Shown: in pieces, positions 1 to 32,000 of the stretch | Position numbering within the stretch: the first letter of the stretch is position 1 | How the letters are laid out: the number at the start of each line of letters is the position of its first letter | From: Horticoccus luteus | GTDB taxonomy: Bacteria; Verrucomicrobiota; Verrucomicrobiia; Opitutales; Opitutaceae | NCBI RefSeq assembly: GCF_019464535.1 | Contig: NZ_CP080507.1 | Coordinates: forward strand, 2,190,001 to 2,222,000 | Direction of reading: 5' to 3' | Length of the DNA stretch: 32,000 nucleotides | The notes under the pieces: model-generated | What the model saw: the letters and a program-made list of their open reading frames with translations, nothing else | Databases searched by the model: none | What the model was told of the DNA's origin: nothing | Made by a program: the position numbers and the translations under genes

Positions 1-68
1 CCACAGCAGTTCACGGTTTCGCCCTTCGCCCCGGCTCCTTTCCCCGCGCCCCATCACGCTTTCCGCGT

Positions 69-1040
69 TCACCCCGGCACCTCCACCGCGGCCACGATTT
101 GCCGCAACAACGCCGCGATCTGCCGCCGCTCTTCGAGCCCTTTTCCCACGTGCCGCGCCAGCGAAAGCCGATGCGCCAGCACCGGCCCCACGAGGTCCGC
201 CACATCCTCCGGCAGCACGAAGTCGCGCCCCCGCAACAGCGCCCGCGCCTGCGCCGCCGTGCGCAACGCCAGCCCTGCCCGCACGCTCGCCCCGATTTTC
301 AGCTCCGCCTCCGTGCGCGTCGCCGTCACCAGCCGCAGCACATAATCGAGCACCGATTCCTCGACGAACACCCGCCGCGTCATCGCCTGCAACTCCAGCA
401 CTTCTTCCCGCGAGAGCACGGGCGACACCGCGATTGCGTCATAGCTGGTCTGCGCCGTGCGCAGGATTTCCCGCTCCGCCTCCGGTTCCGGATAACCCAT
501 TTCCAGTCGCAATAAAAACCGGTCCATCTGGCTCTCCGGCAGCGGAAACGTGCCTTCGTAATCCACCGGATTCTGCGTGGCGAACACCATGAACGGCGCG
601 CCCACCGCATGCGCGCGTCCATCCACCGTCACGCGCGCACGGTCCATCACTTCGAGCAGCGCCGACTGCGTCTTCGGCGTGGCGCGGTTGATCTCGTCCG
701 CCAGCACGATGTTCGCAAACACCGGCCCCGGTTTGAACAAAAACTCCCGCGTCACCTCGTCGTAAATCGCCACGCCCGTCACATCCCCCGGCAGCAGATC
801 GCTCGTGAACTGGATGCGCGAAAACTCCCCGTCGATCGCCCGCGCCAACGCGTAGGCCAGCGTCGTTTTGCCCACGCCCGGCATGTCTTCGATCAACACA
901 TGCCCGCCCGCCAGCAACCCCACCAGCACCCGCTCGATCACGTCGTCCTTCCCTTTGATCGTCACGCGCATCGCCGTGCGCACCCGCGTGAGGGCACTCC
1001 GCGCCAACGCCACCTTTTCTGCCGGCAGAAAATCAGCCAT
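69..1040 (-). CDS. MoxR-family AAA+ ATPase
   Basis: ORF 69..1118 trimmed to the ATG at 1038-1040 (MADFLPAEK...). Walker A GVGKTT, LLPGDVTG, and Walker B/sensor VLADEINRATPKTQSALLEVM form a classic MoxR (AAA_3) signature. Confidence 0.9.
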   Translation of the reverse strand: MADFLPAEKVALARSALTRVRTAMRVTIKGKDDVIERVLVGLLAGGHVLIEDMPGVGKTTLAYALARAIDGEFSRIQFTSDLLPGDVTGVAIYDEVTREFLFKPGPVFANIVLADEINRATPKTQSALLEVMDRARVTVDGRAHAVGAPFMVFATQNPVDYEGTFPLPESQMDRFLLRLEMGYPEPEAEREILRTAQTSYDAIAVSPVLSREEVLELQAMTRRVFVEESVLDYVLRLVTATRTEAELKIGASVRAGLALRTAAQARALLRGRDFVLPEDVADLVGPVLAHRLSLARHVGKGLEERRQIAALLRQIVAAVEVPG

Positions 1041-1215
1041 GCCCGCGACGCTAACCTCCGCCCGCCGCGGTGCAAACGCCTTCACCCGCCACCGCGTTTC
1101 CTTTCCCCTGTTCCCCATCCTTCATCGCCGCAAACGCCCTCGCCGCCTGCCCGCGGCACGGTCTCACCGAAAAGATTCGCCCCGTGGCCATGCCCGCGCA
1201 AATAAGCCTCCCGCC

Positions 1216-2181
1216 ATGCCGCTCATCGACAAACCGCTGCCCGAACTCCTCCGCTATCAGGGCCTGAATCCCCGCCCCGCCGACTTCGACGCTTATTGGG
1301 CCGATGCCCTCCGCGAACTCGACGCCACCGATCCCCAGCCCGAACTCGTGCCCACCGCCGAGATCGCGCCCCGCCACAGCGAGGCCTTCGATCTGTGGTT
1401 CACCGGCGTCGGCGGCGCGCGCGTTTACGCGAAATACGTCCGCCCGAAAAAATCCCCCGGCCCCGGTCCCGCCGTCCTCCAATTTCACGGCTACTCCGGC
1501 AACGGCGGCGATTTCCTTTCCCGCCTCGCCTGGTCCGGTGAGGGCTTCTGCGTCGCCGCCATGGATTGCCGCGGCCAGGGCGGCCGCTCCCAGGATAGCG
1601 GCAGCGTGCACGGCCCCACGCTGCGCGGCCACATCGTGCGCGGACTCGACGATCCCGACCCGCGCAAACTCGCATTCCGCCAGATCTTTCTCGACACCGT
1701 CCAACTCGCACGCGTCGTCATGAACTTTCCCGAGGTCGATGCCGCCCGCGTCGGCGCGATGGGCGGTTCGCAAGGCGGCGCCCTCACGCTCGCGTGTGCC
1801 GCGCTCGAGCCACGCATCAAACGCGCCGCGCCGCTGTATCCGTTTCTCTGCGATTACCGCCGCGTCTGGGAGATGGATCTGGCCAAGGATGCCTACGAAG
1901 AACTCCGGATTTTCTTCCGCCAGTTCGATCCGCGCCACGAGCGCGTGGACGAGATTTTCACCAAGCTCGGTTACATCGACTGCCAGCACCTCGCGTCGCG
2001 CATCCAGGCGGAAGTCATCATGTACACCGGCCTGATGGACCCGATCTGCCCCCCGTCGTCGCAATTCGCCGCCTACAACAAAATCACGGCGAAGAAGTCG
2101 CACATCATCTATCCCGACTACGGCCACGAAACGCTCCCCGGCGAGACCGACCGCACCTTCAACTTCATGCTCGGCCTCTGA
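1216..2181 (+). CDS. CE7 acetyl xylan esterase / cephalosporin-C deacetylase family
   Basis: ORF 868..2181 trimmed to the ATG at 1216 (MPLIDKPLPELLRYQG...). All three CE7 signature motifs are present: RGQ (CRGQGG), GxSQG (GGSQGG) and HE (YGHE). Confidence 0.9.
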   Translation: MPLIDKPLPELLRYQGLNPRPADFDAYWADALRELDATDPQPELVPTAEIAPRHSEAFDLWFTGVGGARVYAKYVRPKKSPGPGPAVLQFHGYSGNGGDFLSRLAWSGEGFCVAAMDCRGQGGRSQDSGSVHGPTLRGHIVRGLDDPDPRKLAFRQIFLDTVQLARVVMNFPEVDAARVGAMGGSQGGALTLACAALEPRIKRAAPLYPFLCDYRRVWEMDLAKDAYEELRIFFRQFDPRHERVDEIFTKLGYIDCQHLASRIQAEVIMYTGLMDPICPPSSQFAAYNKITAKKSHIIYPDYGHETLPGETDRTFNFMLGL

Positions 2182-2213
2182 TCATTCCCCCTCTCGCCCC
2201 CCGAAATCGCGCT

Positions 2214-2243
2214 CTTAATCTTAATCATAATCGTAATCGTAAT
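2214..2243. repeat. Hexamer tandem tract (NNTAAT)x5: cttaat cttaat cataat cgtaat cgtaat
   Basis: Read directly downstream of the esterase stop. A related cttaatcgtgctcgtaatcg string recurs inside the GT4 CDS at about 7263-7285. Confidence 0.8.
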
Positions 2244-2392
2244 CGCCAACGCCTTCCCGCGTCGCGCCGCCCGCGCCGCCCGCCTCCGCCCGCGTAAATG
2301 GTAACAAATCACGAATAACGTTCCTCCGCGCACGAAGCCCGCCTCCTCTCTCGACTCGCCGCCCGCCGTCCCCCACGGTCCGGGTCCGCGCC

Positions 2393-3208
2393 ATGTATCA
2401 GAGCTTTTATGGGTTTACGGAGATGCCGTTCAACATCACTCCGGACCCCAAATTCCTCTTCCTCAGCCCCACGCACCAAGAGGCCCTGCAACACCTCAAG
2501 TTCGGCGTGCAGGAGAAAAAAGGCTTCATCGTGCTCGTCGGCGAAGTCGGTTGCGGCAAAACCACTCTCTGCCGCCGGTTCCTCAACGAGCTCGATCCCG
2601 CGCACTTCGATACCGCCCTCATCCTCAACCCCCGCGTCACCGAAACGCAGATGTTGAAGGCGATCCTCACCGAACTCGGCGAAAGCAAACTCGCCCGTTC
2701 CCAAGTCGACCTCGTCGCCCAGATCAACGGCGTGCTCCTCGACCGCATCGCGCAAGGCCGCGACATCGTCCTCATCATCGACGAAGCCCAGAACCTCCAC
2801 CCGGACGTCCTCGAGCAAATCCGCCTCCTCTCCAATCTTGAGACCGACAAACAGAAGCTCCTGCAAATCGTCCTCATGGGCCAGCCCGAGCTCAAGACGG
2901 TCCTCTCCCGCACGGAACTCCGCCAGCTCCGCCAGCGCATCCTCGTTCACTACGAGTTGAAACCGCTCACGCTGGGCGACGTACACGCCTACATCCAGCA
3001 CCGCCTCACCCTCGCCGGCACCAGTGGCCGCCCCACGTTTACCCCCTGGGCCCTGCGCGCGATCTTCCGGCACAGCGGCGGCATTCCTCGCCTCATCAAT
3101 CATCTTTGCGACAAAGCCCTCCTCGCCGCCTACGTGCGCGACTCCGACCTCGTCAACTACTGGGACGCCCGCCGCGCCATCCGCGACGTCCGCAGCCTCA
3201 CCACCTGA
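2393..3208 (+). CDS. ExeA/GspA-like AAA ATPase (PEP-CTERM-locus type secretion ATPase)
   Basis: The N-terminus MYQSFYGFTEMPFNITPDPKFLFLSPTHQEAL, Walker A GEVGCGKTT, Walker B IVLIIDEAQNL and the LVLMGQPEL motif are typical of ExeA/GspA and the TIGR03015-like subfamily. Confidence 0.85.
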   Translation: MYQSFYGFTEMPFNITPDPKFLFLSPTHQEALQHLKFGVQEKKGFIVLVGEVGCGKTTLCRRFLNELDPAHFDTALILNPRVTETQMLKAILTELGESKLARSQVDLVAQINGVLLDRIAQGRDIVLIIDEAQNLHPDVLEQIRLLSNLETDKQKLLQIVLMGQPELKTVLSRTELRQLRQRILVHYELKPLTLGDVHAYIQHRLTLAGTSGRPTFTPWALRAIFRHSGGIPRLINHLCDKALLAAYVRDSDLVNYWDARRAIRDVRSLTT

Positions 3209-3251
3209 ATCCCGCTCCTCCCCGCTTCGCGTTACTCCCTCCACGCCCCCG

Positions 3252-4157
3252 ATGAGCCTCATCAACGACGCCCTCAAAAAAGCGCAACGCCAGCGCGCCC
3301 CCGATGCCGCGGGTGGCTCCGGCGCGTCCCCGGCGGGCGGCGTCGTCGCGAAGCGCTCGCAACCCCTCGCCGCCAAGTGGATCGTCCTTCTCGCCCTCGG
3401 CGGCGTCGCCCTGATCGTCCTCGTCGCCGTGTCCGTGACTCTATTCATTTTAAGCGACACCCCCGCGCCGCGCGTCGCCGCCAACGCGCCATCCGCCGCC
3501 CATCGTCCCGCCACCCCCTCGGTCCCTTCCACGTCCGCCTCCGGCCCTTCGTCATCCGCCATCCGTCCTCCGTCATCCGTCGTCGGTCTCCAGCCCTCCG
3601 CTCTCACGCCCGCATCCCCAGACGCCGCGCAACCCACCTCCGCCGTCCCCGCGCCCAGCGAAAGCCCCGCCCCTCCTGCCGCCAGCACCCCGCGCCCCTC
3701 CGCCGAAACCGCCGCGGTCGCCTCTCCCCGGTCCGTTCCTCCCTCTTCCGCCCTCACTCCGCCTTCAACCGCCTCCCGCTCTCCGTCGTCTGCCGTCAGC
3801 CCTCCGCCCGCCACCGTCAGCGCCGCGCTTTCCGAGCCACCCGCAGTCACCGCCACCCCTTCCGCCGTCAGCCCCGCGTCCGCGACGCTCCGCCCGCCCG
3901 CTCACGACGTCCGCGACGCGCCCGCGGTGAGCTTCGCGATTCCGCATCCCGACGAACGCATCATTGCTTACGTTGATCACCTGCGGGTCACCGGCATCCG
4001 CTCCTCGGGCGCCGACAGCAAAGTGCTCATGAACGACCGCGTGTACCGTGTGGGCGACATCGTGGACCGCGACCTCCAGTTGAAACTCGTAAAAGTCGCC
4101 CCCGAGCTCCTCACCTTCGAAGACCCCCGCGGCCTGACCTACACAAAAAACTTCTAG
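3252..4157 (+). CDS. GspB-like single-pass membrane protein with long Pro/Ser/Ala-rich linker
   Basis: ORF 3024..4157 trimmed to the ATG at 3252 (MSLINDALKKAQRQR, a typical ExeA-partner N-terminus). It has a TM helix WIVLLALGGVALIVLVAVSVTLFIL, a low-complexity linker, and a C-terminal RVTGIRSSG...VLMNDRVYRVGDIV...LKLVKVAPELLTFED domain resembling GspB_C. It lies 43 nt after the exeA-like stop. Confidence 0.6.
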   Translation: MSLINDALKKAQRQRAPDAAGGSGASPAGGVVAKRSQPLAAKWIVLLALGGVALIVLVAVSVTLFILSDTPAPRVAANAPSAAHRPATPSVPSTSASGPSSSAIRPPSSVVGLQPSALTPASPDAAQPTSAVPAPSESPAPPAASTPRPSAETAAVASPRSVPPSSALTPPSTASRSPSSAVSPPPATVSAALSEPPAVTATPSAVSPASATLRPPAHDVRDAPAVSFAIPHPDERIIAYVDHLRVTGIRSSGADSKVLMNDRVYRVGDIVDRDLQLKLVKVAPELLTFEDPRGLTYTKNF

Positions 4158-4170
4158 CCCCCGGCTGAAG

Positions 4171-4768
4171 CGTTCGACTAACGAATAACGATTAACGAAT
4201 TTCGATTTACGCCCCACCCCGCCATTCGTGTCTGTTCGTGTCCATTCGTGGTTAAAACAGGAGCATTCTACAGAAGGTAACGAAGGTAAGGAAGAAGCGC
4301 TCGGCCACGTCCGTTCGACTCACGAATAACGAGTAACGAACACCGATTCACCCGTCTGCCCATCTGTGTCCATCTGTGGTTAAAGAAAATGCCTTTTCGA
4401 CCGTCGCCACAGCTCACCCCGCCATTCGTGTCTGTTCGTGTCCATTCGTGGTTAAAACAGGAGCATTCTACAGAAGGTAAAAACGGTAATGAAGAAGCGC
4501 TCGGCCACGTGCGTTCGACTCACGAATAACGAGTAACGAACACCGATTCACGCATCTGCCCCCATCCGTGTTCATCTGTGTCCATCTGTGGTTAAAAAAA
4601 CGCCTTTCCAATCCTCGCCACAGAGTAAATCCCATACCTCTCCTCGGTGGATGGATTAACGAATAACGGTTAACGAATTTCGATTTACGCTCCTCCCCAC
4701 CCATTCGTGTACGTTCGTGTTCATTCGTGGTTAAAAATACTCTCTCCGGAAATTCGCGCCTCTTCGCG
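4171..4768 (+). repeat. Composite mosaic repeat locus 1 (two 200-bp tandem units plus a partial third)
   Basis: 4215-4414 and 4415-4622 align base for base apart from one extra decamer. Modules are CATTCGTG x3 + GGTTAAAA, TACAGAAGGTAACGAAGGTAAGG..., CACGAATAACGAGTAACG..., and CATCTGTG x2 + GGTTAAA. A 52-mer at 4269-4320 is identical to 8291-8342. Confidence 0.9.
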
Positions 4769-4855
4769 TGATGAGCGGGCCGCCCTCCCGTCGCTCACCC
4801 CGCACAAGATTCTGGTTTCCAGTCTCCCGCGCCAGCCCCATCCTCCGCCGCCACC

Positions 4856-6361
4856 ATGTCCGCTCCTGCCGCCCGCCTTCCTCGCCTCGTGGGTCAGGAT
4901 GAAACCAAACTCATCCGGCTGCACCCCCTCGAAAAACTTCTCCTCGCGGTCGTCGCCGCGCAGTTGGTGTTCTTGCCCTGGGCCGTCGGCGGCATGCGGT
5001 TGTGGGCGCAGTTCATCAGCCTCGGACTCAGCGCCGCCAGCCTCGCGCTGGCGCTGATGCCTCGTCACTACACCGATGAACACACGGGCGGCGAGGCGTT
5101 CACCCTCTATCCGCTCCGCCGCCTGCTGCGCTTTCCCCTCTTCTGGACCGGCCTGGTGTTCGCCGGCTACATCGTCATCGGTGCGCTCAACCCCGGCTGG
5201 CGCTACGAACACGACGGCGGGCGCTGGTGGATGCGCGAGATCCCCCGCATTTCCTGGCTGCCCCATGGCGTCACCGGCACGCCCTTCGACTGGGCGAGCC
5301 CGTGGCGGACCCTCATCATCTTCGGCGCGGCATTCCTGCTCGTTTGTGCGCTCTGGGTCGGCATCACCCGCCGTCGCTCGCTCCAGCTCCTCCTCCTCAT
5401 CCTCTGTATCAACGCCGTCCTGGTCGCCCTGCTCGCCATTACCATGCGAGCCACCGGCGCAACGAAACTCTATTGGACGTGGCCCAGCGCCAATCTTCCC
5501 TATGGACCGTTCGTCTATCGCAACCACGCCTCCGCCTGGCTCAACCTCATGATTGGAGCGACGCTCGCGCTCTCCGCGCTCTTCCACGAGCGCGCTCAAC
5601 GTGTCATGGCAAAGTCGAGCCCTGCTCCCCTGATCGCATTCGTCGCGGTCTTCCTCGGTGTGGTGGTGGCGGTCAGCCAGTCGCGCGGCGGCTTTATCGC
5701 GCTGCTCGTCTTCCTCGCGGCCGCCCTGGCCCTCGCCGGCGTGCGCCAACTTCGGCACCGGAGCACCTCCCGCATGCTGGCGATCGCCGCGCTCTTGGGC
5801 GCCGGCTTTATCGGCTTCGTTGCGCTCTCCTTCGATAGCTGGGGCGGCGCGCAAGCGTGGCAACGCTTCACGCGACTCTTCGAAGACCGTGACTCGTCCG
5901 TGACATCCCGCGAGTTGGCCACCCAGGCCACCATGGACATGTGGCGCGAAGCCCCGTGGTCCGGCGATGGCGCCGCTTCCTTCCGCTACGTTTTCCCTCT
6001 CTACCAGCAGCATTACCCTGACATTTACCAGCATAAGTCCGGTCGACAGACTATTCGCCAAGTCTGGGAGTTTGCGCACAACGACTGGGCGCAGATGCTC
6101 GCCGAATACGGTGTCATTGGCACCGGCATCGCCATCGCAGCTATCGCTTGGTGGCTGCTGGCCCTCCTCCGTCTGCGAGCCTGGCGTTATGCTCCGTCGC
6201 TCCTGCTCGTCTTCGCGGTCGGCATGACGCTCTTACATGCCCGCGGCGACTTCGTCCTGCACAATCCCGCCGTGCTGCTGAGCTTTGTCGCCGTCGCCGT
6301 CGTATCGCTTCGCCTCGCCGAATTCGCTCACGCCAGCGCCCGCCGCACCCGCTCCGCTTGA
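4856..6361 (+). CDS. O-antigen ligase / Wzy_C-domain polytopic membrane protein
   Basis: It contains many hydrophobic helices, a periplasmic-loop region, and the motif EFAHNDWAQMLAEYGVIGTGI typical of the O-antigen ligase (Wzy_C) family. Confidence 0.8.
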   Translation: MSAPAARLPRLVGQDETKLIRLHPLEKLLLAVVAAQLVFLPWAVGGMRLWAQFISLGLSAASLALALMPRHYTDEHTGGEAFTLYPLRRLLRFPLFWTGLVFAGYIVIGALNPGWRYEHDGGRWWMREIPRISWLPHGVTGTPFDWASPWRTLIIFGAAFLLVCALWVGITRRRSLQLLLLILCINAVLVALLAITMRATGATKLYWTWPSANLPYGPFVYRNHASAWLNLMIGATLALSALFHERAQRVMAKSSPAPLIAFVAVFLGVVVAVSQSRGGFIALLVFLAAALALAGVRQLRHRSTSRMLAIAALLGAGFIGFVALSFDSWGGAQAWQRFTRLFEDRDSSVTSRELATQATMDMWREAPWSGDGAASFRYVFPLYQQHYPDIYQHKSGRQTIRQVWEFAHNDWAQMLAEYGVIGTGIAIAAIAWWLLALLRLRAWRYAPSLLLVFAVGMTLLHARGDFVLHNPAVLLSFVAVAVVSLRLAEFAHASARRTRSA

Positions 6362-6368
6362 GCCCCCA

Positions 6369-6401
6369 ACGCATCCGCCACCTCGTCGGCGCGATGCGTT
6401 C
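6369..6401. terminator. Putative bidirectional hairpin between convergent genes
   Basis: aacgcatccgcc (6369-6380) pairs with ggcgcgatgcgtt (6389-6401): an 8-bp perfect outer stem plus a 4-bp inner stem with one bulge. No strong T-run follows, so this is only a candidate. Confidence 0.35.
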
Positions 6402-6469
6402 ACCTCCCGTTTGATCCCTGCCCTGTAGGCGGGATGCCCTCACCCCGCATCCGTCCTGCGCGCTAGTCG

Positions 6470-7990
6470 CTACTGTCCGCCCCGTTCCCCGACCAACGCC
6501 CGCCAAGCCGCCACGTGCCGGCTAAAGGTGAATGCTTGCTCCGCCAGCGCGCGCGCCCTGCCGCCCCGCTCCGCCGCATCGTCCGGCTCTCGCGCCGCCC
6601 CCCGAATGATCTCCGCCGCGCTCGCCACGTCGCCGGCCGGCACCGCCCAGCCCAACCCGTGTTCGCGCACCAGCCGCGCGCCTTCCGCGTCGAGGTCGCC
6701 CGTGAGCAGCAACGGCCGCCCCGCCGCGAAAATATTATACATCCGGCTCGGCACCGAGATCCCCGCCATCCCGGCCCGAAACGGCACCAGCATCACGTCC
6801 GCCGCCGCCAGCCAGTCATTCAACTCCGCCGGCGGACACGGCGGCGCGAGACAAACATTCGCCGCCCCACCCAACGCCGCGTCGACCTCCGCCCGCCCCA
6901 CGCCGCCCGCGTAAATGAGAAACCGAATCGACGCATCGCCGCGCAACGCCCGGGCGAGCGCGATCACCAACGCCCCATCGTGCGTCCGCCCCAACGTGCC
7001 GCCCACGCCGACCACCGTCTTCCCCTGCAACCCCCAACGCGACGTCACCGGCGACGCCTCCTTGGCCACAGCCCGCAACCCATCGACGTCCCCCCAATTA
7101 GGAATCACCACGATCCGCCCTCCACCGCCTCCCGCCTTGCCTCGTCCTCCTTCGCTTAATCTCACTCGCCCCACCTCCGTCGCGGAAGCCGTGACGCTGT
7201 CGTCCTCCCTTCCTCTCTCGACCGCAAAACCCGCTCCCTCCCCATCCCTCATCTCGCTCTTACTCTTAATCGTGCTCGTAATCGTCCCTCCCGCCGCTCC
7301 ACCCGCCGCCAGTTTGCGCGCGATCACGTCGCGCATATCCCGCCCCAGCACGACGATCTCATCGGCCATTTTGTAGCCGCCGCTGAACCCGCGATCGAGC
7401 TGCCGCAGCAGCCATCCTGGCCGCAGCCAACCCACCGCCGCAAAAACATCCGGATACACATCGTGCACCAGCACGATCACCCGCGCCCCGCGCCTCCGCG
7501 CCGCCCACACCACCGGCCACGGCAGCAACCGCGGGCTGGTCACCACCACCACGACGTCGCCCTGACGCAGATGAGTGAACGCCGCCCGCGTATAAGCGAA
7601 AGTCGTCGTCAGCCAGTTCAGCCCGAGCAACCACGCCCGCGACTTCGGAAACGTCGTGGCCCGCACCCGTCGCACAAGCACCCCCGGCACCTCCCTCGCC
7701 GGCCTAACCCCGACCGCCCCCACCCTTCCCAATCGTTCTCGTTCTCTTTCTCCCTCGACCGAGAATCCCGTCCGATATCCCTCCGCTCGGCACTCTTCGC
7801 CCGTAGCGGACGCCTTCAGACTTTCGTCCGCCATTCGACCTCCGCGCTCTGCCATCCGTCCTCCGTCGTCCTCCATCCGCCCTCCGTCGTCCGCCGTCCG
7901 CTCCCGCGCCAACGCCGTCGCGAGCTCCGTCACGACGCGCCCCGTCGCATCGTCCGGCCGGGCAAACACATCGCAGAAGAACCAAAGCAT
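6470..7990 (-). CDS. GT4 glycosyltransferase (WcaI-like) carrying two in-frame repeat insertions
   Basis: It is homologous along its length to the in-window paralog 20649..21836 (VIPNWGDVDG vs VIPNWADVEF, PSRMYNIFAAGRPLL vs PSKTYYSMAAGSALL, RARALAEQAF vs RARALAESQF) but is 506 aa versus 395 aa. Confidence 0.8.
   Translation of the reverse strand: MLWFFCDVFARPDDATGRVVTELATALARERTADDGGRMEDDGGRMAERGGRMADESLKASATGEECRAEGYRTGFSVEGERERERLGRVGAVGVRPAREVPGVLVRRVRATTFPKSRAWLLGLNWLTTTFAYTRAAFTHLRQGDVVVVVTSPRLLPWPVVWAARRRGARVIVLVHDVYPDVFAAVGWLRPGWLLRQLDRGFSGGYKMADEIVVLGRDMRDVIARKLAAGGAAGGTITSTIKSKSEMRDGEGAGFAVERGREDDSVTASATEVGRVRLSEGGRGKAGGGGGRIVVIPNWGDVDGLRAVAKEASPVTSRWGLQGKTVVGVGGTLGRTHDGALVIALARALRGDASIRFLIYAGGVGRAEVDAALGGAANVCLAPPCPPAELNDWLAAADVMLVPFRAGMAGISVPSRMYNIFAAGRPLLLTGDLDAEGARLVREHGLGWAVPAGDVASAAEIIRGAAREPDDAAERGGRARALAEQAFTFSRHVAAWRALVGERGGQ
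7118..7310. repeat. Intragenic repeat-derived insertion 2 in GT4
   Basis: It encodes AAGGAAGGTITSTIKSKSEMRDGEGAGFAVERGREDDSVTASATEVGRVRLSEGGRGKAGGGGG between ...VIARKL and RIVVIPNWGD. The DNA contains a hexamer-like cttactcttaatcgtgctcgtaatcg and a ccgtgac motif also seen in spacers. Confidence 0.7.
7715..7905. repeat. Intragenic repeat-derived insertion 1 in GT4 (11 in-phase C-rich heptads at 7828-7904)
   Basis: The heptads read ccgccat tcgacct ccgcgct ctgccat ccgtcct ccgtcgt cctccat ccgccct ccgtcgt ccgccgt ccgctcc. On the minus strand they are translated as DDGGRME DDGGRMA ERGGRMA, a 21-bp = 7-aa period. Confidence 0.8.
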
Positions 7991-8094
7991 GTTCCAGAGA
8001 GCAGACGCCGCCCCGCGCCTGTAAACCCAATTATTTCCTCCAGCAAATCACGGAGTAGATCCAAGCACCACCCGTTCCGCCTGCCCCCCAGTCG

Positions 8095-8582
8095 CCCAAC
8101 CGCCCATCCGTGTTAATCCGTCTTCATCTGTGGTCAAAAATGCCTTTCGATCCTCTCCACAGAGTAAATCCCATTCCTCTCCTCGGTGGACGGATTAACG
8201 AATAACAGTTAACGAATTTCGAATTACGCTCCGCCCCACCCATTCGTGTCTATTCGTGTACATTCGTGGGTAAAAAAAATAAGAGTATTTTACAGAAGGT
8301 AACGAAGGTAAGGAAGAAGCGCTCGGCCACGTCCGTTCGACTAACGAATAGCGATCAACGAACACCGATTCACGCGTCTACCCCCCATCCGTGTTCATCT
8401 GTGGTCATCTGTGGTTAAAAAATGCCTTTCCGACCCTCGCCACAGAGTAAATCCCATTCCTCTCCTCGGTGGATGGATTAACGAATAACGGTTAACGAAT
8501 TTCGATTCACGTTTCTCCCCACTCATTCGTGTCCATTCGTGGTTAAAAATACTCTGCACCGGAAATTCGCGCCGCTTCGCGT
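8095..8582 (+). repeat. Composite mosaic repeat locus 2 (about 1.6 copies of a roughly 285-bp unit), same family and orientation as locus 1
   Basis: It has the same module order as 4171-4768 and shares the terminal module GGTTAAAAATACTCTnnnCCGGAAATTCGCGCCnCTTCGCG (8541-8581 vs 4729-4768). Confidence 0.9.
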
Positions 8583-8650
8583 AATTCGCAACAGGCCGTC
8601 CTTCCCTCCGCTTCCTCTGCGACGTCCTGTAAAATAGGCCTGCGCTCGGT

Positions 8651-8713
8651 CGCCTGCCGCCTGCCCTCCGCCGTCCGCCCTCCGTCGTCCGCCGTCCATC
8701 CTCCGCCCTCAGA
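8651..8713 (+). repeat. C-rich heptad tract (9 in-phase units)
   Basis: The units read cgcctgc cgcctgc cctccgc cgtccgc cctccgt cgtccgc cgtccat cctccgc cctcaga. The tract is preceded by a CTCTGCGACGTCCTGTAAAATA module at about 8608-8636. Confidence 0.8.
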
Positions 8714-8743
8714 CTCTCCCCCCCACCACCGCGCCCCGCGCGG

Positions 8744-10606
8744 TCACTCCAAATACGGCGTATACTCCGGCACGAACTCCCGCAGCAGTTGCTTCACCTG
8801 CGCCGGCTCCAACTGGTGCAGCGTCGTGCTCACCTCCAGAAACCGCGCCTCCGCCACCGAAAAATCCCCGCCATTCCCCACGAACCGCATGATCCGCGTG
8901 TGCTGCGTCGGCTGGTGACTCTCATCATGGTGCCGCAGCTCCTCGAAAAGCTTTTCGCCCGGCTTCAACCCCGTGATCTGGATCTCTATATCATCGCCCA
9001 CCTTCAACCCGCTCAACTCGATCATCTGCCGCGCCAGATCGATGATCTTCACCGGCTGACCCATGTCCAAAACGCAGATATCGCCCCCCTTGCCCTGTAC
9101 CGTCGCCTGCAGCACGAGGCCCACTGCCTCCGGGATCGTCATGAAATAACGCGTCACGTCCGGATGCGTCACCGTGATCGGACCGCCCTTGTCGATCTGA
9201 CGCCGGAAAATCGGGATCACGCTCCCTGACGACCCGAGCACGTTGCCAAACCGCACCGCCAGAAACTTCGTCGCCGGATACCGCCGCTGCACCGCGAGCA
9301 ATTGCAGCTCCGCCAACCGCTTCGTCGCACCCATCACGCTCGTCGGGTTGATCGCCTTGTCGGTCGAGATCAGCACAAACGACCGCGTCTCGTGCGCCCC
9401 GGCGAGCGACGCCAGTTCGCGCGTCCCCACCGCGTTGTTGCGCATCGCCTCCGCCGGCTGCCGTTCCATCAGGAACACATGCTTGTGCGCCGCCGCGTGA
9501 AACACCACCGCCGGCCGGTAACGCGTGAAAATATAATCCATCCGCGCGCGATCCAGGATGTCCGCCACCAAGGGCACCGCGACCGTCGCATGGCCCAGCT
9601 CGTTCAACTCCTGTTCGATCAGGAAAAGACTCCCCTCCGATTGCTCCACCATTAGCAGTTGCCGCGGCGCGAGCGCGGCGATCTGCCGGCAGATTTCACT
9701 GCCGATGCTCCCGCCCGACCCCGTCACCATCACCACCTCTCCCTGCACCAGATGACGGATCGCCTCCGCATCGAGCGCCACCGGATCGCGCCCCAGCAAA
9801 TCCTCCACCTGCACCGGCCGGATGCGGCTCGCCCGCACGCGACCCGACGCCAGTTCCGCCATCGATGGCATCGTCTCCACCTTCAACCCCGCCGCCGTCA
9901 TCGCCAGCACGACCTCGCGCACCCGCTTGGCCGTCGCCGTCGGCATCGCGATCACCGCCTTGGTGATTTCATGCTGTTGCAGATAACGCTCGACGGTCTC
10001 CGGCACGCCCACCACCCGCACGCCATGCAACGTCTTGCCATGCTTCGTCCGGTCGTCGTCGAAAAACACCACCGGCCGAAACCCTCGCGAGGGATGCGAA
10101 ATAAATTCGTTGGCCAGCGCCGCCCCCGCATCGCCCGCCCCGATGATCGCAATCCGTTCCTTCACCGCACCCGTCGTTCGGGTGGACGCAAACCGCTCCC
10201 GCGTGATCCGCGCGCTCAACCGCAATCCACACACCCCCGCGATCGCCAGCATGTAGTCCGCCAGCAAGACCCCGCGCGGGATCGTGAAGCCGTTCAACTG
10301 GAGCACGTGCGGGATTAACAACAAGACGCTTACCACCGTGAGCGCCAGCACCACGCGGGTCAGATCGGGGATGCTGAAATACGTCAGCACACTCCCCAGT
10401 TGCCGCGCCCCGATCAGGCCCACCATCTGGAGGCCCACCACGATCGCGATCCACTCGGTGCGAATCTCCTGGTGTAGCAACGGCACCGCGAAATCGAACC
10501 GCAGTTCAAACGCCAGGTAAAACGCCGCCGTCAACGTCGCCAGATAAGCGACCGCCAGCATCAACACCCGTTGATTGCGGGAAAAATTGAGATCGAGATG
10601 AGCCAT
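8744..10606 (-). CDS. Membrane-anchored polysaccharide biosynthesis protein, CapD/PglF/WbpM-like NDP-sugar 4,6-dehydratase
   Basis: It has N-terminal TM helices, two Rossmann motifs (IIGAGDAGAAL and VTGSGGSIGSE), and the strings HAAAHKHV, STDKAINPTSVMGATKR and RFGNVLGSSGSVIP typical of this family. Confidence 0.9.
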   Translation of the reverse strand: MAHLDLNFSRNQRVLMLAVAYLATLTAAFYLAFELRFDFAVPLLHQEIRTEWIAIVVGLQMVGLIGARQLGSVLTYFSIPDLTRVVLALTVVSVLLLIPHVLQLNGFTIPRGVLLADYMLAIAGVCGLRLSARITRERFASTRTTGAVKERIAIIGAGDAGAALANEFISHPSRGFRPVVFFDDDRTKHGKTLHGVRVVGVPETVERYLQQHEITKAVIAMPTATAKRVREVVLAMTAAGLKVETMPSMAELASGRVRASRIRPVQVEDLLGRDPVALDAEAIRHLVQGEVVMVTGSGGSIGSEICRQIAALAPRQLLMVEQSEGSLFLIEQELNELGHATVAVPLVADILDRARMDYIFTRYRPAVVFHAAAHKHVFLMERQPAEAMRNNAVGTRELASLAGAHETRSFVLISTDKAINPTSVMGATKRLAELQLLAVQRRYPATKFLAVRFGNVLGSSGSVIPIFRRQIDKGGPITVTHPDVTRYFMTIPEAVGLVLQATVQGKGGDICVLDMGQPVKIIDLARQMIELSGLKVGDDIEIQITGLKPGEKLFEELRHHDESHQPTQHTRIMRFVGNGGDFSVAEARFLEVSTTLHQLEPAQVKQLLREFVPEYTPYLE

Positions 10607-10659
10607 GTTCTTCTTTGAAATTTTTCTGCCTCAGCGTGGAAAACCGCGGCGCGCGTGCT

Positions 10660-10886
10660 CGGTCATCCGCCATTCGGCCGTTCGTTTAACCACAGATGTA
10701 CACAGATTAACACGGATGGTGGACATGCACGGTTTGAATGGCTCGTTCTTGGTTTTCACTTCGTTCACTTCTGTGAGAAAACGGGATTTACCGATAACCT
10801 GAGGCAGGAAGACTTGTTGAACCACGAATGCACACAAATTTACACGAATGGGCGGAACGCGGTTATTCGATGATCGTTATTCGTTA
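10660..10886 (-). repeat. Inverted-orientation copies of the mosaic modules
   Basis: ttaaccacagatgtacacagattaacacggatgg, cttcgttcacttctgtg, aaccacgaatgcacacaaatttacacgaatgg and cggttattcgatgatcgttattcgttaacc are reverse complements of modules seen at 4215-4690. Confidence 0.75.
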
Positions 10887-10893
10887 ACCAAAC

Positions 10894-11220
10894 AACCACG
10901 GCAGAAGTGATTGTTTAAACCTGCGTCAGGATTCGTGCCCATTCGTGTTTATTCGTGGTTAAAAAATTGGCCGTTGCACCGGCTCAGAGTGTTCTTCCGT
11001 GACCTCGGGTTGGGCTCTCCGTGACCTCTGTGGCAAAGGTCGGAATGCCTGGAAGCGGAGCTTAACCACGGCAGAGGTGATTGTTTAAACCTGCGTTCGG
11101 ATTCGTGCCCATTCGTGTTTATTCGTGGTTAAAAAATTGGCCGTTGCACCGGCTCAGAGTGTTCTTCCGTGACCTCGGGATGGGCTCTCCGTGACCTCTG
11201 TGGCGAAGGTCGGAACGTCT
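10894..11220 (+). repeat. 170-bp tandem duplication (copy A 10894-11050, copy B 11064-11220)
   Basis: My hand alignment finds 7 mismatches over 157 aligned bases. Copy B contains the last roughly 22 codons and the stop of the sugar transferase gene. Copy A keeps a ghost of the same ORF end (FATEVTESPTRGHGRTL*). Confidence 0.9.
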
Positions 11221-11879
11221 GATGCCACGGGTTTGAATTCCGGCATCGTGGCGTCGCCCGCGGCGGAAATGCCTTCGCGACGCAGCACCTTGTAAATCGT
11301 CAGCGCGAGGATGCGCACATCAAGCCCGATCGACCGCGTTTCGACATAGCGTACGTCGCATTCGAATTTCTGCTCCCAGCCCAGCGCATTGCGCCCGCTG
11401 ATCTGCGCGAGCCCCGTCAACCCCGGCGGCACCTCATGTCGCCGCGCCTGCCGCGCGCTGTAGCGCGGCAGATAGTCGACGAGCAACGGCCGCGGACCCA
11501 CGAGACTCATCTCGCCGCGCAGCACATTGATCAATTCCGGCAGCTCATCGAGGGAAGTCGCGCGCAGCCAGCGGCCAAACCGCGTGAGCCGCATGGCATC
11601 GGGCAGCAGACGCCCCTCGGCATCGCGCGCACTCGTCATCGTGCGAAACTTGATCAGCTCGAAGATCGCCGCATTCCGGCCTGGACGCCGCTGACGAAAC
11701 AGTACCGGTGAGCCGAGGTTGATGCGCACGAGCAAGCCCACGACCGCGAGCACCGGCACCCAAACCGGCGCCGACAGCACGACCAAGGTCAGATCGAATC
11801 CGCGTTTCAAAAGCACAGGAGGGTCATTCAACAGCCCACCGCCGTCCCGGGTCAATGCGAACCGCGAGCCGGTTGGCAC
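11154..11879 (-). CDS. Undecaprenyl-phosphate sugar phosphotransferase (bacterial sugar transferase, PglC/WbaP C-terminal type)
   Basis: LKRGFDLTLVVLSAPVWVPVLAVVGLLV...GSPVLFRQRRPGRN...FELIKFRTM...DELPELINVLRGEMSLVGPRP is the canonical PF02397 signature. Confidence 0.9.
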   Translation of the reverse strand: MPTGSRFALTRDGGGLLNDPPVLLKRGFDLTLVVLSAPVWVPVLAVVGLLVRINLGSPVLFRQRRPGRNAAIFELIKFRTMTSARDAEGRLLPDAMRLTRFGRWLRATSLDELPELINVLRGEMSLVGPRPLLVDYLPRYSARQARRHEVPPGLTGLAQISGRNALGWEQKFECDVRYVETRSIGLDVRILALTIYKVLRREGISAAGDATMPEFKPVASDVPTFATEVTESPSRGHGRTL

Positions 11880-11880
11880 G

Positions 11881-11922
11881 CGATTCGATCTGCGTTATTC
11901 GTTACCCGCTATTCGGGCTTCG
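11881..11922 (-). repeat. Short inverted AT-type heptad tract (6 in-phase units NNNTTCG)
   Basis: The units read cgattcg atctgcg ttattcg ttacccg ctattcg ggcttcg, the reverse complement of the CGAATNN type. The tract overlaps the stop and 3-prime end of the four-helix-bundle gene. Confidence 0.6.
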
Positions 11923-12319
11923 CGGTACCGGGCTTCCCGTCCGTCACATGGGTCCGCTTCAAATAGCTGATATACCCATTAATCACCTGCAACGCGCGTT
12001 CAACTTTCTGCCGCCCCTGGCTGATTAAGGATTCCGAAATCAAATCCTCATCGCGGGCGGTAATCAGATGATCGAGCACCTCCGTACACGAACCGCGCGC
12101 ATAGCTGCAGAATTTCGAGTTATCGAGATAATGATACCGCCCGTAGCCCTCTGCAATATTCGCGGTGACAGAACGAGCTGCACGCAAAACCTGATCGCCT
12201 AAACGATACCGCTCTTCGTGGGGCAAGACAGGAAGTACATTGCGATAAACGAACAAACGCAGCTCCCGGCCCGCCTTCCAGCAATCGAGATCCTCAAAAC
12301 TTCGAATCGGTGTACTCAT
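11909..12319 (-). CDS. Four-helix-bundle protein (23S rRNA intervening-sequence protein family, TIGR02436-like)
   Basis: FEDLDCWKAGRELRLFVYR...LGDQVLRAARSVTANIAEGYGRYHYLDNSKFCSYARGSCTEVLDHL is the characteristic family pattern. The gene looks less GC-rich than its neighbours. Confidence 0.9.
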   Translation of the reverse strand: MSTPIRSFEDLDCWKAGRELRLFVYRNVLPVLPHEERYRLGDQVLRAARSVTANIAEGYGRYHYLDNSKFCSYARGSCTEVLDHLITARDEDLISESLISQGRQKVERALQVINGYISYLKRTHVTDGKPGTAKPE

Positions 12320-12330
12320 AGGAGGAGACG

Positions 12331-12475
12331 AACAACGCTTAACGATTAACGCTTAACAACCAACAACGATTAACCACAGCAACGAATGACGAGTAACGCC
12401 CAACGAATAACGAATAACGATTAACGATTAACGACAGCAACGATTAACGATCAACGCTTAACGAATAACGATTTC
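12331..12475 (+). repeat. AT-type heptad tract (AACGNNT units, about 20 units with some phase breaks)
   Basis: ...aacgaat aacgaat aacgatt aacgatt aacgaca... was read directly. Its last units encode the aminotransferase C-terminus (VKSLFVKR) and its stop on the minus strand. Confidence 0.85.
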
Positions 12476-14037
12476 ACCCCCGCCACCACCCGCTCCAAAT
12501 CCGCCCGCGTGAGATTCGAACCCGACGGCAGACACAGCCCGCGCGCGAACAAATCATCCGCCACCTCGCCGCCAAACGTGTCGCAGCCCGCAAACACCGG
12601 CTGCTGGTGCATCGGCTTCCACACCGGCCGGGCCTCGATGTTCTCCTTCAGCAGCGCCTCGCGCAACGCTTCGCGGTCGCACCCAAACTTCGCAGGATCG
12701 ACCGTGATGCACGTCAGCCACCGCGTGCAGCGTCCGAACGCCGCCTCCGGCATGAATTCGATGCCCGGCAGATCGGCGAACGCCGCTTGATAAAACGCGC
12801 AATTCGCCCGCCGGGCATTCACCCGATCCGCGAGCACGCGCAGTTGTCCGCGTCCGATGGCCGCGAGCACATTGCTCATGCGGTAATTGAAGCCGATTTC
12901 GGAATGTTGATAGTGCGGCGCCGGATCGCGCGCCTGCGTGGCGAGAAACCGCGCCTTGTCGATCAACGCCTTGTCCGCCGACACCAACATTCCCCCGCCC
13001 GACGTCGTGATGATCTTGTTCCCGTTGAAGGAAAAAATCCCCAGCCGCCCCACCGTCCCCGGCGCAATCGGTTCCCGCACCGCGGCCGGAGCCCCGGATA
13101 ACGAATCACGAGTAACGGATAACGATTTCCTCCCATCAGATAACGCCCCCCCCGCCGCGTGCGCCGCAGGCGTTATATGCGGCCCGTCCTCCGCCGTCCG
13201 ATGGTCGCCCTCCGTCATCAGCCGTCCGTCCTCCGTCCGCCGTCCGCCCTCCGTCATCAGCCGTCCGTCCTCCGTCCGCCGTCCGCCCTCCGTCGTCCGC
13301 CCTCCGTCGTCCGCCGCGCCTGCGTCCCCGTCCCCGGATAACGGATCACGAGTAACGGATAACGGCAATTTACGATAGTAAATTGCCCCCAACGCCTCCG
13401 CCGCATCCTCGATCAAAGGTACGCCATACTGCGCGCACAGCCCCGCGATCGCGTCGAGATCCGCGCTCTGCCCGTAAAGATGCACCAGTATCACGGCCTT
13501 GGGCAGACGCCCCTTCGCCGCGCGATCCTTCAACGCCTCCTCCAGCCGCGCCGGATCCATATTCCAGCTCGTGCGATCGCTATCGATGAACACCGGCCGC
13601 CCGCCCTCGTAAGCGATGGGATTGACGCTCGCGCTGAACGTCAGCGTCGAGACAAATACCTCGTCTCCCCGCTGCAGCCCGATCAAGCGCAACGCCAAGT
13701 GCAACGCGGCCGTTCCAGACGACAACGCCGCCGCATACATCGGCGCGCCAGCGGCCCCGAATAACGAATCACGAGTAACGGAAAACGATCCCCCCCCCGT
13801 CCGTCCTCCGCCCTCCGCCGTCCGCCCCGCGCCATCCGTCGCCTGCCCTCCGCCCTCCGCCGTCCGCCCCGCGCCAGCGGACAACGGAGCACGAATAACG
13901 TCGACAAATTCGCTCTCGAATTTGTCGACGTGCGGCCCGAGCGGCGCGATCCAGTTGGTCGCGAACGCGTCCTGGACGAGCGACAGCTCATCCGGACCCA
14001 TGTGAGGGGAAGAAAGGTGAATGCGTGGTTTGGTCAC
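12451..14037 (-). CDS. DegT/DnrJ/EryC1/StrS-family PLP-dependent sugar aminotransferase with two in-frame repeat insertions
   Basis: The N-terminus IHLSSPHMGPDELSLVQDAFATNWIAPLGPHVDKFESEF, plus SSGTAALHLAL, EDAAEALGA, the PLP-lysine motif FSFNGNKIITTSGGGMLV and YNYRMSNVLAA-like FNYRMSNVLAAIG, identify the family. At 528 aa it is longer than the roughly 370-400 aa I recall as typical. Confidence 0.85.
   Translation of the reverse strand: MTKPRIHLSSPHMGPDELSLVQDAFATNWIAPLGPHVDKFESEFVDVIRAPLSAGAGRTAEGGGQATDGAGRTAEGGGRTGGGSFSVTRDSLFGAAGAPMYAAALSSGTAALHLALRLIGLQRGDEVFVSTLTFSASVNPIAYEGGRPVFIDSDRTSWNMDPARLEEALKDRAAKGRLPKAVILVHLYGQSADLDAIAGLCAQYGVPLIEDAAEALGAIYYRKLPLSVTRDPLSGDGDAGAADDGGRTTEGGRRTEDGRLMTEGGRRTEDGRLMTEGDHRTAEDGPHITPAAHAAGGALSDGRKSLSVTRDSLSGAPAAVREPIAPGTVGRLGIFSFNGNKIITTSGGGMLVSADKALIDKARFLATQARDPAPHYQHSEIGFNYRMSNVLAAIGRGQLRVLADRVNARRANCAFYQAAFADLPGIEFMPEAAFGRCTRWLTCITVDPAKFGCDREALREALLKENIEARPVWKPMHQQPVFAGCDTFGGEVADDLFARGLCLPSGSNLTRADLERVVAGVKSLFVKR
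13092..13364. repeat. Intragenic insertion B in the aminotransferase, bounded by 33-bp direct repeats
   Basis: CCCCGGATAACGAATCACGAGTAACGGATAACG at 13092-13124 matches 13332-13364 at 32/33 positions, offset exactly 240 bp. Inside is a perfect 39-bp tandem duplication, 13206-13244 and 13245-13283. Confidence 0.9.
13756..13900. repeat. Intragenic insertion A in the aminotransferase
   Basis: ccccgaataacgaatcacgagtaacggaaaacg is followed by C-rich heptads and then ggacaacggagcacgaataacg. A 29-bp exact repeat at 13806-13834 and 13848-13876 is spaced 42 bp apart. Confidence 0.85.
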
Positions 14038-14039
14038 GG

Positions 14040-14632
14040 TAAAGAGGTGAAGCGTTATTCGGTTCGGGTTATTGGATATTCAGAAGACCAAGACGAGTGG
14101 AATTCCGGCCGATCAGCGACAAGCTTCGCCCTGCGGCTTCCGTCAGTCAGCCGCCCGCCCTCCGTGCCCCACGAATAACCGATAACGATCACCGGCACGC
14201 CCCGCCCTCCGCTGTCCGTGCCCCACGAGTAACGGATAACGAGTAACACCGCGCTGCGCGGTCGCCTCCGCCCTCAGTCGTCTGCCATCCGCCCTCCGGC
14301 ATCCGCCCTCCGCCGTCCGTGCCCCACGAGTAACGGATAACGATTAACACCGCGCTGCGCGGTCGCCTCCGCCCTCCGCTTCCTCCGCGCCCTCCTGTAA
14401 AAATGTTTTGCTCGCCCCGGTCGCCGCCTAACAACGAATAACGATTAACGGCTAACGAATAACGATTAACGAGTAACGAATAACGAAGAACGAATAACGA
14501 TTAACGATTAACGAATAACGAATAACGATTAACGGCTAACGAATAACGATTAACGCCGCGCTGCGCGCTCCGCCGTCTGCCCTCCGTCCTCCGCCATCCG
14601 CCATCCGCCGTCCGGCGTCCGCCCTCCGCGCC
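14040..14632 (+). repeat. Large compound repeat spacer; core is 28 consecutive in-phase heptads at 14437-14632
   Basis: 17 AT-type units (aataacg/attaacg/gctaacg/agtaacg, 14437-14555) run without a phase break into 11 C-rich units (ccgcgct ... ccgcgcc, 14556-14632). The tract ends at the base before the vapC stop. Upstream are roughly 101-bp higher-order repeats (14203-14275 and 14303-14376). Confidence 0.9.
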
Positions 14633-15037
14633 TCAACGGCTCCCCTCTCTCGCTGGCTGACCGATCAACTCCACCGCGTCATCCTTGATGCCTGCGTCGA
14701 ACGTCGCCAGCCGCAGCCCGTTTTCACGCGCCAGTTGCGTGAGATACGCATCCGACGTTTTTACCGCCGTCGAAGCCCAGCGTGGCAGACGCGGCGATGG
14801 CGCAACCGCAATGAATCCTCCCACGTGCTCCTTCAACAAGGATAGGGCCTCTGACGCTTGCGCCAGACTGTAGCCAAACACCTGCATCGACACCCGCAAA
14901 AACCCAAGTTCAGTATGGGCGCAGGTCCAGAGATGGGAACGCCCTGCCTGCTTGGCCCAAGTGTGAAATGCCGCGTGATGCGATGAATCGCTGTGTTCCC
15001 ACGCGAGAAGGGCATTCACATCGAGGAGGTATTTCAC
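14633..15037 (-). CDS. vapC: PIN-domain ribonuclease toxin, VapC family
   Basis: MKYLLDVNALLAWEHSDSSHHAAFHTW...TELGFLRV...SDAYLTQLARENGLRLATFD matches the VapC (TIGR00028-like) pattern. It overlaps the upstream antitoxin ORF by 4 bp. Confidence 0.85.
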   Translation of the reverse strand: MKYLLDVNALLAWEHSDSSHHAAFHTWAKQAGRSHLWTCAHTELGFLRVSMQVFGYSLAQASEALSLLKEHVGGFIAVAPSPRLPRWASTAVKTSDAYLTQLARENGLRLATFDAGIKDDAVELIGQPAREGSR

Positions 15038-15276
15038 GGGAAATCAGCGAGCGCCGCCCGGATTTCCTCTTCCGTCACCACGCGGCCGGTGCCTGCTGCG
15101 TTGTGGGGCAAACCCGAAACCGGATGCTTCCGACGAACAATTTTAGTCGCCTGCCGTTCAGTTTCACCGAGTGCCGCCTTCCGGAGGTAGGCGGAAACCG
15201 ACGACTTAGCGGCCCGGGCCTTGTCCCGAATCCGCTGTGCCGACGCGGGATCCACTTTGAAACTGATAACGGGCAT
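15034..15276 (-). CDS. vapB: Antitoxin (RHH/CopG-like, VapB-type)
   Basis: This 80-aa ORF overlaps vapC by 4 bp. The N-terminal MPVISFKVDPASAQRIRDKARAAKSSVSAYLRKAAL is a ribbon-helix-helix-like segment. Confidence 0.7.
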   Translation of the reverse strand: MPVISFKVDPASAQRIRDKARAAKSSVSAYLRKAALGETERQATKIVRRKHPVSGLPHNAAGTGRVVTEEEIRAALADFP

Positions 15277-15319
15277 GGTATTACTTTATTACCCAATGTC
15301 TCCCGACGCGTCAAGCCGC

Positions 15320-15745
15320 CCCCCGCTTCCTCCGCTACCGCCTGCAAAATTCACTTCACGAAACACCTGATCGAATAACGAATAACGATTAACGGCCCGC
15401 CCTCCGCCGTCAGTCCTCCGTCATCAGCCGTCAGACGTCCGTCATCCGCCCTCCGTCCTCCGTCATCCGCCATCCGCCGTCCGCCCTCCGCTCTCCGCCC
15501 TCCGCGCTCTCCGCGACCTCCTGTAAAATTCACTTCAGGAACGCCTGATCGAATAACGAATAACGAGTAACGGATAACGAGTAAACCGCGCTGCGCGGTC
15601 TCCGTCCTCCGCCCTCTCCGCTACCGCCTGCAAAATTTACTTCAGGAAACGCCTGATCGAATAACGAATAACGAGTAACGGATAACGATTAACGCCGCGT
15701 TGCGCGCTCCGTCCTCCGTCCTCCGTCATCCGTCGTCTGCCTTCC
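15320..15745 (+). repeat. Compound repeat spacer: three copies of a CTGCAAAATTCACTTCAGGAAACGCCTGATCGAATAACGAATAACGAnTAACGG unit alternating with C-rich heptads
   Basis: Unit copies lie at about 15325-15395, 15500-15600 and 15612-15706. 19 in-phase heptads run from 15374 to 15506. The final tract encodes the EpsI C-terminal tail and stop. Confidence 0.9.
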
Positions 15746-16450
15746 GACGTCTGGCGCGCTTCCCGCCCCCAGCCCAATCGCCCGCAGACCGCTCAGAACG
15801 CTGTCGAACGCCGGATCGCCTTTGATCTTCTCCAACGGCTGGTCGCTGGCGAGACGCACAAAATACTGCGCCGGAGGCGCAACGAACATTTGCTTAAATG
15901 CATCGCGCAACCAGCGCCACGCGGAAGGCACTTGGTTGAATCGATCGCCAAAATCGTAAAGATCGTTACCCACGAGCTGCCAATAGACCACGTACTGCAC
16001 GGTGCCGCCTGCTGCCGTGAACCGCCGAAATTCCCCGGGGCGGGTGACGCCTTCGCGATCAGCCACCGCAACGCCATGCTGAATTTCATCACACTGCCAG
16101 CCGGCCGAAGTCCAGCAGCGGTCCGGCGTATGCGAGGCCACCAGTTGCGTCGGCATTTTACCCGCATCCCAATAGGCGATATATAATGTGAAGTGATCTC
16201 CGGTTGTCGTCGTGTATTGACGAAAGAGCACGTCATCGTAACGCAGCGTCTTTTCGACGGCACCTTGCACCGCCTCTGTTTGGCCGAGAGGCACCTCCAC
16301 CGAGGTCCAACCATCCCCTCGAGTCGCAAACATTTCATCAAGACGCCTCGTCTTGCTGTCGGACGTCGCAGGCGACTGCTTCGGCAGGCACTGCACCACG
16401 ACCGCCGCGATCAGCCCCAAAGCGGTGAACAGCAGCAAAAGCTTTTTCAT
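15689..16450 (-). CDS. epsI: EpsI-family (exosortase-associated) protein
   Basis: It has an N-terminal anchor MKKLLLLFTALGLIAAVVV, followed by ...YIAYWDAGKMPTQLVASHTPDRCWTSAGWQC..., which resembles the EpsI H-x-P-x-x-C...GW core. I chose the start at 16450 because it forms an ATGA overlap with the HAD stop (16447). Confidence 0.7.
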   Translation of the reverse strand: MKKLLLLFTALGLIAAVVVQCLPKQSPATSDSKTRRLDEMFATRGDGWTSVEVPLGQTEAVQGAVEKTLRYDDVLFRQYTTTTGDHFTLYIAYWDAGKMPTQLVASHTPDRCWTSAGWQCDEIQHGVAVADREGVTRPGEFRRFTAAGGTVQYVVYWQLVGNDLYDFGDRFNQVPSAWRWLRDAFKQMFVAPPAQYFVRLASDQPLEKIKGDPAFDSVLSGLRAIGLGAGSAPDVGRQTTDDGGRRTERATRR

Positions 16451-17142
16451 GGGCGACACGGCTTCAGAAGGGCGCCCAAGGCGTCCAACGAGTCAATCTC
16501 TTGGTCTGCGGCTTCATCAGCCGTTGGCTCATACGCCGCGTGCTCGCCTCCGGACCGGCGCACGCGCACAGTTTTCCAGCCCAGCGCCCGCGGGGCGATG
16601 AAGTCCTTGCGGGGATTGTCGGCAACATACACGTAGCCCTCAGCATCGCCGGGATTCAGTCGCACGACTTCCTCAAAGCCTCTCTGAGCAGGCTTCCAAG
16701 ACTCGCGACCCCATTGGTCAGTGAATACCAGATGATCCATCCATTGAGCCAATCCAAGCGCATGCGCCTTGCGTTGCTGCACCGCCAAAAAACCGTCGCT
16801 GACGAGCGCCAGGCGAAATCGAGGCCGCGCCCAAATGAGAAACGACTCCGCTTCCGGTAGCAGTCGCAACTGCGGTTGATGCTCGCGGTAGACGGCAATT
16901 AGCTCTGCCACCCAACTGTCCGTTTTTGACTCCGTCAGTGTGGCGAGTGCTTCGTTGAAAATCCGCCCGCGCCGGCCTGCCTCGAACAAACGCTGCGCCT
17001 CCTCGGCGAACCCCGCGACCCCGCGTTCACGGACGAGCCAGGCTCCGGCGGCGCGAAATCCACTCAAGACATAATCGCGCTCGGCAAAAAGCGTATCGTC
17101 CATGTCGAGGACAACCGTGTGAATAGGCCACTTTTCAGCCAC
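16447..17142 (-). CDS. HAD-superfamily hydrolase
   Basis: The start is a GTG at 17142. Motif I is VLDMDDTLF, and the later motifs are LVSDG and ...YVADNPRKDF. Confidence 0.8.
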   Translation of the reverse strand: MAEKWPIHTVVLDMDDTLFAERDYVLSGFRAAGAWLVRERGVAGFAEEAQRLFEAGRRGRIFNEALATLTESKTDSWVAELIAVYREHQPQLRLLPEAESFLIWARPRFRLALVSDGFLAVQQRKAHALGLAQWMDHLVFTDQWGRESWKPAQRGFEEVVRLNPGDAEGYVYVADNPRKDFIAPRALGWKTVRVRRSGGEHAAYEPTADEAADQEIDSLDALGALLKPCRP

Positions 17143-17149
17143 GTGTTTC

Positions 17150-17372
17150 GATCCCGTCGTTATTGGTTATTCGGACTTGCCACCGGGAAACAGACATTCC
17201 GGCCGCGCCCATTCGTGCGCGCGGCCCATTCGTGTTACTTCGTGTGTATTCGTGGTTAAAACGCCTTGGCGCAGCGCAATCCGCACTCCGCGTTGCGGCG
17301 CGCCCGAGAAACGAATAACGCGCTCCCGATAACAGCGCGTCGCGCGCCACGAATAACGGAGCGCTTGGCGCT
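17150..17372. repeat. Repeat-containing spacer (inverted heptads, CATTCGTG block + GGTTAAAA, GC palindromes)
   Basis: cgtcgttattggttattcgg lies at 17156-17175. cccattcgtgcgcgcggcccattcgtgttacttcgtgtgtattcgtggttaaaa lies at about 17208-17261. A hairpin gagcgc-ttg-gcgctc at 17359-17373 abuts the ATP-grasp stop. Confidence 0.75.
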
Positions 17373-18344
17373 CTACACAAACACCGCGGCATCGTAACGC
17401 AGCATCGTTACGCCCTCTTTCCAGTCATCATTTGCCGTGCAGGGCAGACCCGCGACCTCTTCGAGGAGCCATTGCGAAAACCGTGCACCCGCACGATGCG
17501 CCAAGGGATAGCCGCCACCGAACCGGGCGTTCAATTCAAAAACCCCCGCCTCGCCTCTTTCGTTGACGATGGCCTGAAAGCAAAGCGCTCCGCGAGCGCC
17601 AGGCAGTGCGGCTGCGATCTGTTTTGCAGCCTTTTCCAGCGCCGGCACGCGCTCCGTCCGTCCCTTGCTCACCTCGCCGCCGCGAGTTTCGATCCGCCAG
17701 TGCGGCACGGCGCAGCGTAAAGCGCCGCGAGCATCGAAAAAAATATTCACTGTATATTCCCGCCCCAACCACTGCTCTTGCGCCAGATAATCATCTCGCT
17801 GGGCTCCGATCTGTCGCGCCTCCTCCGGAGTGCGTGCTACCGCGAGGCCGATCGAACTGCTTCCGCCTAAGGGTTTCAATATCACCGGAAACCGCCAGTC
17901 CGATGGATCCGCGAGCATATCTGCGAGTAATGCTGTGCGGGGCACGGTCACTCCGGCTGCGCCGAAGGTTGTTGCAGTCTGAAGCTTGTCTCGAGCAACG
18001 GCAACCACGGCGGGAGACGAGACAGCCACTCGAGTGCCGATGGCGGCGAATTCCGCGACGTGCTCCGCCAGAACGGAAAGCTCCGTGTCGATTGTTGGCA
18101 CTAACAGGGCCACCCGCTCTGTACGGCAGAGATCAAGCAACGTCGGCACATAGTCCGGTGCGAGGCAGCGGGGCACCATGAACCGATCGTCAGCGGCTCC
18201 GCAGGCTGCGCTCAACTCCGGCCGCAGGTCTGCCGCCATCGCACGCAGTGGCAAACCGAGTCCTGCCGCGTCCGCCCGAAAGCATCGCATCAATTCCACC
18301 CGCCGGCCAGCTGACGTAAATAAAACGGACAAGTTGGCGCTCAC
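17373..18344 (-). CDS. ATP-grasp domain enzyme
   Basis: LFTSAGRRVELMRCF..., FPVILKPLGGSSSIG, EYTVNIFFD and FELNARFGGGYPL form the ATP-grasp pattern. I prefer the GTG start at 18344, which gives a GTGA overlap with the upstream stop at 18341. The ATG alternatives at 18395 and 18440 would overlap the upstream gene by 55-100 bp. Confidence 0.7.
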   Translation of the reverse strand: MSANLSVLFTSAGRRVELMRCFRADAAGLGLPLRAMAADLRPELSAACGAADDRFMVPRCLAPDYVPTLLDLCRTERVALLVPTIDTELSVLAEHVAEFAAIGTRVAVSSPAVVAVARDKLQTATTFGAAGVTVPRTALLADMLADPSDWRFPVILKPLGGSSSIGLAVARTPEEARQIGAQRDDYLAQEQWLGREYTVNIFFDARGALRCAVPHWRIETRGGEVSKGRTERVPALEKAAKQIAAALPGARGALCFQAIVNERGEAGVFELNARFGGGYPLAHRAGARFSQWLLEEVAGLPCTANDDWKEGVTMLRYDAAVFV

Positions 18345-19498
18345 GTTTTCGCCCGTTTTAGCAAAAGGTCCGCGATACGCCGAGCGTAGCACCATGGTAG
18401 GCTCCAGCGCGAAGTAATTCCATAGCGCTCTTGCATCCACGTTTGATCGGGAAACACCGCACGAACCACGCCGCTGACGTCATCGTAGAGCAGAAAATTA
18501 AATACGATATAGCCAAGCTTGCCCCATTTTTTTTGGTTCGGGTTGAACCACCCGACCTTCTCCAGCCAGCGAAGCATAATCCTGTGTTTGCGGGGCGCAA
18601 AATTCAAGCGCTCCAACACGTCGCATGGCACCGGCGTCCCGAGAAGCTCCTTGGGAATGAGCAGCGAAAGATACACCGCGGTGCGCACCCCGATGCGCTC
18701 TACGCGAGCGCAAAACTGATCCCAGTCGATTGTGCAGCGCCGCGCGATGCGATCAACGTCCGTGTGCAGACGGAATCCCGGGGCGCGCACGAACGTATGT
18801 TTCGCCGTATGAAGACAGACCTGCAGCAAATTATCTTCCGGTCCGAGCAGCCGGACGTCCGTTCCTGTGATCGACACCGAATTCGCGATCAATTCGTCCG
18901 CCTCTGGTTCTTGCTCCGGCCGAATCCAACGCCCGGCGACAGGGCGCCACTGAAGCTCAAACCACAACGTCGAGCCGTCAGCCAGTTCAAACGTGTACTC
19001 TGCGCCCCCATGCTGTTCGGCCTCCTCGATGTCGGACATCTCGAACGGGCTCCGATTACCGAGTTCGAATCCAAGCCGTTTCATCACTTCATGTGCTCGG
19101 CGAAAATCACCCGGCGATACCAACACATCAATGTCACCCATGGGGCACCCCGCCAAGTCGGGAAACAGACCACGCGCAATACCCGAGTTTTTCAAAGCGA
19201 TAAGCGGGATGCCCTCCGTTGCCAGCGCCGTCGCGACGCGATCGAGCTGCTGCAAGTACAAGGTCAAGGTGCCACGCACCCGAGCGACGGCTTCCTGCCA
19301 CCGTGGCGCCCCTCTCGTTTCCTCCATTGCAAAACGCCGGCCGACGATGCTCTGCGCGTCTTCCCGGCACGCAAACTCCCAAAGCTCATCATCGGAAACT
19401 TCGTCGGTCCCCGCACCGAGCGGCGCGTCGGCCAAGCAATGGCAAAACAACTGCTCGACCGGCCGCAGTCTTCTCAACTTCAATTTTCGGTGAGACAT
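18341..19498 (-). CDS. Uncharacterised nucleotidyltransferase family protein (PF14907 / NTP_transf_5-like)
   Basis: LIALKNSGIARGLFPDLAGCPMGDIDVLVSPGDFRRAHEVMKRLGFE is the family core. The chosen start is the ATG at 19498 (MSHRKLKL...). Confidence 0.65.
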   Translation of the reverse strand: MSHRKLKLRRLRPVEQLFCHCLADAPLGAGTDEVSDDELWEFACREDAQSIVGRRFAMEETRGAPRWQEAVARVRGTLTLYLQQLDRVATALATEGIPLIALKNSGIARGLFPDLAGCPMGDIDVLVSPGDFRRAHEVMKRLGFELGNRSPFEMSDIEEAEQHGGAEYTFELADGSTLWFELQWRPVAGRWIRPEQEPEADELIANSVSITGTDVRLLGPEDNLLQVCLHTAKHTFVRAPGFRLHTDVDRIARRCTIDWDQFCARVERIGVRTAVYLSLLIPKELLGTPVPCDVLERLNFAPRKHRIMLRWLEKVGWFNPNQKKWGKLGYIVFNFLLYDDVSGVVRAVFPDQTWMQERYGITSRWSLPWCYARRIADLLLKRAKT

Positions 19499-20652
19499 GA
19501 GTAGATAACTTGCTCCAGTTGTTCGGCGATGACCGTCCAAGTGTAGTCTCGCATAACCATCGTGCGTGCGGCCTCGCCCATGCGGCGGCGGTCCTCCTGA
19601 CCCAGGAGCCGAAGCATAGCAGCCGTCACTGCCTTCTTCTCCGGCGCGACCACAATCCCGCAGGTGTGGCGGGCGACTTCTCGATGTAAACCGGCGCGAT
19701 CGGACAAGATGACCGGCAATCCCGACGCCATCGCTTCAAGCAGCGCAATGCTAAGTCCCTCGTAGCGCGAGGGCATCAGAAACACATCCGCATCCCTCAA
19801 CAAATCGAGTTTTGCCGTACCGCTGACCAGGCCAAGAAAGCGGACGTGAGCTTGCAACCCGAGGCGGCGGATCAGCGTTTCAATCACTGCGACATCCCCG
19901 CCCTCCGAAGGACCGGCTAGCAGGAGCATCGCTTCCGGACAAGCGGCCACGATTTGGCCGAATGATTCTACAATGAGATCAACCGCCTTCTGTTGGATGT
20001 CTATACGCCCGAGGAATAGAAAGAGCGTGCGATCCGCTAATTCAGGATTGAGGGCACGAAATCCTCCCCGCTGAGGTAAGACCGCAAATTCATCTGCTGA
20101 AATACCATTGTTTAAAACAAGTCCGTTCTGAGAGTAGAGGGAATCGTCCAATTCCTCCTCCGCATTGAACACCACATGCTTCGCCCCCCGTAGGTTCGCG
20201 TTTTCCATTAATGCGAGATAGGCGCGCTTGGCGAGTCCACTGCTGGCGCGCAGGGAATCGCGCTTCAAACTACCATGCGCATACACGAGATACGGCTTTC
20301 CCGCTCGTCTAGCCGCTCGCGCTCCAACCCATCCTGCATATTGAAAATGTGAATGTGCAATTACGACGTCACTCCGGAGCACAAGTTGCTCGACCCGTCG
20401 ACCTAATGGCGGCGAGTAGCCCCAGCGTCTGCCTCGCTGCACAGGTTCATAGTACACTTGAATCCCGTCCAACTCTACCGGAGTGTTGATCGGCACATTG
20501 AGCGCACTCTGTTCATCCGCTTGATTTGTGCAGCATACGATTACTTCGTGCCCCAGCTTGACCAACTCCTTACCCAGAGCATGTGCGACCTGCAAAGGAC
20601 CGCCAAAACGATACGCTGGAACATAATGCGAAATGGTTTGAAGAATCTTCAT
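19480..20652 (-). CDS. GT4 glycosyltransferase
   Basis: It shows MKILQTISHYVPAYRFGGPLQVAHALGKELVKLGHEV, and in the C-terminal GT1 domain ...FLMPSRYEGLSIALLEAMASGLPVI (the E-x7-E region). Confidence 0.85.
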   Translation of the reverse strand: MKILQTISHYVPAYRFGGPLQVAHALGKELVKLGHEVIVCCTNQADEQSALNVPINTPVELDGIQVYYEPVQRGRRWGYSPPLGRRVEQLVLRSDVVIAHSHFQYAGWVGARAARRAGKPYLVYAHGSLKRDSLRASSGLAKRAYLALMENANLRGAKHVVFNAEEELDDSLYSQNGLVLNNGISADEFAVLPQRGGFRALNPELADRTLFLFLGRIDIQQKAVDLIVESFGQIVAACPEAMLLLAGPSEGGDVAVIETLIRRLGLQAHVRFLGLVSGTAKLDLLRDADVFLMPSRYEGLSIALLEAMASGLPVILSDRAGLHREVARHTCGIVVAPEKKAVTAAMLRLLGQEDRRRMGEAARTMVMRDYTWTVIAEQLEQVIYSCLTEN

Positions 20653-21836
20653 CCGCGACCAGCAAGTACCAACGGGCGGAGCGCCGCCACATACTTCGCG
20701 CTGTTGTTGCGCGAAAACTGCGATTCCGCAAGGGCCCTAGCCCGCCGACGGTATTCGGCCAGCCGTTCGGGAGCATCGAGCCACTCGATCAAAATGCGCA
20801 CAATCGCGGGCGCATCGGTCGCATCGACCCTCGCGCCACAGCCGCCGTCAGCGACAATATCGGCGACCTCGCACTCTCGCGGCACAAGCGCCAGCAGCGC
20901 CGAACCGGCCGCCATCGAGTAGTAAGTCTTGCTTGGCACCATGTAGCCGGCCATTGCGTTGTCCATCGAGACCACGGCGATATCGCCCGCGGGGAGCGTC
21001 TGCGGCAGCAAGCTCTCCGGCTGAAATGGCAGCAAACGCATATTGTGAAGCCCGCGCCTTGCAATAGCTGCCTCGACCGCCCCCCACTGGGCCCCAGCGC
21101 CGATGATGAGAAATGCAAGATCGCTTCGTTCCTTGAGCAACTCCGCCGCCTGCAGGAGCCCGTCAAGATTGTGGGTATTCCCTAAGTTACCCGAATAAAG
21201 CACAACCGTACGATTACCCCATCCAAGCGATTGCAAAAATAGGTTCTCGCTCTTGGGCAGTGGACGAACAAATTCGACATCGGCCCAGTTCGGAATCACA
21301 CAGACATTGAGCTGACCTAGCCCGTTGTCTTCGGCACGGATAGTTTCGGCCATATGATCGCCGATCGTGAAGACAAACGCGGCCCGCCGCCACACAAGTC
21401 GGTTGAATTTTCGCCAGACCCAAGTAACTGGACTGCGCGGAGAAAGCCGCCCGAGTTGCACGAGCACGCCCGGATAAAGATCGTAAACCAACACGCAATA
21501 ACATTGCCCGCGCAGTACGGCGGCAAGCCATCCCAGCACCGAAAGAAACGGCGGGTTTGAAACGAAAAAGAGCACCTGGCTCCGGTCGGACCGCATAACG
21601 ACCGCCGCTGCGCGCAAAAAATAATGCAGCCAAGAGGATGACCGCCGCAGCAAACTTCTCCTATCATAGTCCGGTGCGGAGATCACCCGCAGCGAAGGAT
21701 CCAAAGAGCGGCCGATCTCCGCCAGATGCCCCGTCACTAGCTCGGCGCCACCGACCTCGCGCGCCACATCCTCGGCAAGTTCGCGAAAAAGCGGGCCTGC
21801 TACCTGATTGAAAAAAATTACGGTAGGTCCGTTCAT
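20649..21836 (-). CDS. GT4 glycosyltransferase (WcaI-like), insertion-free paralog of 6470..7990
   Basis: Evidence is the homology listed under 6470..7990, plus ATGA overlaps at both ends. Confidence 0.8.
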   Translation of the reverse strand: MNGPTVIFFNQVAGPLFRELAEDVAREVGGAELVTGHLAEIGRSLDPSLRVISAPDYDRRSLLRRSSSWLHYFLRAAAVVMRSDRSQVLFFVSNPPFLSVLGWLAAVLRGQCYCVLVYDLYPGVLVQLGRLSPRSPVTWVWRKFNRLVWRRAAFVFTIGDHMAETIRAEDNGLGQLNVCVIPNWADVEFVRPLPKSENLFLQSLGWGNRTVVLYSGNLGNTHNLDGLLQAAELLKERSDLAFLIIGAGAQWGAVEAAIARRGLHNMRLLPFQPESLLPQTLPAGDIAVVSMDNAMAGYMVPSKTYYSMAAGSALLALVPRECEVADIVADGGCGARVDATDAPAIVRILIEWLDAPERLAEYRRRARALAESQFSRNNSAKYVAALRPLVLAGRG

Positions 21837-23002
21837 TTCAATCGGCGTAAGTAGTCGAGCGCATGGCCTAGCGATTGCAACAGCATCGCGTCTCTCGTGT
21901 TGTGACCCGACAGATGCTCGGCTAGTCGCGATTCCTCAAACTGAAGGAGTATCTCCTCAAGCCACCAGACGCCGCCATGCGCCAACCAGGCCCCGCGACT
22001 CTCCGGAGCTACTTCCAGCCGAGGTGCACTGGCCGGCACAGACGTCCAGCGGGCCAAGGTTTGCTCCCACGCCTGCAAAGCAACTGGCGCGAGCCGAATT
22101 TGCGAATCAAGCGTCGCTAGATCGTAAAGTTGCGATCGTTCACTCGCAGTCTCCCAGTCAATCACGTGGAGTCGTCTATCCTGCACAAGAATATTGGCAC
22201 CCTGAAAGTCGCCATGGGTGAAACAAACGCCAATTGGCACTGAGGCGAATTCCGCAAACCAAGACTTCCACTCACCAATGATGTTCGTCGCTTCAGGGCA
22301 CAGAGCGATTAGATCTGCACAAACTCGCGCCACATGCTCATCCAGTGAAAAGACGCTCATTGAAGGTCGATGAATCTCCGCGACGAGGCGATTCACTGCC
22401 GCTTGTCGGGCCTTCTCTTCGGCTGCAGCCGGCATTCGATTGGCGGGCGTGCCGGCGAAATACTCTTCGCGAAAGGCCAAACCCGACGTGTCAACCCCTT
22501 CGAAAGGCGGCGCCAGCTTGGTCGCCAGACCGCGCCGCGCCGTTACCTCGCGATCAAATGACAAGCGACTATACCCCGCCTTATGAATCACAGTGCTGCG
22601 GGCGCGTGCGGGTTCGATAACTCGCAAGCGGTGATTACCTCCAATGACTAGCTTGCTCTCCGCGTCCGGCACCGGCACCGAAACACCGAAGCTCACCTGC
22701 GACAGCAAGGAGCGAAATGGCGGTGTAACCGCAGCGCGCACGTAGGCCGACTGCAACCCGCGACGCCACACTGAGCGGGCAAACCCGAACTCCTGCACAA
22801 TGATGTCGAAGCAAGATGGATTCACCGCGGCCACACAGAAGAAGTTCAAGTAAATGTTGCCCTGCCAAATTTGATCCCCGGACGCCGGTTGCGCCCACCG
22901 CACGTCCACCGGTTGGCCTAATTCGGCCGACCAGTAAGGTGCGAGGGTGCGCGCCAACAATTCGCCGAACGGCTCGCGCTGCAAAAGAAGACTAACTCTC
23001 AT
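21833..23002 (-). CDS. Phosphotransferase (APH / choline-kinase-like kinase fold)
   Basis: FTHGDFQGANILVQDRRLHVIDWE matches the catalytic HGD-x4-N ... IDWE motif. The ATG at 23002 forms an ATGA overlap with the upstream stop. Confidence 0.7.
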   Translation of the reverse strand: MRVSLLLQREPFGELLARTLAPYWSAELGQPVDVRWAQPASGDQIWQGNIYLNFFCVAAVNPSCFDIIVQEFGFARSVWRRGLQSAYVRAAVTPPFRSLLSQVSFGVSVPVPDAESKLVIGGNHRLRVIEPARARSTVIHKAGYSRLSFDREVTARRGLATKLAPPFEGVDTSGLAFREEYFAGTPANRMPAAAEEKARQAAVNRLVAEIHRPSMSVFSLDEHVARVCADLIALCPEATNIIGEWKSWFAEFASVPIGVCFTHGDFQGANILVQDRRLHVIDWETASERSQLYDLATLDSQIRLAPVALQAWEQTLARWTSVPASAPRLEVAPESRGAWLAHGGVWWLEEILLQFEESRLAEHLSGHNTRDAMLLQSLGHALDYLRRLK

Positions 23003-23643
23003 ACGCCGACCTTTGCCGCGATCTCGCGCTGCACCGCTGCAATCGAGCGTTCGCAATCGATCACTTGCCAGCCACCGCCGGCCCCAAGTGCGCGATACGC
23101 ATCGTAGCGCCACGCCAGGGTCTCCGGTGAATCAGGGAAAGGTTCATCCTTCAGCCGCGAGCGCCGGGCCGACTCCGCCGGCCGCACAAGCAGCAGGAAC
23201 TGATGGGTCGGCTTCACGGCGCACTGCGCCAGCACACGCCAGAGCCACCAGTCCGCCACCTCCTCCTGCGGAAAGTTGCGCCGAAAATCCAACAGGCTGT
23301 CCTCGAGATAGCGATCGCACAGCACGGTGCGCCCCATCGCGACCCGCACACGCAGGACGAGCGCGGTGAGCAGCAGCAAGTCGAGCAGCGCCAGAGTGAG
23401 CCAAACCCTCCGCACGCGCGACGAGGCGAATGTTAGCGTGCGTTCGCTGGATGCGCCCGGCTTCGGCAACGCCTGCGGACGAAAGCGCCGCACGAGCCCT
23501 TTCAAGGCGGCAAACCCCGGGGTGTATCCGCCGCGGATCCAGACCCGCCGCACACTGGCTCCACGCCCACGCAGCGCTCGCTCGAGCAATTCGATCTGCG
23601 TCGACTTCCCCGCCCCATCTGTCCCGCTGAAAACGATCAACAT
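22999..23643 (-). CDS. Thymidylate-kinase-like P-loop NTPase
   Basis: MLIVFSGTDGAGKSTQIELLERAL and VLCDRYLEDSLLDF resemble the dTMP kinase fold, with an inserted hydrophobic segment WLTLALLDLLLLTALVL. The start is trimmed to the ATG at 23643. Confidence 0.6.
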   Translation of the reverse strand: MLIVFSGTDGAGKSTQIELLERALRGRGASVRRVWIRGGYTPGFAALKGLVRRFRPQALPKPGASSERTLTFASSRVRRVWLTLALLDLLLLTALVLRVRVAMGRTVLCDRYLEDSLLDFRRNFPQEEVADWWLWRVLAQCAVKPTHQFLLLVRPAESARRSRLKDEPFPDSPETLAWRYDAYRALGAGGGWQVIDCERSIAAVQREIAAKVGV

Positions 23644-23653
23644 TATCCGATTT

Positions 23654-24301
23654 TCAGCCCCAATACACATCCTTCGCCGTGCGCTGGAAATACGCTTCCT
23701 GCGTGGAAAATTTCTTGCGCACAGTGGCCGGAACGCCCGCCAAAAGCACACCGGCCTCGCAATACTTCGCGGCTACGACAGCACCCGCAGCCACCACTGA
23801 CTTATCGGGAACGATCGCCCCCCCGACGACTTTCGCTCCCGCGCAGACGAGAACGTAACTGCCGATCGAAATCGGCGCGACGCTTTGGACGCACCGGACG
23901 ACATCAATCCCATGTGTCCAAAACTGACTGCCTTTGCCTGCGACGGTGGTGAAGTCACCGATCCGGATCGGCGCCGCCACATCGAAATAATGCCCTCCAG
24001 TAATCGCCGAATCCGACCCAAGAGCAAATGAGGCCTTGGCTTGGGCCGGATGGGTGCCGTGCGCAAAATAGTTGAACGAACCGATCGACGAGCGCGGCCC
24101 CATTTCGAAGAGCGGAAGCTTTTTGATGACGTTAAAATTGCCCAGCCGCGAGCCGTCACCGATTTTCACCTGCCAGGCGAGAACGATTGAAAATCCCAGC
24201 TTAACGCCGCGACCAATCTGGAAACCGAACCCGCGGCGATAAATCACCTGTTTGATCGCATTCGGAAAAATCGCGAGCACGACGAGAAGGACGGTTCTCA
24301 T
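23654..24301 (-). CDS. Left-handed beta-helix (hexapeptide-repeat) acyl/acetyltransferase
   Basis: It carries imperfect hexapeptide repeats (IGDGSRLGNFNV..., IGSFNYF..., IGDFTTVAGKGSQF..., IGSYVLVCAGAKVVGGAIVPDKSVVAAGAVV). The start at 24301 forms an ATGA overlap. Confidence 0.8.
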   Translation of the reverse strand: MRTVLLVVLAIFPNAIKQVIYRRGFGFQIGRGVKLGFSIVLAWQVKIGDGSRLGNFNVIKKLPLFEMGPRSSIGSFNYFAHGTHPAQAKASFALGSDSAITGGHYFDVAAPIRIGDFTTVAGKGSQFWTHGIDVVRCVQSVAPISIGSYVLVCAGAKVVGGAIVPDKSVVAAGAVVAAKYCEAGVLLAGVPATVRKKFSTQEAYFQRTAKDVYWG

Positions 24302-25116
24302 TGTTTTGTCTCCGGTTTGAAGCGTGTGTTGACGCGGCGATACAACCGCGTCGCCGGTGCGGCAAAACGGCTCGAGAGCACAAAACTGCGGAGGTAGATG
24401 CGGCAGATCTTCCATGCCAGCAAACAACGCGTCCTGAGCTTGCTTGCGCCATGCGCTTCGGCGATCTGCGCCACCTCCCGCATGGTTCGACCCAAATTCC
24501 GATACGACGCACCGCCCGGCCGCACGGCCGCGAGTTCTGCATCCAGATAGCGGAAAGACGCGCCGCACAGATGAAACCGCAGGGTCAACTCGTAGTCCAT
24601 CGCCAGGCGCCACCGCTTGTCGTAGGCTCCAAATCTGCGATACGCGTCGGCGCTAACCACCATCGCAGCATGCTTCAGCGGCTGCCGGCCCCAAATCGCG
24701 CCCATCGTGCGATCCGGGCGGATAACCGCGTTGCCGTTTACCGCATCAAGGAAAAGAACATTGCCATAGATGACATCACAGGCTCCGCGCTTGCCCCAAT
24801 CAGCGACAATCCTGGCCAACGCATCCGGCAGGAGCAGGTCATCCGAAGCGACGATGAGGATCACGTCACCGCAACACCGCGCGATGCCTTTGTTAAAGGC
24901 GTCAGAGATTCCGTCGTCTCGCTCGCTCACCAACTGCGCGACGCGATCGCGATAGCGATCCAGAATCGCCAAAGTTCCATCCTGCGACCCCCCGTCAACG
25001 ACGACGTGCTCGAAATCGGCGCCTTGCTGAGCATGGATAGACTCCAAGCATTCAACCAGATGCCGTTCGGAATTGTAGGTGGGGGTTACGACGCTGATTT
25101 TCACCGATGTCCTCAT
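24298..25116 (-). CDS. GT2 glycosyltransferase
   Basis: ISVVTPTYNSERHLVECLESIHAQQGADFEHVVVDGGSQDGT, together with the DD motif (IVASDDLL), identifies the family. The start is trimmed to the ATG at 25116. Confidence 0.85.
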   Translation of the reverse strand: MRTSVKISVVTPTYNSERHLVECLESIHAQQGADFEHVVVDGGSQDGTLAILDRYRDRVAQLVSERDDGISDAFNKGIARCCGDVILIVASDDLLLPDALARIVADWGKRGACDVIYGNVLFLDAVNGNAVIRPDRTMGAIWGRQPLKHAAMVVSADAYRRFGAYDKRWRLAMDYELTLRFHLCGASFRYLDAELAAVRPGGASYRNLGRTMREVAQIAEAHGASKLRTRCLLAWKICRIYLRSFVLSSRFAAPATRLYRRVNTRFKPETKQ

Positions 25117-25560
25117 TTCAGTCGCAGCGCGCTTCGCATATCCAAGGGCCGGCACGAAGGGACGCACAGGCGGCAATTGACGGCGATTGGTGAAACACAA
25201 TCCCCACCCTTCGCGGGCCATTTCCTGCGCCTGCGTTCTCGAGAGCTGTGTGGATAATTGCCGGAAAACTGCGAGCGGAGCAGCATCGTAATGCCAGTAG
25301 GGGATGGCCGACTACAGTGGCCGGCTGAAGAAGTCGTAATCGGAACTGAGCTGGTAGCGTGCGTTAAAGCCTTCGAGCGAATCGAACACCCTTCGCGAAA
25401 ATAGAGCACCTTGCTGCGGCACCGCGGACCAACGCGGCAATTACCGCTTCGTCAAACACGACGCAACCCAAGACGAGGAACTTGTCGTCTCGGTTGAGAG
25501 TGCCGCGATCAATCAGCCTGCTCAGCACCCGAAACAGCGAAGACTACCCTACATCCTCGT
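25117..25560 (-). pseudogene. Degraded GT2 glycosyltransferase C-terminal remnant
   Basis: My hand translation of the minus strand gives ...GALFSRRVFDSLEGFNARYQLSSDYDFFSRPL*SAIPYWHYDAAPLAVFRQLS... This parallels VSADAYRRFGAYDKRWRLAMDYELTLR...FRYLDAELAAVRPGG of the intact GT2 downstream. It has an internal TAG, at least one frameshift, and no N-terminal half. Confidence 0.5.
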
Positions 25561-25590
25561 TATTATCATCGCTTCGAACTGGAGCACGTG

Positions 25591-26907
25591 TCATTGGGCG
25601 AGATCCATCTTATGCTTCGCAAATGCGATATACATGCTCGACGCGAACAGATACATCGCACCGCTTGAGTAGATCGAGCCCGACATGAACAGCGGAACGA
25701 CCATCGCAATGAGCACGGCGTAGAGCGCCCAAATGACGGAGTGCTCCTCAACCCGGACGCGTTTGAGCATGTGCCGGATCGAAAACAGGAAAATCACGAA
25801 CCCAACCCCGCCCCAAACGGCGCCATGCTCCGCCCAAATATCTTGGAAGAAGCCGTGCGCGCCAGAGAGGTCCGCCACGAGGTCCTCCTCTCCCGTCTGG
25901 CTCGGTGTCATGACCACGTCGCCAAACCGGCGGAAACCTTCGCCGACGAACGGCTTTGCCAAGCCAGCGTCTAAGGCGCGTGACCAAATCGCGCCGCGCG
26001 AGACCGCCAATTCGCGGGACAGGTCCTCACCCGAAAACCGCTCACCGACCTCGGCCGATTGGAAGATGCCGTAAGCGAAATAGCCGATGACTGACGCAGC
26101 GACCGCGAAAACGGCAAAGCGCAGAAGTCCTCGCGTGCGAAACAGCGAGTAGGAACACATCAAAGTGGCAATGATCGTCCCGATGATAAATTGCCGCGTG
26201 CCGTTCAAAAGCAAAAGGAGGAAAAAGGTGCCGCAAAGCACGGTAAGTGATACCACCCAGACCCGGCGCAAGCCCCCGCCCGTGAGAAGCGCCAGCGAGC
26301 CGACCGCACCCATGAAAAAGAAGCGCCCGCCGCCAATTGTATCCATGTTGTAGATGGTTAACCGATCGATGCCGAATACCGCAGAGAGCAAGCGTCCCTC
26401 CATGATCATCCCAGGGACCGTGGGAAGCACGAAGGCAAGCGCGAAGGCCACCATGCCGATCATGATGCCTGACGCGAACCGCCAAGGGTCCGTCCCGACG
26501 GCGGCAATGAAAAAGACGATCCACGGGAGAAAGATCGTCTGCGCCGCGATTTTCAGTGCGCTGACTCGGAAATCATCCAGACCGAAATAGAGCAGATCGA
26601 ACGCGACCTTGATCCACACCAGGACGATGAACCAGAGGAAGAAACTGTATTTCGATGTCAGGAACTGGAAGAGCCGTTCCGTGCCTTTGGTCTTCAGCAC
26701 TTGGAAGGTAAAGTATGCCGCAGACGCGAGCTGCAAGAAGAACACGATCCGTGCGTAATTGAATCCGCCAAAGGTCGTCCACGCGATGCCATAGGTCGTG
26801 AAGCCGATGAACACGATGCCGGTGGGGAATTTCCACAGCAGCCAGAAATAGACCGCGAAGCACAGGATGGCCGCAATTGGCGCAAAGCTAAAATCAAGAG
26901 TGTTCAT
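25591..26907 (-). CDS. Wzy-like O-antigen polymerase/ligase-family polytopic membrane protein
   Basis: ORF trimmed to the ATG at 26907 (MNTLDFSFAPIAAIL...). It has about 10 or more hydrophobic helices, a late loop with ...GAHGFFQDIWAEHGAVWGGVGFVIF (Wzy_C-like), and a polysaccharide-locus context. Confidence 0.65.
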   Translation of the reverse strand: MNTLDFSFAPIAAILCFAVYFWLLWKFPTGIVFIGFTTYGIAWTTFGGFNYARIVFFLQLASAAYFTFQVLKTKGTERLFQFLTSKYSFFLWFIVLVWIKVAFDLLYFGLDDFRVSALKIAAQTIFLPWIVFFIAAVGTDPWRFASGIMIGMVAFALAFVLPTVPGMIMEGRLLSAVFGIDRLTIYNMDTIGGGRFFFMGAVGSLALLTGGGLRRVWVVSLTVLCGTFFLLLLLNGTRQFIIGTIIATLMCSYSLFRTRGLLRFAVFAVAASVIGYFAYGIFQSAEVGERFSGEDLSRELAVSRGAIWSRALDAGLAKPFVGEGFRRFGDVVMTPSQTGEEDLVADLSGAHGFFQDIWAEHGAVWGGVGFVIFLFSIRHMLKRVRVEEHSVIWALYAVLIAMVVPLFMSGSIYSSGAMYLFASSMYIAFAKHKMDLAQ

Positions 26908-28171
26908 TCTTGGAAAGAGGCTGGGACTCGAAACCCAGCAATTCGCGGTAGAGTTCCGTGTAGCGTTTAACTTGAAGGGCAGGATGGTAGTCGCGTTCGG
27001 CTTTGGCGCGAGCATTCCGTCCCAAGCTAACGCGCAAGACATCGTCCCGTAGCAGACGACGAATGGCAGATGCCAAACCCGCCGAGTCCCGAGGCTCGAC
27101 AAGCAGTCCGTGTCGCTCTTGCTCGATCGCATCAGGAATGCCGCCGACGCGGAAAGCCACCACCGGCGTTCCGCACATCGCCGCTTCGAGGACCGTGTTC
27201 GGCAGGTTGTCTTCCAGCGAGGGCGCGACAAAAATATCTGCGGCCGCATAAGCCAGCGCCGTCGTCAATTCATCCCGCAGCTGGCCCAACACATGGATGC
27301 GGATGCCGCTGGCTGCCAGGGAAGAGGATTGCAAGTGCCCGCCGAATACCACCAGCCCAACGTCCGTTCCTTCCCTTAGTTCGCCTAACGCCGATTCCAA
27401 GTAGGCAAAGCCTTTGCGAGGATCGGCAACGCCAGCCGCACCAAATAGCACGAGTTTCGCATCCGGCGGGAGTCCGAGCATTTCGCGCGCGACCGGCTTT
27501 GGCCATGGACGAAACGTCTCCGGATTGAGCCCGTAAGGAATCACCTCCACCCGGCGGCCGGGGTGAATCGAACTCCGACGCGCACAGCTCGCCAGCCACT
27601 GACTGGGAGACACCAAGGTGAGATTCAATCCCTGCCATGCTTCTCGCTTTCGCTGCACCCCTTTTCGGGAAAGATCGCTTTGCGCCGTGGAGGCGAGCAC
27701 CGGGCATTGACCGCACGCAGCGGTGTAACGGCCGCAGCCGCCGTCGTAGTAGCAACCGCCGGTCAGCGCCCACATGTCATGCAGCGTCCAAACAATTGGG
27801 CAGCGAATGCCAGTCAGCGTCTCCGGGCGAAGGAAGGAATGTCCCACCCAGTGCACATGCAGAAGGTCCGGGGCAAAGGCATCGATGCGACGGCGCAACC
27901 CGTCGGGGAGCCGCGCCGGCATGAAATTGGACGTCTGTGCGCGCGGATAGGACTTCCGAACCAGCAAGCTTTCCAACGGCATCCGCAAGTGCGTAGCCAG
28001 TTTACCCCAATCACTCTCTGGTTTGCGCACTTGCGGGTCACAGCCAGCCTTATACTGCACCAGCATCTCCGCCTCGATGCCAGGCTCCGCCACCATGTGG
28101 CGGAAGAGTCGGTGGGCGGCGATAGCGGCTCCGCCAGAGATATCGGCGGTGCTGAGAAAAAGAATTTTCAT
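26894..28171 (-). CDS. GT4 glycosyltransferase
   Basis: MKILFLSTADISGGAAIAAHRLFRHM is the N-terminus, and the C-terminal GT1 domain carries ...FVAPSLEDNLPNTVLEAAMCGTPVVAF. Confidence 0.85.
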   Translation of the reverse strand: MKILFLSTADISGGAAIAAHRLFRHMVAEPGIEAEMLVQYKAGCDPQVRKPESDWGKLATHLRMPLESLLVRKSYPRAQTSNFMPARLPDGLRRRIDAFAPDLLHVHWVGHSFLRPETLTGIRCPIVWTLHDMWALTGGCYYDGGCGRYTAACGQCPVLASTAQSDLSRKGVQRKREAWQGLNLTLVSPSQWLASCARRSSIHPGRRVEVIPYGLNPETFRPWPKPVAREMLGLPPDAKLVLFGAAGVADPRKGFAYLESALGELREGTDVGLVVFGGHLQSSSLAASGIRIHVLGQLRDELTTALAYAAADIFVAPSLEDNLPNTVLEAAMCGTPVVAFRVGGIPDAIEQERHGLLVEPRDSAGLASAIRRLLRDDVLRVSLGRNARAKAERDYHPALQVKRYTELYRELLGFESQPLSKNEHS

Positions 28172-28188
28172 GCTCCGAAAAGTGAGGA

Positions 28189-29346
28189 CTAGAGGCGAGC
28201 CTCCAGCACTGCCGCCAACTCACGCAGGCGGGTGGCGTAATTGTGATTTTCCAAGGTGCGCCGCTGCCCTTTGCGAGCGATCTCGGCCCGTTCTGAATCA
28301 TGCTCAAGCAGGTAGTGGATTTTCTCCACCGCCTCCTCCGGGTGGCGGAACACTACAACTTCGCGATCGGGTTCAAACAACTCCCCAATGTTCTCTTTCC
28401 AATCGGTCAGCAGACAGGCTCCCGCTCCCGTCGCTTCGAACAACCGGATGTTGGCCGCCTGATTGCCCGCAGCGGCGATATGCACGTTTAACGTGATCCT
28501 GGAGGCTGCTAAGCGGGAAAACATCTCCATGCCAAAAACCTCCCCGCGGTTGCCCGCTCTCAAGCGACGCGCCGCGATCGCCGCCGAGGGAAAATCCCAA
28601 AATCCTCGCCAATCTCGGCGACGCGCAAAAGAGCCCCAGAGACGCAGAGCTTCCGCATCGGTCGGCAGCCCACTGACCCAACGTTCCAACGGAAACGCTT
28701 CGGCGATGTATGCCAGCGTGCGCGCACGCTCCTGGTGTCCGATCCGGACCTGAAGCCCTCCGACAAAGCTCACGCCGGATGGCGTTACATCCCTCCTGAT
28801 TCGTGTGAGCACACTCGGATCAAAACCGAACATCATCCAGTGGGACTCCACTCCTTGGGCGCGGTAAAAGTCCGCCGAGCTGCGCAGGCAGGTGATGACC
28901 ATGTCCGTCTCCGTGAAGACCTCAGGCGTGTGCCGGCCAATCCCGTCGTAGCTTATCACGTAAAGCGGGCCACCCGCCAAGCCACGGCAGGCCCGGCGCA
29001 GCGTGGGGTTGATTTCCTGCGCGTGCGCGTAGAACACCCGTGGTGCCACGGCACGGAACTGCGCGAGAAAAATGTCGGCCAGCCAGTGCGTCTCGCGATA
29101 CTCGACCCCATTCTCCTGAGCCCAGCGCTTTTGCAGAGGCTCGGCGTTCACCACCAGCTCGGTGACGGCGAACTGCGCTTGAGCTCCGCCGAGATGACGG
29201 CTCCACGAATCCGACAGGGCAAAACTGTCAGCCATCAGCGCAGCGTGCTGCTCCGCGTAGCTGGCCTCCCGCAGGTGGGGGTTGCGCGCATAGAACCACG
29301 CGAGGTAGCGCGGATAGTAGGAGCTGGCCTTGAGCAGTTTGATCAC
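28189..29346 (-). CDS. CgeB-like glycosyltransferase (Glyco_trans_1_2 type)
   Basis: The C-terminal NVHIAAAGNQAANIRLFEATGAGACLLTDWKENIGELFEPDREVVVFRHPEEAVEKIHYLLEHDSERAEIARKGQRRTLENH is CgeB-family-like. The start is uncertain: I chose the GTG at 29346 (VIKLLKASSYY), 10 nt after the upstream stop. The ATG at 29493 would overlap the upstream gene by 137 bp. Confidence 0.65.
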   Translation of the reverse strand: MIKLLKASSYYPRYLAWFYARNPHLREASYAEQHAALMADSFALSDSWSRHLGGAQAQFAVTELVVNAEPLQKRWAQENGVEYRETHWLADIFLAQFRAVAPRVFYAHAQEINPTLRRACRGLAGGPLYVISYDGIGRHTPEVFTETDMVITCLRSSADFYRAQGVESHWMMFGFDPSVLTRIRRDVTPSGVSFVGGLQVRIGHQERARTLAYIAEAFPLERWVSGLPTDAEALRLWGSFARRRDWRGFWDFPSAAIAARRLRAGNRGEVFGMEMFSRLAASRITLNVHIAAAGNQAANIRLFEATGAGACLLTDWKENIGELFEPDREVVVFRHPEEAVEKIHYLLEHDSERAEIARKGQRRTLENHNYATRLRELAAVLEARL

Positions 29347-29356
29347 GATTACGGAC

Positions 29357-30067
29357 TCAGCGACGGATGAAGCCGTAGTTGTTACGATCCACCGAGTAGA
29401 TTTCGTAGCCACGAGCGAGGATGCGGCGAATCGCGGCGCGCACCCGCACCCAGTTCTTCGTCGAAGAAAGTGGCGTGAGTTCATCGAACTCAACCAGTAG
29501 AATCTGCGGGGAACCGGCCGCGATCACACTGTCCAGCACCTGCATTTCCGCACCCTCGATATCCATTTTGATCAGCTGCGGAGCCGCTCCCCCAAGCTCT
29601 TCCGTTAGGGTGGCCAATGTCTTGCAGTCGGCTGAAAACCCGACTCGGTCGGATTGAAGCGACACCAAGGAATGGGAAACATGGTCTTTCTCCGCCGGTG
29701 CAAAAAATTGCATGGTGCGGTTTTCCGTCCAGATCCCAATGGTGTGGAAGCTGACGGCGTTTCGCTCTGCGGAAGGCAACGACGCATGATGCGCAATGGC
29801 TCGGGGTGTCGGGTCAAAGGTATGCACTATGCACCTGCGGCTCCGATGCAAAGCCACATCGAATGATATATCCTCTCCTGCCCCGAAGCAGAAGCAAACG
29901 TCGCCTTGACCCGGGAATTCACGCGGGACAGTCCAGCCACAGTCCGCCGAACCAAGCCGCTGGGTGGGAATGCCACGGACACGCTCGCGTGCAATCAGAT
30001 CGTAGGCGAGAAATCTCCGACAGAAGAGGAGGGCGCGAATCACAAAGGCCGCTTTGAGTTTGCTCAT
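29357..30067 (-). CDS. FkbM-family methyltransferase
   Basis: ...HTFDPTPRAI... and LIKMDIEGAEMQVL match the FkbM signature. The start forms an ATGA overlap with the upstream stop. Confidence 0.85.
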   Translation of the reverse strand: MSKLKAAFVIRALLFCRRFLAYDLIARERVRGIPTQRLGSADCGWTVPREFPGQGDVCFCFGAGEDISFDVALHRSRRCIVHTFDPTPRAIAHHASLPSAERNAVSFHTIGIWTENRTMQFFAPAEKDHVSHSLVSLQSDRVGFSADCKTLATLTEELGGAAPQLIKMDIEGAEMQVLDSVIAAGSPQILLVEFDELTPLSSTKNWVRVRAAIRRILARGYEIYSVDRNNYGFIRR

Positions 30068-31299
30068 GGTTTGGCTTTCGCGGGGTTGGCCGCAGGACCT
30101 GTCCTGAATGGAGTCAGGATTTTCCGAATGGCGGCAGTGAAGCGCGGCAGATTATTGAAGAGCCAGTTTTGGTTCGGATAATCGCCGTAGGTCTTCGCGG
30201 GTGCCTGCATGATCGCGTTGTACTCGGCCTGCCCGAGTCCGAGTTTCTTCATGAAGAACTGGCGGTCCTGCTCGACCAACTCGGCCGGGCACGGCGGCTG
30301 TTCCAGCTCGCGCATCGCACTCGCACGATCCAGTTGCCCGGACCAGATGAGGCCGGAGAGATGGAGACGGCGCTTATCGAGGCCGAACTTGCGCGGCAGG
30401 ATGCAGCTCTGATGGAAGCGGGTGATGACGGATTCGAAATGCTTGCCCCCGTAGCGCCGCCAACCGATCCGCTGCTCGAGTTCCACGATCGCCGCCTTCT
30501 TGTCGTAGGGCATCAGGTTGAGCGGGTCGCAGCGCTTAAGGTGCTTTCGTTCCATCCAGATGCGCTCGAACAGTCCCATAGCGGGGAAGGTCTTGAGCGG
30601 CACGGTGCCGAAGCGGCGGTGCAGGGCGCGCAGGTGATGCAGGTCGGCATAGCGATACCCATAGCTGAAATGCTCCTTCGTCTTGGGGCCCACCGGGCAG
30701 CAGGCTTCGGTCGCATTGTTCACGCCGCTGAGCAGCCAGCCGATGCGGTGCTGGCGGGCGGTGCGGTAGATACAGGCGAAGATGCCGTGGTCGCTCGGCG
30801 CCTCGACGTTGGCCACGCCAGCCTTGAGGAACGAGAGCTGCAGGTCGCGGAACTCCGGCCAGTCCACGACGTAGGTGAAGAGGTCGAAGCCGAGTTTCTC
30901 GCATATGGACTGGATGTTGTGGTTGGCCAGCTCGGTGTTCCAGCCGTTGTCGAACTGCACCACGAGCGGGCGCACTCCCCAATCCTTGCACTTCAAGGCC
31001 AGGTAGCTGCTATCCACGCCGCCGCTCAGTCCCAGCACGCAGTCGTAGTCGCGCCCGCGACCGTCGGCCTTCATCTGCGCGATCATCGCCTCTAGCTTGT
31101 GCGCGCAGACCTCGGGCGTCTGCTGCCGCGCGGTGACGTTCAGGTCGAAGCCGCGGCAGAAGTTGCAAACGCCGTCGTGATCGAAATCGATCTCGACCAT
31201 CGTCGTGTCCATCACGCAACGGGTGCAAACGCGGTAGCCGCGCTTACCGGGCATGATCTGGCCCTCGAGGGCGGGAGTGGTGCGAATCCAGTCAGCCAT
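30064..31299 (-). CDS. N-acetyl sugar amidotransferase (WbpG/WbuX/PseA-like, PP-loop)
   Basis: The Cys cluster CTRCVMDTTMVEIDFDHDGVCNFCRGF is followed by the PP-loop DCVLGLSGGVDSSYLA. The start is the ATG at 31299 (8-bp overlap with upstream); an alternative ATG is at 31254. Confidence 0.85.
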   Translation of the reverse strand: MADWIRTTPALEGQIMPGKRGYRVCTRCVMDTTMVEIDFDHDGVCNFCRGFDLNVTARQQTPEVCAHKLEAMIAQMKADGRGRDYDCVLGLSGGVDSSYLALKCKDWGVRPLVVQFDNGWNTELANHNIQSICEKLGFDLFTYVVDWPEFRDLQLSFLKAGVANVEAPSDHGIFACIYRTARQHRIGWLLSGVNNATEACCPVGPKTKEHFSYGYRYADLHHLRALHRRFGTVPLKTFPAMGLFERIWMERKHLKRCDPLNLMPYDKKAAIVELEQRIGWRRYGGKHFESVITRFHQSCILPRKFGLDKRRLHLSGLIWSGQLDRASAMRELEQPPCPAELVEQDRQFFMKKLGLGQAEYNAIMQAPAKTYGDYPNQNWLFNNLPRFTAAIRKILTPFRTGPAANPAKAKP

Positions 31300-32000
31300 G
31301 GGCAAAGGTGCGGCGAATCTCTTCGATACGGGGATAGGTGATGAGCACGGCGCGATGTTTGCCGTGGAAAACGAAGAAGCTGCCCGCCGCGGCGGCATGA
31401 GCACCGGCGCGCACCGCCGCCGCCATATGCGTGAGATTCCCTGCGCCCCCCAAGGCGACCACCGGCACGTTCACGGCCGCGGTGACCTTCGCGATGAGCT
31501 CGAGGTCATAGCCGCCCTGCGTGCCGTCGCCATCGACCGATTGCAGCACAATCTCCCCTGCCCCCTGGGATTCCGCCTGCTGGGCGAACTCCACGGGGTC
31601 GAGGCCGGTATCGATTGTGCCACCGGAAACGCAGACGCGTGGGCGGCCGAGCCAGTTTTTCTTCACGTCGATGCAGGCGACGATGCTTTGGCTGCCCGCA
31701 ATGTCCGCTGCTTGGGACACAAGGTCCGGATGCGAGTGAAGCGCGGTGTTCAGGAGCACCTTCTCCACCCCGCACCGGAAAAGAGTGCGGATCTGGTCGA
31801 GCGTGGTCACGCCGCCGCCGTAACCCAACGGCATGAAGCACTCGCCGGCGAGCTCGGCCACGCGCTCGAAATTCGGACCGCGACGATGCTTCCAAGCGTC
31901 GATGTCCACAATCACCACTTCGTCGACCTCCTTCTCGTTGAAGACACGCAGCGCATTGATCGGGTCGCCCACATAGCGGCGATCCTTGAAGCGGGTGGAC
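31292..32000 (-). CDS. HisF-like imidazole-glycerol-phosphate-synthase cyclase subunit paralog (WbuZ-type), 5-prime partial
   Basis: GDPINALRVFNEKEVDEVVIVDIDA..., GGGVTTLDQI and ALGGAGNLTHM are HisF motifs. The frame stays open upstream of the track's GTG (…STRFKDRRYVGDP) to the window edge, so the N-terminus lies outside the window. Confidence 0.85.
   Translation of the reverse strand, partial: STRFKDRRYVGDPINALRVFNEKEVDEVVIVDIDAWKHRRGPNFERVAELAGECFMPLGYGGGVTTLDQIRTLFRCGVEKVLLNTALHSHPDLVSQAADIAGSQSIVACIDVKKNWLGRPRVCVSGGTIDTGLDPVEFAQQAESQGAGEIVLQSVDGDGTQGGYDLELIAKVTAAVNVPVVALGGAGNLTHMAAAVRAGAHAAAAGSFFVFHGKHRAVLITYPRIEEIRRTFAHG

Follow-up and report, generated by a model that had tools for sequence, protein, structure and literature searches.

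Repeats with a 7-nt unit are expected to be kept out of coding DNA. At the locus considered here, heptad repeats interrupt the catalytic domains of at least two conserved enzymes of sugar pathways without breaking the frame, and in one of these enzymes the insertion falls 14 residues upstream of the catalytic lysine. We analysed a 32-kb stretch of the genome of the soil bacterium Horticoccus luteus (Opitutaceae), referred to below as the window, and in it primarily a GT4-family glycosyltransferase gene that sits in an exopolysaccharide cluster and carries a heptad tract near its N-terminus.

The heptad tract of the GT4 gene

The features of the gene and of its distant relative in the window are as follows.

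6470..7990, minus strand: gene of a GT4-family glycosyltransferase, 506 aa (open reading frame intact; RefSeq WP_220160606.1, Horticoccus luteus)
7824..7905, minus strand: heptad tract, 11 in-register heptads encoding aa ~29-55 (TADDGGRMEDDGGRMAERGGRMADE), defined by Tandem Repeats Finder, register, shuffle test and translation
7682..7906, minus strand: insertion site 1, aa 29-103, 75 aa versus ~29 in homologues (alignment, pLDDT)
7728..7755: degenerate AT-type arm inside site 1 (plus strand aatcgttctcgttctc; coding strand gagaacgagaacgatt)
7115..7321, minus strand: insertion site 2, aa 224-292, 69 aa versus ~10 in homologues
20649..21836, minus strand: distant GT4 paralogue without insertions, 395 aa, 29% identity

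The minus-strand reading frame is uninterrupted over its 506 aa (the translation contains ...RTADDGGRMEDDGGRMAERGGRMADE...), and its product is 100% identical to P0001. G predominates on the coding strand of the tract and C on the plus strand; in coding orientation its heptads read GACGGCG, GACGACG, GAGGGCG, GATGGAG, GACGACG, GAGGACG, GATGGCA, GAGCGCG, GAGGTCG, AATGGCG and GACGAAA. Tandem Repeats Finder recovered it with a period of 7 (7827-7901, 10.7 copies, 69% matches) and with a period of 21 (7824-7901, 3.7 copies, 79% matches), while the lag-7 match stood at 0.65 against 0.37 +/- 0.05, a value of 0.65 being reached by 0 of 10,000 tract shuffles. The repeat finder, the register and the shuffles (7824-7905) thus agree with what had been read from the letters alone, namely that 11 in-phase heptads are read on the minus strand as DDGGRME DDGGRMA ERGGRMA.

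Every heptad differs from its neighbours, and exact repetition extends over 11 nt at most, at a distance of 21 nt. Within this tract the match at lag 21 exceeds that at lag 7 (0.74 vs 0.65), which we read as a local 21-nt duplication; a 21-nt super-period as a general rule was considered and rejected, being inconsistent in the other tracts. By blastn the tract is 74-84% identical to other tracts of the window (e.g., 13221-13306, E 9e-16), and we infer that it is translated as part of the enzyme.

Two insertions in a GT-B enzyme

The identity of the host protein was assessed by family models and structure prediction. Pfam PF13579 (Glyco_trans_4_4) passes its cut-off (33.6 bits, cut-off 29.7) and PF13692 is borderline (26.8 bits vs 27). 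A search of PDB sequences returned no match at E 1e-3, so the fold was assigned through AlphaFold2 and Foldseek: the model has a confident GT-B core of two Rossmann-like domains (pTM 0.84) and matches the solved structures of BshA, MshA and PimB' (E 1e-12 to 1e-15). The earlier label 'WcaI-like' holds in so far as this is the nearest named subfamily, but it is loose, since the NCBIfam WcaI-family model NF007640 falls far below its cut-off (87.6 bits vs 276), and TIGR04007 scores 37.1 against 800. The RefSeq annotation presents both the GT4 protein and the DegT protein discussed below as intact. In alignments the C-terminal catalytic motifs of GT4 are intact, and the C-domain motifs (GxxGRTH, GISVPSRMYN and the acidic E..E) retain G331, G334, H337, S412-R416, Y418 and E436. 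Near-invariant family residues are changed elsewhere (SELYYPE to CDVFARP, TNPP to TSPR, and a polar beta2), so the N-domain may be decaying and to call the insertions 'tolerated' may overstate its health. The 30 N-terminal residues before the tract still align to the family.

The extra residues were located in an alignment of 64 sequences (the query and 63 homologues). The span that covers residues 29-103 has 75 aa in the query and 22-33 in all others (mode 29), in keeping with the ~80 versus ~25 residues first estimated at this point; the span of residues 224-292 has 69 aa against 7-16 (mode 10). The net gain of 46 aa at site 1 and 59 aa at site 2 accounts for all the extra length of GT4, which is thus concentrated; a spread along the protein, named beforehand as what would refute an addition, is not seen. 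That the length falls at two points needs one refinement, as the first point consists of two adjacent loops: in the N-terminal Rossmann-like domain aa 31-64 lie between helix alpha1 and strand beta2, and aa 75-97 follow beta2. Site 2 precedes the strand that bears the IPNW motif. None of the 63 aligned homologues has an insertion at either place, and when 1.84 billion representative proteins were searched exhaustively the best hits (44-46% identical) likewise lacked the insertions. One candidate, P0192 (501 aa), was rejected as an insertion-bearing homologue, its length coming from an N-terminal extension only. The closest GT4 homologues are ~40-46% identical, and for H. luteus itself a single sequence exists.

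In the AlphaFold2 model pLDDT drops below 50 solely at aa 43-64, 75-97 and 242-288, all within the inserted segments. Together with the homologues that lack the segment and the match of the core to BshA and MshA, this upholds the claim of the sequence-only reading that the fold gained the segment rather than inheriting it as an ancestral domain. The paralogue at 20649..21836 had been put forward as the control: the lengths of 506 and 395 aa agree with the translations and it is indeed free of insertions, though at 29% identity it is a weaker control than the external homologues.

Site 1 is composed of the heptad tract, a spacer and the degenerate AT-type arm (Tandem Repeats Finder, 7733-7752: unit TCGTTC x3.3), and site 2 of a degenerate G-rich stretch and an AT-type arm (acgattacgagcacgattaagagtaagag), the copy there being more decayed than that at site 1; site 2 matches an intergenic repeat at 2187-2289 (blastn). 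The site 1 arm resembles the reverse complement of AACGATT/AACGAGA units. GC3 is 0.65-0.68 in the insertions and 0.84 in the core, and the three frames hold 0, 1 and 1 stop codons at site 1 and 0, 3 and 2 at site 2, the frame in use being the one with 0.

A repeat family in the window and in DegT orthologues

The window holds at least 10 tracts of the C-rich heptad TCCGYCN (plus strand; GGNGRCG-like when read on the opposite strand, with positions 5 and 7 free), all of a single polarity and within its first 16 kb. The pattern (TCCGYC-N)x3 has 22 matches against 0 expected, every one on the plus strand, and period 7 is the sole enriched period (9 tracts, 634 bp; periods 4, 5 and 8-12: 0). AT-type heptads (TAACGNN) often adjoin the C-rich tracts, and the 19 AT-type arms of the window are again all on the plus strand. 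Most tracts are intergenic, and two lie in frame within a DegT aminotransferase gene (12451..14037). Neither this family nor the DegT insertions, only 5 kb away, had been noticed in the earlier reading. Whole-window searches returned 0 Rfam matches at gathering score. Further tracts and the features beside them are listed below.

3534..3581, plus strand: C-rich heptad tract on the sense strand of a plus-strand gene (protein at about 3252..4157), encoding a Pro/Ser/Ala-rich linker
8640..8710, plus strand: intergenic C-rich heptad tract, just downstream of the Polysacc_synt_2 gene 8744..10606
14140..14634, plus strand: intergenic mosaic of arms (CACGAGTAACGGATAACG), the palindrome ACCGCGCTGCGCGGT, C-rich heptad arrays and a 123-bp AACGAAT array
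15290..15760, plus strand: intergenic mosaic, a 107-bp unit x2.3 with AT-type and C-rich heptads
13735..13896, minus strand: DegT insertion A, aa 48-101, a G-heptad core with arm-like flanks (pLDDT < 50 at aa 52-96)
13066..13368, minus strand: DegT insertion B, aa 224-324, 101 aa (pLDDT < 50 at aa 227-317)
13898..13931: perfect hairpin with a 15-bp stem in DegT coding DNA, abutting insertion A
13364..13387: perfect hairpin with a 10-bp stem, abutting insertion B

The minus-strand frame 2309..3856 was discarded as a third host gene, its translation not being protein-like; the real genes around it are on the plus strand (AAA_22 at 2393..3208 and the Pro/Ser/Ala-rich protein).

Aligned to PDB 1o61, DegT shows two clean insertions, B falling between 1o61 residues 167 and 168 and consisting, in order, of an arm, a G-heptad core, an inner hairpin and an arm. 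The insertion peptide found no match in a set of 5.8 billion proteins, its own source protein included, presumably an effect of the HMMER composition correction. The orthologues, a set biased to intact frames in which frame-breaking variants are invisible, carry insertions at site B in 71 of 93 cases and at site A in 48 of 93, while site A is never occupied on its own (0/93); lengths range over 7-130 aa at site B and 8-79 aa at site A. P0111 and P0114, with cores 96.3% identical, have 73 and 7 aa between the site-B anchors, and of two near-identical pairs, among the five closest, one shows a difference of 14 aa and the other of 21 aa, both divisible by 7 without remainder. The DNA of loci L121 and L122 has G-rich heptads at both DegT sites, and the empty loci L123 and L125 show no heptad tracts at all. 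The DegT insertion sites are therefore hypervariable and repeat-built, with presence and absence varying at 96% identity.

Genes unrelated to one another receive such insertions in frame: besides GT4 and DegT, Polysacc_synt_2 of L121 has a 44-aa G-heptad insertion, and Bac_transf genes are affected at their termini, that of L122 ending in a heptad-encoded C-terminal tail. Long reading frames across heptad tracts in other phyla were set aside as mostly spurious GC-rich frames, with L064 and L096 looking real. AT-type heptads were looked for outside this lineage in 120 loci found by the C-rich pattern, of which 0 contained TAACGNN x3; the same loci (839 kb) hold only 4 IVP homologues, at most a suggestive adjacency.

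Origin of the tract and known systems

The GT4 tract probably belongs to a dispersed heptanucleotide-repeat element, one copy of which is lodged in a permissive loop and translated there as a disordered Gly/Arg/Asp/Glu peptide; on this best reading it is neither a phase-variation switch, nor a domain, nor an artefact. H. luteus and related Verrucomicrobiota would carry mosaic repeats of C-rich heptads, AT-type heptads and short palindromes that fill intergenic gaps, and copies may have entered coding DNA at tolerant loops, one of them in the alpha1-beta2 loop of GT4 and a second, more decayed one before the IPNW strand. As the unit is 7 nt long, only lengths divisible by 3 stay in frame, most often through increments of 21 nt (7 aa), and as the G-rich strand is nearly without T, stop codons are rare. 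The product would be a disordered, Gly/Arg/Asp/Glu-rich surface loop, tolerated and dispensable for the fold, and its arrays may change quickly by slippage, duplication or recombination with other copies. The evidence for fast turnover and near-neutrality comes from DegT, the GT4 tract having neither a second strain nor a close orthologue for comparison.

The recurrence of insertions at exactly one codon across many lineages and the conserved hairpins beside DegT site A hint at something more specific than random entry. An active, site-specific element (MITE-like or REP-like, non-autonomous, targeted by sequence or hairpin and perhaps mobilised by a host factor) would accord with the composite build, the ~32-nt arms with 0-1 mismatch over an 18-nt core, and their inverted, TIR-like arrangement in L126 site B. 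It would also explain a three-module 198-nt insertion that is present or absent at the same codon of 96%-identical orthologues, with nucleotide identity dipping beside it, and the perfect hairpins that abut both H. luteus DegT insertions, one of which (13898..13931) recurs at the same codons in L126 and L127. We nevertheless hold it to be unlikely: the junctions of L124/L125 show no target-site duplication, arm orientation is direct in H. luteus but inverted in L126, the window yielded no transposase, no hairpin accompanies the GT4 insertions, and the nested pattern (no site-A-only orthologue) fits vertical inheritance with turnover as well. The elements vary in length and content and lack a consensus, and the combination of consensus, terminal inverted repeats and target-site duplication that marks a MITE or RPE was not found.

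That the peptide is a selected loop, kept for membrane or partner contact, solubility or regulation, appears very unlikely. The frame does stay open and insertions persist in most DegT orthologues, but neither sequence nor length is conserved even at 98% protein identity, the same DNA also occurs as non-coding sequence, pLDDT is below 50 and GC3 is like that of non-coding DNA.

Tetranucleotide repeats in the LOS genes of Haemophilus and Neisseria switch expression ON and OFF by frameshift, and a comparable contingency locus, in which slippage-prone heptads toggle a surface-polysaccharide glycosyltransferase, would suit a unit that is not a multiple of 3, a tract near the N-terminus of an exopolysaccharide-cluster enzyme, and related arrays that quickly change length. 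We regard it as highly improbable: SSR phase variation involves perfect or near-perfect repeats long enough for slipped-strand mispairing, whereas adjacent units of the GT4 tract differ, with 69% matches and no exact repeat beyond 11 nt; similar arrays occupy intergenic DNA and a housekeeping-type aminotransferase; and 2 of the 5 closest DegT pairs differ by whole multiples of 7 aa. A nucleic-acid element, in which a G-quadruplex or repeated GGAGG Shine-Dalgarno-like motifs modulate transcription or translation, is scarcely credible, for although quadruplex motifs of the G2+ type (14, overlapping) and GGAGG motifs (4) occur in the tract, and G4-forming G-rich heptamer repeats are documented in Xanthomonas and Nostoc (PMC4692102), it has 0 G3+ motifs and stays below a G4Hunter value of 1.5, site 1 reaches an RNA folding z-score of only -2.2, and the arrays occur with either strand as sense. 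Misassembly, to which repeats are prone, or a dead gene with an accidentally open frame, as the divergence of GT4 at some conserved positions might suggest, can be dismissed almost entirely, given the same architecture in independent assemblies of other species, the in-frame state of all four window insertions (a pair each in GT4 and DegT; the used frame stop-free in 4/4, the alternative frames mostly stopped) and the intact C-terminal catalytic motifs.

Returning to the repeat-derived loop, the DegT series offers a natural experiment on how far a PLP or GT-B enzyme tolerates a disordered insertion and how fast non-coding repeats remodel proteins. For annotation, the tracts depress the scores of family models, with DegT as well as GT4 falling short of NCBIfam cut-offs; they also inflate protein lengths and, in GC-rich genomes, give rise to spurious reading frames. 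If the hot-spot behaviour reflected a targeted mechanism, the tracts would represent a bacterial repeat element of a new kind. A broader proposal, doubtful as it stands, is that Opitutaceae-type Verrucomicrobiota harbour an undescribed class of hypermutable mosaic heptad elements that insert repeatedly at the same enzyme codons, become disposable translated loops, and are maybe hairpin-guided and maybe tied to the genes of the four-helix-bundle '23S rRNA IVS protein' that lie with inserted loci; if true, protein length would be evolving in frame along a new route, with a turnover far above that of the host gene.

Heptameric repeats and in-frame repeat elements are each already known. In the STRR of Calothrix PCC 7601 several heptamer units coexist as dispersed tandem arrays, as in H. 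luteus; STRR come from AT-rich genomes and are described as intergenic, and we know of no report of in-frame STRR insertions in enzymes. These cyanobacterial heptanucleotide repeats are mentioned in PMC4692102. The TAACTGA heptamer direct repeats of Beggiatoaceae, cyanobacteria and Bacteroidetes (MacGregor 2015, PMC4679880) are one base off the H. luteus AT-type unit (TAACGGA/TAACGAA); forward copies carry stop codons in both, and the reverse translations LSVTRDSLSG and LSVISSQLSG resemble the LSVISYQ peptide (PMC4679880). TAACTGA repeats are reported mainly upstream of starts and at protein ends, whereas the H. luteus units, in a different phylum, flank G/C-rich arrays and occupy internal loops.

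Rickettsia palindromic elements (in-frame MITE insertions; review PMC10969869) likewise place repeats in frame in unrelated metabolic genes and add a fold-compatible peptide, but they are of fixed length (~150 bp) with a consensus and a conserved peptide, whereas the H. luteus elements are variable 7-nt arrays with very fast turnover. SSR contingency loci in LOS/capsule glycosyltransferases, e.g. of Haemophilus influenzae (PMC2651432), share the non-triplet unit inside a surface-polysaccharide glycosyltransferase gene; their tracts are perfect and their frameshifts reversible, while the GT4 tract is degenerate and gives no evidence of ON/OFF switching. A further parallel is with long prokaryotic heptameric simple-sequence repeats (Mrazek et al. 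2007, as summarised in PMC4679880 and PMC4692102), among them the G-rich GGGNATC repeats of Xanthomonas/Nostoc (Rehm et al. 2015, PMC4692102). The GT4 tract has the significant periodicity and the many dispersed copies (within the 32-kb window) of such repeats, and both families consist of tandem 7-nt units that are strongly G/C strand-asymmetric, dispersed and mostly intergenic near gene ends; the variation in unit number seen in the published repeats has its counterpart in the analogous DegT tracts. The H. luteus unit differs in being degenerate (TCCGYCN), with G2 runs only, and in forming mosaics with a second heptad type; and where the published repeats are under-represented in open reading frames, the H. 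luteus tracts lie in frame within catalytic domains.

Two insertions in the GT4 glycosyltransferase

The 506-aa product of the minus-strand ORF 6470..7990 is identical to WP_220160606.1 (RefSeq, Horticoccus luteus, of the Opitutaceae in Verrucomicrobiota; encoded on a 4.32-Mb contig), and the gene lies in an exopolysaccharide-type cluster (several GT4 and GT2 enzymes, Wzy_C, Polysacc_synt_2, Bac_transf, a DegT aminotransferase, an ATP-grasp protein and a HAD hydrolase). The minus strand carries the majority of the window's genes and the plus strand is C-rich all along. The sequence-only reading had called the protein a WcaI-like GT4: its GT4 membership stood, while the WcaI assignment fell (87.6 bits against the NCBIfam WcaI-family model, cut-off 276). 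Foldseek matched its AlphaFold2 model to the solved GT4 enzymes BshA, MshA, PimB' and GlgM (E 1e-12 to 1e-15).

The 11 heptads reported within this gene do share a single register on the coding strand (GACGGCG GACGACG GAGGGCG GATGGAG ... GACGAAA), and their translation contains DDGGRMEDDGGRMAERGGRMA. TRF recovered the tract at period 7 (7827-7901, 10.7 copies, 69% matches) and at period 21 (7824-7901, 3.7 copies, 79% matches), and its lag-7 match (0.65 vs 0.37 +/- 0.05 shuffled) was reached by 0 of 10,000 shuffles. As the tract is degenerate, with no two adjacent units identical, a role as phase-variation switch is unlikely.

Against 63 aligned homologues, residues 29-103 span 75 aa (mode 29, excess +46 aa) and residues 224-292 span 69 aa (mode 10, excess +59 aa); thus the whole of the extra length is confined to two places, as had been claimed. 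The external homologues were judged a better control than the insertion-free paralogue within the window (20649..21836, minus strand), which is merely 29% identical. The prediction of the fold (AlphaFold2, 64-sequence alignment; mean pLDDT 82, pTM 0.84) agreed, low confidence being restricted to aa 43-64, 75-97 and 242-288, and the interpretation of the segment as an addition to the fold is supported. From the secondary-structure order in the model, the heptad tract falls between helix alpha1 (15-36) and strand beta2 (67-72), and the second insertion between a helix (217-228) and the IVVIPNW-bearing strand (293-295); both are helix-to-strand connections. Such connections in Rossmann-type folds occupy the face opposite the ligand-binding strand ends, and the GT4 insertions are predicted to lie on the face away from these ends. 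Both contain degenerate arms (AT-type repeat modules beside heptads), and the second has an intergenic sequence match, a TAATCG-plus-C-rich stretch at 2187-2289. GC3 is 0.65-0.68 in the insertion DNA vs 0.84 in the remainder of the gene, which is how formerly non-coding DNA would look.

The repeat family and its second host

Period 7 is the sole enriched short period in the window, where the pattern (CCGYCNT)n has 22 matches (none expected), 22/22 of them on the plus strand. The GT4 tract shares 74-84% identity with the other tracts (best E-value 9e-16) and is unexceptional within its repeat family, which is itself unusual and evolves fast.

Heptad tracts of the window and insertions in DegT
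3534-3581, plus strand, C-rich heptad tract (pattern match)
7877-7895, plus strand, C-rich heptad tract in GT4 (pattern match)
8656-8710, plus strand, C-rich heptad tract (pattern match)
13184-13317, plus strand, C-rich heptad tract (pattern match)
13790-13869, plus strand, C-rich heptad tract (pattern match)
14556-14634, plus strand, C-rich heptad tract (pattern match)
15397-15509, plus strand, C-rich heptad tract (pattern match)
15707-15734, plus strand, C-rich heptad tract (pattern match)
14265-14319, further tract of the C-rich heptad kind (TRF)
13735-13896, minus strand, DegT (LegC-like aminotransferase) insertion site A, ~50 aa (alignment to PDB 1o61)
13066-13368, minus strand, DegT insertion site B, 101 aa between PDB 1o61 chain residues 167 and 168

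The usual neighbours of the C-rich arrays are AT-type heptads (TAACGNN; 14 strict matches in the window, all on the plus strand), often with the short palindrome ACCGCGCTGCGCGGT in between; the arm core CACGAGTAACGGATAACG has 19 window matches, again all on the plus strand. All heptad tracts are located within the first 16 kb and none in 16000-32000, a region of tightly packed genes (GC about 58-62%). The tract at 3534-3581 lies in the sense strand of a plus-strand gene (3252-4157, 3' of an AAA_22, ExeA-like gene), and forms part of the long Pro/Ser/Ala-rich linker of its membrane-anchored product; heptad polarity here therefore follows the chromosome strand and not gene direction. A 515-aa minus-strand ORF at 2309-3856 (no Pfam match, translation unlike a protein) was rejected as a gene, being a spurious antisense frame of the GC-rich plus-strand genes; it exemplifies the false ORFs that arise here from stop-poor G-rich strands.

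Between the EpsI-position gene and DegT, a PIN-domain (VapC-like) gene with a small upstream ORF (14633-15280, minus strand) is flanked on either side by heptad-rich mosaics (14140-14634, 15290-15760), and this module is missing from the syntenic loci of relatives. Other dispersed repeats crowd intergenic DNA at 4160-4760, 8090-8560, 10690-11215 and 17228-17254; the intergenic repeats include decamers (CCATTCGTGT / CATCTGTGGT, terminating in GGTTAAAA), a 200-bp unit (x1.8, 93% matches), a 170-bp unit (x1.9, 96% matches) and the motif GAAGGTAAC, relatives of which are apparently translated (LQEGTELTEIGRKEAQKAQ) within DegT orthologues of other species.

As a host of insertions, DegT (12451..14037, minus strand) is far more informative than GT4. 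Its alignment to PDB 1o61 falls into three blocks split by two insertions, of which that at site B ends 14 residues upstream of the catalytic GNK lysine; AF2 placed pLDDT < 50 at exactly the two inserted segments. Both are mosaics of arm and G-heptad, and their arms invariably read LSVTRD(S/P)LSG. The used frame is stop-free in 4/4 window insertions (two each in GT4 and DegT) and the other frames mostly contain stops, which argues that read-through was selected. These comparisons demonstrate the identity and family of the repeat, its surface-type loop location and the maintenance of frame.

Turnover among relatives

Strain-type comparison was possible for DegT only, and drew on the best 120 homologues, 93 with both anchor motifs. 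Site B is inserted in 71/93, site A in 48/93 (never alone, 0/93), and both sites are empty in 22/93, with inter-anchor lengths of 7-130 aa (site B) and 8-79 aa (site A). Within the insertions, the peptide sequence corresponds to translated G-rich (GGGRTAEG...) or C-rich heptads (PPSSALRPPSS...), to AT-type heptads read in one orientation or the other (LSVNGDSLSG; NNQEPITNN) and to other intergenic repeat types, one resembling the window's ACAGAAGGTAACGAAGG motif. P0111 and P0114 differ at site B (73 vs 7 aa) with a core identity of 96.3%; P0085 and P0088 are 98.6% identical, yet have 91 vs 130 aa; and P0110/P0176 and P0073/P0082 differ by 21 and 14 aa. In relatives, insertions at homologous sites are demonstrably gained, lost and resized at a rapid pace, and turnover at the DegT sites is very fast.

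In the DNA of two relatives (L121, L122), G-rich heptads occupy sites A and B, with more arrays in nearby gaps; at two empty loci (L123, L125), no heptad tracts were found in 7-9 kb. A 44-aa heptad insertion is also present in the L121 Polysacc_synt_2 gene (tract at 7871-7918), and a heptad-encoded tail in the L122 Bac_transf gene (tract at 6757-6835); heptad tracts form N- or C-terminal extensions of Bac_transf genes in both relatives.

The window's two strongest stem-loops (13898-13931, 15-bp stem; 13364-13387, 10-bp stem) have perfect stems and AT-rich centres, and lie in DegT coding DNA exactly adjoining the two insertions; the former is present again, at identical codon positions (VDKFESEFV), in the distant orthologues L126 (2613-2640) and L127 (583-608). 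DegT is followed, across a heptad array, by a gene for a four-helix-bundle '23S rRNA IVS protein' (PF05635/TIGR02436, bAvd-like; 11909-12319, minus strand), as it is in L121 (5485-5856), L122 (5719-6093) and L126 (3970-4371). This gene is found 3' of DegT at 4/4 loci inserted at both sites and at 0/3 other loci; among 120 unrelated heptad loci, 3/4 IVS protein-type genes adjoin an array. Together, hairpins and IVS protein gene would be compatible with a targeted mechanism.

When one genome per species was scanned for runs of four TCCGYCN units, the matches listed placed arrays of at least four units at >120 loci, spread over many phyla (Verrucomicrobiota, Chloroflexota, Planctomycetota, Bacteroidota, Actinomycetota and others). 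The listed arrays are mostly intergenic, often end right at a start codon and typically mix two unit variants; none of the listed loci has AT-type heptads. Two in-frame cases among them appear real (L064 and L096). In the former, an AAA+WD40 protein from a MAG of the Chthonomonadaceae, the insertion (about residues 250-275) joins a G-rich heptad run to its C-rich complement, in that order (TEDGRRRTAQGRIPDSSVLRPPSSVH), and the two form an inverted heptad pair in the DNA; several DegT orthologues show this G-then-C order at site B.

Origin of the insertions and known repeat systems

We infer that the copies in coding sequence arrived as pre-formed mosaics, through insertion or recombination, since the three-module 198-nt insertion of the DegT locus L124 would be hard to grow in situ and a dip in nucleotide identity lies beside it. 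Such copies would then be altered by slippage or duplication, and selection would retain only stop-free frames and lengths divisible by 3. By arithmetic, a perfect heptad array encodes an identical 7-aa repeat in all three frames, which helps to explain, in part, the survival of arrays in ORFs. For the GT4 tract itself, G-rich on its coding strand, a G-quadruplex role is doubtful, as is one as structured RNA; an Rfam search of the window returned no match.

Among the long SSRs of prokaryotes, heptameric repeats are known as the class with the strongest over-representation (PMC4692102; PMC4679880, summarising Mrazek 2007). G-rich GGGNATC arrays have been characterised in Xanthomonas and Nostoc, and are under-represented within ORFs (PMC4692102). 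TAACTGA repeats, whose reverse-orientation translation is LSVISYQ and which were found mostly at protein ends (PMC4679880), are one base apart from the arm unit of H. luteus. The best-known in-frame translated repeat elements are the Rickettsia RPEs (PMC10969869). The limited literature searched gave no description of the present combination, a putatively translated in-frame heptad mosaic; the known kinds are heptameric SSRs and in-frame repeat elements, and we rate the GT4 tract as a variant of these.

Follow-up and report, generated by a model that had tools for sequence, protein, structure and literature searches.

The stretch of DNA analysed here (32 000 nucleotides, referred to below as the window) is part of the single 4.32-Mb contig of the soil bacterium Horticoccus luteus (Opitutaceae, Verrucomicrobiota), the one genome of this species in the collections. 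It includes, in an EPS/glycan locus, a gene for a sugar aminotransferase (Table 1) that is an intact CDS in both the GenBank and the RefSeq annotation, though the RefSeq start is placed at Met13, giving 516 aa. Pfam profile PF01041 matches the protein with E 2e-85 (287.6 bits, cutoff 19.8), the closest PDB match is PglE of C. jejuni (1O61/4ZTC, E 7e-78), and a Foldseek search with the AlphaFold (AF2) model returned PglE, perosamine synthase and ArnB with target-normalised TM scores of 0.88–0.93. The pLDDT is >90 across the enzyme core, and the modelled architecture is that of a fold-type I aminotransferase. All of the family-invariant residues are retained. The acidic PLP-ring-binding residue is D211, within the invariant EDAAEALG motif, and K341 in FSFNGNK (13015–13035) pairs with K184 of PglE, the residue mutated in 4ZTC. 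Genes for a PglF-like dehydratase and a PglC-like Bac_transf protein lie downstream, a context that fits a predicted aminotransferase activity on a nucleotide-4-keto sugar. No second DegT gene was found within the 32-kb window.

Table 1. Features of the aminotransferase gene and the adjoining spacers (positions in the window)
Feature	Position	Strand	Details
Downstream TAACGRA-type heptad array	12320..12475	-	overlaps last codons and stop codon of host gene
Host gene, PglE/EpsN-type DegT/DnrJ/EryC1/StrS sugar aminotransferase	12451..14037	-	ORF, 528 aa from GTG
PLP Schiff-base lysine codon, K341	13015..13017	-	aligned with PglE K184
Insert B, 303 bp, 101 codons (residues 222–322)	13072..13374	-	anchor spacing, PglE alignment
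Gene-distal 33-bp heptad block, reads SLSVTRDSLSG	13092..13124	-	direct repeat of 13332–13364
Internal palindrome ATAACGCC...GGCGTTAT	13140..13176	.	around C8 run (G8 in sense) at 13146–13153
G-rich (sense strand) CGGAGGG/CGGACGG heptad array	13184..13317	-	Tandem Repeats Finder periods 7, 14, 39
Gene-proximal 33-bp TAACGRA-type heptad block, reads PLSVTRDPLSG	13332..13364	-	direct repeat
Perfect hairpin at 5' junction (coding sense) of insert B, GGCAATTTAC-tatc-GTAAATTGCC	13364..13387	.	
Insert A, 147 bp, 49 codons (residues 49–97), same gene	13747..13893	-	PglE and uninserted orthologue comparison
Perfect hairpin at 5' junction of insert A	13898..13931	.	15-bp stem, 4-nt loop; encodes VDKFESEFVD
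Upstream intergenic spacer	14148..14632	-	G-heptad array, then GC hairpin (ACCGCGCAGCGCGGT), TAACGRA block, GGGGCAC

The gene carries two insertions, of which the larger, insert B, lies between the conserved segments EDAAEALGA (13384–13410) and FSFNGNK. These segments are 118 aa apart in H. luteus and 17 aa apart in uninserted orthologues, hence the insertion adds 101 codons and not the approximately 90 that had been estimated in the original prediction. Residues 223 and 325 map to contiguous residues of PglE (167 and 168). As the prediction had it, the ORF reads through the insertion without a stop and the catalytic motifs on either side are intact; the sense frames 0, +1 and +2 of insert B contain 0, 5 and 4 stop codons, respectively, and only the frame of the host gene is open. 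A large low-complexity loop had also been proposed, and the AlphaFold model agrees, placing insert B in the turn of a beta-hairpin between strands 219–223 and 321–324, with residues 239–313 modelled at pLDDT <50 and devoid of secondary structure.

Insert B is built from heptads of two types (TAACGGA, TAACGAA or TAACGAT and CGGAGGG or CGGACGG) that have an ACGG(A/C) core in common. The two 33-bp blocks are identical at 32 of 33 positions and their starts are 240 bp apart, as first reported, and a deletion between them would remove exactly 240 bp and leave the frame open. When up to 3 mismatches were allowed, the block was found three times in the window (at 13092, 13332 and 13755), always within the host gene, while the number expected by chance from 100 dinucleotide shuffles was 0. 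The repeats that bound insert B are direct, not inverted, and neither terminal inverted repeats nor a target-site duplication were visible at the insert junctions. The 39-bp tandem duplication in the G-rich array is exact (13206–13244 and 13245–13283) and the period-39 match continues to 13294, making approximately 2.3 copies. The 7-bp base unit of the original prediction stands; a length of 39 bp does not divide evenly into heptads.

The second insertion, insert A, is laid out in the same way. In both, a perfect junction hairpin is followed by a TAACGRA-type block, G-rich CGGAGGG/CGGACGG heptads and another heptad block. Insert A also contains the 33-bp block, in its third copy (13755–13787), and a C9 run (13790–13798), and residues 58–92 are modelled as disordered, with pLDDT <50. 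The two junction hairpins are the only perfect stem-loops with a stem of at least 10 bp in the 32-kb window. In that of insert B, the left arm consists of the host codons G-A-I-Y and the right arm is an inverted copy coding for (R)KLP. The palindrome at the junction of insert A recurs at the same codons in two other loci (L088 and L089), and a different 9-bp inverted repeat was found in a further locus, L082. Stems of at least 9 bp are present in 4 of 9 inserted loci and in 2 of approximately 75 uninserted loci. Folding z-scores, calculated for RNA and DNA against shuffled sequences on both strands, were −5.0 and −2.0 for inserts A and B, respectively, with several intergenic arrays scoring close to 0. 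Such unevenness led us to drop an interpretation of the modules as RNA hairpins, and the idea of hairpin modules is thus supported only in part.

The same repeat material fills the spacers on both sides of the gene. Tandem Repeats Finder detected periods of 7, 14 and 21, and the repeats have a marked strand polarity (86 TAACG versus 17 CGTTA, and 76 CCTCCG versus 3 CGGAGG). They are tandem 7-bp arrays, intergenic and strand-polar, as are the heptanucleotide LSSRs known from other bacteria. The DNA of the inserts matches the intergenic repeats of the window many times and in identical orientation, which bears out the original claim that the insert is intergenic-spacer material. Matches between inserts and the intergenic arrays of their own locus were found in H. 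luteus and at L082, L083, L084 and L087, and the uninserted locus L086 is without any arrays. The scan of the whole window against Rfam found no family, the promoter and terminator scan gave nothing notable, and the search of 5.8 billion proteins with the insert B peptide gave no significant match.

Though insertion of spacer-type DNA into such an enzyme was originally considered unusual, and it is indeed in frame here, it is not a one-off, as 101 of 120 close homologues have an insert at site B and 72 have one at site A, and there are precedents such as the RPEs of Rickettsia. The homologue inserts add from 5 to 123 residues and are hypervariable and of low complexity, each being built from the intergenic repeats of its own genome. 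The repeat classes at the two sites agree within a genome in 38 cases, where 17.5 are expected. Two of the homologues, P0005 and P0046, are approximately 96 % identical outside the inserts and unalignable within them, with sharp boundaries; in another (P0009) elements are nested inside elements, and L001 has a HicA toxin-antitoxin cassette inserted at site A. Of the residues in the pooled site B inserts, 15 % are hydrophobic, versus 32 % in the whole proteins, and among the reading frames used the LSVTRD type occurs 25 times and the RYPLLVIRY type 3 times. As this homologue set consists of called ORFs and was drawn with an insert-bearing query, frameshifted or inactivated copies would be under-sampled in it.

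Outside the Verrucomicrobiota, no homologue has an insert at either site, in line with the original prediction, which held that an equivalent conserved segment in unrelated taxa would speak against an insertion. The scan of GTDB contigs was filled by non-verrucomicrobial homologues and served as a negative control; the loci are 1100–1120 bp long and uninserted. When an uninserted query was compared to the whole family, nearly all of the best 150 representatives matched in one contiguous stretch. In a scan of uninserted orthologue CDSs with a heptad PWM for microhomology, the TRGRMG segment beside site B ranked 2–4, and other positions that are free of inserts scored higher.

Since different repeat inserts occupy the same two loops in >100 relatives, they are best read as tolerated repeat DNA with a fast turnover and not as a new protein domain, and the repeat DNA behind them is best regarded as selfish or neutral. 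In our view, insert B, like insert A, is likely to represent genome-wide heptad repeat DNA that was seeded in a permissive loop, is tolerated there, and has since turned over in place. The data support its being a dispensable low-complexity loop between intact catalytic motifs. Judging from conservation of the sequence, the enzyme is presumably functional and insert B would be translated as a disordered, hydrophilic loop, and most likely the insert itself has no function. A rare seeding event may have put heptads into the two permissive loops, with the junction hairpins formed by fold-back or template-switch synthesis, as is suggested by the finding that one arm of the insert B hairpin is host codons and the other an inverted copy of them, and by the confinement of long perfect stem-loops in the window to the two junctions. 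Slippage during replication and nested insertion would then remodel the arrays in place, as would exchange with the many similar arrays of the genome through ectopic recombination or gene conversion. Purifying selection acting on the enzyme would let through only those variants that are a multiple of 3 in length, free of stop codons and code for a hydrophilic peptide, and such a filter on length and frame could account for the 39-bp and 240-bp periodicities. The divisibility of the duplications by 3, remarked upon in the original prediction, is therefore real, but it reflects what would survive purifying selection and is not inherent in the repeats. Restriction to two sites in >100 orthologues would follow from ancestry and turnover in place, and a site-specific insertion process may also lie behind it.

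In Campylobacter, Neisseria and Haemophilus, capsule and LOS genes are phase-variable through poly-G tracts of at least 8 nucleotides and through short repeats. The inserts could be a device of this kind, in which a change by one base in the G8 and G9 tracts, or by one 7-bp unit, would switch the aminotransferase, and with it the exopolysaccharide, on and off. The location of the gene in a glycan locus suits such a role, and the C8 and C9 runs are the only G/C homopolymers of at least 8 nucleotides in the 32-kb window; both are in inserts and, on the sense strand, they are perfect tracts in the coding region with a repeat unit that is not a multiple of 3. However, no G/C run in the orthologue inserts is longer than 7, and conservation of the tracts is thus lacking; the heptads are imperfect, which makes them poor substrates for slippage, while the sole perfect tandem, of 39 bp, keeps the frame. 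We therefore consider a switch to be quite improbable. Loss of the segment from the transcript or the protein, whether by intron or intein splicing or by translational bypass, is very improbable. The stable hairpin at the 5' junction, which resembles that at the take-off site of T4 gene 60, and the 33-bp direct repeats that flank the bulk of the insert would suit removal, but there is no Rfam match in the window, Pfam detected no intein/Hint domain, the junctions are without Cys/Ser and His-Asn, and conservation of the frame and avoidance of stop codons would be needless. A decaying pseudogene or an assembly artefact is scarcely credible. Low-complexity repeats are prone to errors in assembly and there are two large disruptions in the gene, but the ORF of 528 aa is intact, with every family-invariant residue present and the host frame alone open. 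The contig is single and 4.32 Mb long, two pipelines call the CDS, the window holds no other DegT gene, and >100 orthologues from independent assemblies have in-frame inserts at the same sites.

An active mobile element that recognises structure, namely a family of heptad-hairpin elements inserted repeatedly at hairpins at these two sites by a putative enzyme, would make the differences between close relatives independent insertions or cassette exchanges. Whole inserts are indeed replaced with sharp edges between close relatives, perfect hairpins lie exactly at the junctions of both inserts, the site A palindrome occurs in three lineages, and the 9-bp inverted repeat of L082, the excess of stems in inserted loci, the nested elements in P0009 and the HicA cassette at L001 all point the same way. 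Against this, neither terminal inverted repeats nor a target-site duplication mark the inserts, their length and sequence are not conserved, and the window showed no gene for a transposase or a RAYT-like protein. Moreover, common ancestry may underlie three of the four palindromes, and the same patterns can be produced by slippage and recombination. We thus find an active element distinctly unlikely. A broader proposal is that, in the Opitutaceae, actively mobile hairpin-heptad modules repeatedly invade and replace one another at a few hairpin landing pads in essential enzyme genes, among them the two sites of the aminotransferase, via a structure-specific mechanism, forming an ongoing source of disordered segments and, in H. 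luteus, of G8/G9 tracts that could make the gene phase-variable; this is speculative and we judge it to be rather unlikely.

In comparison to known systems, tolerated heptad DNA in frame most resembles the RPEs of Rickettsia, introduced as 'selfish DNA in protein-coding genes' (Ogata et al. 2000, summarised in PMC10969869). Both are dispersed and lineage-specific, lie between genes as well as in frame in genes for conserved enzymes, and are judged to be tolerated by the host protein in both fold and function. The RPEs, however, are discrete elements of approximately 150 bp with a conserved sequence and encoded peptide, whereas the heptad inserts are 7-bp arrays that vary in length and content, are unrelated to RPEs in sequence, and, at two sites common to many species, recur with wholesale replacement between close relatives. 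Hence, the inserts form a dispersed intergenic and in-frame family but show no conservation of length, sequence or peptide. Palindromic character, another RPE trait, is uneven, as the folding z-scores given above indicate, and the inserts of many orthologues are inverted heptad arrays. What is new here is the presence of hypervariable repeat inserts at the same two sites across close homologues, in-frame repeats as such being already precedented.

Heptanucleotide repeats are also well known. Intergenic heptanucleotide LSSRs are described (Mrazek 2007, cited in PMC4679880), as are TAACTGA repeats from Beggiatoaceae, Cyanobacteria and Bacteroidetes (MacGregor 2015, PMC4679880). The cyanobacterial STRR heptamers have the 7-bp unit in common with the repeats here. 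TAACGGA and TAACGAA differ from TAACTGA by one base, and both groups are 7 bp, strongly intergenic and strand-polar, with TAA stops in every frame of one orientation and LSV...-type peptides encoded by the other. The repeat unit here is nevertheless a different one, and the arrays add a G-rich heptad type and hairpins; furthermore, TAACTGA repeats in ORFs are mostly at the protein periphery, whereas the arrays here interrupt the centre of a conserved fold, with catalytic residues on both sides. No report of TAACTGA-like arrays in the Verrucomicrobiota was found in the literature searched. The G-rich heptamers GGGNATC and GGGGAYT of Xanthomonas and Nostoc (Rehm et al. 2015, PMC4692102) are likewise G-rich 7-bp tandems of variable copy number that are enriched between genes of the same orientation, in the sense strand immediately downstream of stop codons, but the unit here (CGGAGGG/CGGACGG) has G2–G3 runs and is unlike them.

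Contingency loci resemble the inserts in having repeat tracts (here G8 and G9) in a surface-polysaccharide gene, but here the arrays consist of imperfect heptads, the only perfect tandem is frame-preserving, and orthologues do not share the tracts. Elhai and colleagues reportedly found, in 2008, small dispersed repeats nested in the heptamer arrays of Nostoc. These repeats and MITEs are, like the inserts, short and non-autonomous, are tolerated in ORFs and include nested elements. In-frame fusions are known for the MITEs ERIC, BOX and Coxiella QMITE1 (PMC10969869, PMC5896051). Unlike MITEs, the inserts lack terminal inverted repeats, a target-site duplication and, in the window, a cognate transposase.

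The inserts extend the 'selfish DNA in genes' of Rickettsia to free-living Verrucomicrobiota and to heptanucleotide repeats. With >100 orthologues that have different, quickly replaced peptides of non-coding origin at two loops, the family amounts to a natural experiment and can be used to study the tolerance of a fold to insertion, the origin of disordered segments, and the movement and recombination of arrays. Such inserts also lengthen proteins, disrupt alignments and domain calls, and could pass for frameshifts or novel domains in annotation.

Inserts are not confined to the aminotransferase gene. A PglF-like dehydratase at L084 has 53 additional aa, and a neighbouring GT4 glycosyltransferase gene in the window also bears an insert, though this is recognised from a gap in the Pfam profile match alone because a search of PDB sequences with the GT4 protein found no match. 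In metagenomes, a scan with the 18-mer CGTTATCCGTTACTCGTG recovered 14 loci, among which there were no additional in-gene cases; these were mostly intergenic heptad arrays, from organisms with a GC content of approximately 50 %.

The gene concerned encodes a DegT/DnrJ/EryC1/StrS aminotransferase (PF01041, E 2e-85), and its best protein match is the 100 % identical enzyme of that name from Horticoccus luteus (Opitutaceae, Verrucomicrobiota), on a 4.32-Mb contig. It is annotated as an intact CDS in both GenBank (528 aa) and RefSeq (516 aa, starting at Met13; region 14002–14037), and the 528-aa start is more likely to be correct, because homologues and PglE, the Campylobacter jejuni sugar aminotransferase, align from the upstream GTG (VTKPRIHLSSPHMG...). 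The nearest solved structures are those of PglE (1O61/1O62/1O69, 4ZTC; E 7e-78), with perosamine synthases next. The neighbouring genes encode a 23S-rRNA-IVS-type four-helix protein, a PglC-like Bac_transf protein and a PglF-like Polysacc_synt_2 dehydratase, numerous glycosyltransferases lie farther along, and the gene order is conserved in orthologous loci, with EpsI upstream. Judged from this gene content and order, the enzyme would belong to an exopolysaccharide or glycan pathway.

The original prediction, that repeat DNA of the intergenic type lies in frame within this enzyme, was supported with amendments: blastn matches the segment (insert B) to the spacers, and homologues from unrelated phyla do not have it. 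Insert B is bracketed by the catalytic motifs EDAAEALGA (13384–13410) and FSFNGNK (13015–13035), the latter including K341, which aligns with K184 of PglE. What had been stated of its sequence proved correct except for its size, put at about 90 codons. The spacing from EDAAEALG to SFNGNK is 118 residues in H. luteus vs 17 in uninserted orthologues, and the alignment leaps from host residue 223 to 325 where PglE residues 167 and 168 are adjacent; the insert therefore comprises 101 codons. Its 33-bp blocks (13092–13124 and 13332–13364) are identical at 32 of 33 positions and 240 bp apart, and the 39-bp tandem is exact, with the exact period-39 match covering 13206–13294. Allowing up to three mismatches, the 33-mer has only three copies in the window (0 expected by chance), all within the host gene, the third (13755–13787) being in a further in-frame segment, insert A. 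Stop codons across insert B number 0, 5 and 4 in the three sense frames, the host frame alone being open. The arithmetic of the recombination envisaged between the 33-bp repeats is also right: 80 codons would be lost and ...AIYYRKLPLSVTRDSLSGAPAAVREPIAPGT... remains in frame.

Host gene, inserts and flanking repeat modules (window positions; parts of insert B in coding direction)
Feature	Position	Strand	Description or basis
DegT/DnrJ/EryC1/StrS aminotransferase gene	12451–14037	minus	ORF
Insert B	13072–13374	minus	Anchor spacing, PglE alignment
Insert B, part 1	13364–13387		Perfect hairpin GGCAATTTAC-tatc-GTAAATTGCC
Insert B, part 2			33-bp block of TAACGRA-type heptads, translated PLSVTRDPLSG
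Insert B, part 3			~20 G-rich heptads (CGGAGGG/CGGACGG), 39-bp tandem among them
Insert B, part 4			Palindrome ATAACGCC...GGCGTTAT around G8 run
Insert B, part 5			Second 33-bp block
Insert A	13747–13893		+49 codons vs PglE and uninserted orthologues; same plan as insert B
Insert A, junction	13898–13931		Perfect hairpin, 15-bp stem, 4-nt loop; encodes VDKFESEFVD
Insert A, subsequent parts in order			Degenerate AT-type block; G-rich heptads (21-/42-bp super-periods); G9 run; third 33-bp block
Spacer module			G-heptad array, GC hairpin (ACCGCGCAGCGCGGT), TAACGRA block, GGGGCAC, in this order

The spacers on both sides of the host gene consist of the same parts as the inserts, in the same order and orientation, and insert DNA repeatedly gave blastn matches to them. 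The repeats are strongly polar (TAACG 86 times vs CGTTA 17 times; CCTCCG 76 times vs CGGAGG three times) and G-rich on the sense strand, the gene cluster being entirely on the minus strand. All heptad types have an ACGG(A/C) core in common, so that where G-type heptads come after an AT-type block on the same strand, the two form an imperfect inverted repeat. The only perfect stem-loops with a stem of at least 10 bp in the 32-kb window are the two insert-junction hairpins; in that of insert B, the conserved host codons G-A-I-Y form the left arm, and an inverted copy of them forms the right. The VDKFESEFVD palindrome is also present at the same codons of two further lineages (L088 and L089). Folding z-scores were about −5 for insert A (strong structure) and about −2 for insert B (weak support), and those of several intergenic arrays gave no support for structure.

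In an AlphaFold2 model of the host protein, built on an 88-sequence alignment, the core is confident (278 residues with pLDDT of at least 90) and matches PglE, perosamine synthase and ArnB with target-normalised TM values of 0.88–0.93. Residues 58–92 and 239–313 have pLDDT <50 and are modelled without secondary structure. Insert B, for which a surface loop had been envisaged, is modelled as a disordered segment in the turn of a beta-hairpin (strands 219–223 and 321–324), between the PLP-ring-binding strand and the lysine-bearing strand. At this position (site B), length also varies naturally to a small extent (17–25 residues in relatives that are otherwise uninserted), and a distant subfamily has longer loops, which fits a permissive loop. 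Hydrophobic residues make up 15 % of the pooled site-B inserts (vs 32 % of whole proteins), and the AT-type block is read in the hydrophilic LSVTRD frame 25 times and in the alternative open frame three times.

Homologues from cyanobacteria, Chloroflexi, Myxococcota, Planctomycetota and Bacteroidota have genes of 1100–1120 bp with no extra segment, as do other Verrucomicrobiota (Chthoniobacter L024 and Opitutaceae L013). When 1.84 billion cluster representatives were searched with an uninserted orthologue, nearly all of the best 150 representatives of the whole family aligned as one contiguous stretch. The segment is thus absent from other phyla, rather than shared with unrelated taxa, and is an insertion. 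Among the 120 closest homologues, a sample biased to intact ORFs, 101 have an insert at site B and 72 of these also have one at site A (the position of insert A); none has site A alone and 19 have neither. No further large insertion site was found in the core alignment of the homologues. Their inserts are hypervariable low-complexity peptides translated from lineage-specific repeats: GGRTAEDGG-type peptides from G-rich heptads and PPSSALRP-type from the same in inverted orientation, PLSVTRDSLSG- and TNNEERITNN-type from TAACGRA heptads (one orientation each), QEGTERTE...SVSSVSSC from an inverted pair of GAACGGA-like units, and KKAQEAQNR-type units. Wherever DNA was retrieved, the insert matches its own genome's flanking intergenic repeats, and the locus of one uninserted gene (L086) is without any arrays. 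Sites A and B share a repeat class within a genome in 38 of 72 cases vs 17.5 expected, with no phylogenetic correction.

Turnover at the two sites is rapid. Two homologues, P0005 and P0046, are ~96 % identical outside the inserts, nearly all differences falling within them; the inserts are unalignable at both sites, with homology breaking sharply at ...GGAGCGATTTAYT and restarting at GCCGGGAACC.... In P0009, a QEGTE element encloses both a G-heptad array and a KAQ unit. In one clade (P0009, P0018, P0021, P0025; L085 3703–3960), site B holds two to three tandem 39-aa (117-bp) units that include the host codons AEALGATYF, an arrangement indicating unequal recombination or slippage across the host-insert junction. 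In Didemnitutus (L001, 3145–3671), a HicA-type toxin-antitoxin cassette lies exactly at site A, together with a 144-bp stretch duplicated from the 5' end of the gene. Together, the replaced, nested and tandem inserts and this cassette point to sites A and B being recombinationally active.

The best-supported reading is that inserts A and B are pieces of the lineage's intergenic heptad repeats, selfish or neutral, which lie in two permissive loops and are presumably translated as disordered segments. Seeding was probably via fold-back or template-switch synthesis, as suggested by the pairing, in each junction hairpin, of host codons with their inverted copy. Site A palindromes with a stem of at least 9 bp are found in 4 of 9 inserted loci vs 2 of ~75 uninserted ones, three of the four being one sequence. 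An active mobility mechanism targeted to hairpins is improbable. After seeding from intergenic repeats, the content would be renewed by slippage, by nesting and by ectopic recombination involving other arrays, and selection on the enzyme would keep the length a multiple of 3, the frame open and the peptide hydrophilic. The 39-bp and 240-bp periods, whose divisibility by 3 had been remarked on, are real, and are explained by such a filter and not by a property of the repeats. The only G/C homopolymers of at least 8 in the 32-kb window are C8 at 13146–13153 and C9 at 13790–13798 (G8 and G9 on the sense strand), one per insert; these are potentially frameshift-prone, and it is quite unlikely that they serve phase variation.

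In functional behaviour, the inserts resemble the Rickettsia palindromic elements, which enter unrelated metabolic genes in frame, at sites considered fold-compatible (PMC10969869). However, those are defined as a discrete conserved element, which the H. luteus inserts are not. Their constituent units are heptanucleotide simple-sequence repeats; among long SSRs, this class is given as the most abundant in many bacterial genomes (Mrazek 2007, cited in PMC4679880). A single base separates the AT-type unit from TAACTGA, a repeat known from Beggiatoaceae, Cyanobacteria and Bacteroidetes, and both have stops in all frames one way and encode LSV...-type peptides the other; inside ORFs, TAACTGA is mostly at the protein periphery (PMC4679880). 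The G-rich arrays are similar to the G-rich heptamers of Xanthomonas and Nostoc, found on the sense strand after the stop codon (PMC4692102). A MITE was rejected, as there are neither terminal inverted repeats nor a target-site duplication, and so was an intein or intron, with no Pfam intein domain and no Rfam match in the window. A literature search found no description of such repeats, or of their in-frame insertion, in Verrucomicrobiota. The principle is already known, and the novelty is in the scale of the phenomenon, its fixed pattern of two sites and how fast the inserts are replaced.

The phenomenon extends beyond the aminotransferase gene. A GT4 glycosyltransferase (ORF 6470–7990, minus strand) has an in-frame G-heptad segment, RERTADDGGRMEDDGGRMAERGGRMADES, at 7824–7901, between the N-terminal helix and the remaining GT4 domain. 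The PglF-like dehydratase of L084 (gene 5078–7096) has a 53-aa in-frame G-heptad insert (6417–6470) compared with L086 (4799–6664), and in other loci arrays overlap Bac_transf gene ends. Dehydratase inserts are also present in L083 (6870–6919) and L081 (7133–7178), and absent from the array-less genome (L086). A putative 515-aa ORF (2309–3856, minus), which overlaps plus-strand ORFs and has no Pfam match, includes heptad-encoded low-complexity stretches (3534–3581 and 3736–3767) and may be either a genuine gene or an artefact caused by repeats that lack stops.

Heptad arrays are confined to the window's first half (3500–16000 vs 17000–32000), in a single orientation, in which the plus strand is C-rich and has TAACG, and the densely packed glycosyltransferase operon at 17–32 kb has none. 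Their polarity is compatible with the direction of transcription or replication, all genes here being on one strand. Small accessory cassettes, a VapBC-like PIN+RHH pair and a 23S-rRNA-IVS/bAvd-like four-helix protein (14633–15276; 11909–12319), lie between arrays beside the host gene, and the arrays may mark hotspots for cassette insertion. Other spacers of this locus hold a separate repeat family (4215–4580, 8100–8420 and 10690–11215), made up of 10-bp CATTCGTGT/CCATCTGTGT units and GAAGGTAAC units within 200-bp and 170-bp tandem duplications. Metagenome contigs of ~50 % GC (L090, L091, L094, L095, L096 and L102) also contain the 18-mer CGTTATCCGTTACTCGTG, in a conserved intergenic setting where it terminates TAACGRA-type heptads and is followed by the same conserved sequence downstream. 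Hence, the AT-type heptad is widespread outside H. luteus.

Follow-up and report, generated by a model that had tools for sequence, protein, structure and literature searches.

In-frame repeats within housekeeping genes have precedents in Rickettsia (PMC10969869) and in REP-rich genomes (PMC3733652), and have so far been treated as discrete, occasional events. Rickettsia palindromic elements (RPEs) are dispersed repeats of ~100-150 bp that lie in frame in unrelated housekeeping genes, where they are translated, form hairpins and are compatible with the protein fold (PMC10969869). REP and BIME sequences are mosaics of a palindrome and short motifs, mostly intergenic, co-oriented and species-specific, with some copies located within ORFs, and Opitutus terrae has been reported to be rich in REPs (PMC3733652). 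On the analogies drawn below, RPEs, intragenic REPs and the STRR heptads of cyanobacteria are the closest analogues of the insert described here. The cyanobacterial STRR heptads, with the units CCCCAGT, TTGGTCA and CAACAGT, have reportedly entered the RNase P RNA gene at a permissive site. In the IVS cassettes of 23S rRNA, an ORF for a four-helix protein of the PF05635 family sits inside a long stem.

The window analysed here is the whole stretch of 32,000 nucleotides (32 kb) from Horticoccus luteus, which we take to be a member of the Opitutaceae (Verrucomicrobiota). It contains a sugar aminotransferase gene with two in-frame inserts, A and B. With a probability of roughly 0.6, we read insert A as a translated intragenic copy of a genome-dispersed mosaic heptad repeat, tolerated in a permissive loop of the enzyme. 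What is new here is that, in over 80% of 120 orthologs, two loop positions of one conserved enzyme carry repeat-built inserts. These are unlike between species; within a genome they are alike and resemble that genome's intergenic repeats. This is an uncommon form of 'selfish DNA inside genes'.

The host enzyme and its two inserts

The product of the host ORF is 100% identical to Horticoccus luteus protein P0001; the NCBI annotation starts the gene at M13, giving a DegT/DnrJ/EryC1/StrS aminotransferase of Horticoccus luteus with 516 aa. The protein matches Pfam PF01041 (E=2e-85, 287.6 bits vs a cut-off of 19.8) in two stretches with insert B between them, and its top PDB match is PglE (1o61/4ztc, E about 1e-77). 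The PLP-lysine motif (SFNGNK) is intact, with host FSFNGNKIITTSGGG aligned to PglE YSYNGNKIITTSGGG, and its residues are invariant across orthologs. In the AlphaFold2 (AF2) model the fold-type I core has pLDDT values >90 and target-normalised TM scores of 0.84-0.88 to 7b0m, 1o61 and 4ztc, and the core shows a pN/pS of about 0.11-0.14. As modelled, the aminotransferase fold stays intact despite both inserts. The neighbourhood is of the Pgl type, with a Bac_transf gene (PglC-like transferase) at 11154-11879 and a Polysacc_synt_2 gene (PglF-like dehydratase) at 8744-10606, and this synteny around the aminotransferase is repeated at ortholog loci L081, L083, L086 and L087. All genes in the window lie on the minus strand.

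The host ORF and the elements of insert A are:

12451-14037, minus strand: host ORF, 528 aa, PglE/EpsN-like DegT/DnrJ/EryC1/StrS sugar aminotransferase
13747-13893, minus strand: insert A, 49 extra codons (R49-G97), 147 nt or 21 heptads, boundaries +/- a few codons
13744-13754, plus strand: 11-bp direct repeat CGCGCCAGCGG, left copy, identical to the right copy
13755-13787, plus strand: AT-type heptad block, 33 nt, ccccgaataacgaatcacgagtaacggaaaacg = CCCCGAATAACGAATCACGAGTAACGGAAAACG, read on the coding strand as SFSVTRDSLFG
13790-13876, plus strand: C-rich heptad array (CCGCCCT/CCGCCGT type), G-rich on the coding strand, encoding GRTAEGGGQATDGAGRTAEGGGRTGGG
13805-13834, plus strand: 30-bp exact direct repeat, copy 1, identical to 13847-13876
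13847-13876, plus strand: 30-bp exact direct repeat, copy 2, offset by 42 bp (6 heptads, 14 codons)
13870-13880, plus strand: 11-bp direct repeat CGCGCCAGCGG, right copy, 126 bp from the left copy (18 heptads, 42 codons)
13881-13897, plus strand: partly inverted pair of GC-type heptads
13898-13931, no strand: perfect palindrome at insert A, ACGTCGACAAATTCG-nnnn-CGAATTTGTCGACGT, 15-bp stem, 4-nt loop, codons HVDKFESEFVDV

The preliminary description had proposed some 45-50 extra codons, and comparison with PglE (1o61) and with insert-free orthologs gives 49. Query residues 5-47 pair with chain residues 2-44 and residues 102-223 with 50-167, leaving ~49 residues unpaired between them, and site A comprises 9 residues in insert-free orthologs vs 58 in H. 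luteus. The insert peptide had been quoted correctly, and the order of an AT-type block followed by C-rich heptads is borne out by the position of the block and by the periodicity of the insert. Autocorrelation reaches 0.61, 0.57, 0.53 and 0.51 at lags of 7, 14, 21 and 42; in neighbouring coding sequence it never exceeds 0.36, whatever the lag. TRF finds one array of period 7 (13800-13869) and another of period 21 (13790-13869). The exact repeat had been given as 29 bp; its 42-bp spacing was right, as was the observation that this duplication fits both heptad phase and reading frame, and its true length is 30 bp. The segment named a 'degenerate AT-type block' does exist, and consists in part of an inverted pair of GC-type heptads.

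The CGCGCCAGCGG repeat encloses 115 bp of insert A rather than the whole insert, and could be a target-site duplication or microhomology. Terminal inverted repeats are absent from insert A, where AT-type blocks stand in direct orientation, and the insert has neither an ORF of its own nor inverted arrays. The palindrome at 13898-13931 adjoins it on the coding-sense upstream side. In the mRNA, CUCCGUUGUCCGCU is predicted to pair with GGCGGACGGCGGAG in the adjacent G-rich heptads (14 bp including G:U pairs).

Heptanucleotide tracts drive phase variation in Haemophilus, and here a heptad unit lies within a polysaccharide biosynthesis gene. Slippage by 7 nt might then switch a surface-glycan gene on and off, which we regard as very improbable. 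TRF array matches of only 70-74% mark the heptads as degenerate, perfect tandem runs extend to no more than 17 nt in insert A and 21 nt across the window, and the 42-bp spacing of the only long exact repeat preserves the frame. A phase-variable contingency locus was rejected: it would need an extended, almost perfect tract with a unit length not divisible by 3.

Both inserts keep the reading frame open, and the other frames of insert B contain 4-5 stops. Peptides predicted from the insert translation include TAEGGGQATDGAGR and DSLFGAAGAPMYAAALSSGTAALHLALR. Insert A is probably a disordered loop because AlphaFold2 confidence is low there (pLDDT <50 at residues 46-80 of the 516-aa protein), and pLDDT is likewise <50 at residues 222-302, in insert B.

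Removal before the protein matures, whether by protein splicing (intein), RNA splicing (intron) or translational bypass, would account for the strong hairpin at the upstream junction, which presumably resembles the take-off site of T4 gene 60. We nevertheless consider removal extremely improbable. Every sequenced insert has a length divisible by 3 and contains no stop in the gene frame, neither of which removal would need; intein splice motifs are absent, junction residues vary, and Rfam gives no intron match. Inteins, self-splicing introns and translational bypass were rejected on these grounds.

Insert B lies further downstream in the gene, with these elements:

13070-13377, minus strand: insert B, ~101 extra codons, query residues 224-324 between adjacent PglE residues 167/168
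13092-13124, plus strand: AT-type block, encoding SLSVTRDSLSG
13332-13364, plus strand: AT-type block, encoding PLSVTRDPLSG
13364-13387, no strand: perfect palindrome at the upstream junction of insert B, GGCAATTTAC-gata-GTAAATTGCC

The arms of this palindrome are formed by conserved gene sequence (GAIY) and by the first bases of the insert (RKLP). In a heptad parse, insert B shows the same modular grammar as insert A, as had been claimed: palindrome, AT block, G-rich heptads, internal inverted repeat and AT block. The two modules had been taken to be independent, and our comparison contradicts this. The 33-nt AT consensus occurs three times in the window (13092, 13332 and 13755) vs 0 expected from shuffles, every time in the aminotransferase gene, and across orthologs the A and B inserts share more 3-mers within the same protein (0.138) than between different proteins (0.06; permutation p<0.0005). 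Inserts A and B are not independent, and since the 33-bp block is confined to this gene within the window, common descent or gene conversion is indicated.

A dispersed mosaic of heptads

Sequences of the inserts recur outside the gene. A 16-mer of the repeat is found 22 times in the window vs 0.01 expected, with 21 copies on the plus strand. Insert 12-mers recur at 11-14 further places, compared with about 1 for a core control segment, and 12-mers of the C-rich array at 14 others, all on the same strand. Out of a complete chromosome of 4.32 Mb, these counts cover the 32-kb window, in which orientation relative to replication and to transcription is inseparable as every gene is on the minus strand. 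The earlier argument that the modules are no random accident thus holds for the sequence itself, given the block and 16-mer counts. It does not extend to a special frame-aware mechanism: frame preservation is no proof of one because purifying selection suffices to leave only in-frame, stop-free inserts. It is also weak as evidence because the orthologs were ascertained through intact proteins, a set from which disrupted copies would be missing.

The modules of the repeat are of three types: 'AT' heptads of the TAACGRR type, 'GC' heptads of the CCGCCCT type and a short palindrome beside the AT heptads. The palindrome of the intergenic modules is ACCGCGC-t-GCGCGGT, and the junction palindromes of inserts A and B are gene-derived. 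All intragenic heptad stretches read, in the window and at ortholog loci, lie inside an open ORF or extend its C-terminus and none interrupts an ORF, in agreement with ORF preservation by intragenic copies, with the tandem-repeat rows partly classified against the ORF map and the long ORFs of the window taken as ORFs. Heptad-coded insertions or C-terminal tails occur in PglF (L083) and PglC (L081) and, within the window, in EpsI-like, GT4 and ORF 2309-3856 genes. Other intragenic arrays in the window that consist of GC heptads only lack junction palindromes.

In metagenome contigs, a 25-mer taken from the coding-type AT block has 0 exact matches and a looser 18-mer identifies 57 loci, none of which comes from a close Horticoccus relative. 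The genes flanking these array loci are ordinary housekeeping genes. In the searchable literature, we found no description of TAACGRR heptad arrays or of Verrucomicrobia heptads, including by searches with the repeat strings.

The arrays resemble STRR in their 7-nt tandem units, in being dispersed and mostly non-coding, and in having invaded a permissive site of a functional gene. They differ in their units (TAACGRR/CCGCCCT) and phylum, in being translated within protein genes, and in the presence of a second heptad type and a palindrome. With REP and BIME they share the combination of a palindrome with other motifs, a mainly intergenic location with some copies in ORFs, co-orientation and species specificity. 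In contrast to those elements, the palindromes here show no GTAG tag by eye, and the CGTC in the palindrome of insert A is part of GTCGAC. The bulk of the sequence here is heptad arrays, which the REP survey does not mention (PMC3733652). Pfam searches of the large ORFs in the window revealed no RAYT, transposase or reverse transcriptase, and none stands beside the arrays at other loci. A connection to DGR or bAvd was rejected, as the window lacks a reverse transcriptase.

In the window, at 11909-12319, and in L081, the aminotransferase has as its neighbour a PF05635 gene with inverted heptad arrays on either side (38 nt with 71% and 37 nt with 89% complementarity). This arrangement is like that of the 23S rRNA IVS, and the ORF-less inverted arrays in ortholog inserts resemble miniatures of it, unlike insert A, which has neither component. 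PF05635 as an obligatory partner of the arrays was rejected: a rough four-sequence HMM finds it at 2 of 57 array loci, and L081b and L002 are without flanking inverted arrays.

Insert variation among orthologs

An insert occupies site B in 101 of 120 orthologs and site A in 72; 19 have neither, and no other internal site has an insertion of at least 5 aa. Inserts measure 5 to 123 aa, with the caveat that the metagenome assemblies among the sources may misjudge repeat lengths. Insert-free orthologs nest among insert-bearing ones, and 63 orthologs from other phyla, used as an outgroup control, align without any insertion of at least 3 aa. An Anaerolineales ortholog has a non-heptad 20-aa insertion at site B, which suggests that this site is simply permissive and weakens any claim of sequence-specific targeting.

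Each genome has its own heptad dialect, which is also present outside the gene in its own locus. The dialect of the insert is CGGAGGG/CGGACGG in L081, (TTATTGG)n...(CCAATAA)n as inverted arrays in L082, and (GTGACAA)n-(GGCGGAG)n-(CTCAACT)n in L086; in L083 the inverted arrays form an imperfect hairpin. Between P0044 and P0047, whose DNA is 89% identical, insert B accounts for a 198-bp difference. A clean pair of filled and empty sites was not found among very close relatives, and the set holds no near-identical genome pair. P0011/P0055 was rejected as such a pair for site A: the two diverge over the 5' 300 nt and are about 100% identical thereafter, as in a recombinant mosaic or chimeric assembly. 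Duplications of the 'AEALGATYFS...' type in P0021 take in flanking gene sequence, which points to unequal exchange.

Inserts might also have grown in place, from a short seed in a permissive loop that expanded by slippage like a microsatellite, with no transfer between loci. The site B lengths range continuously from 2 to 123 aa, 39 of 95 are multiples of 7 aa (an over-representation among sequences of which many are related), internal duplications of 42 bp (insert A) and 39 aa (ortholog inserts) occur, and the arrays are degenerate and without fixed termini, all of which growth in place would explain. It would not lead one to expect that the complex, non-periodic AT block is nearly identical at its three positions, that insert 12-mers are common to intergenic modules, or that A and B resemble each other within one genome; nor would independent slippage be expected to yield the ordered grammar of palindrome, AT array and GC array at several loci. 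We therefore regard growth in place as the sole process as unlikely.

The retention of the site B insert in 101 of the 120 orthologs and its consistently hydrophilic composition (S, G, A, E, T and R together make up about 60%) are also compatible with an adaptive disordered loop, in which the peptide is selected as a flexible linker, interaction region or solubility tag for the glycan-assembly machinery. Moreover, a Y-to-D change (TGATYCG) is present in the coding copies of the AT block and absent from intergenic ones. However, the insert sequence is unconserved and varies 20-fold in length, pN/pS of insert B is at least 1, the 19 insert-free orthologs and the 63 from other phyla do without it, and the repeats also occur in non-coding DNA and as tails of unrelated proteins. 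An adaptive peptide seems to us highly doubtful.

The inserts are like RPEs in that several orthologs contain hairpin inserts. They are unlike them in that RPEs form discrete families, in each of which the peptide is conserved and the length defined, whereas the inserts here are 7-nt mosaics whose lengths span a 20-fold range. Furthermore, the aminotransferase inserts differ between species at one site, and the flanking blocks of insert A are direct rather than inverted. Of the features expected of a MITE or RPE, we find dispersed copies (within 32 kb), filled and empty sites, preservation of the ORF and a placement tolerated by the fold; we do not find terminal inverted repeats in insert A, nor a cognate transposase or autonomous parent in the window or at the other array loci.

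Constraint, origin and consequences

In one clade of three sequences, insert B has a pN of 0.12-0.18 vs a pS of 0.05-0.15, compared with 0.04-0.055 vs 0.33-0.39 for the core. By these sequence comparisons, the insert peptide is shown to be without constraint in this clade. Nucleotide divergence of the insert (0.03-0.17) is in the same three sequences lower than the synonymous divergence of the core. Hairpins are predicted for insert B of the P0046 clade (z -2.8 to -3.8) and for region 13735-13905 around insert A (z = -3.8), and their stems contain G:U pairs, which would form only in the sense RNA. The low divergence and the hairpins could reflect selection on a nucleic-acid function rather than neutrality.

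According to this alternative, palindrome and heptads act in the mRNA or DNA of this long operon, and translation is a tolerated by-product. They might, for instance, be processed by RNase III/E, attenuate or terminate transcription in a translation-dependent manner, or bind a TAACGRR-recognising protein as an array. The alternative gains from the freely changing amino acids and from the palindromes. Perfect inverted repeats (stem of at least 9, loop of 3-12) number 4 in the 32-kb window vs a shuffle mean of 1.2, and the longest (13898-13931) and second-longest (13364-13387) fall one at each insert junction. Among intergenic modules, a palindrome adjoins the AT array in 5/20 vs a 9% background, and in several contigs, one of them Bacteroidota-like, convergent genes are separated by long inverted arrays of TAACGRR heptads. 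REP stems with G:T pairing have also been argued to be RNA elements (PMC3733652). Against this, a scan for terminator-like structures found 5 vs 4.5 expected, with no enrichment, and Rfam gave no match at the gathering threshold or at E up to 1. The RNA fold of insert B in H. luteus is unremarkable (z = -0.6). Junction palindromes reach significance only at the two sites of H. luteus and at the unoccupied site A of L086, and their absence from most orthologs led us to reject them as a general rule. Gene conversion would equally explain the low divergence, in a test of three sequences. We judge a nucleic-acid function to be a rather unlikely primary explanation.

In the reading we prefer, a tolerated copy of the mosaic repeat would occupy one of two structurally permissive loops of the PglE/EpsN-like aminotransferase, and the ribosome would read through it to give a G-, R-, T- and E-rich peptide that is probably disordered. 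Sites A and B may have been colonised early in the Opitutaceae lineage, followed by repeated gain, loss and overwriting. Turnover could take two routes. Slippage or unequal exchange would alter the arrays, with selection keeping only frame-preserving steps; steps of 21 and 42 bp would be those that fit both heptad phase and frame. Non-reciprocal copying between dispersed arrays, including between A and B, by gene conversion or replication template switching, would homogenise inserts within a genome. The insert would persist because it is tolerated, and most likely brings no benefit to the enzyme. Our searches identified no generating enzyme for the inserts.

More tentatively, and on balance we think it unlikely, the heptad inserts may represent an undescribed, hairpin-associated TAACGRR class that is spread by active, sequence-specific copy-and-paste or array synthesis and constrained as nucleic acid. 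Such a process would keep overwriting permissive loops with each genome's current dialect. Its arrays would be those present in Opitutaceae and in a contig with a Bacteroidota-like neighbour gene, and could bracket PF05635 genes as long stems.

The aminotransferase offers a natural system for studying within-genome homogenisation of dispersed short repeats, how much disordered sequence an enzyme fold tolerates, and the constraint on an insert as nucleic acid vs protein. There is also a practical effect, in the Opitutaceae and perhaps in other phyla, through inflated protein lengths, split domain matches and disturbed homology searches. With the insert B peptide, protein databases yielded no homologue at E up to 0.001, and an exhaustive HMMER search returned four unrelated repetitive proteins; compositional bias probably defeats a peptide-based search for other host proteins. 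The disturbance of homology searches is shown by our tblastn scan of genome contigs, which, ranked by contiguous match, returned mostly insert-free orthologs from other phyla.

Insert A and the gene that carries it

The host gene matches the PF01041 (DegT/DnrJ/EryC1/StrS) family in Pfam (E=2e-85), and its product is 100% identical to a 516-aa Horticoccus luteus protein annotated by NCBI on a 4.32-Mb contig. The window is a single long polysaccharide-biosynthesis cluster with all assigned genes on the minus strand. Besides the aminotransferase it contains genes for a PglF-like dehydratase, a PglC-like transferase and a PF05635 four-helix protein, HAD, ATP-grasp and several glycosyltransferase genes, and an EpsI-like protein assigned from synteny only, with no Pfam hit. 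An overlapping ORF pair at 14633-15276, a putative VapBC-like toxin-antitoxin judged from ORF layout and sequence reading, lies within the cluster, flanked by heptad-rich intergenic regions. No transposase or reverse transcriptase was seen among the window ORFs scanned.

Insert A spans 49 codons (147 nt, 21 heptads, roughly 13747-13893), since the segment holds 58 residues in H. luteus and nine (ETLVGSRHA) in insert-free orthologs. The peptide, the 33-nt block of AT-type heptads (TAACGRR; 13755-13787) and the C-rich heptads (CCGCCCT type, G-rich on the coding strand) that the preliminary description assigned to it are all found in the sequence. The exact repeat is there too, but it measures 30 bp where 29 bp had been given (13805-13834, identical to 13847-13876).

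Aminotransferase gene and elements of insert A in coding order
12451-14037, minus strand: aminotransferase ORF, 528 aa, holding inserts A and B
1, 13898-13931: perfect palindrome, 15-bp stem and 4-nt loop, codons HVDKFESEFVDV
2: three degenerate heptads, TTATTCG TGCTCCG TTGTCCG
3: CTGGCGCG
4: about 16 G-rich heptads (GGGGCGG ACGGCGG AGGGCGG etc.)
5: AT block, GTTTTCC GTTACTC GTGATTC GTTATTC GGGG
6: CCGCTGGCGCG

Within the insert, autocorrelation reaches 0.61 at lag 7, 0.57 at lag 14, 0.53 at lag 21 and 0.51 at lag 42; the adjacent coding sequence never exceeds 0.36, whatever the lag. In the 32-kb window, to which all H. luteus repeat counts refer, the AT-block consensus occurs three times (none in shuffles) and a looser 16-mer of the block 22 times against 0.01 expected, 21 of the 22 on the plus strand. 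Insert A is thus confirmed as an in-frame, heptad-built segment; 115 bp of it are bracketed by an 11-bp direct repeat. Insert B has the same architecture. Its first element is the palindrome GGCAATTTAC-tatc-GTAAATTGCC; next come an AT block and G-rich heptads, then an internal inverted repeat, and finally a further AT block and GGGG.

The aminotransferase frame stays open across both inserts, while the other two frames of insert B contain four and five stops. The closest solved structure, Campylobacter PglE (1o61/4ztc), aligns in three HMMER blocks (query 5-47 with chain 2-44, 102-223 with 50-167 and 325-517 with 168-376), leaving about 49 residues (insert A) and about 101 residues (insert B) unpaired. 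An AlphaFold2 model from a 57-sequence alignment resembles sugar aminotransferases (TM 0.84-0.88, target-normalised), with pLDDT above 90 over most of the core and below 50 at residues 46-80 and 222-302, which correspond to the two inserts. Inteins, introns and translational bypass were rejected because every insert is in frame and stop-free and no motifs were found; phase variation was rejected because the longest perfect tract is only 17 nt.

Our preferred reading, which we consider somewhat more likely than not, is that a heptad-based mosaic repeat is dispersed in the genome and that insert A is one of its copies, translated and tolerated inside a gene, in a loop that acts as a hotspot throughout the lineage.

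Insert sites and probable turnover among orthologs

The 120 best homologs, gathered via intact proteins, are nearly all metagenomic; the few named ones belong to Verrucomicrobiota or Opitutaceae. Their gene order (EpsI, aminotransferase, sometimes PF05635, Bac_transf, Polysacc_synt_2) identifies them as orthologs. Insertions occur at site B in 101/120 and at site A in 72/120, with 19 bearing neither, and none of the 120 has an insertion of at least 5 aa at any other internal position. The inserts are between 5 and 123 aa long, bearing in mind that metagenome assemblies may misjudge repeat lengths. In a genome scan of orthologs from many phyla, 63 of 80 align as one match with no insertion of at least 3 aa; two of the exceptions concern sites A and B, namely a Didemnitutus genome (19-aa insert, site A only) and an Anaerolineales genome (20-aa, non-heptad insert at site B). 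This argues that the two sites are structurally permissive and that the heptad content is lineage-specific. On the preferred reading, sites A and B are two loop positions that serve as insert hotspots across the lineage.

The insert peptides can be read as translated heptads (GGRRTEDGG, with PPSSVLRPPSS on the reverse strand; LSVTRDSLSG, with ITNNEQRITNN on the reverse strand; SVSSVSSC), and the units in the DNA differ genome by genome.

Insert DNA at four ortholog loci
L081: units CGGAGGG/CGGACGG
L082: (TTATTGG)n then (CCAATAA)n, forming inverted arrays
L083: imperfect hairpin
L086: (GTGACAA)n-(GGCGGAG)n-(CTCAACT)n

Insert 12-mers are found again outside the gene within their own locus (core-gene controls, 0-3 hits). 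Inserts A and B of one protein share 3-mers at 0.138, against 0.06 for different proteins (p<0.0005), and this also exceeds A-A and B-B sharing across proteins. Purely in-place growth of the insert is improbable, as complex blocks are common to separate loci. Insert-free orthologs are interspersed among insert-bearing ones in a crude, simple neighbour-joining tree, and P0044 and P0047, orthologs with 89% DNA identity, differ by a 198-bp insert B.

Turnover of the mosaic repeat would proceed by two routes. Slippage or unequal exchange is suggested by the 42-bp duplication in insert A and by duplications of the type in ortholog P0021 that include flanking gene sequence; the second route would be non-reciprocal copying among arrays, including between A and B. 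Replication-associated template switching would suit three features: the junction palindromes, the flanking direct repeat of 11 bp and the fact that the arrays are strictly co-oriented.

In five orthologs (P0009, P0018, P0021, P0025 and P0054) a roughly 39-aa unit has been duplicated in tandem, which enlarges insert B; the unit contains the conserved flanking motif AEALGATYFS, so the duplication crosses the gene-insert boundary. Over the first 300 nt, which contain site A, the P0011 and P0055 genes (L084 680-2086 and L085 3001-4245) share only about 75% identity, but from nt 345 on they match at about 100%; this pattern fits either recombination with a breakpoint beside the insert or a chimera created in metagenome assembly. 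Neighbouring genes of other Opitutaceae also carry heptad-coded segments missing in the orthologs compared: a stretch of roughly 50-60 aa (…GGQQRAEGGRPKVEGGGQQTEDGGRTTEGGG…) inserted in the L083 PglF-like gene (12078-14096) and a C-terminal tail, RARGGRRRTEDGGRTTEDGGGRAEG, in the L081 PglC-like gene (12090-12827).

Constraint on the inserts and relation to known elements

We compared divergence in three related orthologs with DNA (P0046, P0019 and P0038). Their cores show pS of 0.33-0.39 and pN of 0.04-0.055; in insert B, pN is 0.12-0.18 against a pS of 0.05-0.15, which in these three sequences indicates that peptide-level constraint is absent. An adaptive role for the peptide is accordingly very unlikely, given pN/pS and the lack of conservation. 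The preliminary description took the two frame-preserving modules as an argument against a random accident; purifying selection accounts for the frame, and a frame-aware mechanism is unneeded.

Total nucleotide divergence of the inserts in the same orthologs (0.03-0.17) is lower than core synonymous divergence, and the inserts form hairpins (z of -2.8 to -3.8). In these three sequences the combination is compatible both with gene conversion recurring from conserved genomic copies and with selection for a nucleic-acid structure. The strongest rival to a tolerated repeat copy, unlikely in our estimate, is that the insert acts at the nucleic-acid level. It draws on this low divergence and these hairpins, and on insert A itself, where 14 bp of pairing, G:U pairs included, join the 'degenerate AT block' to the G-rich heptads that come first (region fold z = -3.8). 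Palindromes point the same way: of the four perfect inverted repeats in the 32-kb window (stem at least 9, loop 3-12), the two longest (13898-13931 and 13364-13387) each sit precisely on the upstream junction of an insert (A and B, respectively), and a palindrome adjoins the AT array in 5/20 arrays against a 9% background. However, neither a terminator scan nor Rfam gives support. The junction palindromes are partly composed of conserved codons and are not common to most orthologs; at site A, palindrome perfection altered otherwise conserved residues (HVDAFEREF to HVDKFESEF).

The closest functional analogues are Rickettsia palindromic elements (RPEs), which are inserted in frame (PMC10969869), and REPs, which occur inside genes and in which Opitutus terrae is noted as rich (PMC3733652). 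Cyanobacterial STRR heptads are closest in unit architecture, but their unit sequences differ. MITE membership would call for terminal inverted repeats, which insert A lacks, and for a transposase, which was not found in the window or beside arrays at other loci; no RAYT gene of the REP/RAYT type was seen in the H. luteus window. We class insert A as a variant among the short dispersed repeats known to enter coding regions in frame, and assign it to none of the MITE, STRR, REP or RPE families. Our literature searches found no account of the H. luteus heptads or of AT-type heptad arrays.

Heptad repeats elsewhere

Heptad arrays in the window lie mainly between genes, with further in-frame stretches that have no adjacent palindrome in the GT4 gene, ORF 2309-3856 or the EpsI-like gene.

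Other heptad features in the window and at L081
14140-14640 and 15340-15740, plus-strand order: intergenic modules of AT array, palindrome ACCGCGC-t-GCGCGGT, C-rich array and linker of about 33 nt
7824-7901: in-frame GC-type heptads near the N-terminus of the GT4 gene (6470-7990), e.g. RTADDGGRMEDDGGRMAERGGRMADE
3534-3581 and 3736-3767: in-frame GC-type heptads in ORF 2309-3856
15689-15740: C-terminal tail of the EpsI-like protein made of GC-type heptads, DVGRQTTDDGGRRTERATRR
11885-11922 and 12383-12420: inverted arrays around the PF05635 gene (11909-12319), 38 nt, 71% complementarity
L081, 11528-11564 and 12101-12137: inverted arrays around its PF05635 gene (11719-12093), 37 nt, 89% complementarity

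A gene of PF05635 ('23S rRNA intervening sequence protein', a four-helix bundle) between inverted arrays, adjoining the aminotransferase in both genomes, resembles an IVS cassette in architecture. The link between PF05635 and arrays is not general; a second L081 copy and the L002 copy are without such arms.

A second intergenic module type, at 4215-4580, 8100-8560 and 10894-11215, consists of decamer arrays (CCATTCGTGT / CCATCTGTGT) followed by GGTTAAAAA; these sit within repeats of 170-200 bp that are 93-96% identical, and three AT-type heptads precede each of them. At 15481-15723, a 107-bp module is repeated in tandem (2.3 copies, 87% matches) in the order palindrome, C-rich heptads, linker CCTGCAAAATTCACTTCAGGAACGCCTGAT and AT heptads, and its motif CCTGTAAAA is found again at about 14396 and about 8627.

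An 18-mer of three AT-type units, ACGAGTAACGGATAACGA, is found in 57 metagenome contigs (GC 0.29-0.69), about ten of which could be chance matches by a rough estimate of collection size. The AT-type heptad (TAACGAG/TAACGGA/TAACGAA) is not Horticoccus-specific: some of these contigs (L088-L144) hold arrays of up to 33 units, for example L095 7428-7888, L090 7498-7692, L142 498-755 and L107 655-885. Several contain inverted array pairs, often located where genes converge, that would form stems as long as about 200 bp, and short arrays also lie immediately upstream of start codons. The gene adjoining the L095 array has its best named matches in Bacteroidota (73-76% identity). In six contigs of about 50% GC (L089, L092, L110, L112, L115 and L137), AT-type heptads are read in frame at the N-terminus of a putative conserved radical-SAM protein, a family judged by motif, where …TRVTDNESRITDHPLRM… precedes a CxxxCxxC-like motif, a further intragenic use of this heptad.

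Follow-up and report, generated by a model that had tools for sequence, protein, structure and literature searches.

A heptanucleotide tract adjoining the vapC stop codon of Horticoccus luteus is one module of a modular heptanucleotide satellite

The window, the whole 32,000-nucleotide stretch of the Horticoccus luteus (Opitutaceae, Verrucomicrobiota) chromosome that we analyzed, covers a polysaccharide gene cluster. Genes on its plus strand include AAA_22 (2393-3208) and Wzy_C (4856-6361); it also carries degT, a glycosyltransferase gene, epsI, a four-helix-bundle gene and a vapBC toxin-antitoxin pair, for whose VapC protein an exact-protein look-up in our sequence collection returned no match, nor did the collection yield a second H. 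luteus sequence. Tandem heptads of two unit types, NNTAACG (A-type) and CCGNCNT (C-type), lie between and within these genes:

4175-4211, plus strand: A-type heptads upstream of Wzy_C, among plus-strand genes (a further set at 4654-4676)
7824-7901, plus strand: C-type heptads lying in frame close to the N-terminal end of a GT4 glycosyltransferase ORF (6470-7990, minus strand)
11893-11915, minus strand: short inverted-orientation heptads (sense GGGTAACGAATAACG), the 3′ arm of the S23p cassette, directly after the S23p stop
11909-12319, minus strand: four-helix-bundle protein gene of the 23S rRNA intervening-sequence protein / S23p family (PF05635, 2.3e-27; TIGR02436, 3.9e-25)
12328-12473, plus strand: array of A-type heptads separating degT from the four-helix-bundle gene
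13098-13365, plus strand: composite insert, in frame within degT (an A module on either side of C-heptads that show a 39-bp superperiod)
13758-13869, plus strand: composite insert, in frame, near the degT N-terminus (A module and C-heptads)
14038-14436, plus strand: rest of the vapC-degT spacer (repeat family D4)
14047-14081, minus strand: degenerate heptads in inverted orientation (CGTTATTCGGTTCGGGTTATTGG), just upstream of the degT start
14437-14555, plus strand: A-type heptad array, 17 units of NNTAACG (lag-7 identity and Tandem Repeats Finder; no indels)
14556-14569, no strand: GC palindromic junction CCGCGCTGCGCGCT (CCGCGCT GCGCGCT)
14570-14632, plus strand: C-type heptad array, 9 units of CCGNCNT (Tandem Repeats Finder and lag-7 identity)
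14633-15037, minus strand: vapC, PIN-domain toxin (Pfam PF01850, 3.1e-7; TIGR00028 VapC family, 1.7e-15)
15034-15276, minus strand: vapB-like ribbon-helix-helix antitoxin (Pfam NikA-like/RHH_1), overlapping vapC by 4 bp
15290-15742, plus strand: epsI-vapB spacer, made of the same modular satellite

The tract at 14437-14632 consists of 17 NNTAACG units, a 14-bp GC palindrome and nine CCGNCNT units, and is non-coding, lying between the vapC stop codon and the degT start (>400 bp from the latter). The 17 A-type units comprise AATAACG (n = 7), ATTAACG (n = 6), GCTAACG (n = 2), AGTAACG (n = 1) and AAGAACG (n = 1). Coordinates and units agree base for base with the original prediction, as does its claim that the tract stops one base short of the vapC stop: the last base is 14632, and 14633-14635 (tca) is the reverse complement of the TGA stop of the PIN/VapC ORF. 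The prediction's listing of 17 AT-type and 11 C-rich units is also exact, but its first two C-rich units are the GC palindrome, a recurrent element whose core, CCGCGYTGCGCG, is present in five copies in the window (14249, 14350, 14556, 15586, 15695). On the gene-sense minus strand, the A-type array reads CGTTANN, the palindrome is scored as a weak terminator-like hairpin, and the C-type array reads as G-rich GGNGGNN, its first base directly following the vapC stop.

The heptad period is unambiguous. Lag-7 identity reaches 0.84 for the A part and 0.77 for the C part, compared with 0.07-0.46 at lags 3, 5, 6, 8, 9 and 10, and Tandem Repeats Finder detects both arrays with period 7. The window contains 14 and 19 four-unit patterns of the two unit types; the figure for 100 dinucleotide-preserving shuffles is 0.00. 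In the A-type array, the TAACG cores recur exactly every 7 bp over 119 bp, and identity at lag 21 (0.89) exceeds that at lag 7 because the three-unit block AATAACG ATTAACG GCTAACG is duplicated at the two ends of the array. Composed of head-to-tail 7-nt copies in a run longer than chance, the tract is a heptanucleotide simple sequence repeat (SSR), that is, non-coding simple-sequence DNA of the ordinary bacterial kind.

The tract belongs, as one module, to a modular satellite of heptanucleotides that occupies two spacers, vapC-degT (595 bp) and epsI-vapB (412 bp). NNTAACG and CCGNCNT are unrelated unit families, with the 14-bp palindrome between their arrays, and the same parts are re-used together with a linker of ~35 bp as higher-order units of 101 and 107 bp; besides the palindrome core, we counted CACGAGTAACGGATAACG six times and the CCTG[TC]AAAA linker five times. 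A defined 18-bp module has exact copies at six sites, one of them inside degT. The vapC-degT spacer contains two 101-bp tandem modules (14202-14275 and 14303-14376) that are 97% identical, each built of C-heptads, CACGAGTAACGGATAACG, the CCGCGCTGCGCGG hairpin and C-heptads, with the CCTCCTGTAAAA linker afterwards. The epsI-vapB spacer contains a second tract (15374-15506) and the 107-bp units (15481-15723), and the 3′ end of the epsI ORF consists of this spacer's final C-heptads. Our search of the literature on Opitutaceae or Horticoccus repeats found no description of any.

The original prediction had singled out the switch in composition without loss of phase, and this feature is not borne out as special. 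No slip is seen because any two heptad arrays that abut, or that are joined by a 14-bp linker, tile into sevens. Taken as the spacing, modulo 7, between the last TAACG and the first TCCG, the A-to-C register has the values 4, 4, 5 and 6 within the window, and all seven register classes are present among 47 independent metagenome A-to-C junctions (11, 9, 8, 5, 5, 5 and 4 junctions). The spread among the metagenome junctions is the kind of outcome that the prediction had said would count against it. The tract at 15374-15506 had been credited with the same behavior; its 19 heptads (3 A-type and 16 C-type) are confirmed, but its C-rich units stand in a register two bases different, NTCCGCC as against CCGCCNT in 14437-14632. 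We reject conserved phase as a constraint because register offsets are inconstant in the window and at the metagenome junctions, and it is not confirmed that phase carries information. Nor is the two-state composition new, contrary to what had been supposed: mixed-heptamer arrays are described by MacGregor 2015 (PMC4679880), and two-state arrays occur in many unrelated genomes (e.g. L035, L039, L055) as well as in the relative L121.

The satellite also enters genes in frame, namely degT, the glycosyltransferase gene and the 3′ end of epsI, and degT takes its final codons and its stop from the A-type array at 12328-12473. Superperiods within the in-gene arrays are 39 and 21 bp, each a multiple of 3, and these arrays leave the 528-aa DegT ORF open; the insert at 13098-13365 lies at the loop preceding the catalytic-lysine segment. 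Frame is kept in all DegT orthologues that carry inserts. Related loci differ wholesale in their repeats: the orthologous EPS locus of one relative (L122/L123) has no heptad tract over 21 kb and encodes a compact 378-aa DegT, whereas another relative, L121, is packed with G-rich heptads, including at the same two DegT sites, and its units drift stepwise in one register (GGACGGC, GGACGTC, TGACGTC, TGACATC). L172 has a C-rich copy on the sense strand inside degT. In a third relative, L171, only 31 bp separate the PIN gene from degT, and the vapBC pair at this junction has no sequence relation to that of the window; the toxin-antitoxin pair is therefore not an inherited neighbor of the repeat.

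Beyond these relatives, 106 of the 122 NNTAACG arrays in other genomes, among the matches listed, are not spanned by an ORF, and the in-ORF exceptions keep frame. The neighbors of these 122 arrays (120 genomes, among the matches listed) are genes of ordinary length and function, including ribosomal proteins, NusG and ScpA, and all four gene configurations occur around the arrays listed (31, 18, 24 and 11).

All 24 chains of at least three units in the window have the same reading direction on the plus strand, including some that sit among plus-strand genes (AAA_22, Wzy_C). Because heptads among plus-strand genes keep the same absolute orientation, array orientation is independent of gene direction, and a tie to transcription was rejected. 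Plus-strand GC skew ranges from ~-0.05 to -0.33 across the window except for the last 2 kb and is strongest at the heptads. Across 47 metagenome loci of mixed taxa, array orientation could not be predicted from local GC skew (16 vs 13), so that skew as a general determinant of orientation is unsupported there. We infer a possible link between orientation and replication strand from one 32-kb window and L121.

Inverted arms built from these unit families also flank S23p / four-helix-bundle genes in several phyla, an arrangement like that of 23S rRNA intervening sequences (IVS). The S23p gene of the window has inverted heptad arms on both sides, the 5′ arm of this S23p/IVP cassette being the A-type array at 12328-12473, and the arms are paired in both the MFE and the centroid fold. 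PF05635 genes bracketed by complementary arms are found in the window and in at least nine related or unrelated loci, among them L121 (two genes), L171, L172 and L104, and in 3/3 loci chosen by protein only (L174, L182, L183); many of the contigs with associated four-helix-bundle genes are 0.5-3 kb long.

We consider it probable that slippage and unequal recombination under selection produced the tract, with no sequence-specific function needed. Replication slippage would create the arrays and lengthen or shorten them by 7 bp or by several units at a time, and unequal recombination between modules would alter them further, so that every sub-array would come out free of indels and in phase. Their single orientation would track the chromosome strand rather than transcription, with the G-rich side on what is probably the leading strand. 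Expansion may then proceed until halted by purifying selection, which would account both for the end of the tract exactly at the vapC stop and for in-gene copies that are stop-free and divisible by three in length. In the account of Mrazek 2007 given in PMC4679880, heptanucleotides are the commonest class of long SSRs in many bacteria, and polymerase slippage is proposed as their origin.

That slippage alone could generate the tract was the fallback of the original prediction, and it is the best-supported reading. Eight strain-level variants (L174-L181) share an array-hairpin-array spacer of the same unit family and are identical over 304 bp barring indels. Two strains have gained 7 bp (one unit) and one has lost 50 bp (one whole module). 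These copy-number steps belong to a related array in another organism, and from them we infer instability at the vapC locus. Two observations go beyond local slippage alone. The exact copies of the 18-bp module at six sites require a dispersal process, for which gene conversion, recombination and mobilization are candidates, and slippage likewise leaves unexplained why distant relatives repeatedly have insertions at the same two loops of DegT. Any putative role of the tract as a spacer, weak terminator or RNA-processing arm would be secondary.

A broader reading, which we hold to be possible though unlikely, is that heptad arrays serve as the functional termini of mini-cassettes, a widespread and undescribed class that colonizes operons across phyla, the tract being one cassette boundary. 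The arrays concerned would be of the (C)GTTAYNN / NNRTAAC(G) and GGNGGNN families, especially in polysaccharide loci, and the cargo would be an S23p / four-helix-bundle gene or a toxin-antitoxin pair. Inverted arrays would form register-independent stems for RNase III excision from polycistronic mRNA, and direct arrays would offer homology for the gain, loss and exchange of cassettes and for in-frame colonization of permissive loops such as those of DegT. A general rule that NNTAACG arrays mark cassette boundaries was rejected on their ordinary neighbors, only 2 of 100 scanned (among the matches listed) being PF05635 genes, and was kept solely for S23p genes, whose bracketing is consistent.

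The tract could act more narrowly as an RNA-processing arm, in which the 17-unit (CGUUAUU) array pairs with 14047-14081 in an IVS-like stem and an RNase III cut uncouples the vapBC and degT mRNAs, the many units allowing a stem in any register. The inverted partner is 71-87% complementary over 15-35 nt (I1-I6), the S23p gene of the same operon is bracketed by pairing arms, and the bracket is repeated in the related and protein-chosen loci. Moreover, RNase III excises S23p-bearing IVS elements at their terminal inverted repeats, and the Coxiella S23p IVS has strain-variable tandem heptamers before its ORF (PMC4990558). We nevertheless think such a role quite improbable here: the predicted fold of the whole vapC-degT spacer is without this pairing, fold stability is no better than that of shuffles (whole spacer z = +1.07; tract z = +0.61), the partner on the 3′ side is degenerate as well as short, no cargo gene lies in the 354 nt separating the arms, and the arrays on either side of vapBC are in direct, not inverted, orientation. 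A structured RNA was rejected on the same folds and on Rfam covariance models, which at gathering score gave no family match anywhere in the 32-kb window.

The G-rich GGNGGNN repeat after the vapC stop might instead form a G-quadruplex or a regulatory repeat resembling GGGNATC, pausing polymerase or stabilizing the 3′ end, or the hairpin with its U-rich CGUUAUU run might be a terminator. The coding strand is indeed G-rich, the repeat begins at the first base after the stop, the position preferred in PMC4692102, and terminator-like consensus matches lie on the minus strand at 14569-14552 and 15408-15391. Such a function is very unlikely, however, given that the canonical (G3+N1-7)x4 motif is absent from all 7 C-type arrays in the window and that 14556-14632 contains only 2 GGG runs. 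Orientation follows the chromosome strand even among plus-strand genes, arrays also lie inside ORFs, and the degT copy of L172 is C-rich on the sense strand. Terminator-like matches number 6 against 4.9 +/- 2.1 expected in shuffles; canonical promoters and terminators were rejected, their counts in the window being indistinguishable from shuffles.

We give equally little credence to a contingency (phase-variation) system, in which 7-bp slippage would frameshift degT or the glycosyltransferase gene, or resize a spacer, and toggle EPS, the tract being part of a hypermutable locus. SSR-driven phase variation of surface structures is well established (PMC4679880), a unit length not divisible by 3 within EPS genes (degT, GT4, epsI 3′ end) is the classic layout, and single-unit indels distinguish strains in the related array of L174-L181. 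Phase-variable repeats lie in a coding region or promoter; the tract, however, is intergenic, 3′ of vapC, and a 7-bp change there therefore frameshifts nothing. The degT and GT4 copies are imperfect mixtures of unit variants, poor substrates for slippage, and they preserve frame, as do all insert-bearing orthologues. Repeats also lie beside ordinary housekeeping genes in many genomes, the same reason for which Rehm et al. (PMC4692102) held a phase-variation role for their heptamers to be unlikely.

The phased protein-binding or structural role envisaged by the original prediction, in which a protein would read TAACG and/or CCG cores every 7 bp and coat the tract, 21 bp being two helical turns, draws on the strict spacing of the TAACG cores and the slightly higher 21-bp superperiod, and we regard it as highly implausible: the 21-bp signal comes from re-duplicated three-unit blocks, the unit types stand in no constant register to each other, copy number can change freely in unit steps (L174-L181), units tolerate many variants and in-frame translation, folds are no better than shuffles, the NNTAACG neighbors in 120 genomes (among the matches listed) are unrelated and in all four configurations, and no candidate binding protein is encoded next to the arrays.

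The two-state, conserved-phase, phased-binding version of the finding does not hold up and matters little. Read as a product of slippage and recombination under selection, the tract is a verrucomicrobial example of a known, functionally unexplained class of bacterial heptanucleotide repeats, and in this lineage it exemplifies heptad repeats that hold a fixed chromosome-strand polarity. Related genomes can gain or lose such repeats wholesale, and conserved enzymes take them up in frame at recurrent loops, with consequences for gene calling, protein-length comparison and assembly. Heptad arrays are also tied to S23p intervening-sequence-like cassettes outside rRNA, and RNase III processing is a testable route to explaining the abundance of heptamers in particular in bacteria.

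The original prediction had pointed to the STRR sequences of heterocystous cyanobacteria, reportedly described by Mazel et al. in 1990 as genome-wide families of tandem heptanucleotides in intergenic DNA. The likeness holds insofar as the tract, too, is a tandem array of heptanucleotides and broadly of that type. STRR1 is CCCCAAT-like, STRR2 TTGGTCA-like and STRR3 CAACAGT-like; the tract belongs to none of them, having NNTAACG and CCGNCNT units and a verrucomicrobial host, Horticoccus luteus. To our knowledge, no paired AT-rich/GC-rich composite has been described for STRRs. Rickettsia palindromic elements (RPEs), which Ogata et al. are said to have reported in 2000, measure 100-150 bp and lie in frame in protein genes. 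They resemble the inserts at the two DegT loops of several Opitutaceae as in-frame repetitive DNA tolerated in putative surface loops, but the elements of the window are tandem heptads, not palindromic elements, and we know of no mobility mechanism for elements like them.

Insofar as they are characterized in PMC4679880, the long SSRs (LSSRs) of Mrazek, Guo & Shah 2007 share with the tract head-to-tail 7-nt units beyond chance, a mostly intergenic position and a sporadic phylogeny. Compared with that account, the satellite joins two unrelated families by a conserved GC palindrome, builds 101- and 107-bp higher-order units, and has multi-unit modules copied to several sites, including the inside of a conserved enzyme gene. 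The G-rich heptamers GGGNATC and GGGGA(C/T)T of Xanthomonas and Nostoc lie, on the coding strand, within 50 bp after a stop codon (Rehm et al. 2015, PMC4692102); arrays of the GGGNATC type are of unequal length in related strains, and no function has been demonstrated for them (PMC4692102). Like the tract, they are arrays of G-rich heptamers, and they are over-represented where non-coding DNA separates co-oriented ORFs; the G-rich strand of the tract is the coding strand from the base after the vapC TGA, well placed within those 50 bp. Unlike them, the units of the tract are GGNGGNN with mostly GG runs and without four G3 tracts, and the satellite shows no four-unit preference, is oriented by chromosome strand and has an array of AT-rich heptads coupled to its G-rich ones.

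TAACTGA repeats of Beggiatoaceae, Cyanobacteria and Bacteroidetes are often mixed with other heptamers (MacGregor 2015, PMC4679880), are intergenic, abut start or stop codons and differ by 7-nt steps between strains (PMC4679880). Their resemblance to the A-type unit is confined to a common TAAC core (GATAACG vs GATAACT) and to mixed arrays elsewhere, such as one in a Saprospiraceae genome (L038) that combines TAACTGA with TAACGAA/TAACGGA units. The A-type units, however, end in CG rather than CT, the tract follows a stop codon and reads CGTTANN in the gene sense where TAACTGA repeats run forward a few nucleotides before a start codon, and its host phylum is Verrucomicrobiota. With respect to the 23S rRNA IVS of Leptospira and Coxiella (PMC4990558), the tract itself flanks vapBC rather than an S23p gene and has only a weak inverted partner, and the S23p cassettes described here lie outside rRNA, in polysaccharide operons, with protein-coding genes on both sides. 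The S23p gene of the window is nonetheless bracketed by arms in the same way, and those arms belong to the heptad families of the tract.

The original prediction for 14437-14632 was borne out exactly in its coordinates and unit list. The first part (14437-14555) comprises 17 A-type heptads of the form NNTAACG (AATAACG, n = 7; ATTAACG, n = 6; GCTAACG, n = 2; AGTAACG, n = 1; AAGAACG, n = 1), and the second (14556-14632) the 11 C-rich heptads that had been listed, ending at a toxin-antitoxin pair.

14633-14635, minus strand: TGA stop codon of vapC (PIN/VapC ORF, 134 aa); the tract ends at 14632
15034..15276, minus strand: ribbon-helix-helix antitoxin gene, upstream of vapC and overlapping it

At lag 7, the tract halves show identities of 0.84 and 0.77, compared with 0.07-0.46 at neighbouring lags; the window contains 14 and 19 four-unit patterns of the two unit types, and 100 shuffles contain none. 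The second predicted tract (15374-15506) likewise consists of 19 heptads. The first two "C-rich units" form a GC palindrome whose core, CCGCGYTGCGCG, is present five times; an 18-mer, CACGAGTAACGGATAACG, recurs exactly or near-identically at six sites, and a linker starting CCTG[TC]AAAA at five. Higher-order tandem units measure 101 bp (14202-14376, 97% identical) and 107 bp (15481-15723), and repeat parts occupy the entire 595-bp vapC-degT spacer and the 412-bp epsI-vapB spacer. The reuse of parts and the higher-order units filling both spacers indicate that the tract is the largest expansion in a modular satellite, not a free-standing object. A block of AATAACG ATTAACG GCTAACG lies at both ends of the A-type array, and a 21-bp superperiod arises because three-unit blocks were re-duplicated.

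The switch in composition had been thought to keep a special phase. Clean units are seen across any two abutting period-7 arrays, because the second is merely a cyclic permutation of its own unit; conserved phase is informative only if the permutation is constant, and it is not. The C-rich register is CCGCCNT in 14437-14632 versus NTCCGCC in 15374-15506, and the distance from the last TAACG to the first TCCG, modulo 7, is 4, 4, 5 and 6 at four window junctions. The two offset-4 junctions have an identical 14-bp linker, CCGCGYTGCGCGCT, and are therefore copies of one composite. In public metagenome contigs, NNTAACG arrays with a CCGNCNT array in the next 30 nt showed all seven offset classes (n = 47 junctions; 11, 9, 8, 5, 5, 5 and 4). 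A special conserved phase at AT/GC junctions is thus not borne out: the offsets vary, an outcome that the original prediction had itself named as refuting it.

Chains of three or more units number 24, 12 per type, and every one runs in the same direction on the plus strand. We considered whether orientation is linked to genes, and rejected this because heptads among the following plus-strand genes are not flipped; at 4175-4211, 4654-4676 and 3534-3581 the absolute orientation is unchanged.

868-2181, plus strand: AXE1
2393-3208, plus strand: AAA_22
4856-6361, plus strand: Wzy_C

Apart from its final 2 kb, the window has a plus-strand GC skew of about −0.05 to −0.33, most pronounced in the first half, which is rich in heptads; this places the G-rich form of the C-type unit on the G-rich, presumably leading, strand. 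A relative (L121) is the mirror image: its skew is +0.12, and its plus strand carries the G-rich units. On the small evidence base of the window and L121, array polarity tracks the chromosome strand rather than the direction of transcription, which a replication-linked process would predict; skew and array orientation had no relation in 47 mixed-taxon loci. Short inverted-orientation exceptions exist in the arms of an S23p cassette. A second repeat family, unrelated to the heptads, consists of decamers, CCATTCGTGT / CCATCTGTGT, ending in GGTTAAAA and lying within tandem units of 170-200 bp that are 93-96% identical; these decamers, in contrast to the heptads, are found in both orientations.

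4215-4730, 8106-8560, 10691-11215 and 17228-17254, both orientations: decamer repeat family

The repeats also enter genes. The DegT ORF (12451-14037, minus strand) encodes 528 aa versus about 378 aa for insert-free orthologues, the additional 150 or so residues being due to repeat modules inserted in frame at two loops (13758-13869 and 13098-13365). An A-type array (12328-12473) supplies the last codons and stop codon of degT (3′ end 12451-12475). At these two sites, DegT orthologues of other Opitutaceae-like organisms contain different inserts, likewise derived from repeats, and the closest DegT cores contain none. The in-gene C-array has a superperiod of 39 bp (five heptads and a further 4 bp), a multiple of 3. 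Repeats have also invaded the GT4 gene and the 3′ end of epsI. As arrays reach coding boundaries such as the vapC stop, and in-gene arrays are only stop-free and frame-preserving, selection appears to filter the repeats. A plus-strand ORF (3252-4157) following the AAA_22 (ExeA-like) gene starts MSLINDALKKAQ and has one transmembrane segment, a long Pro/Ser/Ala-rich middle partly encoded by C-type heptads and a conserved-looking C-terminus. No Pfam or NCBIfam model matched this ORF, which presumably resembles a GspB/ExeB-type partner.

The window is an exosortase-type polysaccharide locus (EpsI, DegT/EpsN, Bac_transf, CapD, Wzy and glycosyltransferases). Its DegT-family aminotransferase, adjacent to the tract, matches at 100% identity a Horticoccus luteus protein encoded on a 4.32-Mb contig, which places the host in the Opitutaceae (Verrucomicrobiota). 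In one relative, the orthologous locus (L122/L123) lacks any lag-7 tract over 21 kb, its spacers are 18 bp and its DegT is 378 aa long; L121 has more than 10 G-rich heptad arrays; and in a third relative (L171) the gap between the PIN gene and degT is only 31 bp, with toxin-antitoxin genes at this junction unrelated in sequence to the window's. These presence/absence differences indicate that the repeats are a lineage-specific infestation, not a conserved operon part. The epsI-degT junction has unrelated toxin-antitoxin modules in two lineages (window, 14633-15276; L171, 8453-9969) and none in L122, which gives it the appearance of a hot spot for small selfish cassettes. In L171, a diverged degT 5′ fragment (about 50 codons) and then G-rich repeats (8175-8450) precede two toxin-antitoxin pairs, one PemK-like and one PIN, which are followed by intact degT, suggesting cassette insertion or allele replacement via recombination at a repeat-bearing site.

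Units in L121 drift stepwise in one register (GGACGGC, GGACGTC, TGACGTC, TGACATC), and two-state arrays are common in unrelated genomes (GTCGTTA to GTCGGAA in L035; GGCTAAC to AGATGAC in L039). In eight strain-level variants of one locus (L174-L181), the spacer has the same architecture as the tract: two heptad arrays separated by a GGCCTTCGGCC hairpin, abutting a start codon. Over 304 bp the variants are identical save for +7 bp (one unit) in two strains and −50 bp (one whole module) in one. These length changes, the stepwise drift and the two-state arrays are signatures of slippage and unequal recombination. The variants also differ in gene content; from about 100 to 5080 in L174, some 10 small genes, including DUF5647, DUF433 with a DUF5615/Mut7-C toxin, DUF2283 and S23p, are separated by heptad arrays between ABC2_membrane and ABC_tran of a polysaccharide exporter.

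No Rfam family matched in the window, predicted RNA folds of the tract (z = +0.61) and whole spacer (z = +1.07) were no better than those of shuffled sequence, promoter-like and terminator-like matches were at background level, and no canonical G-quadruplex motif was found. Among the matches listed, 122 NNTAACG arrays from 120 genomes of many phyla have ordinary genes in all orientations as their neighbours, convergent contexts mildly exceeding divergent ones. Arrays of at least four NNTAACG units occur in at least 120 genome contigs, the hosts among the matches listed including Bacteroidota, Chloroflexota, Cyanobacteria, Acidobacteriota, Nitrospirota, Gemmatimonadota, Patescibacteria, one archaeon, Streptomyces, Yersinia and Erwinia.

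The tract is probably a modular heptanucleotide satellite, strand-polar and driven by slippage, for which no function is required; this is the best explanation. The kind of repeat and the slippage proposed originally are retained; the special phase and the protein-binding role are not. Heptad arrays could instead be functional ends of operon-colonising mini-cassettes, which we consider unlikely.

The four-helix-bundle (S23p) gene of the window is bracketed by inverted heptad arms, CGTTANN upstream (12328-12473) and TAACG directly past the stop (11893-11915), which pair in predicted MFE and centroid folds. The same bracket surrounds S23p genes in L121 (two genes), L171, L172 and L104, and in 3/3 loci chosen by protein alone (L174, L182 and L183), one a Lentisphaeria genome.

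11909..12319, minus strand: S23p gene (PF05635 / TIGR02436, the family found in 23S rRNA intervening sequences, IVS)
11893-12473: bracketed S23p locus of the window
L121 11509-12137 and 15060-15765; L171 11300-11840; L172 11410-11892; L104 704-1197; L174 2940-3670; L182 2920-3470; L183 2930-3420: bracketed S23p loci elsewhere

Bracket units are GTTAYNN-type or G-rich upstream of the gene and the complement downstream, and the cassettes sit between polysaccharide-operon genes; both unit families of the tract therefore serve elsewhere as arms of IVS-like cassettes. Contigs with close four-helix-bundle homologues (P0122-P0240) are mostly only 0.5-3 kb, which fits assembly breaks at flanking repeat arrays. 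In Coxiella, the IVS is reported to carry inverted repeats at its ends, to be excised by RNase III and to have tandem heptamers, variable between strains, ahead of the S23p ORF (PMC4990558). The S23p cassettes resemble such excised rRNA IVSs, and their arms pair in predicted folds. An RNA-processing role for the tract itself is nevertheless improbable, as the sole inverted partner of its 17-unit array (14047-14081) is a weak one.

As a probable slippage-driven satellite, the tract can be compared with known heptanucleotide repeats. In the account of Mrazek (2007) given in PMC4679880, no class of long SSR is more frequent than heptanucleotides in many bacteria, with slippage the proposed cause. 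G-rich heptamers of Xanthomonas and Nostoc lie no more than 50 bp past stop codons on the coding strand, are strain-variable and have no known function (PMC4692102). TAACTGA repeats, which have the TAAC core in common with the A-type unit, occur intermixed with other heptamers and differ by steps of 7 nt (PMC4679880), and one Saprospiraceae array (L038) mixes TAACTGA with TAACGAA units. The tract differs in unit sequence from STRR and from TAACTGA repeats, and lacks the canonical G4 motif of G-quadruplex-forming heptamers. It is best filed among heptanucleotide SSRs.
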